Below, one piece after another: positions 1-64,000 of a stretch of DNA of 64,000 bases. The translations under genes were made by a program, and so were the position numbers. The stretch's first letter is position 1; each line of letters opens with the position of its first letter. The stretch lies in the NCBI GenBank assembly GCA_963744145.1, contig CAVUSO010000001.1, positions 5,056,001-5,120,000 of the forward strand, read 5' to 3'. The DNA is from an uncultured cyanobacterium (GTDB lineage Bacteria > Cyanobacteriota > Cyanobacteriia > Cyanobacteriales > CAWUOF01). The notes beneath the pieces were generated by a model, which saw only the letters and a program-made list of their open reading frames with translations, did no database searches and had not been told where the DNA came from.

Positions 1-101
1 TGTATTGTTTATAAGTAAAGAAGGGAATTCTGTCCCTGATATTAGGGGCAATATCGGAGAAGTTTTTTCATAACTAGCTTGGGTTAAGTGTCAGTTATGG
101 G

Positions 102-362
102 ATGAATATAAGAGAGGAAAATAGAGAAATGAATGTGCGAACTTTACAACTAAATTTTCCTAACACCATTGAACAAAGCGACGAAGAGTTACGTTTACTT
201 ATTGCCGCTAAATTATATGAAAATGGCACGTTAACATCAGGACAATCTGCCGAATTAGCAGGTTTAAGTAAGAGAGAATTTATTGAAGCGATCGGCAAGT
301 ACAATGTTTCAGTTTTTAGTAAATTAGTTGAAGATTTAGAATCGGATATTGAAAATGCCTAA
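102..362 (+). CDS. UPF0175-family antitoxin-like protein
   Basis: AAKLYENGTLTSGQSAELAGLSKREFIE signature; the overlapping ATG at ~355 looks like the start of a lost PIN partner. Confidence 0.75.
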   Translation: MNIREENREMNVRTLQLNFPNTIEQSDEELRLLIAAKLYENGTLTSGQSAELAGLSKREFIEAIGKYNVSVFSKLVEDLESDIENA

Positions 363-403
363 TGTGGTTGATAATGTCATTACTTTAAAGGTAAATCTCG
401 ACT

Positions 404-865
404 ATGTTAACTCAACCCAACCAATTAACTAAGAGTTTATATAATACCGACTATCATCTCTGGGTGCTAGAAACTCTGAAAAACCTAGAAAATAAAGATT
501 TTGAATCTCTGGATTTAGAAAATTTAATTGAGGAGGTCTCAGATTTGAGTCGGCGACAAAAAAAGAAATTAAAAAGTTTGTTAAGAAATTTGTTTGAGCA
601 TCTATTAAAGCTAAAGTATTGGCAAGCTGAACAGAATAATAACTTTAGGCATTGGCAAGGAGAAATTACTAATTTTCGTAAACAGATCAAAGATGAGCTT
701 GAAGATAGTCCTAGTCTTACTTCTTATCTGCTGGAAGTATTGGATAAGTGTTATCAAGATGGGCGGGAAATTGCCGCCGCGAAATCGGGACTTGCTCTAA
801 AAGTTTTTCCGGAACAGGCGATCGCCAATTTAGAACAAATATTAGATGAAAATTGGTTGCCTTAA
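404..865 (+). CDS. DUF29 family protein
   Basis: LYNTDYHLW..LDLENLIEEV..HLLKLKYW..LDENWLP motifs. Confidence 0.9.
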   Translation: MLTQPNQLTKSLYNTDYHLWVLETLKNLENKDFESLDLENLIEEVSDLSRRQKKKLKSLLRNLFEHLLKLKYWQAEQNNNFRHWQGEITNFRKQIKDELEDSPSLTSYLLEVLDKCYQDGREIAAAKSGLALKVFPEQAIANLEQILDENWLP

Positions 866-999
866 TCGGATTTGCAGATATATTTCCATCATAAATGTCG
901 CCAGGGAAGAATAATAATGGGACAGCTTAGAAATTTCGTAACACCCCTGCATCAAGCAACTCAGCGAGACTATCTAGCTCGCCTGGTTGATGATAAAGT

Positions 1000-1136
1000 T
1001 AAAAGCAGAATATGAAAGAAGCGATCGCAGTGTCTTACTACCAGACCTTGATATCGCTTTATTGACTCGTTATATTACTTATTACGACCAATACGATACT
1101 GTGATAGAATTTATTAATGTATTGAGACAAGTATAG
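1000..1136 (+). pseudogene. C-terminal fragment of a Uma2-family endonuclease
   Basis: Translates YERSDRSVLLPDLDIALLTRYITYYDQ..., typical of a Uma2 C-terminus; no start found. Confidence 0.5.
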
Positions 1137-1143
1137 GGAGGAA

Positions 1144-1941
1144 GTGGTAAAAATGCCTTCACCTTTTCCAGGAATGAACCCTTACCTAGAGCATCCTGAT
1201 TTATGGAGTGAAGTTCATAGTCGCTTAATTGTTGCTATCGCTAATGCAATTTTGCCCCAACTTAGTCTAAATTATCGGGTAGCTATTGAAAAACGTATCT
1301 ATCTAAGTATTTCTAATGAATTAGCAGGTATTCCTGATGTAACCATAATATCAAGACAATCTCCGACGACATTAACAACTACTAACCAGTATAATAGTAC
1401 CAGTCTACTTAATCACCTCGAACCTACCTTAGTTAAATTACCAATTCCAGAAACAGTAAAAGAAGGTTATTTAGAAATTAGGGAAGGTTTAGCAGGTAAA
1501 GTAATTACAGTCATAGAAATTCTCTCTCCGGCAAATAAACGCTCAGGTCCAGGACGCGATGAATATGAAAAAAAGAGAAATAAAGTTTTACAGCAGCAAA
1601 CAAATTTAGTCGAAATTGACTTACTTAGAGGTGGTAAACCAATGCCATTATTAGGAGTGAAAGCTAAATCTGATTATCGCATTTTAGTATGTCAAGGTGA
1701 GGAGTTACCTCATGGTAGATTATATGCTTTTACTATCCGTCAACCAATACCAATTTTCCCGGTTCCTTTGAAACTAGGAGAAACTCAACCAGAAGTAAAC
1801 TTACAAGAATTACTCCAGGAAATATATGAACAAGCCCGATTCGATCTAGCTATAGATTATTTACTCGAACCTGTACCACCTTTATCATCAAAAGACCGAG
1901 AATGGGCTAATCTGATCCTCCAGGAACAAAAGAAAAGGTAA
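1144..1941 (+). CDS. DUF4058 family protein (probable start ATG 1153)
   Basis: MPSPFPGMNPYLE start, IEILSPANK and EIDLLRGG motifs. Confidence 0.9.
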   Translation: MVKMPSPFPGMNPYLEHPDLWSEVHSRLIVAIANAILPQLSLNYRVAIEKRIYLSISNELAGIPDVTIISRQSPTTLTTTNQYNSTSLLNHLEPTLVKLPIPETVKEGYLEIREGLAGKVITVIEILSPANKRSGPGRDEYEKKRNKVLQQQTNLVEIDLLRGGKPMPLLGVKAKSDYRILVCQGEELPHGRLYAFTIRQPIPIFPVPLKLGETQPEVNLQELLQEIYEQARFDLAIDYLLEPVPPLSSKDREWANLILQEQKKR

Positions 1942-1989
1942 CAGCGATCGCACCTAAAAAAGTGCTAAAACTACCATAGAGGTAATGAG

Positions 1990-2433
1990 ATGAATAATGA
2001 ATCTGATCTGTATGAACAAGATTATTATCTCTGGTTACAAGCAACTTATCAGAGCTTAGAGAAAAAGGACATTGAGCTGATTGATTGGCCACATTTAATG
2101 GAGGAAATATTAAGTTTGGGCAACGAACAAAGACGTAAAGTAAATAGTTATTTACGACAACTTTTAATTCATTTATTACTTTACCAGTATTGGAAATCAG
2201 AAAGGGATATTTGCGCTAAGGGTTGGCAAAATGAAATTGATAATTTTCGATTTGAACTGGAATTATTGTTAAAGTCTCAGACTTTGTATAATTATTTTTT
2301 GCAGCAGATTGAAGAAATTTATCTCAAAGCGAGAAAGCAGGCAATTAAAAAAAGTGAATTGCTCCCAGAGATTTTTCCCGAACATTGTCCTTTTACTCCT
2401 GATGAGTTGCTGGATTCTGAATTTTTGCCCTAA
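1990..2433 (+). CDS. DUF29 family protein
   Basis: LYEQDYYLW..DWPHLMEEI..FPEHCPFT..LDSEFLP. Confidence 0.9.
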   Translation: MNNESDLYEQDYYLWLQATYQSLEKKDIELIDWPHLMEEILSLGNEQRRKVNSYLRQLLIHLLLYQYWKSERDICAKGWQNEIDNFRFELELLLKSQTLYNYFLQQIEEIYLKARKQAIKKSELLPEIFPEHCPFTPDELLDSEFLP

Positions 2434-2515
2434 TCATTTTTTCAGATTGACTGTCGATTAATTAGTGGATGATGTAGAATTAGACATTAGACTAAACAAT
2501 TGAGGTGATTTAATT

Positions 2516-3172
2516 ATGACTCAAATAAATCAAATAACCCAAGAGATAATTGTCCAATTAAGATCCCTATCTCCTGAACACCAACGGGCGGTAATTGATT
2601 TGATTAGTGCGTTGCAAGTATCCACCGCTAAATCCCAGGGAGATCAACCAGAATTAGATAGCAATAATGCGGTTATTAAAATTAGCGTTTATCAGGTGTT
2701 AGGCAAATCAGAGCTAACTTTTGAACATGAAGGTCAGATGATTTATTCCCTAATTGTTGAAGGGTTTAATCATGGTAAAACAGTAGTTTTATCGTTCAAA
2801 GATATCAAACAAATTACTTGGTCATTTATTACTAAGGCGATCGGTCAGTTGTATGAATATTTTCCTGAATATCAGATCCAATCTTCTTTGCAATTAGTGG
2901 ATATTACTGATGCAGATTTGGAATTTGTTAATCATATTATTCAAATCAAAAAGGATTATTTAAGAGACCCAGAAACTTTGAATCGACAGCTAACTAATGA
3001 AGAATTAGAAAAACTTCGACACGACTACCCTGACAATCACATATTTCAAGTAGTGGGGATGTTTAAAGATGATGAAACATTTGATGATATGTTGGCTTAC
3101 ATTGCTGAGTACCGTCAAGCATTAGATGAGGAATATTTTCGACAACTTGGTGTGGAGAAAGTGGAAAATTGA
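2516..3172 (+). CDS. STAS-like (DUF4325-like) domain protein with C-terminal antitoxin-like segment
   Basis: VVLSFKDIKQITWSFITKAIGQLY; C-terminal GMFKDDETFDDMLAYIAEYRQ; overlaps a PIN start. Confidence 0.55.
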   Translation: MTQINQITQEIIVQLRSLSPEHQRAVIDLISALQVSTAKSQGDQPELDSNNAVIKISVYQVLGKSELTFEHEGQMIYSLIVEGFNHGKTVVLSFKDIKQITWSFITKAIGQLYEYFPEYQIQSSLQLVDITDADLEFVNHIIQIKKDYLRDPETLNRQLTNEELEKLRHDYPDNHIFQVVGMFKDDETFDDMLAYIAEYRQALDEEYFRQLGVEKVEN

Positions 3173-3625
3173 CTCTAAGAATATTAGATACAGATCATAT
3201 TTCTCTATTGGAGAGAGCGCAACCTTTAATAGTTGAGCGATTCAAGAGATACCCTGTGGAAAAAATAGCAATAACCATAATTACTTGGGAAGAACAAATA
3301 CGTGGTCGTCTGAATATAATTAGACAAGCTACTTCTTCCGAACAAAGAATATCAGCTTATACCAACATGAAGTTTACAGAAACTAAACTGAAGGGAGCTT
3401 TTGTTATAGAAGTGGAGCCAATTGAAGATGAGCGAGGTTTTTTTTGCTCGGTCTTGGTGCCAAAAAGAGTTGACCAACTATGGTTTAAATCCTCACTGGG
3501 TTTTTCCAGGGTTAGCGCATCTAATTTTGTCACCGATGACCCAAGAATCGACCGAACTAAACGACATTTATTAATTGATATTGTTGGCTATTGCTATTTT
3601 AGCAGTTCTGTGTGGTGCTGACAGG
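3169..3625 (+). pseudogene. Chimeric ORF: PIN/VapC N-terminus + RmlC-like N-terminus + ISAs1 transposase fragment
   Basis: ILDTDHISLL..ITWEEQIRGRL (PIN); MKFTETKLKGAFVIEVEPIEDERGFF (dTDP-sugar epimerase start); DPRIDRTKRHLLIDI (ISAs1 N-terminus). Confidence 0.7.
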
Positions 3626-3870
3626 GTAAGCGGATCTAAATTGAGATAAATTTTACTTGACAAAAAAGCATTGATAATGATCATCATTCAACGACCATCC
3701 ACGCTAACTCTCTTCATCTGAGGTAATGCTTCCATGTCTCAATGCTTTAAATTGACTGATGCGCCCTCTACAATTAACTGAACTGTATTGGCCATATTTT
3801 GATATGATCGACCAGTTGTGGGTAGCAGATTTATTGGCGATCACAGCTTATTTTAGTAAAGGGTTATTCT

Positions 3871-5151
3871 ATGTCTAGTTCCCAACTTAAACGAGACTTG
3901 GGTCTGTTCGGTGCCGTGATGATGGGACTAGGTGCCATTATTGGTACAGGTGTTTTTGTCAGTATTGGAATTGCCGCGGGAATTGCTGGACCTGCGGTGA
4001 TTTTAGCAGTCGCGATCGCTGCATTAGTGGCAACTTGTAATGGTTTAAATAGCGCTCAACTCGCGGCTAATCACGCAGTTAGTGGGGGAACTTATGAATA
4101 TGGATATCATTATCTCACCCCAGCACTGGGTTTTACTGCCGGTTGGATGTTTTTAATTGCTAAATCAGCTTCCGCTGCTACCGCAGCTTTAGGTTTTGCG
4201 GGTTATTTTTTAAATTTTATCGGTTGGAGCGATCGCAGTTTATTAATTCCTTTAGCCCTCGGTGCGGTGTTGGGATTTACCTTAATTGTCCTCGGAGGTA
4301 TTAAACGTTCTAATTTTGCCAATATTGTGATCGTTTCAATTACCCTGCTGTCTTTAGCTTTCTTTGCGATCGCCGGATTACCCACCGTTACCCAAACCGG
4401 ATTAACCCATTTCACCCCCTTCTTTAATTCTACTCCATTAACTTCTATTCTCCATGCTAGTGCTTTAATGTTTGTCGCCTATAGTGGATATGGACGGATT
4501 GCTACTTTAGGGGAAGAAGTCCATGAACCTAAACGCACGATTCCGCAAGCGATAATTATGACCTTACTGATCACCATGCTGCTCTATATGGTAGTGGCGA
4601 TCGTGGCAGTTGGTGCAGTCGGAGCCACAGAAATGGAGTTGGCTACCCATCAGAAATTTGCTGCACCATTAGAATTAGTAGCAAGTCAGTTTAGCATTAC
4701 TGGTAGTTCTCAAATTATTGCCGTTGGTGCTATAACTGCCATGTTAGGGGTACTACTTAACTTAATTATCGGGTTATCGCGGGTAGTGCTAGCAATGGGT
4801 AGAAGAAGGGATTTGCCCCAGATATTCTCAAGATTAAATAACCAGGGAACAACTCCAAGTCTAGCTGTGATCTTGGTGGGAGTAGCGATCGCGGGTTTAG
4901 TCTTAATTGGTGATGTGAAAACTACTTGGTCTTTTAGTGCTTTTTCGATTTTAATCTACTATGCCATTACCAATTTAGCAGCATTAAACCTTTCGGCAGA
5001 AGCAAGACTTTATCCCCGTTGGGTGGGATGGATGGGGTTATCTAGTTGTTTACTATTGGCTTTTTGGGTCGAACGTGAGATCTGGATAACGGGTATTGGC
5101 TTAATCCTGGCTGGATTAATTTGGCATAAATTGAGAAAACTGCAAAATTGA
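3871..5151 (+). CDS. APC-family amino acid permease, copy 1
   Basis: LKRDLGLFGAVMMGLGAIIGTGVF, multi-TM, GEEVHEPKRTIPQA. Confidence 0.92.
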   Translation: MSSSQLKRDLGLFGAVMMGLGAIIGTGVFVSIGIAAGIAGPAVILAVAIAALVATCNGLNSAQLAANHAVSGGTYEYGYHYLTPALGFTAGWMFLIAKSASAATAALGFAGYFLNFIGWSDRSLLIPLALGAVLGFTLIVLGGIKRSNFANIVIVSITLLSLAFFAIAGLPTVTQTGLTHFTPFFNSTPLTSILHASALMFVAYSGYGRIATLGEEVHEPKRTIPQAIIMTLLITMLLYMVVAIVAVGAVGATEMELATHQKFAAPLELVASQFSITGSSQIIAVGAITAMLGVLLNLIIGLSRVVLAMGRRRDLPQIFSRLNNQGTTPSLAVILVGVAIAGLVLIGDVKTTWSFSAFSILIYYAITNLAALNLSAEARLYPRWVGWMGLSSCLLLAFWVEREIWITGIGLILAGLIWHKLRKLQN

Positions 5152-5168
5152 TAGTAAAGGGTTATTCT

Positions 5169-6449
5169 ATGTCTAGTTCTCAACTTAAACGGGACTTGGG
5201 TCTGTTTGGTGCCGTGATGATGGGACTAGGTGCCATTATTGGTACAGGTGTTTTTGTCAGTATTGGAATTGCCGCGGGAATTGCTGGACCTGGGGTGATT
5301 TTAGCAGTCGCGATCGCTGCATTAGTGGCAACTTGTAATGGTTTAAGTATCGCTCAACTTGCGGCTAATCATGCAGTTAGTGGGGGAACTTATGAATATG
5401 GATATCATTATCTCACCCCAGCACTGGGTTTTACTGCCGGTTGGATGTTTTTAGTGGCTAAATCAACTTCAGCTGCTACCGCAGCTTTAGGTTTTGCGGG
5501 TTATTTTTTAAATTTTATCGGTTGGAGCGATCGCAGTTTATTAATTCCTTTAGCCCTCGGTGCGGTGTTGGGATTTACCTTAATTGTCCTCGGAGGTATT
5601 AAACGTTCTAATTTTGCCAATATTGCGATCGTTTCGATTACCGTGCTGTCTTTAGCTTTTTTTGTGATCGCCGGATTAACCACCGTTACCCAAACGGGAT
5701 TAACTCATTTCACGCCCTTCTTTAATTCTACTCCATTAACTTCTGTTCTCCATGCTAGTGCTTTAATGTTTGTCGCCTATAGTGGATATGGACGAATTAC
5801 TACTTTAAGTGAAGAAGTCCATGAACCTAAACGCACGATTCCGCAAGCGATAATTATTACTTTACTGATCACCATGCTGCTCTATATGGTAGTGGCGATC
5901 GTGGCAGTTGGTGCAGTCGGAGCCACAGAAATGGAGTTGGCTACCCATCAGAAATTTGCTGCACCATTAGAATTAGTAGCAAGTCAGTTTAGCATTACTG
6001 GTAGTTCTCAAATTATTGCCGTTGGTGCTATAACTGCCATGTTAGGGGTGCTACTCAACTTAATTATTGGTTTATCACGGGTAGTGCTAGCAATGGCCAG
6101 AAAACAGGATTTACCCCAGATATTCTCAAGATTAAATAGCCAGGAAACAAGTCCAGATTTAGCTGTGATCTTGGTCGGAGTAGCGATCGCGGGTTTAGTC
6201 TTAATTGGTGACGTGAAAACTACTTGGTCTTTTAGTGCTTTTTCGATTTTAATCTACTATGCCATTACCAATTTAGCAACATTAAAACTTTCAGCAGAAG
6301 CAAGACTTTATCCCCGTTGGGTGGGATGGATGGGGTTATTTAGTTGTTTACTGTTAGCTTTTTGGGTCGAACCTGAGAATCTGGATGACGGGAATTGGAT
6401 TAATCCTGGCTGGATTAATTTGGCATAAATTGAGAAAACTGAAAATTGA
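5169..6449 (+). CDS. APC-family amino acid permease, copy 2 (+1 indel near 6378 alters the last TM)
   Basis: Near-identical tandem copy; gagaatctgg versus gagatctgg in copy 1. Confidence 0.88.
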
Positions 6450-6496
6450 TGTCCAGGAGGAAAGAGTATAAATTCCCACCTCCTGAGTTTGGTTGT

Positions 6497-6709
6497 TTAA
6501 GCTTCATCGTAAGCTTCTAGATCAAGGAGATGGATATATGGTTCGACTAAATTGGGACGCTGAAATGCGATCGCTCTCAATAAATGCCAATCCTCTAATC
6601 CTTCAAAAACAGTAGCATAATCATCTTGATCCAGGCGTGCAGCCAGCTTTTCTACATCAGCTACACTCAAAGCCGAAATATCTTGCTTAGAAATGTGAGA
6701 AGTTGCCAT
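6497..6709 (-). CDS. DUF2555-type conserved cyanobacterial protein
   Basis: LAARLDQDDY..DWHLLRAIAFQRP. Confidence 0.8.
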   Translation of the reverse strand: MATSHISKQDISALSVADVEKLAARLDQDDYATVFEGLEDWHLLRAIAFQRPNLVEPYIHLLDLEAYDEA

Positions 6710-6848
6710 TGCTAACGCCCTCCATTAATTACGACCTGTATCTAGCTCGCTGACTAGACACATTTGCTAATTCTATTGTAACTGATGACTTTTAGCTTGA
6801 AAAAATAACTTATCTTATCCCAATTTAATGTGAAGTTGCATAGAGCTA

Positions 6849-6982
6849 GATCCCCCTAAATCCCCCTTAACAAGGGGGACTTTAAATTCATGCTCCCCCT
6901 TGTTAAGGGGGCTGGGGGGATGGCTCCCCCCGTTAAGGGGTGGGGGGATGGCTCCCCCTTGTTAAGGGGGCTGGGGGGATCA
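6849..6982. repeat. Cyanobacterial palindromic repeat cluster (CCCCCTTGTTAAGGGGG units)
   Basis: About four GC-rich hairpin units in tandem. Confidence 0.8.
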
Positions 6983-7011
6983 ATTCTCTGCACCCTCATC
7001 GAAAATTGGTA

Positions 7012-7665
7012 TTAAACACTTTTTGATTTTGTTGGTGCTAGAGTCTCAAGGATAAACTGTCGGATTAACTTGATTCCTGCTGGAATGATCTCATGTCCCA
7101 TCTCAAGCTCATGGTATTCTACCGGGAAACCCACAGCAGTTAAATCATCTCGTGATTTTCTAGCTGCCGACAATAGGACAACATGATCATGTTTACCATG
7201 TAAAATTAATATTGGTTTAATGATTTTTTCTTCGATCGCTTTTGGATCAAAATGAAGATATCCACTCAAACATATTAACCCAGCCAAGGGCAAGTTAAAC
7301 CCAACATCGAGAGTCATTGCCCCACCTTGCGAAAACCCGCTTAAAATTGTCTTCTCTAAAGGTACTCCCGAGATCCCTTCGACCGAAGCTAACCATTCGA
7401 TCAGCAATTGCCGACTTTCAACTAACTCTTCTTCCCGCTGGTTCTCAAAGTCATACCACATTTTTCCGTCTGAGGAATAGGGATGGGGAAAAGGGGCTTC
7501 AGGAAATAAAAAGTGATAGTCAGGTAGGTTTAAAAAAGGCACCAAAGATGGTAAATCATTAGCATTCGCACCCCAACCATGTAATAATATAATCAGACCA
7601 GTAGCAGGTTGACCGTTGGCTGGGGGAATGTTAATTACTTTTAAAGACAAAAGTTTTCTCCGCAA
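7012..7665 (-). CDS. Alpha/beta hydrolase (phospholipase/carboxylesterase)
   Basis: LHGWGAN, GFSQGG nucleophile elbow, HGKHD, MGHEI. Confidence 0.9.
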   Translation of the reverse strand: MRRKLLSLKVINIPPANGQPATGLIILLHGWGANANDLPSLVPFLNLPDYHFLFPEAPFPHPYSSDGKMWYDFENQREEELVESRQLLIEWLASVEGISGVPLEKTILSGFSQGGAMTLDVGFNLPLAGLICLSGYLHFDPKAIEEKIIKPILILHGKHDHVVLLSAARKSRDDLTAVGFPVEYHELEMGHEIIPAGIKLIRQFILETLAPTKSKSV

Positions 7666-7891
7666 TTAAATATAATCTTTCACAAAGAATACAACAGACC
7701 TTGAGAGAAAATTGAGATAGATCAGTATTTTTTTAACAACTATTTTGGGAAATATTTTGGGAAATATTTTTGCAAGTAAAAAGTGAAAGATTAAACTAGA
7801 ATAGTTATAACCCTATTTTTCAATAGAGTTAGCTCATTTTTGCTTTTTACTTTTCACTTTTTACCAGTTATTATTTTAGGAGCGAGACTGG

Positions 7892-8164
7892 TTAAACCAA
7901 AGATCCTTGTGCCATTCCAAAGCCACCACGACGACGATCTTCTTGATAGTTACCTCTAAATGAGCCGCTTTCGCCCCCATTTCCAGCTTGTCCATTACCG
8001 CTACCGTCCCACTGATTATCGCCCTCTTCATCAGTAGTTTTCTTCATTCCTCCTTGATATCGTCTTTTGGAGAAACGACCATTAGTTTTGCGTTTGCGGA
8101 ATTTGCGGGCGTATGCCTGATTGCGTAAGGCTTTTTCTTTTTTTGGGTTGCGGCGTTTAGCCAT
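7892..8164 (-). CDS. Small basic conserved cyanobacterial protein
   Basis: MAKRRNPKKEKALRNQAYARKFRK; GAGG-like RBS upstream of this Met. Confidence 0.7.
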   Translation of the reverse strand: MAKRRNPKKEKALRNQAYARKFRKRKTNGRFSKRRYQGGMKKTTDEEGDNQWDGSGNGQAGNGGESGSFRGNYQEDRRRGGFGMAQGSLV

Positions 8165-8714
8165 TTTGACCTCATAAATAAACGACAATGATACTACCAG
8201 GATTGGGATACTGCCAGATAATCAGTGCTTTTTGCAGCAACTATTCCTAGAGTCAGCCCCCTTCTGGTTAGGTTGTAATCAACACCAGATGTTGGAAATT
8301 AATTTCCGAAAGCAATATACGGCTTAGTCTGATCGATAAATTAGGAGATCATCTCCTCCTCGTGACCTTAATGCCGTATTCTGAAAATATTTCTTTCAGG
8401 TCTGCTTTGGATTGCTGGATCTAACCGGTTGTCCAAGTAAATGGTCATTAAGAAATTATCCATCCCAACTCTAAAGTCAAGATGAAAGTCGGTGAGATCT
8501 GTGCAAAAAACCTCGCTGCTTGAGCCGCGATCGGATGCTCAGACGTTCAATTTGCTATCGGGGCCAAACGGGTCACTCGACTACTGACGTTACCGAACTT
8601 ACATCTATCTAGTCCATCATATCATGTTCTTTTTTTTTGCCTGCTAGGTAATAAAGGAAATCAGATTTGATATAATTACTCGGTTGTCCATTTATACCCT
8701 GGGGTTAACCAATA

Positions 8715-10266
8715 ATGGCAGGTTTAGCGCTGCTGAGTACATCTGACAAAACCGGACTAATCGATTTAGCGATAACTCTGGTAGAAAAATATAATTTTGA
8801 GCTGATTAGCAGTGGTGGAACGGCTCAAACCCTGAAAAATGCTGGGATAAATGTCACTAAGGTTTCCGATTATACTGGTTTTCCAGAAATATTAGGTGGA
8901 AGAGTGAAAACTTTACACCCTCGAATTCATGGGGGAATTCTCGCTAGACGGGATTTACCCGAAGAATTTAGAAGATTTAAACCATCATCAGATTCGTCCC
9001 ATTGATTTGGTGGTAGTTAATCTTTATCCCTTTGAGCAAACGATCGCTAATCCAGAGGTAAGTTTAGCTAACGCGATCGAACAAATTGATATCGGTGGTC
9101 CAGCCATGTTGCGGGCTGCTGCCAAAAACTATCATCATCTTACAGTTTTATGTAATCCAGCTCAATATGATGGTTATCTGAAAGAAATTGAGCAGAATCA
9201 GGGTACAGCATCTTTAGCTTTTCGTCAAGCTTGTGCCCAAGCAGCATTTTCCCATACTGCAACTTATGATTTAGCGATCGCGAATTATCTAGAGCAATCT
9301 GGGACACCAAATCCCTTAGCTCCTCTCCCCTCAGTTTTTGGATTAGCAGGAAAACAACTACAATCTTTAAGATATGGAGAAAATCCCCATCAACCAGCAG
9401 CTTGGTATCAAGTCGGAGCGATCGCTCAAGGTTGGGCAGCAGCAATTAAACTACAAGGGAAAGAATTAAGCTATAATAATTTAATTGATTTAGAAGCAGC
9501 ACGACGATTGATTACGGAATTTAGAGATGTCCCAGCAGCAGTCGTGATTAAACATACTAATCCTTGTGGGGTAGCACTAGGAAGCACTTTAAACGAAGCC
9601 TATAATAAAGCTTTTCAGGCTGATTCAGTTTCTGCTTTTGGCGGAATTGTAGCTTTAAATCAGCCCATTGATGGTGCTACTGCAACTGCATTGACGAAAA
9701 CATTTTTAGAATGTGTAGTAGCACCAGGATATGAACCAGATGCAGCAGAAATTCTCCATCATAAGTCTAAGGTACGAGTTTTAATTTTACCTGATTTAGT
9801 CACCGGATCTCAGCGTTTGGTTAAAGCAATTGCTGGGGGATTTTTAGTGCAGGATGCGGATGATTTGGTAGAAAATAGTAGTCAATGGCAGATAGTAACT
9901 GAAAAACATCCTGATCCTAGTCAGATGGAAGAGTTACTATTTGCTTGGAAAGTAGCTAAACACGTTAAGTCTAATGGAATTGTCATCACTCGCGATCGGG
10001 CTACTTTAGGAATTGGTGCTGGTCAAATGAATCGGGTCGGTTCGGTGAAAATTGCTTTAGAACAAGCAGGAGCAAAAGCTCAAGGTGCAGTTTTAGCTAG
10101 TGATGGTTTTTTCCCCTTTGATGATTCAGTCCGAATTGCTGCTAGTCAAGGAATTACAGCGATCGTTCAACCTGGAGGTAGTTTGAAAGATGATGATTCG
10201 ATTAAAGCTGCAAATGAATTAGGATTGGTGATGGTTTTCACTGGTGTGCGTCATTTTCTCCATTAA
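8715..10266 (+). CDS. purH: Bifunctional AICAR transformylase/IMP cyclohydrolase, split by a +1 indel near 8965 (probably an assembly error)
   Basis: [40 protein letters not shown] across two overlapping ORFs. Confidence 0.95.
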
Positions 10267-10290
10267 AAACATGATTGTCAAAGAAAATTA

Positions 10291-11142
10291 ATGATGGTAA
10301 ACACTTCCTTATCACTAAGTTCCCATGATGTAACAGTGAAAATCCTGTTAATGGGTGGTCAGGAATATACAGTCATCCTCAAGTCTGATTCTCCGATCTT
10401 AAGCAGTCTATTTCAAGCAGTTGGTTTAGTTTCTCAATGGGAAGCAAATCCCTTAAGTCAAGTGTTTGAAATTCCGCTCAATCAAGGTCGAGCATCCTTA
10501 TGTTTTCCGAGAAAGTATTTAGTTGGATTAGTTACAGACCCACCGATAACAATCAATCAAGTTCAACCGTCGTTATATTTGCATATTCCCAATTTTCTAC
10601 CTGTCGAAGAAAATAAAGCCCTGTTAGAATATGTTTGTAATCATCCCTCTTCCTTTGCTCCATCCCAAATTTCCCACGTTAATCCTGAGCATAATTACCG
10701 GAAGTCTCTGGTATCATACTCCTTCTATCGACCAATGATTACTCGGGTTGAATCAATTGCACCTTATGTATTAGATCAGCTAAATGTTGCTCAATTTCCT
10801 TTCTGGGTAGAATCACAGTTAACTGCTAGTAACGATGGTGATTTTTTTAAAATTCATAAGGATAACTATAGTCCAGAATTACTCACGCGAGAACTTACCT
10901 ATGTGTACTATTTTTATCGAGAACCAAAAGCTTTTACTGGAGGAGAATTGCAGTTGTATGATGATCAGGTAGAAAGTAATTTTTATGTGCCAGCTAATAC
11001 CTATAAAATAATTCAACCGCTTAACAATAGTATCATTTTTTTCTTGAGTCATCATTGGCACGAAGTTTTACCAGTAAGTTGTCCTTCCCAAGCTTTTGGT
11101 GACAGTCGTTTTACTATTAATGGTTGGATTAGACGTAGATAA
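10291..11142 (+). CDS. 2OG-Fe(II) oxygenase (prolyl-hydroxylase-like), copy 1
   Basis: HKD..HEV..SRFTINGW metal and 2OG motifs. Confidence 0.88.
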   Translation: MMVNTSLSLSSHDVTVKILLMGGQEYTVILKSDSPILSSLFQAVGLVSQWEANPLSQVFEIPLNQGRASLCFPRKYLVGLVTDPPITINQVQPSLYLHIPNFLPVEENKALLEYVCNHPSSFAPSQISHVNPEHNYRKSLVSYSFYRPMITRVESIAPYVLDQLNVAQFPFWVESQLTASNDGDFFKIHKDNYSPELLTRELTYVYYFYREPKAFTGGELQLYDDQVESNFYVPANTYKIIQPLNNSIIFFLSHHWHEVLPVSCPSQAFGDSRFTINGWIRRR

Positions 11143-11169
11143 AGTAGGTGAGTGGAGATAAAATTGGTA

Positions 11170-11495
11170 GGGGTAGGGGCGAAGCATTCGGGCGACAATT
11201 GAGCAATGAAACCAGCAATATTAGATCCGAATGCTTCACCCTTCTTCTAAAGCCGAAATATCTCAAAAAATTCTTAACTGAATGTATTTTAATATATAGT
11301 TGATCTGTTGGCTGCATAGATGGTAAGGGCAAAGCATTTCGGTAATATTATTCTTCCCTTCGACTACGCCCCCTTCGACTACGCTCAGGGTAAACTTCGA
11401 CTCCGCCCTTCGACTACGCTCAGGGTAAACTCAGGGTAAACTCAGGGTAAACGTTTAAGCTATCATTTATTTGCCGAAATGCTTTGCCCCTACAG
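11170..11495. repeat. REP-like palindromic cluster (GTAGGGGCGAAGCATTCGG type and CTTCGACTACGCTCAGGG type)
   Basis: Inverted repeats; the same units recur at ~55070, ~55340 and ~60780-60870. Confidence 0.75.
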
Positions 11496-11550
11496 TTAAC
11501 TGAACCGTAGTGTACAATATTTAGTTTCACCAAAAAAAAAACAATCAATT

Positions 11551-12423
11551 ATGGCATTTTCTTCTGAGTCACAACCTGTTCGGGATATAACAGTTAAAAT
11601 CCTTTTAACTGGTGGTCAAGAATATACGGTAATCCTGAAATCTGATTCTCTGATCTTACGCAGTCTATTTCAAGCAGTGGGATTACTTTCTAAATGGGAG
11701 GGAAATCCCTTAGCTAAAGTATTTGAAATTCCCATTGATAAAGGTCGAGCATCTTTATGTTTTCCGCGAGAACATTTAATTGGTTTAGTTACTGATCCAC
11801 CGGTCACGGTCAATAAAGTACAGTCATCATTTTACTTGCATTTTCCCAATTTTCTGACTTCAGAAGAAAAAGAAAATTTATTAGATTATACGCTGAAAAT
11901 TGCACCTTCATTTCAAGTATCCGCAGTAACTACTGGGATTGATTCTGGTTATCGAAAATCATCGATATTACCATTTTTTTCTGAAATTTGTAAGACTATA
12001 GAAGTATATAAGGTAATCAATGATAGAATTGAAGCAATGATCCCTTATGTGTTAAATAAACTAGATATTCCTGTATTTTCTTTTTCGATGGAATCACAAT
12101 TGACAGCTAGTAATGATGGAGATTTTTTTAAAATCCATAATGATCACCATGGTTCACGTATAGCTAATCGAGAACTCACTTATGTTTACTATTTTTATCG
12201 AGAACCAAAAGGTTTTAGTGGGGGAGAGATGCGGATGTACGATAGTACAATAGAAAATAATTTTTGTGTTGCTGCTGATACATTTAAAACTATTGAACCC
12301 CAGAATAATAGTATTATCTTTTTCTTAAGTCATTATCTGCACGAAGTTTTACCAGTAAGTTGTCCTTCTAAAAATTTTGCTGATAGTCGTTTTACTATTA
12401 ATGGTTGGGTGAGAAGAAGATAA
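11551..12423 (+). CDS. 2OG-Fe(II) oxygenase, copy 2
   Basis: HND..HEV..SRFTINGW; paralog of 10291. Confidence 0.88.
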   Translation: MAFSSESQPVRDITVKILLTGGQEYTVILKSDSLILRSLFQAVGLLSKWEGNPLAKVFEIPIDKGRASLCFPREHLIGLVTDPPVTVNKVQSSFYLHFPNFLTSEEKENLLDYTLKIAPSFQVSAVTTGIDSGYRKSSILPFFSEICKTIEVYKVINDRIEAMIPYVLNKLDIPVFSFSMESQLTASNDGDFFKIHNDHHGSRIANRELTYVYYFYREPKGFSGGEMRMYDSTIENNFCVAADTFKTIEPQNNSIIFFLSHYLHEVLPVSCPSKNFADSRFTINGWVRRR

Positions 12424-12459
12424 GGGTTGAGCAGGAAAATAATTCGGGAGTAATTAGAG

Positions 12460-13374
12460 ATGGAATTTGCCCAAATACCAACTGAATCTAACCAGGTAAA
12501 AGTTAAAGTTTTGCTAGAAAATGGAAGAGAATATCAGTTATTTTTGTCAAGACATTCACCGCTTTTATCAGATCTGTTTAAAACCTTGAGTACCAAAAAA
12601 GAAAATCGCCAAGGTCAGGATTTTCAATTATTTCAAATTCCCCTAGAAGAAGGAAATGCTACTTTATATTTTCCCAGCGATCGCTTAGTCGGAATGATCG
12701 TAGAACCGTCCATCAAAATTGCACCACAATCAATAGAAATATCTAATTCTTCAGTAAGTACCCAGTCCGATCCTTTGCGATCGGAATATATGCAAATTTC
12801 CAACTTTTTGACTCAAACAGAATGTCAAAAATTACTCGATTATGTCCAGAAACAAGAATCAGCTTTTGTCACTACTAGCACTTCAACTAATGGGGAATAT
12901 ATTGAAGATTATCGTCGTTCAATGGTTCTTTATTCCTTTCCAGAATTTGCCGAATTAATCACTAAAAGAATCCAAGCAATTATGCCCGATATATTTCGCA
13001 AGCTAAAAATTGCTCCTTTTGCGATCGCCAAAATCGAATCCCAGTTAACCTTACATAATGATGGGAATTTTTACAAAGTTCATAATGATAATGGTAGTAT
13101 AGATACAGCCGATCGAGAATTAACTTATGTTTATTATTTTTATCGAGAACCAAAAGCTTTTGCAGGGGGAGAATTAGTCATATATGATAGTAAAATAGAA
13201 AATAATTTTTATGTAAAAGGCGAATCTTATAAAATTGTAGAACCTCAGTATAATAGCATGGTATTTTTCTTAAGTCGCTATTTACACGAAGTTCTACCAA
13301 TTAGTTGTCCGACTCGAGCTTTTGCTGATAGTCGGTTTACCATTAATGGGTGGATTAGTAAACAAGTTAATTAA
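12460..13374 (+). CDS. 2OG-Fe(II) oxygenase, copy 3
   Basis: HND..HEV..SRFTINGW. Confidence 0.88.
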   Translation: MEFAQIPTESNQVKVKVLLENGREYQLFLSRHSPLLSDLFKTLSTKKENRQGQDFQLFQIPLEEGNATLYFPSDRLVGMIVEPSIKIAPQSIEISNSSVSTQSDPLRSEYMQISNFLTQTECQKLLDYVQKQESAFVTTSTSTNGEYIEDYRRSMVLYSFPEFAELITKRIQAIMPDIFRKLKIAPFAIAKIESQLTLHNDGNFYKVHNDNGSIDTADRELTYVYYFYREPKAFAGGELVIYDSKIENNFYVKGESYKIVEPQYNSMVFFLSRYLHEVLPISCPTRAFADSRFTINGWISKQVN

Positions 13375-14441
13375 CCACCTTGATGGAGATATTGCAAAAT
13401 ACCTTGGGCGATCGCTTGTGCCATTTGACTACGATATGCTGGATTAGCTAATTTTGACGCATCATCTTTACCCGTCACAAAACCAACCTCAACTAACACT
13501 GCGGGCATAGAAGTGAATTTAATCACATAAAAATTAGCTTGTCTGACCCGACGATCGGGAAGACCGATTTTTTGCAGAATACTATTATGTATCGTTTTTG
13601 CTAAACCCAAACCGTTATGGTAATAATAAGTTTCTAAACCACTAATATCCGGACGAGTCATATTAATAGCATTAGCATGAATACTCACAAACAAATTTGC
13701 ATTTACTCGTTCCGCTAATTGCACTCTCGGTTCTAATTCTACTTCCCGATCGCTGGAGCGAGTCATAATTACTTTGATCCCGTTTTGTTCAAGTAGAGTT
13801 GATACTTGCTTACCAATATCCAAAACAACATCTTTTTCCCGCAAACCATTAATCCCAACCGCACCAGAATCTCGTCCCCCATGTCCCGGATCGATCACCA
13901 CAATAGTTTTCTGATCATAATTCTGGGGTAAAGGAGTAGTAATAGTATTTGGACTTACCGATCTTAATTGTAATTTTAAAAGATCCGGACTAGAAGTAAT
14001 CAACTCAGTAATTTGAACTTGGGGAGCAGGTTGTAAAAAAATTACTACTGTTTGCGGGTCTTGCTGTTGGACTCTGATCCATTCTACTAAACTATGAGGA
14101 TGGGTTTGAAGTGATTTAATGACCGGTGCGAGTTGGGCTGAATTAATAGTAATTTGATAAACATTAAGAGAATTATTCCAACTCTTAGTATAGGTAAATG
14201 GTCGATCAGTTTTGATTGTTAATAGACTATCATTATTTTGCAAATCAATTGACAGAATATTGGCTACAGGGGAATATTCACTAGCATAAATATCGTCAAT
14301 AGATGAATTTTCTTGATTTTGGCGATCGGGGATCGCTGCGGGAGTAAAAGCATAAGCTTGACGGTCAAATGTCAACATAAAAAAACCAAAAAAGGTGGGT
14401 AATAATCCACCTATCAATAATTTGGAAGAGATTCTTTTCAT
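13371..14441 (-). CDS. amiC: N-acetylmuramoyl-L-alanine amidase with AMIN domain
   Basis: IDPGHGGRD, EKD, SIHAN, LVEVGF Amidase_3 motifs; signal peptide. Confidence 0.88.
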   Translation of the reverse strand: MKRISSKLLIGGLLPTFFGFFMLTFDRQAYAFTPAAIPDRQNQENSSIDDIYASEYSPVANILSIDLQNNDSLLTIKTDRPFTYTKSWNNSLNVYQITINSAQLAPVIKSLQTHPHSLVEWIRVQQQDPQTVVIFLQPAPQVQITELITSSPDLLKLQLRSVSPNTITTPLPQNYDQKTIVVIDPGHGGRDSGAVGINGLREKDVVLDIGKQVSTLLEQNGIKVIMTRSSDREVELEPRVQLAERVNANLFVSIHANAINMTRPDISGLETYYYHNGLGLAKTIHNSILQKIGLPDRRVRQANFYVIKFTSMPAVLVEVGFVTGKDDASKLANPAYRSQMAQAIAQGILQYLHQGG

Positions 14442-14944
14442 CTGATGATCTGTGTGATGGTATTAATATATAGGAGCGTAAATCCTCATACAGCCAGAAC
14501 CGATCTAGATCCGCATGAAAATTAATAATTTTACTGAATTCTTCATCATCTGATTGATCATTAATTTAGTAGATTTAGAACACTGAACGGAAATAGCGCT
14601 CATGAGCTGATTTGACTATTATTGTTCTCTAGATAAATAATTTTCCATCCAGATAATTATTATTTCTCCACAAAATAATATGTAATCACCATTAAGAAAT
14701 TTATTTGAGCAATGGGAAAAATCAGTAAATCTAACTAGGGAAATGGAATCTAGTGGTAAACCTAGTTATATTTAGGTGATAGAAATATTTGATTTCCATT
14801 GACAGGATAAATATGTGCTGATAAAAAGAGAGACTATTTGGGTTAAGGGTTTAAGGGAGGTCATAACTGATTAACCGTGTTAATTAGCGATCGCCCATGG
14901 ATTATTCCTGAGTATAAACACCATCAAATCTTACTAAGTCAGAT

Positions 14945-16924
14945 ATGGGACTGTCTAAATCACTTACTCAATCGAAATTTCTGCTTCGGACCGCTCTAGT
15001 TGTGCCCTTTGTGGTGCAAATAGTGGCTGCTGTTAGCTTGGTCGGGTATCTTTCCTTCCGCAATGGACAAAGAGCGGTGAAAGATCTGGTTGATCAGCTC
15101 CAAGATGAAATTAGTTTCAGAGTTAAAGAACAGGTTCAGGTTTACTTAGAAGCACCACCCTTAGTAAATCAGATTAACGAAGATGCAGCCAGATTGGGGG
15201 TATTAGATTTTAATGACATTGAGAAATCTAGAAGCTATTTATGGAAACAGGTCCTGCGTTTTAAATCTATTGGTCATACTGGACTAGCAAACGAGCAGGG
15301 ACAATATCTTCGCATTGGCTGGGTCAATCGTTCAGCTGGTGCAGAAAAGCCACAACTAGCCCAACAACTACGGAGGGGAACTGGGGATTTATTTTATTAC
15401 AACGTTGACCAGCAGGGTAATCCGATTGGGATAGCGAAGATCACTCCCAATTATGATGTCCGCAAGCGTCCTTTGTATGAAGTTGTACTTAAGCATAATC
15501 GGGCAGCTTGGAGTGGGGTTTATATCAATTTTGGCTATGGTTCATTGCAAATTAATGCTAGTTCTCCCTACTTCGACGATCAGGGAAAGTTAATCGGTAT
15601 ATTCACTTGTCAGATGGGGCTGGATCAAATTCGAGATTTTTTGCAAAACTTAAAAATCGGTCAATCTGGTCAGGTGTTTATGATTGAACCTGCTGGTGAA
15701 TTAATTGCCAGTTCCCTTTCCCAACAAGCTTTAACCATCGGGAAAGGTGATGCTCAGAGACGCTTGAAAGCACAAGAAAGTAGTCATCCCATCATGCGTC
15801 GAAGTATGGAGGAAATAAATACTCATATTCGGGATTTATCGAATCTAGAAGCACCAACTCAATGGGATTTTGAATTAGACCATCAACGCTACTTTTTGAA
15901 AATTTCTCCATTGAAGGATGAATATGGTCTGAACTGGTTAATTGTAGTTGTTGTACCAGAAAATGACTTTATGGCGGAAATTAATGCAAATACCCGTCAT
16001 ACAGTTTTACTATGTTTAGGTGCTCTAGGTTTAGCGATCGGACTTGGTGTGATGACAACCCGTTGGATTACTGCTCCGATTAGACAAATAACTAAAGCTT
16101 CTGAAGAAATGGCAACTGGAGATCTGAATCAACATATTAAACCCTGTTATATTATTGAATTAGACAAACTCGGCAACTCTTTTAATGGGATGACTGAGCA
16201 ATTGAAAGATTCTGTAGAAGCTTTACGTCTTGCTAATGAAGAGTTAGAAAGTCGGGTGGAGCAACGCACTCAGCAATTAAGCTTAGAAAAGGAGCGTTCT
16301 GAACAACTGCTATTAAATATTTTGCCTTTGGAAATTGCCGAACGTTTAAAACGAGCAGAATCTCCCACTGAATATTTTCCAGAAGTGACAATTTTGTTTG
16401 CTGATATTGTCGGGTTTACTCAGCTCTCTACCCAATTAGAACCGATGCAATTAGTTGCTGGACTCAACCAGATTTTCTCTGCTTTTGACCAGTTAACGGA
16501 AAAGCATAGTCTCGAAAAAATCAAAACTATCGGTGATGCTTATATGGTCGTAGGTGGTTTACCTATTCCTCGCTCTGATCATGCTACAGCGATCGCTGAT
16601 TTGGCTTTAGATATGCAAGTTTATATGCAAACTACGGAAACTGACTTAGGAAATTCTCTCCAATTACGCATCGGGATTAATACTGGTCCTGTTATTGCTG
16701 GAGTAATTGGGATTAAGAAATTTATTTATGACCTCTGGGGAGATGCGGTTAATGTTGCATCTCGGATGGAGTCTCATGGTAAACCTGGTTATATTCAGAT
16801 CACCGAAGCAACTTATTCCCATTTAAAAGATCAATATACGATCGAATCAAGGGGAACTATTTCTGTCAAGGGTCGAGGTGAAATGCTGACTTATTGGTTA
16901 ATTGGAAAAAATCCTCTAGCTTAA
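14945..16924 (+). CDS. Membrane class III adenylate/guanylate cyclase (Cache-HAMP-cyclase)
   Basis: Two TMs, YDVRKRP Cache motif, HAMP, FADIVGFT, KTIGDAYM, YDLWGDAVNVASRMES. Confidence 0.92.
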   Translation: MGLSKSLTQSKFLLRTALVVPFVVQIVAAVSLVGYLSFRNGQRAVKDLVDQLQDEISFRVKEQVQVYLEAPPLVNQINEDAARLGVLDFNDIEKSRSYLWKQVLRFKSIGHTGLANEQGQYLRIGWVNRSAGAEKPQLAQQLRRGTGDLFYYNVDQQGNPIGIAKITPNYDVRKRPLYEVVLKHNRAAWSGVYINFGYGSLQINASSPYFDDQGKLIGIFTCQMGLDQIRDFLQNLKIGQSGQVFMIEPAGELIASSLSQQALTIGKGDAQRRLKAQESSHPIMRRSMEEINTHIRDLSNLEAPTQWDFELDHQRYFLKISPLKDEYGLNWLIVVVVPENDFMAEINANTRHTVLLCLGALGLAIGLGVMTTRWITAPIRQITKASEEMATGDLNQHIKPCYIIELDKLGNSFNGMTEQLKDSVEALRLANEELESRVEQRTQQLSLEKERSEQLLLNILPLEIAERLKRAESPTEYFPEVTILFADIVGFTQLSTQLEPMQLVAGLNQIFSAFDQLTEKHSLEKIKTIGDAYMVVGGLPIPRSDHATAIADLALDMQVYMQTTETDLGNSLQLRIGINTGPVIAGVIGIKKFIYDLWGDAVNVASRMESHGKPGYIQITEATYSHLKDQYTIESRGTISVKGRGEMLTYWLIGKNPLA

Positions 16925-16997
16925 GAGTTAATTTATCTTTTCAAAGATTATTTTCTGGTGAATATTTAGATAATTTTTCGATTTACCTATTGACTTT

Positions 16998-18959
16998 ATG
17001 AAGCTAAATAAATATTCTGTACGAAAATTTCGGTTCCGCACTACTTTGGTATTTCTTTTTATCCTCCAAGTAGTATTAGCGATCGGGATGACTAGCTATC
17101 TATATTTTCAGAGTGGTCAAAAAGCGATCGGAGACCTAGCTACCCAATTAAGAAGTGAACTTGTGGCCCGAATTGATGGTGAATTGAGAAGATATTTAGG
17201 CAATTCCCACAATTTTAATCAACTGAATGCGATCGCACTAGCTGAGGGTCGTTTCGATCTGATCAATGCTAGTAATGTGAAGCAATTATTAATTCAAGTA
17301 CGGGTTTCTCCCTTTGTGTATTCATCCTATTGTGGTGATGCTCAAGGATATTATATCGGTGCTAATCGCGTTTTGGATCAAGGTTCACCAATTATAGCGA
17401 TGTCTGCGAGTAATGGGGAAACAGATCACCGATTCTATTTTTATCGAATTGATGATCAGGGTAATCGACAAAAGATTTTTCAACAACTTAAACCCTACGA
17501 TCCCCGTCAACGTCCTTGGTATATTGCTGCGATTAAACAAAAAAAAGCGACTTGGGGGGAAGTCTATTTAGGTTTTAGCAGTGGATTACCAACAATTACA
17601 GCTAGTGAGCCAGTTTATGATGTCCAAGGAAAACTTTTAGGAGTTTGTGCGACCGATGTGGTACTGTTAAAAGATTTAAGAAAGTTTTTGGGGAGTTTAT
17701 CGATTGGTAAAAGGGGGAATGCTTTTATAATTGATCATTTTGGTTATATTCTTTCGAGTTCTAGTCAAGAACCACTCACAGTCGGGACAGGGGAAAATAT
17801 TAAACTAGCTTTAGCGATACAAAGCGAAGAGCCAGTGATTCGTGAGACAGCTAAAAATATCCAGAAACAGTTTGGTAGTTTTAATCAGATTCAGCGATCG
17901 CAACAATTAGATTATCTTTTTCAAGGGGAACGCTGGTTGGCACAAGTGTCACCTTTGCAAGATGATAAAGGTCTTGATTGGTTAATAGTTATTGTCATCC
18001 CAGAAGCTAATTTTATGGCGCAAATTTATGAAAATAATCGGCGGACAATTATATTGATATTAATTACATTGATCTTGGCAATTTTTATTGGTATTCGTGC
18101 GTCTTATTGGATTACTAATCCCTTACACCGACTAGCTCAAGCATCAGAAGGAATTGCTAAAGGAAATCTTGAACAATATGTAGATAGTAGTAATATTATT
18201 GAAATTGATACTTTAAGTCAGTCTTTTAATCGGATGTCGGAAAAACTCAAAAAATTAATTAAAGCCCTAAGTGTTGCTAAAGAAGAACTAGAACATCGCG
18301 TCGAACAACGCACGGCTCAATTAAATCAAGAAAAGGAACACTCCGAACAGTTATTATTAAATATTTTACCAGCGGAAATTGTCGAGCGGTTAAAACGGGC
18401 TGAATCTCCGACGGAATATTTTGAAGAAGTGACTATTCTCTTTGCTGATATTGTCGGGTTTACTCAGCTTTCCAGCGAGATTGAACCTATGCAATTAGTC
18501 GCGGGATTGAACCGAATTTTTTCTGCGTTTGATGGATTAACAGAAAAGTATGGGTTAGAAAAAATTAAAACGATTGGTGATGCTTATATGGTCGTGGGTG
18601 GTTTACCAACTCCGCGATCGGATCATGCGACAGCGATCGCGGATATGGCTTTAGATATGCAAGCTTATATGCAAACTGTAAAAACTGAGTTAGGAGAAAA
18701 TCTGGAATTACGCATTGGAATTAATACAGGTCCAGTGATTGCAGGAGTGATTGGGATTAAAAAGTTTATTTATGATCTCTGGGGAGATGCTGTTAATGTA
18801 GCATCACGGATGGAATCTCATGGTAAACCTGGTTATATTCAGGTAACAGAAGCAACCTATTCCTATTTAAAAGATCAATATATCCTGGAAAGAAGGGGCC
18901 CGGTTTTTGTCAAGGGTCGAGGAGAAATGTTAACTTATTGGTTAATTGGTAAAGATTAA
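16998..18959 (+). CDS. Second Cache-HAMP-cyclase paralog
   Basis: YDPRQRPWY; cyclase domain near-identical to the upstream gene. Confidence 0.92.
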   Translation: MKLNKYSVRKFRFRTTLVFLFILQVVLAIGMTSYLYFQSGQKAIGDLATQLRSELVARIDGELRRYLGNSHNFNQLNAIALAEGRFDLINASNVKQLLIQVRVSPFVYSSYCGDAQGYYIGANRVLDQGSPIIAMSASNGETDHRFYFYRIDDQGNRQKIFQQLKPYDPRQRPWYIAAIKQKKATWGEVYLGFSSGLPTITASEPVYDVQGKLLGVCATDVVLLKDLRKFLGSLSIGKRGNAFIIDHFGYILSSSSQEPLTVGTGENIKLALAIQSEEPVIRETAKNIQKQFGSFNQIQRSQQLDYLFQGERWLAQVSPLQDDKGLDWLIVIVIPEANFMAQIYENNRRTIILILITLILAIFIGIRASYWITNPLHRLAQASEGIAKGNLEQYVDSSNIIEIDTLSQSFNRMSEKLKKLIKALSVAKEELEHRVEQRTAQLNQEKEHSEQLLLNILPAEIVERLKRAESPTEYFEEVTILFADIVGFTQLSSEIEPMQLVAGLNRIFSAFDGLTEKYGLEKIKTIGDAYMVVGGLPTPRSDHATAIADMALDMQAYMQTVKTELGENLELRIGINTGPVIAGVIGIKKFIYDLWGDAVNVASRMESHGKPGYIQVTEATYSYLKDQYILERRGPVFVKGRGEMLTYWLIGKD

Positions 18960-19254
18960 GGATTAATCTAAATGGTTATGGCGATCGCTGTGTTTAACAA
19001 AAGTATAAGAAAAGATTAATGAGGAGCAATCAAACTCGCTGAATTTGTAGGTTGAGCTTTCTTGACTCAACTCAAAGACTTTTATAATATTATAGAGATA
19101 GTTGTTTTCGGAGAAGTGAACGGCAATTGATAAAGATTTGTTTTCGTCTAATAATTTTCAGTCAACAATCATCTCAGGTAGAATATATAGAGTGGCCAAA
19201 AGTTCAGTGTAGCTATCGAGAGTTAGACTAGGCGGAATTTAAAGGCTAAGATAA

Positions 19255-19539
19255 ATGTATAGGATTTTCAATAACAATATGCCTAGTCGTGAACTTTTAT
19301 CCATCGTTAGTCAATTATCTTATCAAGATAAACTGCGACTGATTCACTTTCTCCTCATTGCAGTTGCGAAAGAAGAAGGATGCAGCCTAGAAATTGCTGA
19401 AAATACTAATTCAGAAAATACACTACTGAATCAACTAGCATCAAGGTCGGCAGTTGTCTGGTCTCCACAAGCAGATCACGAATCAATTCAAGCATTATCA
19501 AAACTTCTAGCTACTGCCCAAGAATCAGCCCATGGTTAG
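19255..19539 (+). CDS. Hypothetical protein, antitoxin-like
   Basis: LSYQDKLRLIHFL..VWSP; overlaps the following protease-like relic. Confidence 0.55.
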   Translation: MYRIFNNNMPSRELLSIVSQLSYQDKLRLIHFLLIAVAKEEGCSLEIAENTNSENTLLNQLASRSAVVWSPQADHESIQALSKLLATAQESAHG

Positions 19540-19840
19540 TAGTCAGCGATTTCGATTTTTAGAGCGAATTGATCACCTTGGGCGATCAAGTTTCATGCCA
19601 TATTTGCCCATCACACTCTCTCATCGCAGTAACTCTGTCCAAGTAATGGCTTTGTTAGATACTGGTGCAAGTGTCAATGTTCTTCCTGATGAAATTGGAT
19701 TATAACTAGGGGCAAAATGGGAACAGCAAACTGTTCCTATTCAATTGAGTGGGAATTTGGACCGTAGTGAGGCACGAGGATTGGTGCTTTCGGGTACAGT
19801 TGCTCAGTTTCCGACCACTGAGCAGCAATCGCACCCCTGA
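19532..19840 (+). pseudogene. Retropepsin-like aspartyl protease pseudogene
   Basis: MPYLPITL..ALLDTGASVNVLP followed by an in-frame TAA (~19703) and truncation. Confidence 0.7.
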
Positions 19841-20114
19841 CTCTTAATTTTAGGCATTACAGTCTCATCTATATTAAATTATCTTGACGATGCTTGGGTC
19901 AATCAGGACATTAGGATTGTTAAGAAAGATGTGACTAATGTATAGCCTAAGAGGAAAGGGGAGTCAGAATTATTTATGCTCCCGCGATTCCGACGGAAGG
20001 CAGCAAGATGCTAAGATGATAATTAATCAAGATACATTAACTTAATTAATAGTGTAATATTTTGGGTACAAATGCTTATAGGAAAACCTAGAACTCGATC
20101 AGAGGAGGAAACAA

Positions 20115-20354
20115 ATGATTAGAAAGGGAACGATTTTCTTAATCTTTTTTATCTTTTTGCTGTTTGTGGGATTTGGCGATCGCATTCCCTACCCACCCAT
20201 TAGCACTGCTAGTTACAGAACTCGTGTCACATTAAATAACTTTATCATGGGGATGTTTCATAAACCGGAACCCAGAAAAAATCCTTATGAAGACACCGAA
20301 AAAGCAGTAGACGACATTGAAAGAGGTACTGGAAAAAAGAAAGATAGTGAATAA
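20115..20354 (+). CDS. Small membrane-anchored hypothetical protein
   Basis: GAGGAGG RBS; N-terminal TM helix. Confidence 0.7.
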   Translation: MIRKGTIFLIFFIFLLFVGFGDRIPYPPISTASYRTRVTLNNFIMGMFHKPEPRKNPYEDTEKAVDDIERGTGKKKDSE

Positions 20355-20364
20355 TATTTCACTC

Positions 20365-20402
20365 AGCCATGGTCGGGGCAGAAAATCGTCCCGACCATGG
20401 CT
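20365..20402. terminator. Hairpin between convergent genes
   Basis: agccatggtcggg...cccgaccatggct. Confidence 0.7.
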
Positions 20403-20412
20403 AAAATTCAGA

Positions 20413-21437
<1,025 letters not shown>

Positions 21438-21494
21438 TTAGTATGTGCAAATCTTTCATTCTACCAAATTTTGGCGATCGGATCACTCTACCTG

Positions 21495-22893
21495 CTAAAT
21501 TGCCATGGCGGGACGACGATCGCTTTTCGGTAAAGCTGCTTCTAACTGTGCTGCTAAAGCAATTATGGTAGCTTCATCGGCTGGACGTCCTACTAATTGC
21601 ACCCCGATCGGCAACCCATTAGCGTCAAAACCAGTCGGAATCGCGATCGCTGGTTGACCACTCGCATTAAACCCTGGACAAGGAGCAATCCAAGCAATAA
21701 TTTTTTCTAAGGTTTCCTCGGGACTTAATGATGCCCATTCACCAATGCGAATGGTAGAGTGCATATAAGTAGGCAACAATAGGACATCAAAAGCATCAAA
21801 AAAAGCAACTATTTGTCTAGCAATAATGTGCATTTGGTAAACAGCTTGCAAATACTCTCCCCCAGAACAAGATTGGGCCAGCATCCACTGATTTACCTGA
21901 CTTAAAGCTTCCGGGGGCATTCCGGTTCAACCCGACACCAGATTGCCAAATCCTAGTAAAAGGTGCAATTAAAGCGCTAAAATCTGGACAACCGGGAGTG
22001 AGGGTATGTCCCATATCTGTCAATAATTTGACTAGATCTAACACTGCTTGCTCACAAACAGGTGCGACTTTTCCTATAGATGGAATTTCTGTAGCAAAAG
22101 CGATCCGGAGTGACCCTAATTTTTGCTGAGTAGCTGCTAAAAACGACGGCTCTGGGTCGGGTAACCAATAGGGATCACCCGTCACATAACCAGACATCAC
22201 ATCTAATAATGCCGCAGCATCAGCCACAGTGCGTGCGATCGGACCGTTAGTTGCGATTCCACTTTGATGTTCTCCTAGTGGTGCATAGCTTACCCGACCT
22301 CTAGATGGTTTAATTCCCACTAAACCACAGCAAAAAGCTGGTCCACGAATCGAACCACCACCATCAGACCCTTGAGAAATCCCACATAATCCCGCGGCTA
22401 AGGCAGCAGCGGCTCCACCACTCGAACCACCAGGACTATAATCTAAATTCCAGGGATTGCGGGTCGGGGGAAAACCTTCTGGTTCTGTGTAAGGAAAAGA
22501 CCCTAATTCAGAGGTGGCAGTTTTTCCTAGAATAATAAAGCCTGCTTGTTTGATGCGTGTAACTACAGCATCATCATAAGTAGCAATCTGATCACGCAAA
22601 AATTGACTACCACGGGTGTAGACTACACCTGCAACTGAATTAAGATCTTTGATCGAAATTGGCACACCAAAAAAAGGTGGTAATTCTGTAGTTTGTCCTA
22701 ATTGTTCCGTTTTCGCTTGAGCATCAGCGATCGCTAATTCTGCGGTAACGGTAAAATAACTACCGAGTTGACTATCCTTACACTGAATCCGTTCTAAATA
22801 AAGTTCAGTCAATTCTTTAGGTGATATTTCGTGACGACGGATCAGTTCAGCTTGGACAAGAGCAGGAGTAAATGCTAAATCAATGTCATTCAT
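21495..22893 (-). CDS. Amidase signature family protein, split by an indel near 21928
   Basis: GGSSGG, SDGGGSIR, GLPIGVQLVG. Confidence 0.9.
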
Positions 22894-23043
22894 AGTTAGC
22901 TTTTGGCTAATTGATTATGGTGAGGACAAAAATTAAAATGGTAAATGGCACGGCATGAGAGATGGTCGCCCCTACTGTAGCATTTTTGGCGATCGCTTTT
23001 TGATATGGTAGGATGAGGAGATGATGTGACTAGATTATAAATT

Positions 23044-23688
23044 ATGATTTTACTCATCGATAATTACGATAGTTTCACCTATAACGTTTATCAGGTTGTC
23101 AGCGCCCTTGAACAACATCCAAAAATAGAAGTTATTCGCAACGATCAAATTACCGTAGCAGAAGTTAAACAGAAAATTCAAAAAGGCTATTATCAAGGGA
23201 TAATTATTTCTCCCGGTCCAGGTCGTCCAGAAGACGCAGGAATAACCATAGAAGTAATTAAGGAATTAGGACCAAGTAGCGATCGGGATGGAGAATTTTG
23301 GCCAGGTGTGCCGATTTTAGGAATATGTTTAGGACATCAAGCGATCGGTGATGTATTTGGCGGTAAAGTAGTTTTAGCCCCCGAACCAATCCACGGTAAA
23401 ATTTCTCATATTTATCACCAAGGAAAAGGTATTTTTGCCGGAATTAAAAATGAATTTACCGCCACTCGTTATCATTCTCTAGTTGTTGATCATGCAACTT
23501 TACCAGCATCTCTAGAAATTACGGCTCAAACAGAAGATGGCTTAATTATGGGTCTTCAACATCGCCAATATCAATGGATTCAAGGTGTCCAGTTTCACCC
23601 CGAAAGTATTATGACTGAATTGGTAGCAAGAGAGGGATTATTAACTAACTTTCTGAATCTCATCAATGTGCCAAAATTTCGATATTAA
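23044..23688 (+). CDS. trpG: Anthranilate/aminodeoxychorismate synthase component II (glutamine amidotransferase)
   Basis: IDNYDSFT, SPGPG, GICLGHQ, RYHSL, QFHPES. Confidence 0.88.
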   Translation: MILLIDNYDSFTYNVYQVVSALEQHPKIEVIRNDQITVAEVKQKIQKGYYQGIIISPGPGRPEDAGITIEVIKELGPSSDRDGEFWPGVPILGICLGHQAIGDVFGGKVVLAPEPIHGKISHIYHQGKGIFAGIKNEFTATRYHSLVVDHATLPASLEITAQTEDGLIMGLQHRQYQWIQGVQFHPESIMTELVAREGLLTNFLNLINVPKFRY

Positions 23689-23949
23689 ATATTCGGATTG
23701 ATTCGCGATCTCTTTAATCATCAACTCTGACAGATTTTTTATAAACTGTTAGTAAATTAGGATATTAAAGGATAAGAGTGGGCGGCATTAATCGCCAATT
23801 AACAAGAGATGATATGCTTGTCTACTATTGGGACTTGCAGGACAAGCTTAATTTTGGATGGATTTCGATTTTACTCGTGATCTAGATAATTGATAAATTA
23901 TCCCGATTCAGATATAGTAGGAATGCAGATATCTTATTACTGAGGATTT

Positions 23950-25065
23950 ATGAATTTAGAAAAGTTGGGTGATCCAGTCAAAGAGCAAGTAGATGAGCAA
24001 ATGTTAATTCCCCAATCAGTATATGCTAAAAAATTGAGACCATTTTTGCCCCCAGAAGCATTTGAACCTGATGGTAGTAAGTTAGTCATACTGTTCATTA
24101 ATTTGGTTATTTTAATCCTGGGTTGGGGAATCGCCGATCATTTAGATCATTGGTCAGGCTATTTTTTATGGCTTTATCTACCTCTAGCTTTGATTATGGG
24201 TAATAGTATAGTAGCCTTGTCATTTGTTTCCCATGACTTGATGCACGGTAGTATTCAGAAAAAGTCTCCCCTAAGTTATATAATTAGTTTTTTTGGGAGC
24301 TTAATGTCGTTTATGCCCCCAACTCAGTGGAAATCTATCCACAATATTGTACATCATAGTCAAACAAATTCTTTGGGAGATCCCGATCGCAATTACCTTT
24401 ATCAGCAGCCTAATAATTGGATAAAATGGATTAAAAATTTAGTTGCCCCATCTTTTGATGTCAATCCATTTTTGTTTTTCATATTGGGGATGCCAGGAGC
24501 ATGGTTATTTCATAATTTTTGCAACCTTTTTTCGATCCTATTGTTTAATAAAAAGTCTGTTAGTTATATGCAGGCTGCATTTACAGTGAGTGATAAGGAT
24601 AGGTTGACGATTGCCCTTGAGTTTATGGGAATTTTATGCCTGCATTTTAGCATTTTATTCTATTTAGACTTTCATCCAATAAAAATCGCTTTTGGCTACT
24701 TTATCCCTCTCGCAATTGGTCATGCAGGAATGATGTTTTATATCTACACAAATCATCTAATTTGCCGGATGACCAGTGTTAATGACCCGTTGATTAATAG
24801 TCTTTCAATAAGGGTTCCTAAGATTTTTGATCTGTTACATTTTAACTTTTCCTATCACACGGAACATCATATTTTCCCTAGTCTTAATTCCAATTATTAT
24901 CCGCTAGTTCAAGAGTTGATTCAAGTTCACTATCCTGACCGGATGAATTTACTTGATGCTGGTGAAGCTTGGCGATTGTTGATGGGAACTCCCCGACATT
25001 ACAAAGATGAAGTTACTTTGACTGATTATTCAGGGAAAATTTCGGTAAATTGCCCTTTAAAGTAG
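23950..25065 (+). CDS. Membrane fatty acid desaturase/hydroxylase family protein
   Basis: Histidine boxes HDLMH, HNIVHH, HTEHH. Confidence 0.88.
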   Translation: MNLEKLGDPVKEQVDEQMLIPQSVYAKKLRPFLPPEAFEPDGSKLVILFINLVILILGWGIADHLDHWSGYFLWLYLPLALIMGNSIVALSFVSHDLMHGSIQKKSPLSYIISFFGSLMSFMPPTQWKSIHNIVHHSQTNSLGDPDRNYLYQQPNNWIKWIKNLVAPSFDVNPFLFFILGMPGAWLFHNFCNLFSILLFNKKSVSYMQAAFTVSDKDRLTIALEFMGILCLHFSILFYLDFHPIKIAFGYFIPLAIGHAGMMFYIYTNHLICRMTSVNDPLINSLSIRVPKIFDLLHFNFSYHTEHHIFPSLNSNYYPLVQELIQVHYPDRMNLLDAGEAWRLLMGTPRHYKDEVTLTDYSGKISVNCPLK

Positions 25066-25291
25066 TTGAACTTGAAGCGATCGTGGCATGAGATCATACC
25101 TAAGCCGAATCAACAGAGGATGATCGTCTGGAGTGGAAAATGGCAGATGGTTCTAATCAGCCGACTGTTTTAGTCTCAGTTTGTTAATGGGGATTACTCC
25201 ACCCCAGCCACTTTCATCATTTTCGTGAGTTTGAATCAGTAGATTGTGTTTCTGTTGAATCGGGTTAGCTAAGGAAGCAGGTTTGGGGATT

Positions 25292-26671
25292 CTATTTAGG
25301 GCAGAAAAGTCGATCGCGTAAACCGCAAAAATAACAATCAGGAGTAGCTAAGTAATTAGGATTAGTTTTATGCCACTTAGATTCAGGAAACTCATAAATC
25401 CAATCCAGACCAGAATCAACATTCAAAAAACCGCTGACTATACCCTGAATAATCCCAACTCCTGTACTAGCACAAATGCTATTTAACCAAAATACCGCCG
25501 GATCATTAATTCCTTCTAGATAACCCGCTTGTGCTGCTAAGTTTTCAATTTCAACCGGAGCTGATTCTAAAGCAGCTCTTTGCAGACTAATGATATTACC
25601 ACACATCAGACACCACCCACCACCTAGAGGTGGAACAGTAATCCGACAATACATCCGGGGAACACTATTGGTTTTCACATCAATATGAGTGCCAAGACAA
25701 ACTAGAGGACGGATATATTTTAAAGCTAATTCTTGGGCAATTTGTCGAGAACGGTGATTGTCGGTAGCAACAACAATTAAATCAGTGGTTGCAATTTCTT
25801 GTTGCACAGGTTTATTTTCAACAGAGGTAGGTATCGCTTTGATAGAAGAACCTCTCCGATAAATATTCTTAATCAATTGTTTGACATATTCAACTTTATA
25901 CCAGTGATGGTCTACCATTTCCCATGTTGCTCCGGGCATCCGATTCAAGTTAACATTTTCTAAGCGATCGGGATCAATCAAGACCCAGTTTTTGACACCC
26001 AAACGTCCTAATTGTTCAGCAAAAACTGCTCCTATTCCACCACAACCAATTAAGGTAACGGTGAGTTGGCTGAGTTGTTGTTGAAAAGTTTCTCCAAATA
26101 CTTTTTGACGGCTAAATATTGGTTCATTTGCGTTAGTAGGATGACTAAATGTTGGCAATTCAAACCATGAAGAGTAAAATTTAACTTCCTCAAAAGCATT
26201 TCCTTGGCGATTCCAAAGTCGAAATTGAGATTGACGAAATGACTGATCAAAGACTCCAGAAATTAACTGGGGCTGTTGGGCGAATTTAGCAGAGAGAAAT
26301 CGGGCATATTCGGACTCATAAATATCATCAACTTGGGAAAAATAAGGAGTTTTTTGTTCAGCATGAGTATGAATATGAACGACATCGAACTCACCTTGAT
26401 GAAGATAGGTATTGAGGAGGTACTCGTGAAATTGTTGTTTGAGAATCAAGCCACTTGCTGATTGAGATTCGTAGCAATCAGGAGTAGGAACAACCCAAGC
26501 TTTTGGTGTATAGCGGACTTGATATTCGGAAATTTGATGGTGTTTACAAAAAAGAAAACCAATCACCTCTTCATTAGTTCTTCGAGCAGTTAACATGGCT
26601 TGACGGAATTGCTGCCACATTGTAGGTGGAATATGTAAAGAAATCTGGGAATAATGTTGTGAATTGTTCAT
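25292..26671 (-). CDS. JAB/JAMM peptidase fused to ThiF/E1-like activating enzyme
   Basis: N-terminal E..HIHTH..FSQVD (JAMM); C-terminal GCGGIG, DPDRLENVNLNR, ATDN, CLMC and CYFC zinc motifs. Confidence 0.88.
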   Translation of the reverse strand: MNNSQHYSQISLHIPPTMWQQFRQAMLTARRTNEEVIGFLFCKHHQISEYQVRYTPKAWVVPTPDCYESQSASGLILKQQFHEYLLNTYLHQGEFDVVHIHTHAEQKTPYFSQVDDIYESEYARFLSAKFAQQPQLISGVFDQSFRQSQFRLWNRQGNAFEEVKFYSSWFELPTFSHPTNANEPIFSRQKVFGETFQQQLSQLTVTLIGCGGIGAVFAEQLGRLGVKNWVLIDPDRLENVNLNRMPGATWEMVDHHWYKVEYVKQLIKNIYRRGSSIKAIPTSVENKPVQQEIATTDLIVVATDNHRSRQIAQELALKYIRPLVCLGTHIDVKTNSVPRMYCRITVPPLGGGWCLMCGNIISLQRAALESAPVEIENLAAQAGYLEGINDPAVFWLNSICASTGVGIIQGIVSGFLNVDSGLDWIYEFPESKWHKTNPNYLATPDCYFCGLRDRLFCPK

Positions 26672-26733
26672 GGTTTTGAGATGGGGTGAAATATCTGGTT
26701 AACAAATGCGATCGCCGGGGAAAATAACTGATC

Positions 26734-27219
26734 TCAATCTTCGCTATTAATAGCGTGCCGAGCTGTTATAAATAAAGTGGCGAGATTATGTCCATGTTCA
26801 GGGTAATTGTTAGGTCGCCAAGAATTAAGCCATCGATCTTGATTAAATCCACCACCTAGTCCTACACAGTACCAGTACCAACCTTCTGTACTTAAAAAAG
26901 GTGCGCCATAATAACTCTGTCTGGTAAAGTGATGATCTCCTTGTCCGACGGTATTCCAAGGGTAGTTTAGATAACAACCTATCGGGGGAAGACTGGGATA
27001 ATCTGGTGGTAATAAGAACAGTAAGTCAGAGTTAGAAACTGCAAATTTTTGAGAAGATAGTGGCATTCCTTTAATCAGAATGGCTGTATATTGAATACCA
27101 CTAATTGTTTTGCTGCCAACAATTATATTATTAGCGACTTTTTCCAACACTTTGAGTTCCGCCATAATTCTTGCTGTTGGCTGAAATTTTGATTGACCAT
27201 AATTGACAGCGATCGCCAT
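26734..27219 (-). CDS. Prokaryotic E2/UBC-like conjugating enzyme
   Basis: LLFLLPPDYPSLPP, WYWYC, WRP..NLATL; lies between the Ubl and E1 genes. Confidence 0.78.
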   Translation of the reverse strand: MAIAVNYGQSKFQPTARIMAELKVLEKVANNIIVGSKTISGIQYTAILIKGMPLSSQKFAVSNSDLLFLLPPDYPSLPPIGCYLNYPWNTVGQGDHHFTRQSYYGAPFLSTEGWYWYCVGLGGGFNQDRWLNSWRPNNYPEHGHNLATLFITARHAINSED

Positions 27220-27255
27220 GAAACTATCTCCTTTGACAATAGAATTAGAAAATAA

Positions 27256-27453
27256 TTATCCTTTCACAATTTTCGGAACAGTCCAAACTTTGCAACCTTC
27301 TTTAAGTGCATCGGTTTCTTTTAAGGGTTTGGTTCCTCCAAATCCTTCTTCCATGACATCATCATTACCAATTTCAGGTAATCTAGCTCTCAATTCTTCA
27401 ACAGTTGCACCAGTTGGTAAGTCTACTAATTTACCATTGACGATAGCTCTCAT
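27256..27453 (-). CDS. Ubiquitin-like beta-grasp protein ending in Gly (65 aa)
   Basis: MRAIVNGKLVDLPTGATVEELR...PKIVKG*; GAGAGGA RBS. Confidence 0.8.
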   Translation of the reverse strand: MRAIVNGKLVDLPTGATVEELRARLPEIGNDDVMEEGFGGTKPLKETDALKEGCKVWTVPKIVKG

Positions 27454-27483
27454 TGTTTTTCCTCTCACGATCAGGGGGGTCAA

Positions 27484-27879
27484 TTAATTGAAAATAACTG
27501 ATTTTTTGATCAAAGCGATCGCCGCAGTCTTCAGTTGGGATTTATGGACGGATGTTTGACAAGTTAAAGCCATCCAAACAGATAAAATTGTTATAGTCGC
27601 AGTTAGGATGATCATGACTAACAGCAATTGATGGTAAAGCTGTTCTAGTTTTTGAACTGACGCTTTTAACCTTTTGAGCTGGTTCATGTATTCTTTCCGA
27701 TCTTTTTGTTCAGCTGCTACTACATTGAGTTCCAATAATTCTAGGTGTTGGCTCAGTTCTCCCAGTTGGGAGTTAACTAATTCAAACTCCTTTGACTGTT
27801 GCACAATCAATTTGCCATTGATCGTTTGAATTAAATCAGCGGAAGTAATTTCAGTTAAGGCAGACATTTTTTCACTCAT
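27484..27879 (-). CDS. Coiled-coil protein with C-terminal TM helix
   Basis: AGGAGG RBS before MSEKMS; heptad region followed by LLLVMIILTATITILSVWMAL. Confidence 0.7.
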   Translation of the reverse strand: MSEKMSALTEITSADLIQTINGKLIVQQSKEFELVNSQLGELSQHLELLELNVVAAEQKDRKEYMNQLKRLKASVQKLEQLYHQLLLVMIILTATITILSVWMALTCQTSVHKSQLKTAAIALIKKSVIFN

Positions 27880-27907
27880 TCCTCCTTGTCTGTCGGTCAA
27901 GATTAAA

Positions 27908-28480
27908 TTAGTCGAAAATATTGGTATTACCAATGGGATAATAATTTTGGTTGTTATTCTGTTGCTCAAAATTATTAAAGATTTCAATCAAATCAACAAC
28001 GCTATTAGCTGCTAGTTTTAGATCACTACCAAGAGATTGTTCTACTGAAGCAACTTCAACACGCATTCCCCGTCTTCTAAGTTTTTCGGCTAAATAGGCA
28101 AAATCTGAATCTCCTGTGACTAAGACAACGATATCAGGACGGACTTCTAAAGCTAGTTCAATCGCATCCATTGCCATGACAATATCAATATTGGTTTCGT
28201 ACTCATCACCTTTTGCTTTACCTTCTTTGGCAACAACTAAAAAGCCTTTACTCTTAGCCCAATAGATAAATTTTTCTTTGGTTTTCCGCTGTTCTTCAAA
28301 TCGTTCTCGCGCTGGAGGTAAACCGACATAAATTACCATTTCAATCAGTTCTCTGCCCTCTTTTGGATCAGCTAGATAGTCACGGAGTTTTTGCCACTCT
28401 GCTTTTCTGTTAAATTTTTGTGCGGCGAGAAACGTATTGTCGCTATCTGCAAGAATCAGGACTCGACGAGGTGTTGCCAT
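27908..28480 (-). CDS. NYN/LabA (PIN-like) domain RNase
   Basis: ADSDN, NIDIVMAMD, VTGDSDF, LKLAANSVVDL. Confidence 0.88.
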   Translation of the reverse strand: MATPRRVLILADSDNTFLAAQKFNRKAEWQKLRDYLADPKEGRELIEMVIYVGLPPARERFEEQRKTKEKFIYWAKSKGFLVVAKEGKAKGDEYETNIDIVMAMDAIELALEVRPDIVVLVTGDSDFAYLAEKLRRRGMRVEVASVEQSLGSDLKLAANSVVDLIEIFNNFEQQNNNQNYYPIGNTNIFD

Positions 28481-28789
28481 AGGTTTTTCTGAATGGTTTG
28501 TTTGCTTTGTTGATCATTAAAAACTATGGTAGGAAATCCCCGTTTCCTATCACTAACACTTTCTGACTGGAAATCCCTGTTTCCTATCACCAATACTATC
28601 TGATCAGCTAAATAGGTGCTTAAGTTAGCTATTCTCACTAACTGCTCAAGGATTTTAACCAATTCCCGATCGCTAGAAATCCCTGATGATTGAAGGTGAA
28701 GCTAAAATCAACAGGGTCATGTAATACTGATGATGTTGACAACTACTATTTTGAGATGTCTTTCATGTTAATTTTAATTACAAATATCC

Positions 28790-28932
28790 ATACTTCGGAC
28801 ATTTTTTAATTTACAACGGTAGAGAGCGGGTTTTGGACTCCAAGATCGCCGCGTAGACATAGCCAGATCAAGGCATCATCAACGGTAAAATAATGATTTT
28901 AGCTGTTTCTCTAAAAACTATCCGGACTATTG
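28790..28932. promoter_or_regulatory. Conserved non-coding element, homologous to the region upstream of cas10
   Basis: Colinear similarity to 48238-48359, including the near-palindrome around TCCGGA. Confidence 0.6.
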
Positions 28933-29053
28933 ATCAATAACTGGAGTATTAATTTAGCAAAAGTCGGATTTCAGCTATGCACATAACCTCAATATTTACC
29001 GCAGTAGCGTGGGTTAGCACTGCCATTGTCTGTAAAAAAGGAAGAAAAATCCC

Positions 29054-29650
29054 ATGGCTTACAGTGACTTTACTTTAGAAAAAGTGCAGAAAAGTTTTGA
29101 TTTAACTATTTCAGAAAACCTAGACCTTTTTGCCAACATTCCGACTTTGGAACCTAGTCCATTACTCATAGAGTTTTTAGGAGATAATGCACAATTAGCA
29201 TTAAAAATCAACACCGAGAAAGCTAGATCAGAAATGATTATTGCGCCAATTTTGCTAGATTTTAGAAAACAGGCTTCCTCGAAAATAAGCTTGTTTTCAG
29301 GAGTAGATTTTAATGTGGATTATGACCGGGGATTAAACGGAATATGTGACTATATTATTAGTAATTCTACCGAACAGTTATTTATCAAATCTCCTGTAAT
29401 TGTTCTGGTAGAAGCGAAAAAGGAAAATATTGTCGGGGGATTAGGTCAGTGCGCTTCAGAAATGTTAGCTGCTCAAATTTTTAACGAACAGGAGGGAAAT
29501 AAAGTTCCGGTTATTTTAGGAGCAGTTACTTCCGGAAATGTTTGGAGATTTTTGCAATTAGAAGAAAAGCAACTCAGAATTGATGCGACAGAGTATTATC
29601 TGAAAGATGTCAATAAAATTTTAGGAATTTTTGCAAAGGGAGTAGAATAA
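29054..29650 (+). CDS. Conserved cyanobacterial protein, probable PD-(D/E)xK fold
   Basis: MAYSDFTL, EKARSEMII, GICDY, VEAKKEN. Confidence 0.7.
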   Translation: MAYSDFTLEKVQKSFDLTISENLDLFANIPTLEPSPLLIEFLGDNAQLALKINTEKARSEMIIAPILLDFRKQASSKISLFSGVDFNVDYDRGLNGICDYIISNSTEQLFIKSPVIVLVEAKKENIVGGLGQCASEMLAAQIFNEQEGNKVPVILGAVTSGNVWRFLQLEEKQLRIDATEYYLKDVNKILGIFAKGVE

Positions 29651-29822
29651 ATGTATCAGAAAGCTTACGGAATTATTGAAACTTTAGCACCACTTCATAT
29701 TGGTGCAAGTGCCGGAGAAGAAACGGGAAATTTAAACTTGATTTTTCGTGATCAGTTTACCCAAACTGGTATTATTCCTGGTAGTTCAATTCGGGGACGA
29801 TTTCGTGCTGATATGCGATCGC
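29651..29822 (+). pseudogene. cmr4: 5' fragment of a second cmr4
   Basis: First ~57 codons nearly identical in protein to cmr4 at 51547; similarity stops at a HIP1 site. Confidence 0.85.
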
Positions 29823-29954
29823 GCTGTCTAAAACTGGAAGAAGAAATAGATGAAAATCTTTGGTATAGACTGACCTATTGCTTTAATGGTGCTGACTGTA
29901 TTTCATGGCGATCGCACTCCCTGGAAACGTCAAGGAGAAGACCGATTAAGACAA

Positions 29955-30078
29955 TAGACCTCTTGCAAAAGTCCTTATTGATCTATTTATTGACAGGCAA
30001 GATGCCTGTCCCATCAGAAAAAATCACTTTTGTGGGACAGGCATCTTGCCTGTCCTATTTATTTTTGCAAGAGGTCTA
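29955..30078. mobile_element. MITE with TAGACCTCTTGCAAAA terminal inverted repeats and an internal palindrome
   Basis: TIR at both ends; a lone copy of the end occurs at ~38083. Confidence 0.7.
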
Positions 30079-30155
30079 ATTTATTCAAGCAGTCAAGACA
30101 GCTTTAAATATCACCAGTCCCACTTGGGGATGATCACTGGAAAGGAGCCTAATTT

Positions 30156-31394
30156 ATGAGCCGAAAAATTATTACTTTTTTGGGAGCTATTCCTGCTCAT
30201 GGAACTCCGGAAAGACCAATGCAGCCCACTACCTACGCTTTTAAAGATGAAAATGGCGTGGAGAAAAGATATGATGGTTATGTGTTTCCTGAAGCATTGC
30301 GGCAGTTTTGCGACTATGACTTGATGTTAGTTTGTTTAACGGAAAAAGCTAAAGCTGTAAATTGGTCAGTGCTAAAAGCGATCGCCGATCCCAAAATTCA
30401 AGCCGTTGATATTCCCACAGGTAACAATACTGCCGAAATGTGGCAGATATTTACCATTATTACAGGACATATTGAAGCAGGCGATCGGGTAATTTTTGAT
30501 ATCACTCACTGTTTGCGATCGCTTCCTTTTCTGGTGTTTTTATTTGCTGCTTATCTAAAAACAGCCAAGCAAGTAAAAATTGAGGCTATTTATTATGGCG
30601 CTCTTGAGTTAAAATCTGAAAATCATGGATTAGCACCAATCATTGATTTATCAGAATTCGTATCTATGATCGACTGGATAGCAGCTAGTAACCAATTTGT
30701 GGAAACCGGAGATGCCAGACAATTATCTAAACTACTCAATCCCAATAGTGATAAATCAGGAGCTAATCAAAAAGCAGCCGAAACTCTTTTCAATGTATCG
30801 ATCGCTACTTTACTTTGTCGACCTTTAGAGTTAGGTATTAGAGCAGAAGCGTTAGCCACCGATTTGTTAGTATCTGAACAATTGCAACTGAATCAAGTTG
30901 TCCCCTTTGAAATGTTGCGACAACAAGTTAATCAAACATTCAGTTCCTTTGTCGGAAAATTAGATAGGAATCCTCAAGCTGCATTACAAGCTCAGTTTCG
31001 GTTAATTAAATGGTATCATAATAACAATCGTATTATTGAAACCATGACGCTAGCTAGGGAATGGTTATTAGCGGCTATCAATTATCAGTTAGAGGGAAGT
31101 GTAGATATCAACAATCGAGATATCCGCGAAAAAGATATTCCTACTGCACTGCGGGATATTCATGATCATAAACCCCTTAGAGATTTAACACCTTATGGTA
31201 GAAAAATTCACACCTGGTCAGAAAAAAAGCAACTAATTTCGGTGTGGAATAAAGTGCGATCGCTGCGAAATACTCTCGACCATGCTGGATATGATAAACA
31301 AGCTCTACCTGCTAGTAAGATATTTCAGGATGCAAATCAAGCAATCAAATCTTTATCGGAATTAGCTAAGTATTGGGGTTTGGGTGATGACTAA
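30156..31394 (+). CDS. csx1: CARF-HEPN ribonuclease (Csx1/TM1812 type), cOA-activated effector
   Basis: ITFLG, DITHCLRSLP, IYYGALE; HEPN motif RNTLDH. Confidence 0.82.
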   Translation: MSRKIITFLGAIPAHGTPERPMQPTTYAFKDENGVEKRYDGYVFPEALRQFCDYDLMLVCLTEKAKAVNWSVLKAIADPKIQAVDIPTGNNTAEMWQIFTIITGHIEAGDRVIFDITHCLRSLPFLVFLFAAYLKTAKQVKIEAIYYGALELKSENHGLAPIIDLSEFVSMIDWIAASNQFVETGDARQLSKLLNPNSDKSGANQKAAETLFNVSIATLLCRPLELGIRAEALATDLLVSEQLQLNQVVPFEMLRQQVNQTFSSFVGKLDRNPQAALQAQFRLIKWYHNNNRIIETMTLAREWLLAAINYQLEGSVDINNRDIREKDIPTALRDIHDHKPLRDLTPYGRKIHTWSEKKQLISVWNKVRSLRNTLDHAGYDKQALPASKIFQDANQAIKSLSELAKYWGLGDD

Positions 31395-31737
31395 TGTAGG
31401 TGTGGATGAAAGAACTCATCCCAATTTTCCATAGAATTCAGAAAAACCTAACCCCCCAACCCCCTTCCCTACGAGGGAAGGGGGAGAAATAGCTCACTAA
31501 TTTTACTTGAGTTTCTGCTGATAATTCTTGCTCCCCTTTCCTCTTAGGAGAGGGGTTGGGGGAGAGGTCAATTGCTGCGATCGCTCCCATAATACTCTCA
31601 TGCTTAAGCTTTACATAAAATTGAGATTAGGAAAACGCCCTTTCCTTAAATAAACCATAATTGTGTTCAATGTTTCTCTGAGCAGACAGCGCAATTATGT
31701 CACAACAAAATCCCACCAATAGCGATCGAGATGTTAC
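31379..31737 (+). repeat. Direct repeat copy 1 (csx1 3' end, hairpins, RT upstream region and first RT codons)
   Basis: Matches 33715-33812 plus 35303-35649. Confidence 0.85.
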
Positions 31738-31969
31738 ACTACCGAGTAGGATGAGAAGTGTTTGACTCGGTGAGAAACTGGTAGTAAAAAGCCGATTATG
31801 AAAGCTGAATGGGAATTTCCGATTGAAATAGTCATAGATTTTCTCCTATAAGTATTTTGACTTATGTAAAACTACTTTTACATTTACTATGATAATTAGT
31901 AAATATAAATCAATAACTTTTACAAACTGCCGAACGCCATCTAGCGCCTTCGGTAAGAGAGAATCAGCT

Positions 31970-33082
31970 ATGAAAGAGATCATTGCTCTTCACCTAACCC
32001 ACTACCGCAAAGGTCTAAACCTCTCTCAAGAGGAACTTGCATCCCTAGCGGGGGTAACTCGCCAGAGCATCCACAACTACGAGAATGGCAAAACCATACC
32101 CGATAGCAAAACCCTTTCGGCTCTTGCCCGTGCTTTGGGTGTTAAGCTAGATGATCTGCTACGGAAAGAAAGCACCTTGGCGTTACCAAACTTCCGGTTT
32201 CGCGCCCATACCACCTTCGACAAAAACCCCCAATTTGCAGCCCAAGTGCTGCGATTGTTAGAAGACTACATCGCACTAGAACAGGCAGTCGGCATTCCCA
32301 CATACACCCCAGAAAGCACCCCTTGTCACCAACTAGAAGGTAACGAAAAGCGAATTGCCGAAATTGCCACCCAGTTTCGCCACCGTTTGGGATTGGGAGA
32401 TGGCCCCATTCTGAATTTGTTTGAAGCTGTGGAAGAGACTGGTTTAAAAGCACTACGCCAGGATCTCCCAATTTCAGGGTTTTTTGGGCTGAGTGCCTGT
32501 AGTCTGGCTCAGGGAGCTTTCGTTTTAGTCAACAGCCATAACATCACCATCGAACGGCAGTTATTTACCCTGGCTCATGAAATTGGACACTTAATATTCC
32601 ATCGAGACGAGTATCAAGACAACTTGATAAAAGAAGGAACCAAAGAAGAAGAAAAAGCACGGGAAGCCGTTGCTAACCACTTTGCCAGTCATTTGCTAGT
32701 GTCTCAAGAGGCTCTAGAGCGAGCCTTAAATGTGTTCAGTAACGTAATTGAATTAAAAGCTCACTTCCGCGTCAGCTACACCATAATATTGATGCGACTA
32801 GAGCAAATGGGAAAGTTAAAGTATAGCGATGCCATTCAGAAAATACGTGGAGAATACAAGCGACAAACTGGAGAATCCCTTCCTAAAGAAAAAGAGATTG
32901 AGCCAACCTTAAGTTCTGAAGATTTTCCAGCCAACCAACGCTTTACTAAATTAGTTTGGCAAGCGCTTTGGGAGGGAAAAGTTTCAGAATTAAAAGCCGC
33001 AGAGTTACTTAATTTATCTGTTGATTCCTTGCGGCAGTCTCGTAAAGAAGCCAGGGTGTATGCTATCGATGCCATCTTCTGA
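31970..33082 (+). CDS. XRE HTH fused to ImmA/IrrE zinc metallopeptidase
   Basis: LSQEELASLAGVTRQSIHNYENG; FTLAHEIGH; EAVANHFAS. Confidence 0.9.
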   Translation: MKEIIALHLTHYRKGLNLSQEELASLAGVTRQSIHNYENGKTIPDSKTLSALARALGVKLDDLLRKESTLALPNFRFRAHTTFDKNPQFAAQVLRLLEDYIALEQAVGIPTYTPESTPCHQLEGNEKRIAEIATQFRHRLGLGDGPILNLFEAVEETGLKALRQDLPISGFFGLSACSLAQGAFVLVNSHNITIERQLFTLAHEIGHLIFHRDEYQDNLIKEGTKEEEKAREAVANHFASHLLVSQEALERALNVFSNVIELKAHFRVSYTIILMRLEQMGKLKYSDAIQKIRGEYKRQTGESLPKEKEIEPTLSSEDFPANQRFTKLVWQALWEGKVSELKAAELLNLSVDSLRQSRKEARVYAIDAIF

Positions 33083-33575
33083 AGGGCTGATTCTGGATGC
33101 TACAGCCCTGATTGACTTTTGCTGGTTGAATGAATGGGAATGGCTACAACAGCAGTACAGCCCTCTGTATATTGCCCAGGAAGTTTTGGACTCGGATCGG
33201 CTAGAAGTAGCAACAAAGGAAGCTGCTATGCACTACCTGGAACCCATTGCCCTCAATACTGAAGAGATGTTTTTGAGTTTCATGGAGTTTCGGATTAAAG
33301 CACCGCTACTCAGTGAAGCCGATCGCTCTACTTTAGCTTTAGCTCGTCACCGCTTCTTATTGTGCGTCAGTGATGACAGACGGATGATTGAGGTTTGTGA
33401 AGAGTACGGCATAGCTTATATTCGGATGCTGCGATTATTGAGCCAAATGGTACAGACCGGACATAGGACAGTTGAAGAGGTCATAGAGATGGCCGATACC
33501 TTAGTCAACGAGCGAGGGAAATGGATTGCACAAACAATTTTGTCAAGCTGGAAGCGCTCATTACTTAACTTCTAA
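33069..33575 (+). CDS. PIN-domain protein (DUF3368-like)
   Basis: LILDATALID, LSEAD, VSDD; overlaps the XRE-IrrE gene. Confidence 0.75.
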   Translation: MPSSEGLILDATALIDFCWLNEWEWLQQQYSPLYIAQEVLDSDRLEVATKEAAMHYLEPIALNTEEMFLSFMEFRIKAPLLSEADRSTLALARHRFLLCVSDDRRMIEVCEEYGIAYIRMLRLLSQMVQTGHRTVEEVIEMADTLVNERGKWIAQTILSSWKRSLLNF

Positions 33576-33812
33576 ATATGCAAATTTTTCTAAATGGATT
33601 CAAAGTGAGCAATTGAAGGACTCTTGGTTTTTGCATTGGCAGGATGGAAAAGTCTATGGTTTACCCAAGAAATCAGAACCTCCTCAACCATTTGGTGAAG
33701 CCGTAGAGTTGGACTTGGGTGATGACTAATGTCGGTGTGGATGAAAGAACTCATCCCAATTTTCCATAGAATTCAGAAAAACCTAACCCCCCAACCCCCT
33801 TCCCTAGGAGGG

Positions 33813-35302
33813 CTACGGTGTACACACAAGTTGAGATAGAGTAAGGAGAGAAGGGAAGTAAGGAGAAAAAAGTAGTGGAAAATCCAATTTTAATTCATGT
33901 GCAACAATGTGAGAGAACAGCATTCGGAGATCCAAGACTGGGAAAAAGAGGGGCTTCATTGTATGCAGCAATGGCACAACATCAATCAGTAAATATTCGG
34001 AAAATCAGTAAAAATCGAGCCGAGCAAGTTGGATATTACCGATTTTTAGGGAATGAGAATGTAAAAACTGGAGAATTAGTCGTAAGTTTAGGAGAGCATT
34101 GCGCCTTACAGGTAGATGGAAAACACCACGTCTTAGCGATAAGTGATAGTAGTGAAATTAACTTAGAGTCTCACAAAGGGAGATTGAAATCCGAGGGAAT
34201 TGGAGTAGTAGGAAACAATCAAGATATCGGATTTTATATTCATCCCACACTGGTATTAGATGCAGAAAATGGATTCCCACTTGGATTAAGTACAGTGCAA
34301 TTGTGGACAAGAGAACCTGACCATCAGGATCAGCATGAAAGAAAATATAAAAACTTACCGATTGAAGAAAAAGAATCCTATAAATGGCTCAAGTCAGCCG
34401 CTCAAACCCGCACCTGTTTCAGCTGGTCTAATATGAAAATGGTGACTCATATAGGCGATCGGGAAAGCGATATATTTGAAGAATTTGTCAGAGTACCTAA
34501 TCAACAGCATCATCTCTTAATTAGAGTCGGACAGAACCGTCGGCTCAAAGAGCAGTCTGAGTCTCTGTATACCTATTTAAGTCAGCAACATTGTGAAGGA
34601 ACTTATGCCATTGAAGTCCAGGCTGACTCACGGGTTGGACGAACAGCGAGAGAAGCATTCATGTTAGTACGTTGTGCCCTCGTTCAAATTCAGCGTCCTG
34701 AGCATTTATCTGCCGCAGATTATCCAGAAAGTGTCAATCTTTACGCAGTGGAAGCTGTAGAAGTCAATCCACCAAAAGGTCAACAACCGATTCACTGGCG
34801 ATTACTCACTACACATAGAGTAGTTTGTATTGAACAAGCATTACAAGTAATTGAATGGTACAAATGGCGCTGGCGGATTGAACAACTGTTTGCTACCCTC
34901 AAATCCGTTGGCTTAGATCTCGAAGCAACTCAATTAGAGTCAATTAAATCTATTCAAAAATTGTGTGTTTTAGCTTTATCGGTAGCTGTCAGAATTTTGC
35001 AGTTAATTGTCGGGCGTGACCAGCCTGAATTACCTGCAACCTACGCATTCAATGATGAACAACAGCAATGTTTATCCCAGATTGCTCCCACTGTTTCCGG
35101 ACCAACTTTAGCACAACAAAATCCTTATCCACCTCATTCTTTACCTTGGGCAACTTGGATTATTGCTCGACTGGGTGGTTGGTCTGGCTATCGGTCTCAA
35201 AAACCGCCAGGAATTACTACTTTAGTGCGCGGACTAAGCCAATTTCAATCCTTTTTTGATGGCTGGAAACTCGCTCTAGGTATGGTTGTGTGTACACCGT
35301 AG
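33813..35302 (+). mobile_element. IS4-family (IS50/Tn5-like) insertion sequence
   Basis: TIRs ctacggtgtacacacaa / ttgtgtgtacaccgtag; 11-bp target duplication ccctaggaggg at 33802-33812 and 35303-35313. Confidence 0.92.
33875..35302 (+). CDS. IS4-family transposase
   Basis: FGDPRL, DRESD, YKWRWRIEQLFATLK (YREK-like), IARLGGW. Confidence 0.92.
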   Translation: MENPILIHVQQCERTAFGDPRLGKRGASLYAAMAQHQSVNIRKISKNRAEQVGYYRFLGNENVKTGELVVSLGEHCALQVDGKHHVLAISDSSEINLESHKGRLKSEGIGVVGNNQDIGFYIHPTLVLDAENGFPLGLSTVQLWTREPDHQDQHERKYKNLPIEEKESYKWLKSAAQTRTCFSWSNMKMVTHIGDRESDIFEEFVRVPNQQHHLLIRVGQNRRLKEQSESLYTYLSQQHCEGTYAIEVQADSRVGRTAREAFMLVRCALVQIQRPEHLSAADYPESVNLYAVEAVEVNPPKGQQPIHWRLLTTHRVVCIEQALQVIEWYKWRWRIEQLFATLKSVGLDLEATQLESIKSIQKLCVLALSVAVRILQLIVGRDQPELPATYAFNDEQQQCLSQIAPTVSGPTLAQQNPYPPHSLPWATWIIARLGGWSGYRSQKPPGITTLVRGLSQFQSFFDGWKLALGMVVCTP

Positions 35303-35610
35303 CCCTAGGAGGGAAGGGGGAGAAATAGCTCACTAATTTTACTTGGGTTTCTGCTGATAATTCTGACTCCCCTTTCCTCTTAGGAGAGGGGTTGGGGGAG
35401 AGGTCTATTGCTGCGATCGCTCCCATTTCTCCTCATAATTCTGACTCCCCTTTCCTCTTAGGAGAGGGGTTGGGGGAGAGGTCTATTGCTGCGATTACTT
35501 CTATAATACTCTCATGCTTAAGCTTTACATAAAATTGAGATTAGGAAAACGCCCTTTCCTTAAATAAACCATAATTGCGTTCAATGTTTCTCTGAGCAGA
35601 CAGCGCAATT

Positions 35611-36606
35611 ATGTCAAAAAAATTTCCCACCAATAGCGATCGAGATGTTTTATCAACATCCCTGGTTGAAGAGTTTCTGAGTTTAGCCAATTTTCAGCGA
35701 GCCTGGGAAAAGGTAGCTTTCAATAAAGGTAGTGCTGGGATTGATGAAGAAACGATCGATAAATTTAAGCAGAATTTAAAAGCAAATCTTTCTCAATTGA
35801 GAGAATCTGTTGCTAATAGTACCTATCAAGCACTTCCCTGTAAACAAGTTTTAATCCCTAAAAATCAAGACAGTTGGCGAGAATTAAGAATTCCGGCTGT
35901 TAGAGATAGAATTGTTCAGCAAGCTTTATTAAATGTTCTTGCTCCAGTCTGGGAAAATAAGTTTTCTAAGTCTAGTTTTGCTTATCGTCCAGATTTATCT
36001 TACTTAGATGCTGTTGAAGAAGTCGCTCGCTGTCGAGATTTAGGTTATGTATGGGTACTGGATGCAGACATCACTCAATATTTTAATAATATTGACCACC
36101 AAAGGTTATTGAGAGAAGTTAGAAAGCACATCGATAATCCAGGGATTCTCTGTCTGATTAAATCTTGGATTTCTACTGAAATCGCCACAGAACAGGGAGT
36201 GATTAGAAATGAAAAAGGAATTCCTCAAGGTGCTGTGATTTCGCCTTTATTAGCTAATATTTACTTGGATGAGTTTGACCATTTTTTCTCTGATTCTGAG
36301 TTGCAGTTAATCCGTTATGCTGATGATTTTTTGGTATTAGCTTACTCCCGAGAGCAAATTGTTCAAGCTTATTCAGAAGTAAACCGATTACTCAAATCAA
36401 TGGGATTAGAGCTACATTCTGAGAAAACTCAGATTACCAGTTTTGAGCGGGGATTTCGATTTTTAGGTCATGGTTTTTTAGAAAATGCTATTTTTCCTTT
36501 GGAGTCTGCTAAAACTCAGCAGAAGTTAGTATCAGGAGAAAGTAATGGTAAAAAAAAAGTCTCCTGCTCGAAACAGAAAAGGAAACGGAAGCGGCATCTG
36601 CGTTAA
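35611..36606 (+). CDS. CRISPR-associated group II intron-like reverse transcriptase
   Basis: IPAVRDRIVQ, SFAYRP, GIPQGAVISPLLANIYL, RYADD, FLG; immediately upstream of cas1. Confidence 0.93.
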   Translation: MSKKFPTNSDRDVLSTSLVEEFLSLANFQRAWEKVAFNKGSAGIDEETIDKFKQNLKANLSQLRESVANSTYQALPCKQVLIPKNQDSWRELRIPAVRDRIVQQALLNVLAPVWENKFSKSSFAYRPDLSYLDAVEEVARCRDLGYVWVLDADITQYFNNIDHQRLLREVRKHIDNPGILCLIKSWISTEIATEQGVIRNEKGIPQGAVISPLLANIYLDEFDHFFSDSELQLIRYADDFLVLAYSREQIVQAYSEVNRLLKSMGLELHSEKTQITSFERGFRFLGHGFLENAIFPLESAKTQQKLVSGESNGKKKVSCSKQKRKRKRHLR

Positions 36607-37697
36607 GTCTTTCTCCGGTAGCTTCTACCCCTTTAGAGGTGGTTAAATCTGAGGGTTTTGAGGATGCTTCTAAAAATATTTGGAACAAGAACATGGCTAC
36701 TATTTATTTAATTGAACAAGGAACGGCGGTTTATAAAGAAAATTTGCGGTTTGTGATTTGGGTTTCTGATGAAGAAAGAAAAGAAATTCCCATTCGAGAA
36801 GTGGAAAGAATTCTGGTGTTTGGTAATATCCAAGTTTCAACTCAAGCGATAAATGCTTGTCTGGAAGAGAAAATCATCATTCTATTTTTAAACCGGTCCG
36901 GGCACTATAAAGGTCATCTTTGGAATTGGGAACATACCCATTTAGCTAATGAATTATTGCAAATTCAAAAATGGCAAAATATGCCGTTTCAATTACAAGT
37001 TTCTCAAGCAATTGTTCGCGGAAAGTTACTGAACTCGAAGCAATTATTGTTAAGGTTAAACCGGAAACGGAAAGTAGCAGAAGTTGCCCGGGCGATCGCG
37101 GGTATTAGTTCTGATATTAACACTCTGACGACAGTTGATAATCTTGATAGTTTACGGGGTTATGAAGGTATTGGTGCCGCCCGATATTTTCCAGCATTTG
37201 GTAAATTAATTACTAATTCTGGGTTTAAATTTTCTCTACGAAACCGTCAACCTCCCACCGATCCTGTTAATTCTTTATTAAGTTTTGGCTACACCCTTTT
37301 ATTTAATAATGTTTTGAGTTTAATCGTAGCTGAGGGTCTGTCTCCTTATTTTGGTAATTTCCACTATGGAGAAGATAAAAAACCCTATCTGGCTTTTGAC
37401 CTGATGGAAGAGTTTCGATCGCCGATTGTTGATGGTCTGGTGATCAAATTAATCAATAGCTCGGTTTTCAAGCCTACTGACTTTGAATTTGTTGCTAGCA
37501 CACAAGGAGTTTATTTAAGACATTCTGCTAGACGAGGGTTTCTCGAACAGTTTGAAAAACGTATGAATGAAGAAGTTTCTCATCCTGATTTACAATCGCA
37601 AGTTTCTTATCGAGAGGCTATTCAATTGCAGGTTCGACGCTACAAACGTAGTCTGTTACATGGGCTTGACTATGAACCTTTTTTGAGAACGATATAA
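36552..37697 (+). CDS. cas1: Cas1 (stand-alone start probably ATG 36693; the frame is open back to 36552 and may fuse to RT)
   Basis: LRGYEG..YF, DPVNSLLSFGY, H..LAFDLMEEFR..D. Confidence 0.95.
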   Translation, partial: KKSLLLETEKETEAASALSLSPVASTPLEVVKSEGFEDASKNIWNKNMATIYLIEQGTAVYKENLRFVIWVSDEERKEIPIREVERILVFGNIQVSTQAINACLEEKIIILFLNRSGHYKGHLWNWEHTHLANELLQIQKWQNMPFQLQVSQAIVRGKLLNSKQLLLRLNRKRKVAEVARAIAGISSDINTLTTVDNLDSLRGYEGIGAARYFPAFGKLITNSGFKFSLRNRQPPTDPVNSLLSFGYTLLFNNVLSLIVAEGLSPYFGNFHYGEDKKPYLAFDLMEEFRSPIVDGLVIKLINSSVFKPTDFEFVASTQGVYLRHSARRGFLEQFEKRMNEEVSHPDLQSQVSYREAIQLQVRRYKRSLLHGLDYEPFLRTI

Positions 37698-37713
37698 AGC
37701 TGCGGTTTAACTC

Positions 37714-37986
37714 ATGGTGGTTGTAGTGTACGACATTCCCGATGATAAAAGACGCACCAAGTTGTCTAATTTTCTAGAGGGCTATGGGACAAGAGTTCAG
37801 TGGTCTGTGTTTGAGTGTTTTATCACCTTAGACGAGATGCGAGTGTTACATGAGAAGGTGAAAAAACTTGTCAAGTCAGCGGAAGATGATGTTCGTTTCT
37901 ACTGGCTCTCTCCTGAAGCTGGGTCAATGGTTTTAACTATTGGTAGCGAAAAGCCTCAACCTCCCCCAAAGTATTATGTAATCTAG
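37714..37986 (+). CDS. cas2: Cas2
   Basis: VVYDIPDDKRR..GYGTRVQWSVFEC. Confidence 0.95.
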   Translation: MVVVVYDIPDDKRRTKLSNFLEGYGTRVQWSVFECFITLDEMRVLHEKVKKLVKSAEDDVRFYWLSPEAGSMVLTIGSEKPQPPPKYYVI

Positions 37987-38500
37987 ATTTTCACTGTAGT
38001 GCTAGTGTGTGGATGACACATGTACACACTAGCGAGGATTGCTGCGGACACTTAAGTCCCAGCAATCCAGAAATTCCTGTAATAGACCTCTTGCAAAAGT
38101 GCGATCGCACCTCAAAAACATCTAAACTGCACAATTGTTCACCCAAATTGAAACTGTGTAGCTTCGACGCGTGTAAACGCTATAATCACTACATAGTAAA
38201 GACTAAACGCGAAAATATTAATCTCAGTAAAAATTACCTTTACCAGTTTCTCTAGAAAATTAGATGTTTTGATATCGAAAATGGGACAAATAGCCATAAG
38301 AGTTGCTGGTTGCTTAATAGTTGCTATTGGGCGATCGCCTATTCTGATATTTGGCCACTTACAACGGGACTTTAAGATTTTTCTGGGGCTGGCGATCGCC
38401 AGCACCGGGATTAGTTCTTTTTGGGACAAACCTATGGGATAATTAGAAGGTGGACACTAAGTTTTTCCATATCCTGACTCAAAGTTTTCTTAGTGGTTTT

Positions 38501-38921
38501 GGTGTGTAGATACGAGAACTTGTTGATCCATATTTTGCTGTCTACTATCTCAAAGTCTTGCTATATAAAGGTTTTCAAAGATTATGGGAGTTTTGCTATA
38601 CTTACCGACACACCTCTGAGCTTGCTTGGCTGCTTTGGTGTGTCGGTACGAGAATTTGTTAATGTCTGTTTTACATTCTACTAGGTCAAAGTCTTGCAGC
38701 ATAAAGCTTTTAAAGAATTACGGGAGTTTTGCTATGCTTGCCGACACACCTCCGCTGATGCTGAAAACGCCTATTTTCTCGTTGAAGTGTGTCGATGCCT
38801 TGTCAGATATAGGTTTCAGACTGCTTATTTTTGATGCTATATTCATCCTGGCTTGTGCTAAAATGAGGTGTGTCGATTTGACGGCTGAAACTCTCTCTGG
38901 GTATAGGCTGCCAGACGAACT
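38501..38921 (+). promoter_or_regulatory. CRISPR leader with a 136-bp tandem duplication
   Basis: Non-coding stretch before the first repeat; recurring GTGTGTCG motifs. Confidence 0.7.
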
Positions 38922-41900
38922 CCCTACCGATGGGCTTAAATCGGACTAGTTGGAAACCATTCGGACTTCCCAGGACCTAGGTGCCTTGCAATCCATCCCT
39001 ACCGATGGGCTTAAATCGGACTAGTTGGAAACCCTGTGTCGTGACAATCCATACAGTGACCATTCTCCGTGCCCTACCGATGGGCTTAAATCGGACTAGT
39101 TGGAAACGAGAAATTGCTGCACAAATAATTCCCTAGGGAACCCTACCGATGGGCTTAAATCGGACTAGTTGGAAACTTTCCTAAGAAACGTCCGTCGATG
39201 TCAGTTTTTGACTTTCCCTACCGATGGGCTTAAATCGGACTAGTTGGAAACGACCAAATTGGATAAACCTCTCCAATTTGGTAGTACCCTACCGATGGGC
39301 TTAAATCGGACTAGTTGGAAACGCGCATTAAACACTGCCTTTTGGCAGTTTCCGTTTATGGTGCCCTACCGATGGGCTTAAATCGGACTAGTTGGAAACA
39401 ATGTCATATCGTTCCTGGATGGGCATGGGATTTTTGAGCTGCCCTACCGATGGGCTTAAATCGGACTAGTTGGAAACGTTGCCTTTTGGCAGTTCGAATT
39501 GACGGTGACGCCACCGGCCCTACCGATGGGCTTAAATCGGACTAGTTGGAAACAAAGCGACGCCAACACCAACACAAGAAGCAACATTTTTGACCCTACC
39601 GATGGGCTTAAATCGGACTAGTTGGAAACACAACGACAGGATGTCGCCCGGAAGGGCAGCTAACTTGCCCCTACCGATGGGCTTAAATCGGACTAGTTGG
39701 AAACCTGGCGTCAACGCTGTGCGCGCCTTGTTGTTGGTCGCCCTACCGATGGGCTTAAATCGGACTAGTTGGAAACCTAACTCGTCATACAGACCAGCAG
39801 CCCGGAAGGTTGCTAGCCCTACCGATGGGCTTAAATCGGACTAGTTGGAAACGGAATTATTCCGCTTGTCGTAGTTAAAAATTACACCACCCTACCGATG
39901 GGCTTAAATCGGACTAGTTGGAAACGCCCAGAACCAAAGAAAACATTAACAAAGCGGAAACCCTACCGATGGGCTTAAATCGGACTAGTTGGAAACCCGT
40001 GAACATCGGGGCAGACGTAGGTGTCCCCCCCTTTACCCTACCGATGGGCTTAAATCGGACTAGTTGGAAACACAAGCGGGGCGCCCCTGTGAGTCCTTAG
40101 GGCACTCTTCCCCTACCGATGGGCTTAAATCGGACTAGTTGGAAACTTTTTTGATTGAGCGGATAACACCCTGGCGGGTGCTTCCCTACCGATGGGCTTA
40201 AATCGGACTAGTTGGAAACTTTTTTGGGCAGGACCGGTTTACCGTCTGGCCCCAACCCACCCTACCGATGGGCTTAAATCGGACTAGTTGGAAACCGACC
40301 TCCCTTTCGGTCAACCACCACGGGGCCCTACCGATGGGCTTAAATCGGACTAGTTGGAAACTGCTGGTCTTGGGAACAACCGTAGACGGTGTTCCCCCTA
40401 CCGATGGGCTTAAATCGGACTAGTTGGAAACCTGTAGTCTTGAACATAAGCTGGGTGTTGTGCGACCCTACCGATGGGCTTAAATCGGACTAGTTGGAAA
40501 CTTGCAATCGTCGAGGACCTGCTGCTGTCTGACCCTACCGATGGGCTTAAATCGGACTAGTTGGAAACCCCCAAAACCTCGATAGAGGAGGTAAGGTAGG
40601 GTAGTTTTAACCCCCTACCGATGGGCTTAAATCGGACTAGTTGGAAACCGACCGTCACGCTCCTCAATGATTATGGAGCCCTCCCTACCGATGGGCTTAA
40701 ATCGGACTAGTTGGAAACCAGTCGAGGCTGTGGGGTGCGTTCTTTGCAGCCGTCGAGGCCCTACCGATGGGCTTAAATCGGACTAGTTGGAAACGTCCAA
40801 GTGCCCCCGAGGATATCGCATTGTGCTTTAGTTGCCCTACCGATGGGCTTAAATCGGACTAGTTGGAAACCTTTCGCTTAAGTTGGTGTAGGTAGGGGAA
40901 AACCCTACCGATGGGCTTAAATCGGACTAGTTGGAAACTATATACGATGAGGTGAGGACCATCTCCGCTATTGACCCTACCGATGGGCTTAAATCGGACT
41001 AGTTGGAAACTTTCCGTCAGACGAGCATTCCGTTTCCGCTACCTTCCCTACCGATGGGCTTAAATCGGACTAGTTGGAAACCTGTCGGCAGCGTTGAAAT
41101 TGAAGTATCCAACACACCCCTACCGATGGGCTTAAATCGGACTAGTTGGAAACGTATTGTTGCTAAGGAGCAACTTATAACGTACCCCGCCCTACCGATG
41201 GGCTTAAATCGGACTAGTTGGAAACTCTTCTGGTCAACCACAACAGGGTGTTGCCCTGTTGGACAACCCTACCGATGGGCTTAAATCGGACTAGTTGGAA
41301 ACTATATTAGCTACAAAAAGACTTGCAGCCGAAAAAGCAGAACCCTACCGATGGGCTTAAATCGGACTAGTTGGAAACGACATCGTGTGCGCCCGACTGT
41401 TGGTCGGGGTTACACCCCTACCGATGGGCTTAAATCGGACTAGTTGGAAACACCGTTATGGTGGTGTGGATGTGCTGGTCTGGCAACTGGCCCTACCGAT
41501 GGGCTTAAATCGGACTAGTTGGAAACTGGCAGGTTGGCCCGCCATCGATGCTGTGTACCGCCCTACCGATGGGCTTAAATCGGACTAGTTGGAAACGACA
41601 TCGAACCTTATGATGCCCAGCGGGGCGATGGCAGCCCTACCGATGGGCTTAAATCGGACTAGTTGGAAACTTACAGGCTAGATCAAGTGTCGCGGGTGCT
41701 TAGGACCCTACCGATGGGCTTAAATCGGACTAGTTGGAAACTTTTTAGCAGACATATTTTTTCGTCCTTAGATAAAAGCCCTACCGATGGGCTTAAATCG
41801 GACTAGTTGGAAACGCTCGGTGCACCATGCTTCTGTCACATCTTGGGCCGTGCCCTACCGATGGGCTTAAATCGGACTAGTTGGAAACTTTTACGTATCT

Positions 41901-43362
41901 CTCACTCATCATTGAGTGATATACGCCCTACCGATGGGCTTAAATCGGACTAGTTGGAAACGACTGACTGTTGGAAGTCAGGTACTGTCCCGCCCCTACC
42001 GATGGGCTTAAATCGGACTAGTTGGAAACTTTTTACAGGTTCCCAAGGCTTCCCCGTTGGAGTCCTTCCCTACCGATGGGCTTAAATCGGACTAGTTGGA
42101 AACAGTACAGAAGCAACAGCAACACCGATACCAACAATAACACCACCCTACCGATGGGCTTAAATCGGACTAGTTGGAAACTTTATCGAGACGCCACCGG
42201 TGGCGTCTATATCGTGCGACCCCTACCGATGGGCTTAAATCGGACTAGTTGGAAACTTTATCGGGGGTGGGATGGCAAACGATCACTTTGCCCCTACCGA
42301 TGGGCTTAAATCGGACTAGTTGGAAACGCGAGGTTGCAGTCAGTATCGTACCACTGCACTCCACCCCTACCGATGGGCTTAAATCGGACTAGTTGGAAAC
42401 GTCTGACAGCTCTTGCCGTCAGCGGAACACTCGGTTTCCGCCCTACCGATGGGCTTAAATCGGACTAGTTGGAAACTTTTCTCCTATCCCCGTTAGCCTA
42501 GATCATTAGCTTTACTTCCCTACCGATGGGCTTAAATCGGACTAGTTGGAAACTCTGTCTTTCCGTTAGCGGTCCAGGTACCGCCTACCCTACCGATGGG
42601 CTTAAATCGGACTAGTTGGAAACAGGTTATTGTTGCTACGAAGTTTAAGGAATTGAAAGATCCCTACCGATGGGCTTAAATCGGACTAGTTGGAAACCAA
42701 ACAAAGTCGCAGAAGAATCGAATACAAAGCCCTACCGATGGGCTTAAATCGGACTAGTTGGAAACCCTTGACTACAGCGGCAGCAGCAGCAACACCAAGC
42801 AAAGCCCTACCGATGGGCTTAAATCGGACTAGTTGGAAACGCAATAGCAGCAAGGGCTAGAAGGGCTAGTAGAGCAACACCCTACCGATGGGCTTAAATC
42901 GGACTAGTTGGAAACTTGAAAGCGCCGCTTCAGCTCTGGTGAGCTGTTTGGCCCTACCGATGGGCTTAAATCGGACTAGTTGGAAACGCTGTAAAAGGAC
43001 TCCACGGCCAGCGTTGTTATCCCTACCGATGGGCTTAAATCGGACTAGTTGGAAACCTACGGCAACAGCAACAACAAACAATTTGATAGAAGACCCCTAC
43101 CGATGGGCTTAAATCGGACTAGTTGGAAACTAGAGCATCCCGCTCTTCAATTAGGAGCGTTCCTTTCTTCCCCACGCCCTACCGATGGGCTTAAATCGGA
43201 CTAGTTGGAAACAAGGGACGGTTGGACCAAATGCTGGGAAATCTACCAACCCTACCGATGGGCTTAAATCGGACTAGTTGGAAACGTGTACAGTTCAGCC
43301 TTAATCGCTGCTATTGCAGCTTTAGGCCCTACCGATGGGCTTAAATCGGACTAGTTGGAAAC
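38922..43362 (+). CRISPR. CRISPR array of ~61 copies of the 36-bp repeat CCCTACCGATGGGCTTAAATCGGACTAGTTGGAAAC, ~60 spacers of ~30-46 bp
   Basis: Manual count; the 3' GAAAC end and the upstream leader indicate + orientation. Confidence 0.98.
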
Positions 43363-43379
43363 GGTACTCCAATAATGGA

Positions 43380-43544
43380 GTTTACAGCCCCCGACGAAAA
43401 CGTATTAATCCCCGTGTTGTCAAAATTAAAATATCCAAATTCAAGCGCAAAAACTCTTCCCATAAATCTGAATTCAGAGACATGGAAAAAGAGTTGGAAA
43501 TCCTTCCCTCGCAAGCAGTATGATAATTTCATTCACGGGTATTG
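43380..43544 (+). mobile_element. 3' remnant of an IS4-family transposase abutting the array end
   Basis: PRRKRINPRVVKIKISKFKRK resembles IS4-family C-termini; ends in ..cgggtattg. Confidence 0.55.
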
Positions 43545-43599
43545 ATTTTTAACCATCTATCCGAAGCCAAACGCGAAAAAGTGTTAAATTTTGCCCGTT

Positions 43600-44934
43600 T
43601 TATCTATCAAAAAGCTGAAGCGTTAAATTGACTAAAAGTTTAGCCAAAGCTTTTACTATTGGGCGATTAGAAACATCTTCTCCGCGTTCCAAATGATGAA
43701 CTTTACCTGTCAAGATCGGATCTTTACTGGTAATTTCGTCATTTTTACCGTTGTAATCACTATAAATAATTGCAATGACTTCTACAGGTTGAGCAAGATT
43801 TTTTTCACAAAGTTCTTTCCATGCAGCTACATCAGCTTCAGTTTTTGCTAAAATAACTGCATGAGTAGCTTGAGACATAATGTCTTTATCCTCATAGATG
43901 GGAATTTTACCACCCACATCAAACAGTAACAGAGAGTTTTTAATTACCTTAAGCTCTCGGGTTTTTGCTTTAGCGAATTCGGGGGTAAATTTTGCCTTAT
44001 ACTCATCTTTTAGTTTTCGAGCTAAATCAGGATAATTAGCAACTGTTTCTGAGTACCAAGATCCATCACCATCGGGACAGCCAGAGACGGTATAAAAATC
44101 ATCAGGAGCATTGTCTAAATTTAAAATTGCTGTCTTTAATCCGTCTCTCAGTACAGTTTTTCCCGTATTTGGCGGTCCACATAAGACGACTTTAACTGTA
44201 GGTTGTGGATCATAATTAATATCAAAAGTTTCGCCAACTTGATAGTCTTTACCATGACTCGTCACTACCACATATCGATCTGATCCTTTATCTCCCTGTT
44301 TAGGATCAAAAACTGCTACACTGCTATACAGATGCGCCACTTTATTAGCGATCGCAAAACTAGCTAAGACTGTTGAACGTCCATTAATTCTAAGCACTTG
44401 TTTACCCCCAGAGAGTTGTCCTGAACTTATTAATTGATCTAATTGTGCTTCTGCATCTAGGAGGATTTGGTCACCATCAACTTTAATCCCATTGTTAATT
44501 TTGGCAATTAGAACATCCTCTTCCCAATAGATTAAAAATGAGGGATGATCGCTAGGATGAGAAGAAACTTGTTTAACTTCACCAGTAATCATGTCAATGC
44601 GACTACCGACAGGATACTCAGAAGCGGTACTTATGACCACAATGTATGCACCTAAGCGGGTATCGGAAACAGCGATCGCACGATACAAATGAGCCAACTC
44701 ATGGGTCAAGGTATAACCACCTAGCACCGAAATTCTGCCATTAATTTTCAGTAAGTTTCCACCTTTAATTTCCTCAGCAGCAATCATGTCCCGCAGTTGC
44801 GTTGCTAGATCCCGCACAATTTGGTCCCCATCAGCGGGAATTGGTTCTCCCTTTGCATTTTTAGCAAAATCTACTTTTAAGGTATCCCCTTCTAACCGAA
44901 TTTGATAGCTAGTCTTGGTTATTCCGGTATTCAT
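43600..44934 (-). CDS. csx3: Tandem Csx3 (Crn3 ring-nuclease-like) domains fused to a P-loop NTPase
   Basis: Two repeats of L[KR]INGR..AHLY..AV[SF]D[TP][RK]; then GPPNTGKT, CPDGDG, DVGGK; start MNTGIT. Confidence 0.75.
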   Translation of the reverse strand: MNTGITKTSYQIRLEGDTLKVDFAKNAKGEPIPADGDQIVRDLATQLRDMIAAEEIKGGNLLKINGRISVLGGYTLTHELAHLYRAIAVSDTRLGAYIVVISTASEYPVGSRIDMITGEVKQVSSHPSDHPSFLIYWEEDVLIAKINNGIKVDGDQILLDAEAQLDQLISSGQLSGGKQVLRINGRSTVLASFAIANKVAHLYSSVAVFDPKQGDKGSDRYVVVTSHGKDYQVGETFDINYDPQPTVKVVLCGPPNTGKTVLRDGLKTAILNLDNAPDDFYTVSGCPDGDGSWYSETVANYPDLARKLKDEYKAKFTPEFAKAKTRELKVIKNSLLLFDVGGKIPIYEDKDIMSQATHAVILAKTEADVAAWKELCEKNLAQPVEVIAIIYSDYNGKNDEITSKDPILTGKVHHLERGEDVSNRPIVKALAKLLVNLTLQLFDR

Positions 44935-45040
44935 AGCTCTGATGTCCTGTGCATAAGTGATGAGGTTTATTCTCTCATCCCTATGGAAAGGGAGGTTTCC
45001 AAAGCCTGTTAATTTGGAAAAGGAACTGAGCGGGATTAAC

Positions 45041-46507
45041 ATGATGTTTGGTAAAACCTTTGATTTGTGCCCCAGTGTAGACCTGTTACAAGTGCTAGCA
45101 AGAGGTTCTTTGAGACAAAATTTGCCAAAAGCAGTGCGGTTATGGGTCCTATTGCGATCGCTGTACGGGGATGAAGCTGATCCCATGCGGTTGGATCTGG
45201 GTGAAAATTTTACTTACAGTGAGTGGAACAAACTATTTTTTAATCTAACCAATCATGAACATAAAAATTACAAAATTCCGACTGATCACGATCCCCAGTG
45301 TCATTGTGCTAAAACAATTAGTGATTGGTTATTCGATTCTAATATGGGTTGTGATCCTACAACATGGCAACATTCATTCTTACAACTTTATTCTATGTCT
45401 CAACCCGAATTAGATAGCTTGCTGTTATCGGGAATTATCAATAAAGACGGAGAAAATTCCAACAAGCAAACACCTCTACCAGGTGGTCGTTTATTTGCGA
45501 TCACGAGTAAAAATATTCAATATGATTTTGGAGCATTGGTGGAAATGGGATGGCTAAAAATTCAGAAAATAACAAGTTGTAATAGTAAAAGATGTAAAAC
45601 TCTCTATTGTCGCGTAGAAGATTTTCCGAATCTTGGTATTTATCCCAATCCTCCTATTGCTCAATCGGAAATTAAAGTCAGTAATGTTATTCAAAATGAC
45701 CTGGCTGATTTTTTTAATGATTTCGGAGGTGAAATTAATGGTAAACAGCGCTTCTTTTTAGATATTGAGTATATTGTTCCTGCAAATTTTTCCCAGCAAA
45801 TTAACACCATCAGACAACAACTGAAAGAAGTTTGGCAGCAATCAATAGTACCACCGATAAAAATAACATATATCAGTGCTAGAAATTATCAAAGCTATCA
45901 AGATGAAGGAGAAGAATATATTGTTTATCCAGTTTGCATCTATTATTCCCATCGCGCACCTTATTTATTTAGCTTTGGTCAAGATCCTGTAAATAAAGGT
46001 AAAATTGGCTGGTATGATTATCGATTAGACCGAATACAGAAATTAGAACAACTAACCTGGGATCAAGTTAAAATTGCCGATTTCTCTGAACAGATTTGTC
46101 AGGGAAAAACACCAAGTCATATTGAAGACTTAAGAAATGAAGCGTGGGGATTTGATTTTTACAAACCAAAAAAGTTAATGCTGTTGCGATTCGATCGCTA
46201 TTTTCATAATCGCTATATTGAGGGAACTGAACGGGAAAAAAGATTTCAGAAAATTCCTTACAGATATGCTAAAAGTCTGGTGGAACAAGAACCAATTGAC
46301 AGTGAACTTAAACAGCAAACTTTAGCGATTTTCAAGTCTCGTTCGACCACAGATATTTATTGTCGAGTTAATTATCGTGTAGATGATAATAATGTGATTA
46401 TGAGATTGAGAGCGTGGGGTGCTATGGTAGAAGTATTTTTACCTTGGGAATTGCGATCGCTGATGGCTAAAGAAATTGAAGATAATTACCATCTTTATCA
46501 TAATTGA
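45041..46507 (+). CDS. CRISPR-associated WYL-type regulator (TIGR03985-like)
   Basis: LQVLARGSLRQNLPKAVRLWV, YPVCIYY, YRLDRI, MRLRAWG..VEV. Confidence 0.8.
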   Translation: MMFGKTFDLCPSVDLLQVLARGSLRQNLPKAVRLWVLLRSLYGDEADPMRLDLGENFTYSEWNKLFFNLTNHEHKNYKIPTDHDPQCHCAKTISDWLFDSNMGCDPTTWQHSFLQLYSMSQPELDSLLLSGIINKDGENSNKQTPLPGGRLFAITSKNIQYDFGALVEMGWLKIQKITSCNSKRCKTLYCRVEDFPNLGIYPNPPIAQSEIKVSNVIQNDLADFFNDFGGEINGKQRFFLDIEYIVPANFSQQINTIRQQLKEVWQQSIVPPIKITYISARNYQSYQDEGEEYIVYPVCIYYSHRAPYLFSFGQDPVNKGKIGWYDYRLDRIQKLEQLTWDQVKIADFSEQICQGKTPSHIEDLRNEAWGFDFYKPKKLMLLRFDRYFHNRYIEGTEREKRFQKIPYRYAKSLVEQEPIDSELKQQTLAIFKSRSTTDIYCRVNYRVDDNNVIMRLRAWGAMVEVFLPWELRSLMAKEIEDNYHLYHN

Positions 46508-46539
46508 AAAACAATTAAGAAAAACCTTATGGCTATTAG

Positions 46540-46772
46540 TATTAGAAAATGATGGGGATGAAGATGAAGCGATCGCAGCTCTTTTACATGATGCAGTGGA
46601 AGATCAAGGAGGAGCAGAAACACGAGCAGCAATTCTAAAGCAATTTGGTGAGCGAGTTGTGGAAATTGTCGATGGTTGTACAGAACCATTCACTGTACCT
46701 AGATTACCTTGGCGCGATCGCAAGTTACAATATATTAGCGATATTGATGTATTGCTAACTTTTGCCCCGTAG
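46540..46772 (+). pseudogene. Fragment of an HD-domain (SpoT/Mesh1-like) hydrolase
   Basis: DEDEAIAALLHDAVEDQGG..FGERVVEIVDGCT; both ends missing. Confidence 0.75.
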
Positions 46773-46821
46773 AGAGAATCCCCCAACTTCGTGGATAGCC
46801 AGGATTTTGTGCCTTTCCCGC

Positions 46822-47187
46822 TCAGTTAAGGGTGCGATCGCGTGCTTCAGTAGAGGGAGAAAGTATTTCTGCAATCAAGCAGGGGTATTGCAAAAACTCA
46901 CGAGCTTGACGATCGCGCTCTTCACAACTAACAACTACATCAGGATAATAATAGGCTCCTGTTTTTGTCATCAGTTTGGCATCACTACCGAGAATGCGAT
47001 AACTTCTTCCTCGCAGATGATTTTTAATTAATGTCAACAGATTGATGGTGATTTCGTTATGGTTCAGTGTTCCTCCTGTCATAGCAATAATTTTTCCATG
47101 TTCATCCTCATATTTGCCATCCTGTTGTGCCTCCCAATCGAGATACTCTTCCGGAGACATAACCGCAGACTTTACTACAGCAATCAT
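46822..47187 (-). pseudogene. Truncated Uma2-family endonuclease
   Basis: YYPDVVVSC..AEILSPSTEARDR, then breaks at a HIP1 site. Confidence 0.8.
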
Positions 47188-47231
47188 AGAAATATCCTAG
47201 ACTTTGATCCTAAATCGGTTGATTAGTTTTG

Positions 47232-47819
47232 TTATTTATTAGCCCACAAAATCGCATCAACACTGATCACCAGATCGCTAAAAGCTAAAGGTGAGATACT
47301 TTCACCGGGTCTAAATTGTTGGATGCTTTCATAACCATTAGCACTGGGATTGCGATAAACCTCAACTAATTGGGCTTCTATGTCTACGATCCAAAGTTCA
47401 ATAATTCCTGCTCTCCCATAGCGAACAGACTTAATATTACGGTCATCGTCAATCGTAGTAACGGATACTTCAATTAGTAAATATATGTCTTGGGGCTGGG
47501 GGAGCAGATACTCGTAACAATCATCACGACGTTTCAGGATTGATAAATCAGGTTCCGGTTGTAATTTTCCGTTTAGCCTTACTGGGGTCTGTGACAAGAT
47601 TGTGGCACGTTTACCTAACCCCAGGAAGAAAATCTCAAGCAAGCGACCAACACACCCTAAATGACGACTACCCATCGGTGCCATATAAATAATATCCCCA
47701 TCAATTAGTTCTGTCCTATTATCCCCAAGCATCCCCAACTCACCCAGTTGGTAATATTCCTCTACTGTGAATTGCTTTCTTGTTGGTTTTGTTGCTACTG
47801 CAATCATCTTTCTCACCAT
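47232..47819 (-). CDS. Uma2-family endonuclease
   Basis: FTVEEYYQL, ELIDG, PEPD, LLIEVS, VEVYRNP. Confidence 0.88.
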   Translation of the reverse strand: MVRKMIAVATKPTRKQFTVEEYYQLGELGMLGDNRTELIDGDIIYMAPMGSRHLGCVGRLLEIFFLGLGKRATILSQTPVRLNGKLQPEPDLSILKRRDDCYEYLLPQPQDIYLLIEVSVTTIDDDRNIKSVRYGRAGIIELWIVDIEAQLVEVYRNPSANGYESIQQFRPGESISPLAFSDLVISVDAILWANK

Positions 47820-48499
47820 CCTATTTACTGAATAGGCGCAATAATTCCCATTCTAATTGCATTCGCGTAGTGTACCGTAGGTAATCGCTTGCTCAATTTC
47901 AGCTTTGGAATTGCCTGTCCAATAGCAACATCCAAAGCCCCTAGCCCCTTAGCATTGGATTCCAAGCTCCCCATAACGGATTAATGGGTTTTTTATGGCA
48001 ATTTATGTGATTTGAGTGAGTAATTAATTCTCATTTCGGGTAAAATCTATTAAAAGAGCATTGTAAAATCAGCTTTTTGATAATTTGCCTGGGACAGTTT
48101 TTGAAAAGATGGAGAGCCGCATGAGAGTAGAATTACTTATGGTCAAGCTCAAAGCCAGAATATTCATCAAGTGCCAGTAGCTTTTTGATAGAAGACCCCC
48201 TTTCCATGAGGGTGTAAAAATATAAAGTAGCCAATCAATACTTCAGACAGTTTTTGATTGTCAACGGTAGAAAAAGGGTTTCGCACCCATATTGCTCTCG
48301 AACTACCAACAGTAGATCAAGGGTTTCAGCCTACGATCTAAAAATTGTCCGGACTATTGCCCATAGGAGCGTAAATATGCCTAAACTAATTCCTTGGAAA
48401 TTAAAGCATCCACGAGCCATCATCCAAAAAATAAAAAAAATTATCCAAAATGAATGAGGTTATTTACCGTGGTTAAACCAAGAAAAGAGGAATATTAAA

Positions 48500-50272
48500 G
48501 TGAGTCAAATATATACTGCGATCACCTTTGCCCCAGTGCAAAGTTTTATTGAAAAATCCCGTAAATTGCGAGATTTATATGGGAGTTCATTTATCTTATC
48601 CTACTTAGCCGTGGAAATTTGTAGAGCAGCTAGGCGCGATCGCAATGTTCCAGAAGATAATCCCCCTCCGGAAATTGACCCGATCATCTCACCAGCACTC
48701 ATCAACGTCACTCAAGGGACGCCTAATCAAATAATTATTCGAGGAGATTACAAAAAAGATAACGCTGAAACCGCCTTTGCTGAAGCTTGGGATGCAGTGA
48801 TAGAAGGTTGTCGTCAGTGGATCGAAGACAATGTTAAAACTTGTGGGCAGTATTACTGGAGGAGGAACTGGGATGGGTGGAAACATCATGCTTGGGAGTT
48901 TTTTTGGGGACAAGGACAAAATATCGGTGAAGCAAGGAATGCGGTTAATGAAGCCAAGCGATCGCGCAATTGGATAGCAATAAACTGGGTAGGAGAAAGT
49001 TCGACTTTATCTGGTGCCGATGGGGTCGCGTGGCCAGGTTTAGGCAAGAATAATCCGAAGTATTCTAATTACCAGCAGCAAAAATTGGAGATTGAAGGTT
49101 TTTATCAGCGACTAAGTTTGAAACTGGGAGAAGCTTTTGCAGAAGCCGCAAATCTCAATGTAGATGAAGAAAAGAAAAAAGAATATGGTGCGGCGTTTGT
49201 TGACCCTGATGAAGAATTAAGCATACCTGAATTAGTGAAGCGGTTAATTACGCATCTAGCGATCGCTGAGAGAATTGTCGCGCGATTGAAACAACCAATT
49301 ACTAAAAGAGAACTTAAAGAAAGGTTGAAGCAACTGAGTGAAGAACTAAATCCCGATAGTTTTAGAGATTTAAGTCGCTTAAAACACAAAAATAAAAAAG
49401 CCCAGACATCAGTCCCAGAATATTATACTGGTTGGTTTCAGGGAGACGGCGATCGCATGGGCGATTTAATGAAAAGACTCTCTAACGAGGACAATCCTGA
49501 AATTGAAGCCCAAGAACTTCATAAATTTAGTCGGGCGATGATGAAATGGGGAGAAAAAAACTTCAAGCCCAACCTGAATGCTTCTAACGGTCGTACAGTT
49601 TATGCTGGTGGTGATGACTTTCTTGGGATTTTTTACCCCTTACCAAAAAATCCGTCACAAAAGCAGCAATTTATCCCTCTGACCGGACAAGATTGCATCA
49701 ATTGGTTTTATGAATTTCCCGCTCTTTGGAAACAGCACAAACAACCCGTAAGTGTTAGTGTTGGATTTGTCTGGGCAGCACCCAATGTACCACAAAGAGA
49801 CGTTTTACAGCACTGCCATTCAGCTGAATCTTCAGCAAAAAAGAGTGGCAAAGACCGTATTGCATTGCGGGTGCTATTTAACGGTGGTACTCATATAGAA
49901 TGGGTATGTCCTTGGTGGTTTTTAGAAGTATTAAAACACTATCAAGATAGAGATGGCAACACTTTAAAATCTTTGTCAAAAGGGAATAAAACTAAACCAA
50001 ACTGGACTCACCTTTATAACGATGTTGCTACTTTAGAATCGCGCCACGCATTTTACGGTAATACTAAAATTGCCCAAGCACTCTTTCAAATTTATTTTCC
50101 TGAGTGCAAGGATTTTATTCACCATGATTATTGGTGGGTACATTGCTATAGAGATGAATTGAGAACGGGCATTTTAGGACATGAACAAAAAAATGCCAAA
50201 AAAGATGTTACTGAACTGTTTAACGAATGGGTTATTAACTTAGCAAAAGTAGGATTTCACTTATGCACATAA
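48500..50272 (+). CDS. cas10: Cas10/Cmr2 lacking an HD domain, cyclase palm intact
   Basis: PVQSFIEKSRKLRDLYGSS, GDGDRMG, YAGGDD. Confidence 0.95.
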   Translation: MSQIYTAITFAPVQSFIEKSRKLRDLYGSSFILSYLAVEICRAARRDRNVPEDNPPPEIDPIISPALINVTQGTPNQIIIRGDYKKDNAETAFAEAWDAVIEGCRQWIEDNVKTCGQYYWRRNWDGWKHHAWEFFWGQGQNIGEARNAVNEAKRSRNWIAINWVGESSTLSGADGVAWPGLGKNNPKYSNYQQQKLEIEGFYQRLSLKLGEAFAEAANLNVDEEKKKEYGAAFVDPDEELSIPELVKRLITHLAIAERIVARLKQPITKRELKERLKQLSEELNPDSFRDLSRLKHKNKKAQTSVPEYYTGWFQGDGDRMGDLMKRLSNEDNPEIEAQELHKFSRAMMKWGEKNFKPNLNASNGRTVYAGGDDFLGIFYPLPKNPSQKQQFIPLTGQDCINWFYEFPALWKQHKQPVSVSVGFVWAAPNVPQRDVLQHCHSAESSAKKSGKDRIALRVLFNGGTHIEWVCPWWFLEVLKHYQDRDGNTLKSLSKGNKTKPNWTHLYNDVATLESRHAFYGNTKIAQALFQIYFPECKDFIHHDYWWVHCYRDELRTGILGHEQKNAKKDVTELFNEWVINLAKVGFHLCT

Positions 50273-51546
50273 CATCAACATCTATCGCAGAGGAAAAAAA
50301 ATCAGAAAATCCGCCATTTTCCCACATAATTGTGATTAAACCGTTAGGATTTCTCTATGGCAGTGCTGGAAAGTTTTTATCACCAGAAAACTTAGTCGGA
50401 CGTTCTGGAACTAGCTTTCCTCCTAGTGCTGCCACTTTATCAGGTATTTTTGCGGCTTCCTTACCGCCCGATAAAATCAAAAATTTGCAGTTGGCTGGGC
50501 CTTTTTGGGCATGGAGTCACAATCCGCAAAATTTTTATGTTCCTACTCCTTTTAATTGCTTAGTCAAGGATAAAAAAATTCATCAGCAAATCGCGTGGTT
50601 CCAACAATGTAAAGATCCATGTAAAGGACGATGGTTAGCACAATTTAGGGTGTGGCAAAAGATCAATGGAGAGTTAGTAGGGTTAGATTTATATAAAACA
50701 CCACCTAATGATAAGTTTGAAAGCAAAACTTGGTTACCAATCAGACATTGGAAACGAATAAGACATAAAATAAATAAAGATAAAAACTTATTCAAGGAAA
50801 CCATACCCCAAGAAGAAAATTGCTTTCCTCAACTTAAAGTTGAATCACCCCCTTGGGAATTTGTCCCTCACCTGCACCCGCGACTACAAGAGGATCAAAG
50901 ACGAGTTATAAAGCCTGAAGAAGAACGAGAAAGGGGCAGTTTATTTTTAGAAAACGGAGTGCAATTAAATCCCGATGCGTGCTTAGTTTATTTGTCAAAT
51001 ATTTCTATTCCCGATGGTTGGTATCGGTTTGGTGGTGAAGGTCATTTAGTAGATTTGCGTTGTGAGAATATATGCCAAACTGTTACTGATTTACTCAAAG
51101 AAAAGTTAGGGCACAGTTTTGCATTAATCACTCCAGCAGTATGGGGTTCTAATCGGCTGTCTTACCGCGAACCAATGGTACAGGAAAATCAGGATAAAAA
51201 TGGTGAGTGGGTTCCTGCTTGGAAACGGGAAGCTTTACTGACAGAACGTAGTATCCCTTTCCGTTATCGCTTAGGAAATCCTCAACAATCGGCAGAAGGT
51301 GAGAAACGAAAAAGTAATGAAAAATTGCTGTCTCGCGGACGGTATGCGATGCCAGCAGGCAGTGTTTATGTGTTAGAAAAACCTCTCCCATCTTGGCAAG
51401 AATGGGATAAAGATTGGTTTCCCAAAGAAGGTGTTTCATTTAAACGTTGGGGTTGTGGGCTATCGTTACCTTTGGAAAGCGCACTTGTTCAAGAGTCAGA
51501 TCCACAAACAGCTAATACTTCTGAAATTTCCCTAGGAGATAATTAA
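50263..51546 (+). CDS. cmr3: Cmr3 (Cas5 group)
   Basis: PLGFLYGS, FPPSAAT, FGGEG, PAGSVY, WGCG. Confidence 0.88.
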   Translation: MHITSTSIAEEKKSENPPFSHIIVIKPLGFLYGSAGKFLSPENLVGRSGTSFPPSAATLSGIFAASLPPDKIKNLQLAGPFWAWSHNPQNFYVPTPFNCLVKDKKIHQQIAWFQQCKDPCKGRWLAQFRVWQKINGELVGLDLYKTPPNDKFESKTWLPIRHWKRIRHKINKDKNLFKETIPQEENCFPQLKVESPPWEFVPHLHPRLQEDQRRVIKPEEERERGSLFLENGVQLNPDACLVYLSNISIPDGWYRFGGEGHLVDLRCENICQTVTDLLKEKLGHSFALITPAVWGSNRLSYREPMVQENQDKNGEWVPAWKREALLTERSIPFRYRLGNPQQSAEGEKRKSNEKLLSRGRYAMPAGSVYVLEKPLPSWQEWDKDWFPKEGVSFKRWGCGLSLPLESALVQESDPQTANTSEISLGDN

Positions 51547-52431
51547 ATGTATCACAAAGCTTATGGAATTATTGAAACCTTAGCCCCTTTACATATTGGA
51601 GCGACAGCAGGAGAAGAAACAGGAAATTTAAACTTGATTTTCCGCGATCAGTTTACCAAAACTGGGATTATTCCCGGTAGTTCAATTCGAGGAAGATTTC
51701 GCGCTGATATGCGATCACAAAATGGGAAAGTTTCTGAATGGTACGGTCACGAAGCGGTTGCAGGACAACAAGATGGCGGCACTACGGAAGCATCAGTTAA
51801 ATTTGAATATGCGTCTTTAGTATGGTTACCTGTTTTTTGTCCAGGTCAACCGATCGTTTGGGTAAGTTGTCCTTCACTGCTAAAACGTTACCAGCAAATC
51901 ACTCAAATTGATCGCAAGATCGATATTCCCAAACCTTACACGGCTGATCATGGATTAGAAGCGCGGTTAGTACCAGGAACAACTGAAAAAGTTTTATTCT
52001 TTAACTTGGGTTTTTTAGGGATTGAACATCAGGAAAATTTAGCCGTTTGGATTCCGATCGGTGCTGACTTACCTAAAAAACAATTAGTTGTTGTTGATGA
52101 TAACGATATCTCTATGCTGCATGATATGGCTTTGTATCGTCAAAGTCGTATTAAGATGCTGGATAATATGAAGAAAGTAGATACAAGAACGGGTGCTTTT
52201 TTTAATGTAGAAGCCTTGCCCGTTGGTAGTATTTTAGTGTTTCCAATAGCATCAAAACAATTCGGCTGGCAACCCTTTGGCAACCTGCAAAAAGATAAAA
52301 ATTATTCTCAAGAACTGTATTTTGGGGGATTAGAATCAATTGGATTTGGTCGGTGTAATGTAACCCTGGTAGGAGAAGCACTTGATCAGCCAGAAAATAT
52401 TCAAGCAACTACACAGGAGGTTAATAGCTAA
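51547..52431 (+). CDS. cmr4: Cmr4 (Cas7 RAMP)
   Basis: PLHIGA, IPGSSIRG, FGGLESIGFG. Confidence 0.92.
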   Translation: MYHKAYGIIETLAPLHIGATAGEETGNLNLIFRDQFTKTGIIPGSSIRGRFRADMRSQNGKVSEWYGHEAVAGQQDGGTTEASVKFEYASLVWLPVFCPGQPIVWVSCPSLLKRYQQITQIDRKIDIPKPYTADHGLEARLVPGTTEKVLFFNLGFLGIEHQENLAVWIPIGADLPKKQLVVVDDNDISMLHDMALYRQSRIKMLDNMKKVDTRTGAFFNVEALPVGSILVFPIASKQFGWQPFGNLQKDKNYSQELYFGGLESIGFGRCNVTLVGEALDQPENIQATTQEVNS

Positions 52432-52955
52432 TGGCTTGGAAATATTACAATTTCGAGGAAAATGGTCAGCAGTTACACAGTTTAGATCAAGTAGCGCAAA
52501 ATCTGGTTTTGGCGGCTAAGGAACGATTGGTGAAGGATGACAGGGGACGGATTGTTTTAGATGACAATGGACAAGGTAAACATTCGCTCAATCAATCCTT
52601 TAAAATGCGGGAAGCAGTTGCTTACGGGTTAGAGCGTTTTTGGGGAGAGCATTTGCGTTTTCAAGGTAAATCGAAGTTTAATTGCGATGAATTTGATAAT
52701 AAATCTAAGTATTGGAAGGATACTTGGGATGCTTTAGTGATAATTATGCGGCAAGGTGGTGTCATTATTCCCAATGATTCAGTTCATATTGACAGACCGA
52801 ATTCTGTGAAGTCAATGGCACAGAAATTATGGGCTTTGGATATTAAAGACCAGCGAATTATCTTGGCTGTTTTGACACAGTTATGCGATTCCATTGTCTG
52901 GTGGACACAGCGGTATAAAGGACCTGGGGATTTAACAATTGATGAAGATAATTAG
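52431..52955 (+). CDS. cmr5: Cmr5-like small subunit (Cas11)
   Basis: Helical, AYGLERFWGE; position between cmr4 and the large RAMP gene. Confidence 0.7.
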   Translation: MAWKYYNFEENGQQLHSLDQVAQNLVLAAKERLVKDDRGRIVLDDNGQGKHSLNQSFKMREAVAYGLERFWGEHLRFQGKSKFNCDEFDNKSKYWKDTWDALVIIMRQGGVIIPNDSVHIDRPNSVKSMAQKLWALDIKDQRIILAVLTQLCDSIVWWTQRYKGPGDLTIDEDN

Positions 52956-52966
52956 GAGATTAAATC

Positions 52967-54712
52967 ATGGTAAATATTCCCAATGCAGCTAATCTAATTC
53001 CCTTAATGTTTCAGGCACAAGCGAAAGGGCGATCGCAACTTCAGTACATTGATAGTACCAAAGAAGCCGAGGAACAAGATTCTTACAAATGGGCTGCTCA
53101 GTGGACTGATAAAGCTTATCCCAATCCGCCAGAATTTGGTGATAAGACATCTACAAAAATCTATCAAATCCAGTGGCGTTTTGTTACTAATGGCGGACAA
53201 TATGAAGGAATTATTTTTCCTGCCCTTGGTGCTTTTGGGTTACCTTTTTATCCAGGTAGCAGTATGAAAGGCGCATTTTGTCAAGCTTGCACTGATGACC
53301 AGAAAAAACGCTACCGTTTGACTAAAAATGGTGATGAACCAAGTTTATTACGCTTTCACGGTGGTTATCCGGTGAATGATTGGAAGGAGAATTTAGTAGA
53401 TATTGTTCATCCACAACAAGGATGGCAGATCAAAACATCTAATACCGCTCAAAAACCAGGAGGTGAAACAGGTTTTGCCCTAATTTCTTTATGGCAACCT
53501 ATTATTAAATTTGGAATTTCTAGTTTATTACCAGAAACTAATTGGGATGAAGTTTGGGCAATTTGGGAAAAAGCTTTAGGTTATGGAATTGGCTGTCGTA
53601 CCAGTAGTGGGTATGGGTTGCCAAAAGAGCGTTTAAATGAGAAAGGAGAAGTGGATTGTCCGATCCAAGTTCAGGGGGAAGTTCTCTATAAAGCTCATTT
53701 AAAAGGACAGGGACAAGCGCCAACTTTGATCGATAAAACTCCGGAATTTCGCCCAAATATTTTTAGGGGAAGTTTGCGGAGTCATGCTTTGCGGATTTTT
53801 GGAGGATTAACGAATTCAAAAACCGCAGAAAAGTTAGTAGAAAATTTATTTGGTGGAGTGAATGATGGTGGAACTCAGGGATTATTAACTTGCGTGTTTC
53901 AATCCTCATCTTTAAAACTAGGTGAGTTTACTGATGGATATAACGAGCCAACTTACAAAGTAGCTGGAGAATTACGTTGGTTATTGATGTCACCCCGTCA
54001 ATTGGATGAAAACAAAAAGGAGGTACTGAAAAGGTTATTAAGGGCTTTAATGCAGTTTGCAATGTTATTTGGTGGTTTTGGTAAGTCGTGGCGACGGGTC
54101 GATCATCGCCTATTTCCCTATGAATATAAAAATCATAGAGGTCAATTTGAAAACTACTACGATCGTCATCAACCACTGATTGGCTGTCACTGGGAGTGGA
54201 ATAGAAATTCCCTAATAAATGCGACTAATATTCCCTCTTTGAATCGCGTTGCGTCGTTTATTAATAAACTGAGAGAAATTGCTGGTGAATGGATGCACCT
54301 AAATAACTTAGAACCGAATGAAAATCAATATTCTCCTTGGCGAGAATCTTGGCATCCTGAGACTGTGCAAGTATGGGGACGATTGGCTGATGGAGCTGAT
54401 CATTGTGTTGCTATTAAATGGCTTCATGAAGCTTATCAAAGAGCTGATCGTCGTACCGGAATACCTGAGTTAAGGATTAAAAAAACTTCTGTTACTGGTT
54501 GCATAAATAAAATTAGTAGGCTTTGGCTTCGGATGTATCCAGTAGTTCGGCTGGTAGACGATCTAAACAATCCAGGGAAGAAAATCCCAAAGCTGACTCC
54601 TAATTATCTGGAACTATTGACTATTTTTCCTGATGATTCAGATGATTTCAATAATTTTGTCAATTTTCTCGATTCAGAGCCAGAAGGGTTTCGACAGCTT
54701 TGGTCTCTTTGA
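52967..54712 (+). CDS. cmr6: Two-RAMP protein (Cmr6 with a Cmr1-like module), type III-B variant
   Basis: YPGSSMKG..GIGCRTSSGYG, then FRPNIFRGSLR..LFGG..GGFGKSWRR. Confidence 0.8.
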   Translation: MVNIPNAANLIPLMFQAQAKGRSQLQYIDSTKEAEEQDSYKWAAQWTDKAYPNPPEFGDKTSTKIYQIQWRFVTNGGQYEGIIFPALGAFGLPFYPGSSMKGAFCQACTDDQKKRYRLTKNGDEPSLLRFHGGYPVNDWKENLVDIVHPQQGWQIKTSNTAQKPGGETGFALISLWQPIIKFGISSLLPETNWDEVWAIWEKALGYGIGCRTSSGYGLPKERLNEKGEVDCPIQVQGEVLYKAHLKGQGQAPTLIDKTPEFRPNIFRGSLRSHALRIFGGLTNSKTAEKLVENLFGGVNDGGTQGLLTCVFQSSSLKLGEFTDGYNEPTYKVAGELRWLLMSPRQLDENKKEVLKRLLRALMQFAMLFGGFGKSWRRVDHRLFPYEYKNHRGQFENYYDRHQPLIGCHWEWNRNSLINATNIPSLNRVASFINKLREIAGEWMHLNNLEPNENQYSPWRESWHPETVQVWGRLADGADHCVAIKWLHEAYQRADRRTGIPELRIKKTSVTGCINKISRLWLRMYPVVRLVDDLNNPGKKIPKLTPNYLELLTIFPDDSDDFNNFVNFLDSEPEGFRQLWSL

Positions 54713-54825
54713 TCAAATCTTGGTGTTGGATCAATACAGCAGAGGTTCTACCGGCAGAGGTTCCATCGGAACCTCTCTACCAGGTCGTTAATATTAGATC
54801 CGAGTTGTCTGGGATATGAGATAGA

Positions 54826-55254
54826 GTGAGTTCATTTAGGTGATCTGTGGGGTTGGGCGGGTTCATCAATACCTCGACTGCGCTCGGCACAAGGGTTATT
54901 TGTGTGTTGCAAATTCATCGGTGAACCCGCCCCTACAGGTGATCGAATTTCCGATGTTTAAACAGATTTTCTGCCTGTCGGATTCATCAAATTCGCTCGG
55001 TTTGGCGGTGGAGCGGTCGGACTAATGGTATAAGTTCCAGAACACTTGTGTCGAACACTTGCTCTGAGTTTACCCTGAGCGTAGTCGAAGGGTAGTCGAG
55101 ACATCAAGATTAAATGAGCTCATCAAAATGTCTTGTCGATGAATCAATGCCCACCATCAACCAGGATTTGTAGGGGCGGGTTACCGCTAAACTTGCCACA
55201 CACAAATAACTATAACGAACCCGCCCACCCCACAGATCACCTGAATGAACTCAC
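54826..55254. mobile_element. MITE-like element with long terminal inverted repeats
   Basis: gtgagttcatttaggtgatctgtggggttgggcgggttc ... gaacccgcccaccccacagatcacctgaatgaactcac. Confidence 0.7.
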
Positions 55255-55381
55255 CCCATCTGACATCACAGACAACACTGCTATACTTCATAAACAGGTC
55301 ATAGGCTTTATCATATTAACAGACTTAAGTGATTAATTATCGCCCGAATGCTTCGCCCCTACCAGGATGATTTACCAAGGA

Positions 55382-58108
55382 CTACCGATCATGCTCCCAT
55401 TGTAATTGGGGTAATTGATCCATTGTTAAGCGTGTATCCCATAATTGAATATAGGAATTACTTGAATTTCCTGGTTCAAATTCCGCATGGGTCGCTAAAT
55501 GGATGATGGGAAAAGGTATGTGATTTCGAGCTGATTTAAGATTAGTTAAAGTAAAATTTTCATTCAGAAAAGATTGACCTTTCCATAATTGTGGTGTAAT
55601 GGTAGAAATTTCGGTCTGCACCGCAGGTAAAGCATTTTGGGTTTTAAATTTATCCGCACCCATGGCTAAAACTTGTTGATTTTTGAGGGATTGATAGCGA
55701 TTATCAGTTAAGCTGATACTAGGAATCATTCCCAAGCTATATTGTTCAATTAAAAAATGTTTACCATCATGTAAAGCTGCTAAGGGAATCAGACGTAATC
55801 CCGCATCCATTGAAAAAATTAGGGTATCAACTTTGAGCGCATCAAGATCAGATTTGAGTGGGGAAATTAACCAGGAATAAAGTTGTTGTGCTGGAGCTAG
55901 GTAACTGTTTGTATGACGTTGACTAGGAGCAGCAATATTATCACGAAATTTCCCTAATGTCTCTAGTAAAAGCTGACGATTAGCGTTAGTAACAGTTTTG
56001 AGGATTGGTGGTCCTTCGGGAACAACTAATAATAATTGTAAATGCTCTTTATAAGCGATCGCATAAACAATAACTGGATTAGTTTTAGTTTGGACAGCAA
56101 TTTTTTTCAGAATATTTCTAATTCCTTGAGCAGTAACTTTGGTGTGAGGATGATTGGTAGATGAGTTATTTTCATATTCGTTAGTGCGGATTTCTTCGAT
56201 TTGAGCGATCGCTGTATCTAAGTTACCCGCATCGATAGTAGTCGCGATCGCTTGACGAGCAATTTCTAGGTTGGGTAGATTGGTAATTGAAGGAGTTGTG
56301 GTGGATGCGATCGTTTGGGTTGTTGGAGTTGGTGCGATCGTTTGTGGAGTTGTTGAATTTGTTGGAGTTGGTGCGATCGGGTCCGAATTAGTAGAAGGTT
56401 TGGTAATCGCATTTACTGCTAACGATGATTGAATGGGAATAGAATTAATTGGTAATGTAACTGAATCAACTGCTCCGGAAAAAACATAATTATTGACTGG
56501 TGAACTGTAAAAATTTGGCAGCACATCAGCATTGATTGTGAGAATTGGTTGATTAGAAATAAACCAAACAAAGTTATAATTTCCAGTTGTCGAGTTTTGA
56601 TTAATAGCAGTTTTAGCACCAAGGAGATCACCAATTAAATAAGCTAAAGACTCGAATTGATTTTGAGGTATATTGGTTGAAGGTGTTGAATTTGAACTGA
56701 CTGTTCCAGAATTAACTGGAGCAGGGTTTGAATTTACTGTTCCAGAATTAACTGGAGCAAGGTTTGAATTTACTGTTCCAGAATTAACTGGAGCAGGGTT
56801 AATCCCAGGATTTGGATTAACATTAGTTATTGATCCAGAAGTGGTACTTGTGGAAATAGTATTTGTCTGAGAAACTAACCCGGAGATATTATTTGTCACA
56901 CCAGTGATAGGATTGGTAGTAGTGACGACACTGTTGAGATTAGAATTAGTCGAAGTTTGAGAGTTAGCAATTGTACCAGAGTTGGAAATATTAGAAGTAG
57001 ATCCAGAGTTAGTATTAGCAGAAACTGGAGCTGGAGTTGGAGAACTTGATGGTGATGGAGAAACTGGTGCAGAAATCGAGATAATTTGGAGATTATTTGA
57101 GTCTTGAGTATAAGTATTCAAGTAAGATGAAGTCGGTGCAATAGTTTGTGCTAATATTGCCAGGATTATTGGTTACAGTTCCTGTAATCAATGCACCATA
57201 GCTGACATCTATTCCCTGTTGACTATTAAGAACAATATTACCACCAGATGTGTTTCCATCTGCTTGAAGATAACCACTAATAATATTGCCATTAGTAGTA
57301 GTCATTTTAATATCTCCACCATTACCCATGTTAGAATGAGTAGTAATCGCTGATGCTGAAGTAGTATTAATATCACCAACGCTCTGTAATGTAATATTAC
57401 CAGCATTACCAGAGTTAGAATTAGCATTGATTACGGGTATCGCACTATTACCACCTGTCGTAATATTACCATTAGTCGTGTAATTGATCCATCGGGTGCA
57501 TTTAATTTCCCTGTACTAATCACCGTACCTCCTAATAAGGTTAAGTTCTGTTTTGGTGCTAGAGTTAAATCCCCTGTATTGACAATATTTCCTGGTGATA
57601 AGGTAGTAAAAGCAAAACTCTGAGGATCTCCTCCTAATAAAGAGTAGTTATTATTACGGTTGATATCTAACCAATTAGTACCAATTCCAATTTGATTAGC
57701 TGTAGTAACTGTAAACGAACCTGGTAAATTTAAACTTGCATTTGGACCAAATATAATCCCGCTCGGATTGATTAAGAATAGATGGGAATTACCACCAGTA
57801 ACTTGAAGTAAACCATTAATTTGGGAAATACTTCCTCCTTTAATTATACTGAGAATATTCTGAATATTGGGCTGAGATTGAAAATTCGCTATTTGTCCAG
57901 AATTAAGATTAAATTTTGTAAAAGTATAAAAAAGATTAGTCCGATCGCTTGACAATTGTCCGCCATTAATAGTAAATTGGTTGCGATTGCGATTCACGAT
58001 CGTATTAGTCCCATCAACCGCAGGAATAATTGGTTCCGCAACTGCACTTAATCCCGCGATCGCACCATAAAACGATAGGGTAGCAAATAATCCTGTTATT
58101 CTTTTCAT
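55382..58108 (-). pseudogene. Filamentous haemagglutinin N-terminal domain plus CHAT-domain protein, fragmented and 3'-truncated
   Basis: NLFYTFTKF..LFLINPSGIIFG (TPS domain); QQLYSWLI, IPLAALHDG, HLATH (CHAT); two frame breaks; ends before the LSAC motif. Confidence 0.8.
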
Positions 58109-58287
58109 GTTGAGTATATTTACGGGAAAAACTAGATTAAGATCTGTTCAAGACACCCTGGATTTTTAGGAAAACACTACTATTTAGATATTTCCCTGTT
58201 TAGCATAATTTCTTGCACATTTAATAAAAAAAGCTGATCTTCTCAGTAGATAATTAAAAATGGTCAATTGACCAAGGAACCCGAAGT

Positions 58288-60708
58288 ATGTTTGAACTCC
58301 TAGAATTGATTGTGGAAAGTGATGAAAAAGTTGATTTAGGTCAATTTTTATTGTGGTTGCGCTCTCAACAAGAAAAAAAATATCTATTAAGAAACGATAT
58401 CTTGTCTGCATTTTTTAGTTATTACAAAAGTCAAAAGAAAACGGATGGAGATTACCAGTCTTCTGCTTTGGTAAAACTGATCTATTGTACTCAAGAAATT
58501 ATGATCGAGGGAGAAAGTTATTGTTTCGTAATCCGACCAAAAATTGCCCAACAAGAAATCTTTCGGATTGCAGCAGATTTGTCAATTACTCCGCTTAGTA
58601 CCCAGGAATTGCTAGATTTTCGCGATCGCTTAGTAAATCGTTCCCATCCCGAGGAAGGAGATGTACTAGAAATTGATTTCCAACCTTTCTACGACTACAC
58701 TCCCACAATTCGCGATCCGAAAAATATTGGTAAAGGGGCACAATTTCTCAACCGTTATTTATCGAGCAAATTGTTTCAAGAGCCAAAGGAATGGTTAGAT
58801 TCTTTATTTAAGTTCTTGAGTCTACATAAATACGATGGGATGCAATTATTGATCAACGAGCGGATTCAGACCCAAACGCAACTTTCTATCCAAGTTAAAC
58901 AAGCTCTAGAGCTAATTAGTAAACGTCCAAGTGATCAACCATTTGCTAGTTTCCGATTTGAGCTACAAAGCATGGGATTTGAACCAGGATGGGGAAATAT
59001 TGCTAGTCGAGTCAGAGAATCCTTAGAACTATTAGATAGTCTAATTGACTCCCCCGATCCCCAAACCCTAGAAGAATTTCTGTCTCGGATTCCGATGATC
59101 TTTCGGATTGTTTTAGTATCACCCCACGGTTGGTTTGGACAGGAAGGAGTATTAGGACGACCAGATACAGGAGGACAAGTAGTCTATGTTTTAGATCAAG
59201 CTAAAAGTCTGGAACAACAACTCCATGAAGATATTGCTCTTTCAGGACTTGATGTTCTGAATGTACAACCCAAAGTGATGGTATTAACTCGTCTCATTCC
59301 GAACAGTGATGGGACTCGATGTAATCAGCGTTTAGAGAAAATCTATGGTACTACAAATGCGTGGATTTTGCGAGTTCCCTTCCGAGAATTTAACCCCAAA
59401 ATAACCCAGAATTGGATCTCTCGGTTTGAAATTTGGCCCTATTTAGAAACCTATGCGATCGATGCTGAACGAGAATTATTAGCAGAATTCCAGGGTCACC
59501 CGGATCTGATTGTGGGGAACTATTCAGATGGAAATTTAGTAGCATTTTTACTAGCTAAACGTTTAAAGATTACTCACTGTATTATTGCCCATGCACTGGA
59601 AAAATCTAAATATTTATTTAGCAATCTCTACTGGCAAGATTTAGAAGACAAATATCATTTTTCCCTCCAGTTTACTGCGGATTTATTAGCGATGAATGCT
59701 GCCAATTTTATCATCAGCAGTACCTATCAAGAAATAGTCGGCACCCCTGATAGTGTGGGGCAATATGAATCTTATCAATGTTTCACCATGCCAGAATTAT
59801 ACCATGTCGTGAATGGGATTGAATTATTCAGTCCGAAGTTTAATGTTGTACCTCCGGGGGTAAATGAAGCTTATTTTTTCCCCTATACCAATACTACATT
59901 ACGGAGGGAACAAGCGCGTCTGGAAGATTTACTATTTACCTTAGTAGATTCTAGTCAAGTCTTTGGTGATTTGGATGATCCAAAAAAACGCCCAATATTT
60001 TCCATGGCTCGTTTAGATCGGATTAAAAACTTAACCGGATTAGTCGAATGTTTTGGTAAAAGTGAAGCTCTGCAAGAATCCTGTAATTTAATCTTAATTG
60101 CTGGTAAATTAAAGGTAGAAGAAAGTAGCGATCGCGAAGAAATAGATGAAATTGAAAAACTTTATCGCGTGATTGATCAATATCACCTGAAGGGCAAAAT
60201 CCGTTGGTTGGGAGTACGACTATCTAAAACCGAAACAGGAGAAGTGTATCGATTGATAGCTGATCATCGGGGAATATTCGTCCAACCTGCTTTATTTGAA
60301 GCATTTGGGTTAACTATTTTAGAAGCAATGATCACTGGATTACCTACTTTTGCGACTCGTTTTGGTGGACCATTAGAAATTATTCAAGATCGGGTAAATG
60401 GTTTTTATATTAACCCCACCGATCTCGAAGGAATGGCACAAATTATTCTCTCCTTTATCAAAAATTGTGAGCAAAATCCTCAATATTGGCAAGATATTTC
60501 CCAACAAGCGATTAATCGTGTTTACAGCTCTTATACTTGGCAAATTCATACTACCCGTTTACTTTCTCTTGCCCGAATTTATAGTTTTTGGAACTATACT
60601 TCCCAGGAAAAACGAGAGGATTTACTGCGTTATATTGAGGCTATTTTCTACCTTCTATTTAAGCCCAGAGCGCAGCAATTACTAGCAACGCATATCCAAC
60701 GGAATTAA
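58288..60708 (+). CDS. susA: Sucrose synthase
   Basis: SPHGWFGQEGVLGRPDTGGQVVY, HALEKSKY, EAFGLT; 806 aa. Confidence 0.93.
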   Translation: MFELLELIVESDEKVDLGQFLLWLRSQQEKKYLLRNDILSAFFSYYKSQKKTDGDYQSSALVKLIYCTQEIMIEGESYCFVIRPKIAQQEIFRIAADLSITPLSTQELLDFRDRLVNRSHPEEGDVLEIDFQPFYDYTPTIRDPKNIGKGAQFLNRYLSSKLFQEPKEWLDSLFKFLSLHKYDGMQLLINERIQTQTQLSIQVKQALELISKRPSDQPFASFRFELQSMGFEPGWGNIASRVRESLELLDSLIDSPDPQTLEEFLSRIPMIFRIVLVSPHGWFGQEGVLGRPDTGGQVVYVLDQAKSLEQQLHEDIALSGLDVLNVQPKVMVLTRLIPNSDGTRCNQRLEKIYGTTNAWILRVPFREFNPKITQNWISRFEIWPYLETYAIDAERELLAEFQGHPDLIVGNYSDGNLVAFLLAKRLKITHCIIAHALEKSKYLFSNLYWQDLEDKYHFSLQFTADLLAMNAANFIISSTYQEIVGTPDSVGQYESYQCFTMPELYHVVNGIELFSPKFNVVPPGVNEAYFFPYTNTTLRREQARLEDLLFTLVDSSQVFGDLDDPKKRPIFSMARLDRIKNLTGLVECFGKSEALQESCNLILIAGKLKVEESSDREEIDEIEKLYRVIDQYHLKGKIRWLGVRLSKTETGEVYRLIADHRGIFVQPALFEAFGLTILEAMITGLPTFATRFGGPLEIIQDRVNGFYINPTDLEGMAQIILSFIKNCEQNPQYWQDISQQAINRVYSSYTWQIHTTRLLSLARIYSFWNYTSQEKREDLLRYIEAIFYLLFKPRAQQLLATHIQRN

Positions 60709-60884
60709 AATTGGGATTGGTCTAATCTAGAAATTAAATAATTAATTTGCTTGGTAGAGGGATCTCGGTCAAGAAGGGTTTACCCTGAGCGTAGTCGAAG
60801 GGCGAAGCATTCGGATATAACATTAACGGGTTTAATCAATAAATTGTCGCCCGAATGCTTCGCCCCTACAAAATGTATTAACAT

Positions 60885-61886
60885 TTAACCGTGGCGTTTT
60901 TGGTGCCATTTCCAAGCATGACTAATAATTTCTTTCAGCTCTGAATATTGAGGACTCCAATGAAGTATTTGTCTAGCTTTGGTACTGGTTCCGACTAAAA
61001 ATGGTGGATCTCCAGGACGTTGATCGCACTCTAAACATTTAATCTCTTTTCCGGTTACTTCCCTAGCCACATTAATCACTTGCTTAACGGAAAAACCATT
61101 CCCATTGCCTAAATTAAAAACTTCCGTGTTTCCACCTTGCAATAAATATTCTAACCCCAAGATATGAGCAGTGGCTAGATCAGTAACATGGATATAATCA
61201 CGAATACAAGTCCCATCAGCAGTAGGATAATCAGTCCCAAAAATTGTGACTGATTCCTGTTTTCCTAAAGCTGTAAATAACACCAAGGGAATTAAATGGG
61301 TTTCTGGTTGATGATCTTCTCCTAACAATCCGGTAGGATCAGCACCTGCGGCATTAAAATAACGGAAGCGCACTGATTTAAAATCATAAGCAGAATCAAA
61401 ATCAGAGAGAATTCGCTCCACCATCAACTTACTAGCACCATAAGGATTAATCGGGTGTTGAGGATGATGTTCGGGAATGGGAATTTCTGTAGGTATCCCG
61501 TAGGTAGCACAAGTAGAAGAAAACACAAACTTTTTCACCGATGCAGCTAACATGGCTTCTAGGAGCGTTAAGGTGCCGATTACATTATTATGATAATATT
61601 TAGCCGGTGCCGTAACCGACTCTCCTACATAAGCATAAGCCGCAAAGTGGATCACAGCGGCAATATTATAGGTGCTAAATATCTGATCTAATAAGTGGCG
61701 ATCGCTAGTATCTCCTTCAATCAGTTTAACTTGCAATACTTGTTCGACCAGATCCCGATGTCCATATACTAGATTATCTAAAACAATTACTTCATAACCT
61801 GCTCTACTCAGAGCTAAAACAGCATGAGAGCCAATATATCCTGCACCACCTGTCACAAGTATGGTTAATTTGGCTGAAGACATCAA
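60885..61886 (-). CDS. galE: UDP-glucose 4-epimerase
   Basis: GGAGYIGSH, YGASK, RYFNAAGA, RDYIHV. Confidence 0.95.
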   Translation of the reverse strand: MMSSAKLTILVTGGAGYIGSHAVLALSRAGYEVIVLDNLVYGHRDLVEQVLQVKLIEGDTSDRHLLDQIFSTYNIAAVIHFAAYAYVGESVTAPAKYYHNNVIGTLTLLEAMLAASVKKFVFSSTCATYGIPTEIPIPEHHPQHPINPYGASKLMVERILSDFDSAYDFKSVRFRYFNAAGADPTGLLGEDHQPETHLIPLVLFTALGKQESVTIFGTDYPTADGTCIRDYIHVTDLATAHILGLEYLLQGGNTEVFNLGNGNGFSVKQVINVAREVTGKEIKCLECDQRPGDPPFLVGTSTKARQILHWSPQYSELKEIISHAWKWHQKRHG

Positions 61887-62051
61887 GGATACCTTTTTAT
61901 TTAGTGTTTTTTTAATCTAACATTGATATTTTGCCCAATCGCAACGGCACAATCTCAATGGGACTGGATGCTCAAATCGGTTTTTTAGTCTAAATTGACT
62001 AAAAGAAGGCTCAAATTATTGAGCTTCACCAATCACTATGGAGTTTAGCTC

Positions 62052-63551
62052 ATGCTTGATACCCTGGATTTAAGTGTTTCTCTAGATAAAGATACCTACC
62101 GCTCGAAAATTGAAGCACTCATGGAGCAATTGCGATCGCTTCAGCAAGCTTGTTGGGAGAAAAAATTACCGATGATTGTGGTATTGGAAGGATGGGCTGC
62201 TGCTGGTAAAGGTGCCTTAGTCAAAAAAGTTGTCAATTATATGGACCCACGCGGATTCACCGTGCATCCAATTTGGCCCGCATCACCCCACGAACAACAT
62301 TATCCCTTTTTATGGCGTTTTTGGCAACGTCTACCAGCCCGTGGCAACATTGGATTTTTTTACCATAGTTGGTATACTCATGTACTAGAAGACCGACTGT
62401 TTGACCGATTAGCAGATGCAAAAGTTCCCACAGTCATGCGTCAAATCAATGCTTTTGAACGGGCTTTAGTCGATGATGGGGTCGCGATCGCTAAATTTTG
62501 GATTCATTTAAGTCAAAAAGAATTAAAACGTCGCTTAAAGAAATATGGTGAAGATGAATTAGAAGCATGGAGAGTACGTCCCGAAGATTGGCAACAAGCG
62601 AAAAATTATGATAAATATGCTGCTTTTGCTGAAGATATGGTCATTCAAACTAGCACTGGTCCAGCTCCCTGGACTTTAGTAGAAGGTGACTGTCAACGTT
62701 GGGCTCGGGTCAAAGTCTTAACCAAAATGACCACAACCATTATCGAAGCACTGGATCGGTTGCACGCGATCGCACCTGTCCCACCGTTACCACCACAGAA
62801 AAATCTAGAACCGACGGAACCAAATTTTTTAGATCAAATTGATTTGAATCTCAGTTTGACCCAAGAAGAATATAAACAACAGTTACGCAAAGAACAAGTC
62901 CATCTGCGGAAGTTACAACTAGCTATTCACAAATATCATATCCCTGTCTTAGTTTTATTTGAAGGTTGGGATGCTGCGGGAAAAGGGGGTGCAATTAAAC
63001 GCTTAACCGATGTATTAGATCCTCGGAGTTATCGAGTTACTGGTTTTGCTGCTCCTGTCGGTGTAGCTAAAGAACATCATTATCTCTGGAGATTTTGGCA
63101 AGAATTACCTCATGCGAGTGTGATTGGGATTTTTGACCGGAGTTGGTATGGTCGAGTTTTAGTTGAAAGAGTGGAAGGATTTGCGACTGATTTAGAATGG
63201 CGTCGAGCTTATCAAGAAATTAATGAGTTTGAAGAACAATTAATTACCGCCGGCTATGTTTTGGTAAAATTCTGGTTACATATTAGTCAGGAAGAACAAT
63301 TAAACCGTTTTACGGAACGCCAAAATAATCAGTTTAAACAACAAAAACTGACTGATGAAGATTGGCGCAATCGGGAAAAATATCCATTTTATAATGTAGC
63401 GGTGAACCAAGCAATACAACGCACTAGTACACCGATCGCACCTTGGACAATCGTAGCTGGAAATAACAAATATTATGCTCGAGTCAAGATCATTCAAACT
63501 GTAACCCAAGCCATTGAAGCTGAACTTAAACGTCGCCATCACCAAGATTAA
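62052..63551 (+). CDS. pap: Polyphosphate:AMP phosphotransferase (two PPK2 domains)
   Basis: EGWAAAGKG and EGWDAAGKGG, FDRSWY. Confidence 0.9.
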   Translation: MLDTLDLSVSLDKDTYRSKIEALMEQLRSLQQACWEKKLPMIVVLEGWAAAGKGALVKKVVNYMDPRGFTVHPIWPASPHEQHYPFLWRFWQRLPARGNIGFFYHSWYTHVLEDRLFDRLADAKVPTVMRQINAFERALVDDGVAIAKFWIHLSQKELKRRLKKYGEDELEAWRVRPEDWQQAKNYDKYAAFAEDMVIQTSTGPAPWTLVEGDCQRWARVKVLTKMTTTIIEALDRLHAIAPVPPLPPQKNLEPTEPNFLDQIDLNLSLTQEEYKQQLRKEQVHLRKLQLAIHKYHIPVLVLFEGWDAAGKGGAIKRLTDVLDPRSYRVTGFAAPVGVAKEHHYLWRFWQELPHASVIGIFDRSWYGRVLVERVEGFATDLEWRRAYQEINEFEEQLITAGYVLVKFWLHISQEEQLNRFTERQNNQFKQQKLTDEDWRNREKYPFYNVAVNQAIQRTSTPIAPWTIVAGNNKYYARVKIIQTVTQAIEAELKRRHHQD

Positions 63552-63692
63552 CTTAGGAATAAAAATTAAATAATAGATAGGTAGTAGCCCTAAGAGCGTC
63601 CTGACCGCGCTTACTACAAACGAGTCAATTATTTAATTTCTACCCCTGAGATACCTAACTGTTCACCTAACTATTAATTTTCAGTTATTTTT

Positions 63693-64000
63693 ATGTTTCC
63701 ATCTTTAACTGCTGTACTGATAATTATGCTCATCTGTGCGGGGATAGTATATGTGGTGAGGAATTTATTTGTCATCAATATTTATCCAACTTATCTCTCC
63801 GGGGTACTGATTTTAATTCTGATTGGGGGATTTATCGCTGGATTTCAACAAAATTGGCGCGATATGCTCGCAGCAATTTCGGCGATTCTGTTTTTTCCAT
63901 TACGACCTCTTGGATTAGGAATATTTATGCTAATTGGTGCATTTATTAGCATCGGGAAAGATAAAAAAATTTCGGATTTAGGACGAAATCAACTATTAGC
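63693..64000 (+). CDS. Membrane protein, partial (runs off the window)
   Basis: Open hydrophobic frame starting MFPSLTAVLIIML. Confidence 0.55.
   Translation, partial: MFPSLTAVLIIMLICAGIVYVVRNLFVINIYPTYLSGVLILILIGGFIAGFQQNWRDMLAAISAILFFPLRPLGLGIFMLIGAFISIGKDKKISDLGRNQLL

Follow-up and report, generated by a model that had tools for sequence, protein, structure and literature searches.

The closest described relatives of the locus analysed here are two kinds of bacterial operon that conjugate a ubiquitin-like protein (Ubl) and a CRISPR-associated nuclease of B. fragilis. Bub proteins, of which the type I class (6E.1; Iyer 2006 row 6e; Ye et al., PMC11601596) is the most similar to our locus, conjugate Ubl via a tyrosine of the E1. 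The chemistry of the Bub pathways is known but their biological role is not, and according to the Bub authors no Bub operon protected E. coli from phage (PMC11601596). Bil operons (BilABCD), as described in the same paper, attach Ubl to structural proteins of phages with no E3 involved. In the type III-B (SAM-AMP) locus of B. fragilis an NYN gene accompanies a gene labelled CorA; the NYN protein is a constitutive RNase without a direct role in defence and has been proposed to trim crRNA (10.1101/2024.04.08.588522).

A cluster with the composition of our locus has also been catalogued, as row 162 of Table S3 in Altae-Tran 2023 (PMC10910872), with its domains named in the Fig. 6D legend. The seed contig of that entry, JAAUYB010070855, carries homologues of all five genes in the same order (NYN 77% identical, Ubl 85%, E2 at 3245-3730 67%, JAB-E1 57%, together with the membrane gene) and also bears a reverse transcriptase (RT), cas1 and cas2. 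The combination is thus a described one, although the sequence-only reading of this DNA had not recognised it as such. The table row and legend list the same system without a function, and mention neither the JAB domain, the kinship to Bub, the catalytic residues, the RT link nor the NGK motif discussed below. Our literature search found this one survey listing and no functional study of the five-gene module.

Results

The window, by which we mean the whole stretch of 64,000 nucleotides, contains five minus-strand open reading frames in the order NYN, membrane coiled-coil protein, Ubl, E2-like protein and JAB-E1 fusion, separated by 28, 30, 36 and 62 nt. The operon proposed from the letters alone is therefore present in full, and its order is near-invariant across 60 cyanobacterial-type loci. 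Where a Ubl core had enough upstream DNA, NYN was found in 53 of 56 loci and the membrane gene in 54 of 56, so the two genes that had been assigned to the module beyond its Ubl core are indeed co-conserved with it. A scan for promoters and terminators gave nothing above shuffled sequences. Ubl, E2 and NYN share 70-95% identity among cyanobacteria, and the catalytic residues of NYN, JAB, E1 and E2 are all invariant. The module is patchy in cyanobacteria (8 of 401 genomes) and often decayed. WYL regulator genes are found in 24 of 66 loci and M48 membrane protease genes in 16 of 66, with no sulfur-metabolism gene among the annotated recurring neighbours. E2 relatives were absent from 12 candidate stretches of viral contigs.

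In six high-GC loci, five of them distinct, NYN lies directly before the Ubl gene, the membrane gene is missing, and neither a cas match nor an array was found. Such a CRISPR-free NYN-Ubl-E2-E1 core in high-GC bacteria appears to be new, and suggests that NYN was part of the ancestral core with a role that does not need CRISPR. An AAA ATPase gene lies directly upstream of two high-GC copies and a HerA-like ATPase gene near two, and one copy adjoins a type I restriction-modification cluster.

The JAB-E1 fusion (25292-26671, minus strand, 459 aa) consists of a JAB/JAMM peptidase fused N-terminally to a ThiF-type E1 (ThiF E 4e-25), an arrangement typical of type I Bub, and its best PDB match is Citrobacter BubCD (E 3e-14). 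The JAB site (E35, H101, H103, S112, D115) as well as R244 and Y384 are kept in 59 of 59 homologues. Tyr384, which aligns to the GY of BubCD holding Y370, is the invariant tyrosine of a predicted crossover loop with no cysteine between C357 and C400. The E1 has further invariant residues in the cysteines C210, C354, C357 and C400, and C400, just past the loop, may be a catalytic alternative.

The E2 (26734-27219, minus strand, 161 aa) has a BubB-like UBC fold in its structure model (pLDDT 88.9), which best matches Citrobacter BubB (Z 12.5, rmsd 2.5 Å, 122 aligned). This model replaced one built from close homologues alone, which had pLDDT <50 at residues 89-125 and for which Foldseek gave no match at E 0.001. 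All 55 sequences compared, with identities as low as 20%, keep C118; it aligns to the Ser of the W-S-R-H motif of a classical BubB, while G120 and I80 align to the His and Asp (probability 98%). We infer from this alignment that Cys118, the predicted catalytic residue, would carry Ubl as a thioester. Since the E1 keeps its catalytic Tyr and the E2 has a Cys at the Ser position, a Tyr-to-Cys relay is implied. BubE (DUF6527, PF20137) was not found in G000 and three other module genomes, and a fifth gave a short PF20137 match only, on another contig; the same model detected BubE in a classical operon. For a relative of type I Bub, the combination of an E1 tyrosine, a cysteine in place of the E2 serine and a missing BubE appears to be new.

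The Ubl is a single-domain protein (27256-27453, minus strand, 65 aa from its ATG) that terminates in PKIVKG (K64-G65), as had been read. G7, K8, P60, K64 and G65 do not vary among 36 sequences, the most distant of which are 31% identical. Among the homologues 32 stop at the Gly and 27 bear unconserved tails. A ThiS-like match (E 0.003) was below the cut-off, and the Atlas neighbours are named multi-ubiquitin/ThiS. PDB sequence searches with the Ubl, the E2 and the membrane protein gave no significant match. Ubl and E2 are separate genes in the window, and natural Ubl-E2 fusions occur in 4 of the 120 close homologues listed and in many distant ones.

The module thus shares with type I Bub the JAB-E1 fusion, the crossover-loop Tyr, the BubB-like E2 fold, the Ubl ending in Gly, the Ubl-E2 fusions of some relatives and the nearby WYL regulators. 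It differs in the E2 cysteine, which has no partner His or Asp, in the missing BubE, in Ubl and E2 genes that are mostly separate, in the additional NYN and membrane anchor, and in being embedded in CRISPR loci. We rejected classical type I Bub membership for want of the E2 Ser-His-Asp, bubE and a fused Ubl. Like Bil, the module has a Ubl, a Cys-type E2, a JAB, an E1 and no E3, but Bil combines a separate JAB with an IAD-AAD-CYS E1 that has a catalytic Cys, whereas the JAB here forms one protein with a homodimer-type Tyr E1; no Bil-named model was among the best 25 PADLOC and best 25 NCBIfam matches. CBASS Cap2/Cap3 was also rejected, the PADLOC E1-E2 models matching the E1 part only. The conjugation enzymes are very probably active.

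The first gene encodes an NYN/LabA-family protein (27908-28480, minus strand, 190 aa; PF01936 E 1e-23) with predicted RNase activity. D12, N15, D99, D105, D124 and D126 are kept in 58 of 58 homologues, among them the acidic active-site residues D12, D99, D124 and D126. Outside the nuclease domain, a C-terminal IG..xFD tail is conserved, with I183, G184 and F189 kept in all 58. Close NYN homologues occur in 10 of 401 genomes, eight with the full module and two with remnants. One genome, G344, has kept NYN and the membrane gene without Ubl, E2 and E1, pointing to an NYN-anchor pair. NYN is very probably tied functionally to the conjugation enzymes. It has catalytic aspartates like its B. fragilis counterpart, a likeness of description and not of direct sequence comparison.

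The membrane-anchored coiled-coil protein (27484-27879, minus strand, 131 aa) starts at an ATG behind a GGAGG site and has one hydrophobic segment. The 'CorA-like' model of PADLOC fits its family end to end; Shmakov 2018 is a likely source of this and the PADLOC NYN model. CorA and 2-TM-GxN channels have a large cytosolic domain, two transmembrane segments and a GMN motif. The homologues of our protein are 105-170 aa long and without a sensor domain, and show one transmembrane segment in 62 of 62 and a second in none. With no CorA match in Pfam or PDB either, a CorA channel was rejected. After the segment, G[MLFIV]N is present in 19 of the 62 and GMN in 7. A v-SNARE Pfam match at the cut-off was taken as generic coiled coil, and an Atlas search gave sub-0.9 leads only. 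These observations correct a label that might wrongly suggest a SAM-AMP effector: the module 'CorA' is single-pass with no recognised sensor domain, and no Ubl machinery is described in the B. fragilis system.

Homologues of the membrane protein are only about 25% identical, and their sole invariant columns are T19, N21, G22, K23 and L24, which form an N-terminal T-x-N-G-K-L motif (residues 19-24). NGK is found in 61 of 62 homologues and in 41 of 43 low-GC metagenome loci chosen independently of the motif. T[IVLF]NGKL occurs once in the 5746 ORFs of at least 100 aa of its own genome, which leaves no further substrate candidate with this pattern among them. The motif seems to copy the N-terminal NGK hairpin of the Ubl, matching G7-K8, which appears to be a new observation; the profile match between the two is short (probability 19%, E 0.0013, 21 columns). 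Since the family has one transmembrane segment, low identity and a single invariant N-terminal motif, an anchor or acceptor fits it better than a pore, and the membrane effector that had been envisaged suits it poorly. The NGK lysine could be the conjugation acceptor, a proposal we put at slightly less than even odds. An NG turn is a general feature of ThiS-like proteins, and several distant Ubl-E2 fusions have Arg in place of the Lys, so the motif may instead be a docking hairpin.

On the plus strand the window has an RT with cas1 and cas2 (35611-37986; RVT_1 and Cas1 Pfam matches), a CRISPR array (38922-43362; 61 repeats of 36 nt, 60 spacers) and a type III-B variant with cas10, cmr3, cmr4, cmr5 and a long cmr6 of the Cmr1-6 fusion type (48500-54712; PADLOC Cas10b and Cmr6 E <1e-190). 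The module had been placed back-to-back with a type III locus. Its link to CRISPR holds, but the wording is loose: the module diverges from a PD-DExK gene, a fragment of cmr4 (88% identical to the intact cmr4 over 173 nt) and csx1, and cas10-cmr lies at 48.5-54.7 kb. Relatives mostly have the module within the CRISPR locus and on its strand, so the window copy looks rearranged. CRISPR markers are present in 28 of 28 fully visible loci, with the module usually between array and cas10, and upstream of NYN, 35 of 55 examined loci have repeats of the family seen in the window array, in the same orientation. All eight genomes with a close E2 homologue belong to the 50 that carry the Cmr1-6 fusion, against none of the other 351, an enrichment in a sample of 401 that counts related, non-independent genomes. 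The linkage to CRISPR exceeds chance.

The module is linked more closely with RT-Cas1-Cas2 and the array than with the Cmr genes. RT is the gene immediately ahead of cas1 in all 22 informative GTDB loci and in 8 of 8 metagenome loci, three of which are apparently the same contigs. Within the 50 Cmr1-6-fusion genomes, RT is found in 7 of 10 with the module NYN versus 4 of 40 without, and the three module-NYN genomes lacking RT have decayed loci. Protein distances over 17 loci correlate with those of Cas1 (E2 0.70, E1 0.78), less with Cas10 (0.40, 0.55) and not with Cmr6 (0.04, -0.01). That module distances follow Cas1 and not Cmr4/6, taken with the RT link, appears to be new. The module accompanies RT-cas1-cas2 even beside different repeats and a different 1000-aa Cas10, and in the closest relatives of the window (L020, L100, L124) it lies directly before RT-cas1.

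Discussion

We suggest, with a probability of roughly 40%, that the module is a Bub-derived Ubl-conjugation switch which controls the NYN RNase, and that cyanobacterial RT-Cas1 type III loci have recruited it as an accessory in defence. By analogy with BubCD chemistry and given the variable tails, the JAB would trim tails or Ubl-E2 fusions and expose G65 of the Ubl. The E1 would adenylate the Ubl and, as its homology indicates, keep it as a Tyr384 ester, and the E2 would receive it on Cys118 as a thioester instead of on a serine. The shared motif suggests that the E2 then passes the Ubl to an NGK-hairpin lysine, K23 of the anchor priming and K8 of the Ubl extending a membrane-tethered chain. 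This scaffold might hold, release or concentrate NYN, which under infection or stress could cut RNA and slow down either invader or cell as the co-expressed CRISPR machinery does its work. BubCD and BubB being the closest solved relatives of JAB-E1 and E2 speaks for the switch, as does the lack of any Pfam or PADLOC match to CARF or SAVED domains in the five proteins, the loci encoding separate CARF effectors; the five may still have a sensor site of a kind that these models do not recognise. Against it stand the near-perfect RT link, which a general RNase role does not explain, the failure of Bub operons to protect E. coli and the constitutive activity of the B. fragilis NYN.

The RT link raises the question whether the module acts in adaptation. 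NYN under Ubl control could make short RNA prespacers for RT-Cas1-Cas2, or Ubl conjugation could switch RT or Cas1 on or off, which would confine the risky uptake of RNA spacers to infection. The position of RT before cas1, its enrichment in genomes with the module NYN, the distances tracking Cas1, the constancy of RT-cas1-cas2 beside changing repeats and Cas10, and the order in the closest relatives are all in line with this. Shared ancestry of one locus, with Cmr genes swapped faster, would leave the same pattern, however; four genomes have RT-Cas1 loci without the module, the core also exists without any cas match, and 1 of 60 window spacers matches its own genome, partially (23 of 35 nt). 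We regard a role in adaptation as unlikely, and are equally doubtful of its specific form in which a Ubl chain on the anchor, built by the Tyr-to-Cys relay, licenses NYN to feed RNA fragments to RT-Cas1-Cas2. NYN might otherwise mature crRNA, restrained or localised by the Ubl system. Trimming is what was proposed for B. fragilis, the III-B variant has no obvious Cas6 (PMC6546367), and the module mostly lies downstream of a same-strand array (the 35 of 55 loci above). This is rather improbable, as 40 of 50 genomes of the same Cmr type lack a close NYN homologue, Synechocystis processes crRNA by RNase E (PMC6546367), and the module pairs with several repeat types and exists without arrays.

Direct defence as in Bil would put the CRISPR address down to shared regulation alone: the E2 would tag phage proteins with Ubl and spoil virion assembly, with NYN and anchor as helpers at the tagged proteins. 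The E2 Cys, E3-free conjugation to phage structural proteins by Bil (PMC11601596), the WYL genes and the restriction-modification cluster beside one high-GC copy agree with it. Yet the E1 is of Bub and not Bil type, 70-95% identity is low variation for recognising phage targets, and the Ubl-like lysine motif of the anchor is left unexplained, so we give direct tagging low odds. A role outside defence, either in housekeeping or membrane protein quality control with Ubl tagging for extraction or degradation, or in ThiS/ThiF sulfur transfer, would suit the ATPase genes beside high-GC copies, the M48 protease genes and ThiF as top family match, which is far below the cut-off. We consider it very improbable given the patchy distribution, frequent decay and strict CRISPR address in cyanobacteria; moreover, sulfur transfer needs neither E2 nor JAB, and the recurring neighbours lack sulfur-metabolism genes.

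Conclusions

The proposed switch offers a testable mechanism for a catalogued but unstudied CRISPR accessory. With NYN as fixed partner, a lysine as candidate acceptor and a constant place in the genome, the target and function of a Bub-like pathway can be asked about directly. If true, a Tyr E1 working with a Cys E2 would be intermediate between Bub, which uses oxyesters throughout, and the Bil and eukaryotic cascades, which use thioesters throughout. The tie to RT-Cas1 is relevant to the ways in which cells limit the uptake of RNA spacers. Should the chain on the anchor indeed license NYN, protein conjugation would control spacer acquisition through a hybrid ester chemistry; to our knowledge there is no earlier case of such control.

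Results

The operon and its surroundings

All five minus-strand ORFs expected at 25292-28480 were found, in the order NYN, membrane coiled coil with TM segment (the anchor), Ubl, E2 and JAB-E1, with gaps of 28-62 nt. In Pfam, NYN (E 1e-23) and ThiF in JAB-E1 (E 4e-25) are clear matches, and the ThiS-like and Prok-E2_E matches are sub-threshold. Of the CRISPR-related genes, a cmr4 fragment and csx1 lie closest, and the next 26 kb contain a reverse transcriptase gene (RT), cas1, cas2, a 61-repeat array, csx3-AAA, WYL and cas10-cmr3-4-5-6. Beside the operon (28931-30079), two short stretches repeat the cas10/cmr3 junction and the cmr4 start; they have a PD-DExK gene between them and are 86-88% identical to 50233-50290 and 51544-51716, which suggests a decayed duplicate and local rearrangement.

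Further into the CRISPR locus, an HTH-M78 peptidase gene and a PIN-like gene (31889-33575; weak PADLOC RmrA and PDC-S70 matches) are probably a toxin-antitoxin or regulator pair, and the array leader (38478-38749) carries a 136-nt tandem duplication (77%). A tandem pair of adenylate/guanylate cyclase-like genes with sensor domains was assigned by sequence reading at 14945-18959. A broken second csx3-AAA/WYL pair, 92-96% identical, lies elsewhere in the source genome (G000:C1:3333111-3334667).

Conservation and CRISPR linkage

Searching a species-level genome collection with the E2 gave 60 loci out of 120 candidate stretches; all record titles are cyanobacterial apart from those of two MAGs, of which one has no label and the other is labelled Acetobacteraceae. 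Among the 56 loci that extend 1.7 kb or more upstream, 53 have NYN and 54 the membrane gene, so both are co-conserved with the Ubl core; JAB-E1 is found in 57/58 loci with room downstream. The CRISPR linkage proposed by the sequence-only reading is also real: a marker (array; cas, RT, cmr or csx3 gene; or CRISPR-type WYL gene) occurs in 56/60 loci and in all 28 whose flanks are complete (array 25, cas2 20, cmr 22). The commonest layout, on a single strand, is RT-cas1-cas2-array-module-(csx3)-cas10-cmr.

In a sample of 401 genomes, close E2 homologues occur in 8, every one of which belongs to the 50 that carry the long Cmr6 of the window's effector, and close NYN homologues in the same 8 plus 2 with module remnants, counts that are descriptive because the genomes are kin. 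Two further E2 matches in this sample are weak; one of them proved to belong to a classical type I Bub operon.

Locus L080 (G344:C39) has NYN and anchor alone, in a genome that also has two long cmr6 genes in tandem, and L082 (G312:C2) retains a frameshifted NYN and an E1 remnant. A divergently encoded second NYN gene of ~320 aa lies immediately upstream of the module NYN at L060:7334-8302 (-) and ~17 other loci. A membrane M48 peptidase gene, 76-87% conserved and absent from the window, adjoins JAB-E1 or RT in 16/66 loci (L039:8200-9231). Five Nostoc loci (L047, L049, L059, L060, L076) share an unannotated gene block downstream of JAB-E1 (clusters of ~242, 144, 108, 180 and 235 aa; no Pfam match for the four tested).

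The sequence-only reading suggested that the combination was undescribed. This did not hold: the accessible part of Altae-Tran et al. 2023 (PMC10910872) already catalogues the module, and its seed contig, met in our metagenome scan, carries these five genes after RT-cas1-cas2. Two PADLOC models match over their full length: PDLC01177 ('CorA-like') the membrane family, with E down to 2e-54, and PDLC01154 the ~320-aa second NYN. Within the texts available to us, Altae-Tran 2023 is the only match joining 'Prok-E2' and 'CRISPR'; the main text and Table 2 of Shah 2019, as far as available, do not mention the module, the portion of the Ubl-diversity preprint does not mention CRISPR, NYN or cyanobacteria, and the accessible parts of PMC12409355, PMC8195603 and PMC11855584 hold nothing relevant. 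No functional study of the combination was found in the accessible literature, a scope that leaves out most subscription papers.

Discussion

The module is real, conserved, CRISPR-linked and already catalogued. Its conjugation core resembles Bub. Citrobacter BubCD is the best solved relative of the E1, and Y384 in the E1 crossover loop aligns with the BubCD catalytic tyrosine (mechanism in the available text of PMC11601596); Y384, the JAB residues and the adenylation residues are invariant (n=59). The confidently predicted E2 structure (pLDDT 88.9) best matches BubB (Z 12.5, rmsd 2.5 A over 122; next Z 8.8), but C118 occupies the position of the BubB catalytic serine, and the His and Asp partners are absent. 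Across 55 sequences with identity down to 20%, four columns are invariant, C118 among them (the set being 51 of 79 distant matches and 4 close ones, with most short fragments omitted). E1 would adenylate the Ubl and form a tyrosyl ester, from which the Ubl may pass to a cysteine thioester on E2 and then to lysine. Thiols readily accept transfer from aryl esters; an invariant E1 C400 is a caveat to this relay. The Ubl ends in an invariant K64-G65, with random tails beyond the Gly in 27/59 homologues, and Ubl-E2 fusions occur naturally among relatives; tails and fusions alike would require the JAB. A profile search of the source genome did not find BubE. The module is predicted to work like type I Bub, yet it lacks three features of Bub membership and is therefore a variant distinct from classical type I Bub. 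The comparator, a classical type I Bub operon (L018:8302-11949, G005), probably carries a CapH/CapP-like pair.

The membrane proteins (105-170 aa, coiled coil plus one TM) share ~25% identity. Invariance is confined to a T-x-N-G-K-L motif close to the N-terminus, in 47 rows selected with motif bias from 57 fitting the pattern; unbiased NGK counts are 61/62 and, with several redundant, 41/43 low-GC metagenome loci. The Ubl N-terminus has the same NGK hairpin (G7-K8 invariant in 36 sequences), and at L133 both proteins contain TINGKLVDL. To judge from sequence, the anchor may be a membrane-tethered Ubl mimic that either presents an acceptor lysine or docks a Ubl reader, for instance NYN. With a second TM in 0/62 and GMN in 7/62, it is not a CorA channel; remote derivation from the CorA stalk and first TM is possible.

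Our main reading, at a probability of about 0.4, is that a Ubl switch controls NYN as an accessory defence. Bil-like tagging of phage and service to RT-Cas1 adaptation are equally unlikely alternatives. RT precedes cas1 in 22/22 informative loci and 8/8 metagenome loci (three apparently duplicates), and occurs in 7/10 genomes with the module NYN versus 4/40 others of the same Cmr type. Pairwise distances over 17 loci, computed without host tree or significance test, correlate with Cas1 at 0.47 for NYN, 0.70 for E2 and 0.78 for E1, with Cas10 at 0.28-0.55 and with Cmr6 at about 0, and the module is also found beside other repeats and a different Cas10. Together these results argue against specific contacts to Cmr subunits and for either an adaptation role or simple co-inheritance. 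A role in crRNA maturation seems rather more doubtful, and a housekeeping role the least probable of all.

At L113:5666-6670, and in related loci, an additional cas1 that diverges from the window's copy (35-38% identity) immediately precedes NYN; these loci have a Cas10 of 1000 aa and a different repeat. Over L020-L079, cmr4, cmr5 and cmr6 identity ranges from 28% to 78%, independently of cas1 and module, suggesting that these effector genes are swapped frequently.

The order NYN-Ubl-E2-JAB/E1 recurs in six high-GC metagenome loci, two of them near-identical, with an NYN-Ubl gap of 24-96 nt and with no anchor, no array and no match to the cas queries used; in two more short contigs the upstream region falls outside the contig. 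Among the genes flanking the four high-GC loci read are ATPases of the HerA-like and AAA kinds, a second NYN and a type I restriction cluster. These CRISPR-free and anchor-free loci argue that NYN is the ancestral partner of the Ubl-E2-E1 core, and that the anchor and the CRISPR address would be cyanobacterial additions.

Follow-up and report, generated by a model that had tools for sequence, protein, structure and literature searches.

Two colinear non-coding stretches of the window (the whole 64,000 nucleotides of cyanobacterial DNA analysed here), one beside the Ubl operon (copy A) and one upstream of cas10 (copy B), are best explained, with a probability of about 0.88, as copies of a MITE (non-autonomous DNA transposon) that would have been moved in trans, together with a separate 16-bp palindrome that would act as the shared cis-element of the neighbouring operons. 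A preliminary description had taken the stretches themselves for a shared operator or promoter.

The element and its dispersed family

Both stretches are present as first reported. MAFFT aligned A with B, leaving an extra segment of about 21 nt in A (about 28851-28871, + strand), and 28786-28833 was matched with 48234-48281 by blastn (81% over 48 nt, E 1e-6); the overall identity is 67%, counted in ungapped columns only. Within the window, the family profile located B at 48237-48359 (E 3.6e-34) and A at 28790-28932 (E 8.1e-23). The extent given in the preliminary description was borne out, except that both true starts lie 2 bases further left in an 11-copy alignment, giving copy A at 28788..28932 (145 bp, + strand) and copy B at 48236..48359 (124 bp, + strand). 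The ends, which had been called roughly inverted, are real terminal inverted repeats (TIRs; CAATACTTCGGACAGTTTTT versus reverse complement CAATAGTCCGGACAGTTTTT, 18/20 bases), with the near-palindrome GTCCGGAC at the core of the right one. The layout consists of 20-bp TIRs (CAATACTTCGGACAGTTTTT) around two direct copies of a motif of about 21 nt (CAACGGTAGAATAAGGGTTTC). In copy A the left TIR (from the 11-copy alignment) occupies 28788-28807, the internal repeats 28814-28834 and 28880-28900, and the right TIR 28911-28932; the corresponding parts of copy B are 48236-48255, 48262-48282, 48307-48327 and 48340-48359, respectively (all + strand). ORFs overlapping A or B are of 21-67 aa only, and none is found at a matching position in both.

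A profile search of the 7.7-Mb genome gave 31 matches at E<1, 23 of which reached E<=2e-10; 16 of these cover at least 100 of the 123 profile positions and were counted as near-full, and 7 are partial. The element is about 124 bp long, with copies ranging from 107 to 145 bp. Its ends are sharp, the flanking sequence diverging directly outside CAATA...TATTG (15 copies), and 20 of the 23 copies are intergenic, free of overlap with any ORF of at least 100 aa. Both orientations relative to the neighbouring genes occur, and no cas gene was found among the 58 ORFs scanned beside 16 other copies, the ORFs belonging to unrelated families. Short, non-coding, bounded by TIRs and dispersed, the element is a MITE and not an operator, its mobility being presumed from sequence features; as a MITE it is an ordinary one. 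The copies are 55-91% identical in pairwise comparison, a divergence by which no recent movement is shown. The signal for target duplications is weak: at k=5, 31 of 75 flank positions match versus 22.9 by permutation (P 0.026, 15 copies); P was 0.06 at k=6, no signal was obtained at k=4 and k=7, and a perfect 6-bp direct repeat surrounds only 1 of the 15 copies. Among 60 sampled relatives, 3 carry the family, all outside the window's own taxonomic family, and the only same-family genome sampled is without any copy; full copies were further found in G181, G162, G210 and G216.

It is highly improbable that this element of about 125-145 bp is itself a WYL-bound shared operator or promoter coordinating the Cmr, csx1 and Ubl operons. 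A single 20-kb CRISPR-Ubl region does contain two copies, in the same orientation and each ahead of cmr-type genes, the palindrome GTCCGGAC is contained in the right end, and only these two of the 23 copies are near WYL-type palindromes. Against this, at least 21 further copies stand beside unrelated genes, and with 23 copies genome-wide at E<=2e-10 the element proved to be the generic repeat that the preliminary description had itself set against its proposal. The motif scan upstream of cas10 in relatives, suggested there as a check, found the element in 0 of 17 Cas10-relative loci (115 kb), and the intact Ubl-cmr locus of the closest relative, G064, is also without a copy. The identity between A and B is only 67%, no sigma-70-like site passes in either, and the conservation expected of an operator was found in a different motif, the 16-bp palindrome described below.

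Candidate partner insertion sequence and internal motif

A 1575-bp insertion sequence (IS) is present in 7 copies in the same genome (99.7-100% identical). Both of its termini read CAATACTCCGGACA, it has 14-bp TIRs, and direct repeats of 5-7 bp were found around 6 of the 7 copies. The MITE has the same termini, 13 of 14 bases matching, and the end of a truncated related IS at C1:6468190 agrees with the MITE terminus at 21 of 22 bases. The 428-aa ORF of the IS exceeded the cut-offs of Pfam DDE_5 and DDE_Tnp_1 and also matched the IS701 family NF049999 with E 7e-34, short of the curated cut-off. In its 14-bp TIRs, 5-7-bp duplications and single DDE transposase ORF the IS resembles those of the IS701/IS4 family, of which it is a divergent member since the transposase falls below the NCBIfam curated cut-offs. 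A plasmid search for a name of the IS returned 'transposase' annotations only, with a best identity of 49%. A DDE transposase of the IS701/IS4 kind may thus have moved the MITE in trans; because the likeness stops after about 14 nt at the termini, we infer this mobilisation, and the MITE interior is not a deletion derivative of the 1575-bp IS.

According to excerpts of PMC3184786, cyanobacterial MITEs form many families with filled and empty sites between relatives, and the Nezha MITE (Zhou et al. 2008) is about 130-170 bp long, has TIRs like those of an intact IS and is intergenic; Correia/NEMIS and ERIC-type MITEs are included in Table 1 of the same source. Compared by description only, the window element is like Nezha in its small size (124 bp), IS-like TIRs, intergenic sites and filled and empty sites, and differs in its decayed target duplications, low copy number (about 23) and IS701/IS4-kind partner.

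Every MITE copy contains twice a 20-nt motif, AACGGNAGAATNAGGGTTTC, that was found in 77 of 301 genomes versus 4 hits for a reversed control. In other cyanobacteria the motif forms the best-conserved block of CRISPR leader elements; the leader elements lie about 40-400 nt from CRISPR arrays with the motif pointing away from the array, and at L082-L085 and L100 the motif is about 130-170 nt from the nearest repeat. When leader elements of relatives were compared with the CRISPR leader of the window, 1 of 7 gave a significant local match (18/20 nt at 38884-38903), and the family profile matched the same leader at 38741-38820 with E 0.07. The motif is often bracketed by stems, the sequences of which differ between instances; in other genomes, the flanks of the motif instances gave a summed dG of -491.5 versus -434.7 +/- 17.4 for shuffles (z -3.3; 33 instances, not independent). 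A role of the 20-nt motif as a promoter at a fixed distance from a gene was rejected, the distances being 21-1039 nt and the downstream genes unrelated.

The pairing of these flanks, and inverted ends that could themselves pair, are what would be expected if the family consisted of small structured RNA genes and not of DNA transposons. Such a family is very unlikely: no match near any gathering score was obtained in Rfam for both copies, one relative's leader and 12 motif loci, single-strand folding of A and B on both strands was no better than shuffles (z -0.8 to -1.5), the copies stand in both orientations to neighbouring genes, and their termini match an IS.

Correia/NEMIS and ERIC-type MITEs have promoter and IHF properties and sit in transcribed leaders. 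Copy B is comparable in that a MITE lies between promoter and gene, is putatively co-transcribed and has possible promoter-like hexamers at one end; unlike in those families, the hexamers are degenerate in A and B. An exapted MITE, in which the element or its 20-nt motif would be a cis-acting portable promoter, a 5'-leader hairpin or a host-factor site altering cas10 expression, is putative and doubtful. The best-scoring copy elsewhere in the genome does carry CGGACA-18-TAGAAT (9/12 sigma-70 positions), copy B is inside the presumed cas10 leader, and the frequency of AACGGNAGAATNAGGGTTTC across genomes relative to the reversed control and its conservation in CRISPR leaders are in keeping with such a role. 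Sigma-70 and terminator scans, however, found no promoter-like site around A or B, and the folding results and the variable distance between motif and gene also argue against it. In a related proposal, which we consider speculative and rather unlikely, AACGGNAGAATNAGGGTTTC would be a functional site common to mobile elements and CRISPR leaders (a putative site of a DNA-bending host factor serving transposase and Cas1-Cas2 integrase alike, or the core of a portable promoter), spread by MITEs, and the two operator-side copies would have been retained for retuning a toxic defence locus.

Loci of copy B and copy A

The closest relative, G064, has one co-directional locus, NYN-E2-E1-SAVED-cas10-cmr3-PD-DExK-cmr4-6, without a MITE. 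Copy B lies in the SAVED-cas10 leader, upstream of cas10, between a conserved patch and the SAVED RBS. In G064, the homologue of the patch (48186-48224) lies 27-65 nt ahead of the SAVED start (0/2000 shuffles score as well). Comparison with the empty site, G064 GCAAGTAAATAGGAG versus ...GTAGCCAAT, MITE, CCCATAGGAG... in the window, gives copy B flanks CCAAT and CCCAT, a direct repeat at 4 of 5 positions, the comparison being a distant one (G064 Cas10 identity only 67%) with short, AT-rich flanks. When MITE B and the duplication are removed, the distance from the palindrome in the patch to the ATG becomes about 42 nt, and the sites of the other loci begin 41-79 nt upstream of the start codon; a transcript from the ancestral promoter would have to cross 124 nt of MITE B. 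Downstream of the copy is a gutted SAVED gene (48377..48476, + strand), which is colinear with G064 SAVED at the RBS, start and N-terminus and still has the C-terminal residues; its 5' stub of 26 codons (48377-48457) overlaps the 3' end remnant (48411-48476) in another frame. The gutting of SAVED was an event separate from the insertion of copy B. Operon B (48500..54712, + strand; Pfam and NCBIfam) then follows with cas10, cmr3, cmr4, cmr5 and a cmr6/1-like gene, and has about 70% nucleotide identity to the G064 operon.

Copy A stands at a rearrangement junction, with the inverted Ubl operon on one side and, on the other, an ortholog of the G064-type cmr operon that has suffered heavy deletion. 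The sequence on the left lies upstream of the Ubl operon (25292..28480, - strand), which encodes NYN, a CorA-like 167-aa protein, an E2-like protein and E1/ThiF (Pfam, NCBIfam and PADLOC), has 72.6% nucleotide identity to that of G064 and is inverted relative to the arrangement in relatives. On the right are the last ~40 nt of cas10, left from a second cmr operon that has been heavily deleted and is orthologous to the one linked to Ubl in relatives. This remnant, comprising the cas10 3' end and the first ~28 nt of cmr3 (28947..29004, + strand), adjoins the right end of MITE A and is 86% identical to 50233-50290 (cas10 3' end and cmr3 start) and 83% to G064 L070:14347-14387. It is followed by an intact CRISPR-associated PD-DExK gene (29054..29650, + strand, 198 aa; PADLOC PDLC01472, E 4e-51), with 84% amino acid identity to a G064 ortholog situated between cmr3 and cmr4 and with no counterpart in operon B; the reading of this 198-aa ORF as a Cmr3 remnant was rejected, the protein not being Cmr3-like and the PD-DExK gene being native to this operon type. 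The next gene is a truncated cmr4 (29651..30079, + strand; homology to 29822 only, nucleotide homology to G064), in which 58 of 72 aa are identical to Cmr4 of operon B, 29648-29820 matching 51544-51716 (cmr4 start) at 88%. A 34-nt remnant of the cmr6 tail (29893-29926, + strand) is present downstream of the truncated cmr4. The colinearity of the A and B loci thus extends to the right of copy A (28947-29004 and 29648-29820), which the preliminary description had missed. Its alternative reading of the element as the leftover promoter of a decayed second cmr operon held in part: copy A does head such an operon, but a promoter role fails, the intact G064 ortholog being without the element and the left flanks of A and B being unrelated.

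In the comparison of copies, A groups with C1:1304447 (75% identity, UFBoot 95), and the copies nearest to B are C1:6310020 (89%; grouped, UFBoot 78) and C1:4919997 (86%); in a ranking of 14 copies by closeness to B, A comes only 10th. The two copies also have unrelated left flanks (1634/2000 shuffles score as well). A and B are most likely separate insertions of two subfamilies. Descent of both from one ancestral MITE insertion in a cmr leader, with later duplication of the operon and remodelling of the A flanks by deletions and an inversion starting from the element ends, which corresponds to the leftover reading of the preliminary description, seems possible but unlikely. It would agree with the position of copy A at the head of the decayed cmr operon, its right end directly adjoining the cas10 tail, with that of copy B in the leader of the other cmr operon, and with an ML tree that joins the A and B clades, with a support of only 61; the other A-B patches, 86-88% identical, show that the two loci have exchanged sequence. 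That both copies lie near operators by chance is also unlikely: a true palindrome within 300 nt was found for A and B alone among the 23 copies, for which the rough chance is about 1e-4 under uniform insertion, so that local preference, selection or common descent may be involved. A single insertion is opposed by the unrelated left flanks, by the closer relation of each copy to copies elsewhere than to the other, and by a MITE identity of 67%, far below the 86-88% of the neighbouring patches. Moreover, G064 is nearer to locus A (84% at the nucleotide level) than operon B is to G064 (about 70%), yet is without the MITE, so a MITE inserted before the duplication would have to have been lost cleanly.

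The 16-bp palindrome and the HTH-WYL protein

The palindrome GGAAR-N6-YTTCC (16 bp) occurs at 5 exact sites in the window versus 0.48 +/- 0.70 expected, and 0 of 100 shuffles reached 5. Genome-wide, the exact pattern occurs 52 times on C1, which is chance density, and the pattern alone therefore does not define sites. The NYN gene, which starts at 28480 (- strand), is preceded at distances of 52-67 and 89-104 nt by two tandem exact palindromes within 22-nt repeats (28532..28584; 28532-28547 and 28569-28584), with MITE A about 204 nt to their right. An exact palindrome at 35544..35559 lies 52-67 nt upstream of the RT-cas1-cas2 operon (ATG 35611) and has a duplicate at 31630-31645 in a repeated segment; at L147, the motif was found 77 nt upstream of RT. 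Another exact site (44985..45000) is 41-56 nt upstream of the HTH-WYL start at 45041, in the divergent region that this gene shares with the csx3-AAA gene. The palindrome AGAAGACCCCCTTTCC at 48190..48205, within the patch 48186-48224 and 30 nt left of MITE B, has one mismatch to the pattern, and its G064 equivalent is GGAAGACCCCGTTTCC.

In relatives, the motif was found upstream of NYN in 27 of 30 loci, at 58-79 nt (shuffle mean 0.77); for WYL homologs, 26 of 28 loci have it in the 200 nt ahead of the gene, most often at 49-60 nt (shuffle mean 0.44). Upstream of cas10 it is present in 15 of 26 loci: the Ubl-linked set contributed 8 of 13 (shuffle mean 0.014) and an independently found set of Cas10 loci 7 of 13. 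The WYL gene is carried by 30 of 33 NYN-positive versus 104 of 367 NYN-negative genomes, a cross-tabulation that assumes the same 400 genomes in both searches and in which related genomes are not independent.

The candidate to bind the palindrome is the HTH-WYL protein (45041..46507, + strand, 488 aa), a member of the TIGR03985 family (NCBIfam E 3e-74; PADLOC 'HTH-WYL' E 9e-128). A PDB sequence search with the protein gave no match at E<=1; its AF2 model (pLDDT 80) was matched by Foldseek with DriD (E 9e-9), PafBC, CapW and BrxR, all DNA-binding WYL regulators. On comparative evidence, the palindrome is probably the operator of this protein; its sites precede the WYL gene, the Ubl operon, RT-cas1-cas2 and SAVED'-cas10. 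The WYL-linked shared operator of the preliminary description thus probably exists, as a 16-bp palindrome upstream of NYN, cas10 and the WYL gene, but not as the element to which it had been ascribed.

According to an excerpt of PMC4012209, sll7009 of Synechocystis is a negative regulator of a I-D CRISPR system. The window protein resembles sll7009, BrxR, CapW and DriD (the last three as given by PDB titles) in its HTH-WYL fold and in the location of its gene in a defence locus, and a palindromic site precedes both its own gene and the defence operons nearby by about 50-60 nt; the likeness concerns this palindrome and not the element first reported. It differs from these WYL defence regulators in being larger (488 aa), in belonging to the TIGR03985 family, and in a regulon, with putative binding, that would join a type III-B cmr operon, RT-cas1-cas2 and the E1/E2/NYN module. 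A literature search found no description of this MITE, the palindrome or the link between E1/E2 and type III CRISPR, a result by which absence from the literature is not proven; 'TIGR03985' had zero occurrences among the literature matches listed, and the excerpted main text of PMC6546367 is without 'ThiF', 'NYN' and 'ubiquitin'.

The apparent regulatory link in this defence island was a false lead, the look-alike stretches being transposon copies. MITEs reshape defence loci: copy B separates the presumed operator from cas10, and copy A marks the breakpoint where inversion parted an entire cmr operon from the Ubl operon, and where that cmr operon was deleted. The palindrome, conserved in many cyanobacteria, gives a testable regulon that would tie a Cap2-like conjugation module to type III-B CRISPR.

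A dispersed MITE family and its probable partner insertion sequence

The preliminary description had placed two colinear non-coding elements with roughly inverted ends beside the Ubl operon (NYN, CorA-like, E2 and E1(ThiF) genes; 25292-28480, minus strand) and in front of the cas10-cmr operon at 48500-54712 (operon B). Both are present as versions of one element, the limits of which were set at 28788-28932 (copy A) and 48236-48359 (copy B) by aligning 11 copies with their flanks. The element has sharp ends (CAATAC... on the left, ...CTATTG on the right), its termini are inverted repeats (18/20), and its interior contains CAACGGTAGAATAAGGGTTTC twice, as direct copies. Copies A and B are colinear, with 81% identity over the 48-nt starting stretch (blastn) and 67% overall, the middle of A having about 21 additional bases, and a profile built from genomic copies recovered both within the window (B, E 3.6e-34; A, E 8.1e-23).

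With copy B as query, blastn detected 10 more near-full copies (72-89% identity) in the same 7.7-Mb genome, and an iterated nhmmer profile gave 31 matches at E<1, of which 23 reached E<=2e-10 and 16 of these covered at least 100 of the 123 profile positions. Twenty of these 23 lie clear of any ORF of at least 100 aa. A Pfam scan of the 58 ORFs flanking 16 other copies detected no cas gene; the neighbors include aminotransferase, Uma2, CHAT, HepT/MNT, XisH/XisI, EPSP synthase, GUN4 and kinase genes. The proposal that the element itself is a shared operator/promoter was therefore abandoned, because it is a generic repeat found genome-wide beside unrelated genes: it is an ordinary MITE, a fresh example of an already known class. 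The family is patchy (3/60 sampled relatives, none of them from the taxonomic family of the window, and full copies in four further genomes), has no match in Rfam, and folds no better than shuffled sequences. Four right-half copies (profile positions 58-123), spaced about 1040 nt apart outside the window at 5293488-5296705 of contig C1, look as if borne within a tandemly repeated unit.

A search for the terminal pattern, allowing up to 3 mismatches, returned 54 matches, among which a recurrent end was part of a 1575-bp insertion sequence present in 7 copies (99.7-100% identical), with CAATACTCCGGACA at both termini and 5-7 bp direct repeats around 6 of the 7. The encoded 428-aa DDE transposase matched Pfam DDE_5 and DDE_Tnp_1, both over their cut-offs, and the IS701 family model NF049999 (E 7e-34, under the curated cut-off). 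The MITE ends match 13 of the 14 terminal bases of this insertion sequence, and 21/22 bases of a truncated related end at C1:6468190. In a target-duplication test of the MITE flanks (k=5), 31/75 positions matched vs 22.9 by permutation (P 0.026); the duplications are mostly decayed, one copy retaining a perfect 6-bp flanking repeat.

Motif shared by the MITE and CRISPR leaders

The MITE profile was run with all filters off on 17 loci encoding Cas10 relatives (115 kb in total), and none of the 17 contained a copy (best match 26 nt, E 0.03), so that the element is not a regular feature in front of cas10. The weak matches in these loci all fell on the MITE internal repeat, and the 20 nt concerned lie at the core of a conserved element of 150-180 nt (7 places, E 1e-21 to 1e-45), which is the CRISPR leader between the array and the divergent cas10. 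With at most 1 mismatch, AACGGNAGAATNAGGGTTTC was found in 77/301 genomes of the order (reversed control, 4 matches in total), at sites in MITE copies, in leaders and upstream of assorted genes including mutS, EamA, MIF, csx3 and cas6; within the genome of the window itself, all occurrences are inside MITE copies. Pairing between its flanks is somewhat stronger than in shuffles (33 non-independent instances, z -3.3). The left end and first repeat of the best MITE copy read CGGACA-18-TAGAAT, a 9/12 sigma-70-like match; neither A nor B passed the same scan. The window's own CRISPR leader appears to contain a diverged form of the relatives' leader motif (38741-38903), 38884-38903 matching one relative's leader at 18/20 nt, and it also has a 136-nt tandem duplication (38478-38749, 77% identity).

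Surroundings and origin of copies A and B

The closest relative of the window's Cas10 (67% identity) is encoded in genome G064 by a single co-directional locus, NYN, CorA-like, E2, E1, SAVED, cas10, cmr3, PD-DExK, cmr4, cmr5 and cmr6, in which no MITE was detected. On the A side of the window lies the heavily decayed ortholog of this locus. Its Ubl genes (25322-28480) have 72.6% nucleotide identity to G064 in inverted orientation and are followed by MITE A, to the right of which homology to G064 revealed the cmr operon in fragments only: a 41-nt remnant of the cas10 tail and cmr3 head (28948-28988; 28947-29004 in the A-B comparison), an 815-nt block (29009-29822) with the cmr3 tail, an intact PD-DExK gene and the first ~58 codons of cmr4, and a 34-nt cmr6 tail (29893-29926). 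A decayed second cmr operon at A, the premise of the fallback reading in the preliminary description, is thus confirmed. The intact gene amid these remains (29054-29650, plus strand) encodes a 198-aa CRISPR-associated PD-DExK protein with 84% identity to its ortholog in G064; at least 10 paralogs (45-63% identity) are present elsewhere in the genome. The region 29950-30080, where the truncated cmr4 ORF stops, resembles a further small hairpin or MITE-like insertion, with outer inverted ends around a perfect inverted repeat of 22 nt (29992-30013 / 30033-30054).

Operon B, with about 70% identity to G064, has no PD-DExK gene, and all that is left of its SAVED gene is a 26-codon stub with an RBS (ATG at 48377) and the last ~20 codons. 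Since the G064 SAVED protein (L052:1892-2962), of the membrane type ('SAVED_TM' / 'CARF, 4 TMs' in PADLOC), is lost from the window, operon B is without a native cyclic-nucleotide effector; csx1 (30156-31394) and csx3-AAA (43600-45186) are still present. Directly left of MITE B, 39 nt (48186-48224) show homology to the G064 stretch that precedes the SAVED start by 27-65 nt (0/2000 shuffles as good), and MITE B therefore sits between this patch and the RBS, flanked by a near-perfect 5-bp repeat (CCAAT / CCCAT), as an insertion absent from G064. The left flanks of A and B are unrelated (1634/2000 shuffles as good). Two pairs of patches, 29648-29820 vs 51544-51716 and 28947-29004 vs 50233-50290, are 86-88% identical between the A and B sides, while operon B vs G064 reaches only ~70%, which suggests that the two cmr loci have undergone recombination or gene conversion with each other.

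When the 15 full-length copies (termini at both ends) were placed in a maximum-likelihood tree, A clustered with C1:1304447 (UFBoot 95, 75% identity) and B with C1:6310020 (UFBoot 78, 89% identity), and A ranked 10th of 14 copies in closeness to B. We favor two separate insertions, because G064 resembles locus A more than it resembles operon B, yet has no MITE. Two observations weigh against this: of 23 copies, A and B alone have a true palindrome (16-bp GGAAR-N6-YTTCC) within 300 nt, an arrangement with a probability of ~1e-4 by a rough estimate under uniform random insertion, and a node, weak at support 61, unites their clades. Shared descent of A and B followed by end-mediated rearrangements is therefore allowed roughly a one-in-four chance; it agrees poorly with their separate nearest relatives and with the MITE-free G064 locus.

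The 16-bp palindrome and a candidate WYL regulon

The NYN / CorA-like / E2 / E1(ThiF) operon (25292-28480 in the window, loci L131-L150 and L070 elsewhere) is a conserved CRISPR-linked module. NYN homologs (66-87% identity) were found in 33/400 sampled other genomes of the order, and in 13 of 21 cyanobacterial loci cas10 of a type III-B cas10-cmr operon follows NYN-E2-E1 on the same strand. The window E1 matches CBASS Cap2-type 'E1-E2' models in PADLOC. A literature search at the level of paper listings found no published account linking the Ubl operon to type III-B CRISPR.

The palindrome occurs 5 times exactly in the window (0.48 +/- 0.70 expected; 0/100 shuffles reach 5), each time as an upstream site within the CRISPR-Ubl region: twice upstream of NYN, where two tandem 22-nt repeats each contain GGAAATCCC(C/T)GTTTCC; at 31630 in a duplicated segment; at 35544, 52-67 nt before the ATG of RT-cas1-cas2; and 41-56 nt before the ATG of the WYL gene (45041-46507, plus strand). 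The conserved patch to the left of MITE B includes a related palindrome (48190, one mismatch), and related palindromes are present at both corresponding G064 places. An IS4-family transposase gene (33875-35302) has duplicated segments on its flanks (31380-31735, 33715-33812 and 35303-35649; 94-98% identity), and a palindrome copy lies in one of these, at 31630 and then at 35544. Outside the window, a second divergent WYL / csx3-AAA pair (C1:3333105-3335605, 92-96% identical) has its own palindrome at 3334207 and an in-frame TGA in WYL.

Other cyanobacteria were surveyed with at most 1 mismatch unless exact matches are stated. The palindrome was located 58-79 nt upstream of NYN in 27/30 loci (shuffles mean 0.77, max 4), within 200 nt and mostly 49-60 nt upstream of 26/28 WYL homologs (exact in 18; shuffles mean 0.44, max 3), exactly within 400 nt upstream of cas10 in 8/13 Ubl-linked loci (shuffle mean 0.014), and 82-97 nt upstream of cas10 in 7/13 independently found Cas10 loci. 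The bare pattern has 52 matches on C1, at chance density genome-wide; 12 of these have a GC-rich core, and 6 of the 12 are at WYL, CRISPR or Ubl upstream sites. WYL was found in 134/400 other genomes of the order, in 30/33 with NYN and 104/367 without it, a cross-tabulation that supposes one genome sample for both searches and includes related, non-independent genomes; the three NYN-positive genomes lacking WYL are two with partial NYN matches and one that is 61% complete.

The WYL protein matches 'HTH-WYL' in PADLOC, and its AF2 model (pLDDT 80) resembles DriD, PafBC, CapW and BrxR. According to PMC4012209, the WYL protein sll7009 negatively regulates a CRISPR system in a cyanobacterium. The positions of the palindrome point to an autoregulated WYL regulon with the palindrome as putative operator. 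The earlier idea of WYL-linked co-regulation thus survives with a different site, and the Ubl and Cmr operons would probably be coordinated not by the MITE but via the 16-bp palindrome adjoining both of its copies.

Follow-up and report, generated by a model that had tools for sequence, protein, structure and literature searches.

A conserved run of adenines as a candidate recoding signal between the reverse transcriptase and cas1 genes of cyanobacterial CRISPR operons

In a clade of cyanobacterial CRISPR adaptation operons, the genes for a reverse transcriptase (RT) and for Cas1 meet at a run of eight to ten adenines, after which cas1 most often continues in the -1 frame. The conservation of this run, and the coding constraint on the stretch which follows it, indicate a real and deeply conserved recoding signal in the gene pair. 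It is very probable that an RT-Cas1 fusion is made from these genes, by whatever route. That the slip is transcriptional, made by RNA polymerase, is held with less assurance, but is the reading towards which the evidence leans. The parts of such a system are known, whilst their combination is apparently unreported.

The RT-cas1 junction and its surroundings

The junction was followed up in a 64,000-nucleotide stretch of DNA from an uncultured cyanobacterium (GCA_963744145.1, CAVUSO010000001.1:5056001-5120000), here called the window. Positions are counted from its first nucleotide.

35611..36606 (+): RT open reading frame, 331 aa; CRISPR-associated reverse transcriptase (TIGR04416, 299.8 bits)
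36533..36566 (+): 7-bp inverted repeat spanning the A-run, arms 36533-36539 and 36560-36566; incidental
36534..36538 (+): AGGAG, resembling a Shine-Dalgarno (SD) sequence; present, incidental
36549..36558 (+): candidate slip site T-A9, the A9 itself at 36550-36558
36552..36692 (+): acidic linker, open in the cas1 frame between the run and the Cas1 Met, with 45 codons past the run
36693..37697 (+): cas1, 334 aa from its own ATG (TIGR00287, 286 bits)
37714..37986 (+): cas2 (TIGR01573)
38922..43362 (+): CRISPR array, 61 identical 36-nt repeats and 60 unique spacers
44957..46507 (+): TIGR03985 CRISPR-associated (WYL-type) gene
48500..52431 (+): type III-B-like effector genes, cas10/cmr2 to cmr4
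48500..50272 (+): cas10/cmr2, 79.5 bits against a cut-off of 79.4
51547..52431 (+): cmr4, 74 bits, under its cut-off of 87

The RT is group II intron-like and lacks the thumb/X domain, its match to TIGR04416 covering profile positions 3-271 of 353. A YADD motif lies at RT positions 236-239 and is kept in 79-80 of the 80 clade loci covered there, and a short basic tail extends past the A-run. The RT frame reads the A9 as three Lys codons. The cas1 frame, at -1 relative to RT, has a TAA at 36549-36551, beyond which it stays open over 36552-37697. The positions given in the earlier note for the A9, the TAA, the AGGAG and the inverted arms are all correct. With RT adjoining cas1 and accompanied by cas2, a CRISPR array and type III effector genes, the locus has the arrangement of RT-CRISPR-5.

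Several other features of the window and its genome were recorded. The array spacers (38922-43362) have 50% G+C against 39% for the genome, and a search of the host genome with the 60 spacers gave no full-length match and partial matches of 17-23 nt for three. A second, distant RT (27% identity) lies in the same genome at G000:C1 5012209-5012826, and three more cas1 genes (30-36% identity) are found elsewhere in it. At 29651-30079 the window carries a second, truncated cmr4, which shares 88% identity over 173 nt with the full gene at 51547 and directly precedes a TIGR02221 (Csx1-like) gene; the region resembles a scar left by rearrangement of a type III locus. An XRE-HTH/metallopeptidase-like regulator followed by a small PIN-like gene (PIN by eye, with no family hit) occupies 31889-33575 and is likely a toxin-antitoxin pair. 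After it, directly upstream of RT, comes an IS4 copy (33875-35302), and short purine/pyrimidine-rich dispersed repeats, recurring elsewhere in the genome, lie at 35300-35490. Finally, an APC-family amino-acid permease gene is duplicated head to tail at 3871-5151 and 5148-6428, the copies being 95.4% identical over 1260 nt.

Conservation of the run and of the linker

Searches of 41 and of 401 genomes supplied relatives, as did scans of genome contigs and of metagenome contigs, the best 80 matches being taken from each scan, so that locus totals are lower bounds. From at least 202 loci, 10 were dropped for want of an RT hit, 10 for want of the RT end, 28 as duplicates and a further 45 because the cas1 start could not be located, so that 109 remained. 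These are split by a tree of RT residues 1-296 and Cas1, with the linker left out, into 81 loci (the clade) and 28 (the outgroup), with FastTree support of 1.0 and a branch of 0.38. Among the matches listed, named members of the clade belong to the Nostocales, Oscillatoriales, Chroococcales and other groups. Gloeothece citriformis PCC 7424 and Fischerella PCC 9431 are among the strains in culture which have the site. The RT is interrupted by a stop, a frameshift or a contig edge in six of the 81 clade loci.

All 81 clade loci, among the matches listed, carry a run of A8 to A10 within the RT reading frame, beyond which cas1's frame is open; the run was chosen as one with an open frame after it, and every locus had one. 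All 28 outgroup loci are plain in-frame fusions; their longest run is seven, and none has A8-A10. The clade loci are kin, so these counts are not independent trials. Within the clade, cas1 lies at -1 relative to RT in 60 loci, in frame in 19 and at +1 in two, both of them tips, and runs are seen in codon phases 0, 1 and 2. The -1 register holds while the distance from the RT end to cas1 varies between about 130 and 470 nt. Out of sample, A9 or A10 and the -1 register recur in three of three complete RefSeq plasmids bearing RT-cas1-cas2, from Gloeothece PCC 7424, Microcystis NIES-2481 and Nostoc N6, where the pair is annotated as two genes; a fourth RefSeq hit is a truncated RT without cas1. 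Of the 45 loci set aside for want of a cas1 start, eight are clade-like: four have the run, two end or break before its site, and two (L068 and L103) have lost both the run and a nearby cas1. The other 37 have no run. A truncated clade-like RT among those lacking the RT end (L077) is likewise without it, and an orphan RT that has an internal frameshift and lies more than 4 kb from any cas1 (L079) still carries T-A9.

The earlier note had proposed asking whether orthologous pairs keep an out-of-frame A-run, and the 60 clade loci at -1 do so. It had also cautioned that a one-base homopolymer deletion in an error-prone assembly, masking a plain in-frame fusion, would look identical. Natural A10 fusions do exist. 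Against this, the same run and register recur in 60 loci from many genera and in the three RefSeq plasmids, and conservation across the clade effectively excludes the deletion. Nor does the assembly appear error-prone where it could be checked: its five 1428-bp IS4 copies are gapless and the 61 array repeats are identical over 36 nt. An assembly artefact is thus scarcely credible.

The host genome holds 20 runs of nine or more As with at least 100 open codons on either side, and only that between RT and cas1 joins different frames. A scan of the genome for other out-of-frame junctions at A8 or longer found nine further A8 cases with no shared context.

On the tree the register changes state 17 times, against 19.3 when shuffled, with -1 at the root and the in-frame and +1 states as scattered tips. 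In-frame A10 alleles stand beside A9 sisters (L057 with L109 and L058; L031 with L083), and natural A10 alleles encode intact fusions of 713 and 728 aa. Such alleles, together with the 19 in-frame loci and the roughly 17 changes, are what would be expected were the run a contingency site for phase variation in DNA, the fusion being made only in cells mutated to A10. Yet 60 of the 81 loci stand in what would be the 'off' register, inferred to be ancestral, whilst their linkers are under steady purifying selection, and DNA phase variation is accordingly considered improbable. Retention of the run in in-frame members was weighed as proof of selection and set aside as weak, these being mostly recent tips. 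Three loci (L075, L076 and L127) form a well-supported small in-frame clade which keeps A9 in two different codon phases; theirs is a dnaX-like layout, in which slippage would truncate and not fuse. In L033 and L025 the linker has a second A8 run downstream of the first, after which the cas1 frame is open too, so that the two may possibly be tandem slip sites.

The linker between the run and the Cas1 Met reads as coding sequence. In the 49 of the 60 -1 loci which stay below 80% junction identity, here the non-redundant set, its 3238 codons read in the cas1 frame contain no stop, and the two remaining frames contain 174 and 239. Past the RT stop the counts are 0 against 123 and 209 (2556 codons). 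The TAA at the run is the nearest upstream cas1-frame stop in 53 of the 60 -1 loci. Over 17 hand-picked close pairs dN/dS is 0.43 for the linker, against 0.10 for Cas1 and 0.13 for RT. Free of stops in the cas1 frame and with this dN/dS, the linker is likely translated, and is predicted to be so in the fusion only. A Trp just ahead of the Cas1 Met is found in 79 of the 81 clade loci and in 20 of the 28 outgroup fusions. An upstream start for Cas1, at the GTG at 36639, was considered and rejected: it leaves the open linker unexplained, and 23 of the 60 -1 loci have no ATG, GTG or TTG in the linker at all. In five loci (L004, L033, L072, L075 and L078) linkers contain, by eye, units which resemble the dispersed repeats upstream of RT and are apparently translated in frame.

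The central proposal of the earlier note, that RT and Cas1 are joined by a programmed frame change at the A9, thus finds strong support in the presence of the run in all 81 loci and in the coding constraint on the linker.

Constraint at the run and the machine that slips

To judge from the codons used there, the constraint at the run is on nucleotides. Three Lys codons are kept in frame in each of the 60 -1 loci, whose 52 A9 cases share one phase. Of these 180 codons 178 are AAA, whereas over 12 Lys columns conserved in RT and Cas1 the share is 72%. Although the codon before the run specifies Ser, Arg, Gly, Thr, Ala or Cys, its third base is T in 63 of the 64 phase-0 A9 loci; none of 93 conserved four-fold columns exceeds 0.89. 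T-A9 or A10, that is ten A:T pairs, is present in 59 of the 60 -1 loci. The heptamer A_AAA_AAG occurs in two of them (L189 and L190), and A_AAA_AAA in the window and 57 others. In 19 of 64 clade loci the base after the run is C.

These figures bear on the possibility that no fusion is made, RT and Cas1 being separate products of a gene fission and the run persisting through descent, as a terminator or for the sake of a Lys-rich RT tail. In its favour, every one of the 81 loci has a separate ATG for Cas1, RefSeq annotates two genes, and such cases have been attributed to secondary fissions (Silas 2017, PMC5513706, in its accessible text). Constraint on the peptide would, however, permit AAG, which makes up 28% at conserved Lys columns and 2 of 180 codons here, and the linker past the RT stop is open in one frame only. 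No hairpin abuts the run, and the two clade-like loci without a nearby cas1 have lost it. Separate products alone are therefore quite improbable, more so than phase variation. The want of a conserved hairpin speaks against an antisense terminator at the minus-strand T9 as well.

The earlier note had likened the junction to -1 ribosomal frameshifting of the dnaX or IS type, with an upstream SD-like sequence and a flanking inverted repeat. This part of the proposal found no support: both elements are private to the window genome and no 3' structure is conserved. AGGAG or GGAGG lies 4-22 nt upstream in one of the 60 -1 loci, the window; among control windows 2% have it. Of the same 60 loci the window alone has the 7-bp inverted repeat, with a null of about 1.9%. 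Both are incidental, being no more frequent than chance. Hairpins upstream of, downstream of and across the run have mean folding z-scores from 0.03 to -0.26, none of them conserved, and for a 3' stem-loop, under pseudoknot-free folding, mean z is -0.02 and -0.12 (49 loci), with values of -0.35 and +1.17 for the window.

In ribosomal -1 frameshifting, tandem Lys-tRNAs might slip on A_AAA_AAA, or the ribosome slide along three AAA codons, giving the same fusion from an unchanged mRNA. The peptide at the junction is predicted to be identical whether the ribosome shifts by -1 or the transcript has gained an A. The three in-frame Lys codons in all 60 -1 loci are what this route would require, the -1 direction dominates over +1 by 60 to 2, and L189 and L190 have the canonical A_AAA_AAG. 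The host carries both Lys tRNAs, CTT and TTT. Having both lessens the advantage of A_AAA_AAG. Weighing against the ribosome are the SD in a single locus, the mean z near zero for 3' structure and the conservation of two As and a T upstream of the heptamer, of which tandem slippage has no need. In E. coli A_AAA_AAA is a weaker -1 site than A_AAA_AAG (Atkins 2016, PMC5009743), and ribosomes were found to slide only slightly on A9 or A10 in vitro (Koutmou 2015, PMC4363877). Moreover, avoidance of such runs in host genes, described below, is independent of phase and includes T9. A ribosomal slip is on these grounds unlikely, although it is the least so of the alternatives to a slip by RNA polymerase.

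In host open reading frames A9 is depleted to a like degree in all three phases, with observed-to-expected ratios (O/E) of 0.22-0.29 (3197 long ORFs, synonymous shuffles), and T9 is depleted as much (0.19). Runs of ten are absent from the long ORFs, where 54 and 29 were expected, and nine As encode Lys-Lys-Lys in 12 of its 199 occurrences against an expected 52%. T-A9 is the most avoided 5' context, with 6 against 45 expected (4605 ORFs; p=0.012 against C/G), a figure to which TpA bias contributes, T-A7 having an O/E of 0.76. Comparison of strand mirrors, on small counts, gives 0.13 for T-A9 against 0.29 for T9-A, and 0.15 for A-T9 against 0.28 for A9-T; that an A or T on the 5' side is more avoided than its mirror speaks against DNA phase variation. 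Before C, both A9 and T9 are depleted in host coding sequences beyond other 3' contexts (4 against 30 and 1 against 14).

The motif kept at the RT end is thus one which is purged elsewhere in the genome, by a process blind to phase. The conservation of T-A9 or A10 in the clade, taken with its removal from host genes in all phases, favours slippage by RNA polymerase. Nine is the usual threshold for such slippage, Thermus thermophilus dnaX slips on A9, and Nostoc IS elements with 8-10 As are described (Baranov 2005, PMC1088944, in the text accessible). The RNA-DNA hybrid measures 9-10 bp, and slippage mainly adds As (Atkins 2016, PMC5009743); the ten A:T pairs in 59 of the 60 -1 loci match this length. 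Nine As are retained, though tandem tRNA slippage needs seven, no SD or hairpin is conserved, and all three registers and phases occur. Variable direction has been assigned to transcriptional realignment (Antonov 2013, PMC3711429), but this argument is weak here, as there are just two +1 loci, both from binned assemblies. It should also be said that avoidance of A9 and T9 in host genes, measured on small counts, fits DNA-polymerase slippage as well, and that the three in-frame Lys codons kept in all 60 loci would be required by a ribosomal route too.

Proposed role and relation to known systems

In the proposed mechanism, RNA polymerase would slip on T-A9 or A10 and add an A in part of the transcripts. 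Those with the extra A would be translated into an RT-linker-Cas1 fusion, predicted at 695 aa in the window, whilst unslipped mRNA would yield free RT with its short basic tail, an open reading frame seen in the sequence. The tails of clade RTs are basic, with 444 Lys or Arg in 954 residues. Cas1 is probably produced alone as well, from its own ATG, free Cas1 being plausible in that the ATG is kept in 81 of 81 loci, though with no clear SD.

Slippage would then set the share of RT-bearing Cas1 subunits in the four-Cas1/two-Cas2 integrase, and this share in turn the balance between RNA- and DNA-derived spacers; tuning of the two is the likely purpose. The mixed pool could limit the number of RT arms per integrase, much as dnaX slippage sets tau to gamma. 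A four-Cas1/two-Cas2 heterohexamer with a thumb-less RT has been described, in which RT and Cas1 communicate and an RT helix can block a Cas1 site (Wang 2021, PMC8102632, in the accessible text). An ancestral -1 state, with in-frame alleles that are for the most part recent, suggests that the mixture of products is itself under selection. The whole picture, of an operon yielding free RT, free Cas1 and RT-Cas1 to build mixed integrases with a tunable number of RT arms, with single-base changes flipping lineages between a fusion made by slippage and one truncated by it, and with the ratio serving as a dial between RNA and DNA memory, is put forward tentatively, as somewhat short of evenly probable.

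Among constitutive in-frame fusions, the RT-Cas1 and Cas6-RT-Cas1 integrases of Marinomonas and Thiomicrospira (PDB 7KFT) likewise combine a thumb-less RT, a linker, Cas1 and Cas2 with a type III system, and for one natural A10 fusion from the clade the Cas6-RT-Cas1 of 7KFT is the best relative of solved structure. The clade fusion, by contrast, would account for part of the output only, the rest being free RT and probably free Cas1, and has no Cas6 domain. T. thermophilus dnaX (tau/gamma) offers the closest likeness in mechanism, a bare run of nine As which needs no stimulator and at which slippage sets the ratio of long to short subunits of one complex. There, however, the full-length form is the default, whereas the clade is mostly the reverse (60 of 81), with 19 loci in frame as in dnaX; moreover, slippage is demonstrated for dnaX and for the clade is inferred from sequence. 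In Shigella mxiE and in IS elements with A8-A10, including IS of Nostoc PCC 7120, slippage is also needed to fuse overlapping reading frames, the product being a virulence regulator or a transposase and not a CRISPR adaptation enzyme. With E. coli dnaX and the IS3-type elements, which use -1 ribosomal frameshifting, the clade shares an A-rich site and the -1 direction; it does not conserve the A_AAA_AAG, the upstream SD or the 3' structure by which they are defined.

The nearest known case of non-canonical expression in cas genes is the internal translation of Cas11 within cas8 or cas10d. No report of recoding at the RT/cas1 run was found in the open literature, the scope of the search. Frameshifting and slippage do not occur in the accessible main texts of Toro 2017 (PMC5541045), Silas 2017 (PMC5513706), Toro 2018 (PMC6013744) or a 2021 review (PMC8632793), and in PMC6753606 and bioRxiv 2024.03.12.584598 frameshift refers to broken genes or constructs. 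CRISPR, cas1 and reverse transcriptase are absent from the main text and two supplements of Antonov 2013 (PMC3711429), whose file 1 may list the cluster. The accessible part of a ribosome-profiling preprint on Synechocystis (10.64898/2025.12.20.695498) reports prfB frameshifting only.

The enzymes concerned have been catalogued before. RT-CRISPR-5 was defined to hold the cyanobacterial RT and RT-Cas1 of type III systems, and in the accessible text Rivularia PCC 7116, Crinalium PCC 9333 and Cyanothece PCC 7424 appear as RT alone (Toro 2017, PMC5541045). The last of these, now Gloeothece, has an RT (WP_012599795.1) 65.7% identical to that of the window, standing before cas1-cas2 with A10 and the -1 register. 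It is placed in the clade by identity alone, clade RTs being at 58.5% and above and outgroup RTs at most at 56.8%. On the comparison of this one of the three listed members, the clade is the 'stand-alone RT' part of RT-CRISPR-5, and RTs listed there as standing alone are read here as conditional fusions. Since slippage likely yields some fusion-encoding messages, these enzymes are probably part-time RT-Cas1 fusions.

Were this correct, it would become directly testable whether RT must be tethered to Cas1 for the capture of RNA spacers, and on how many of the four subunits, with A9, A10 and AAG-interrupted alleles of the operon of one cultured strain as a ready-made series. Those building RNA-recording tools would also gain compact RT-Cas1 candidates and a ratio open to tuning. 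A CRISPR-Cas gene family would join the few cellular genes in which programmed recoding is known. In a widespread cyanobacterial clade the 'stand-alone' RTs, until now explained as fissions and annotated in databases as one of two genes, would become conditional RT-Cas1 fusions.
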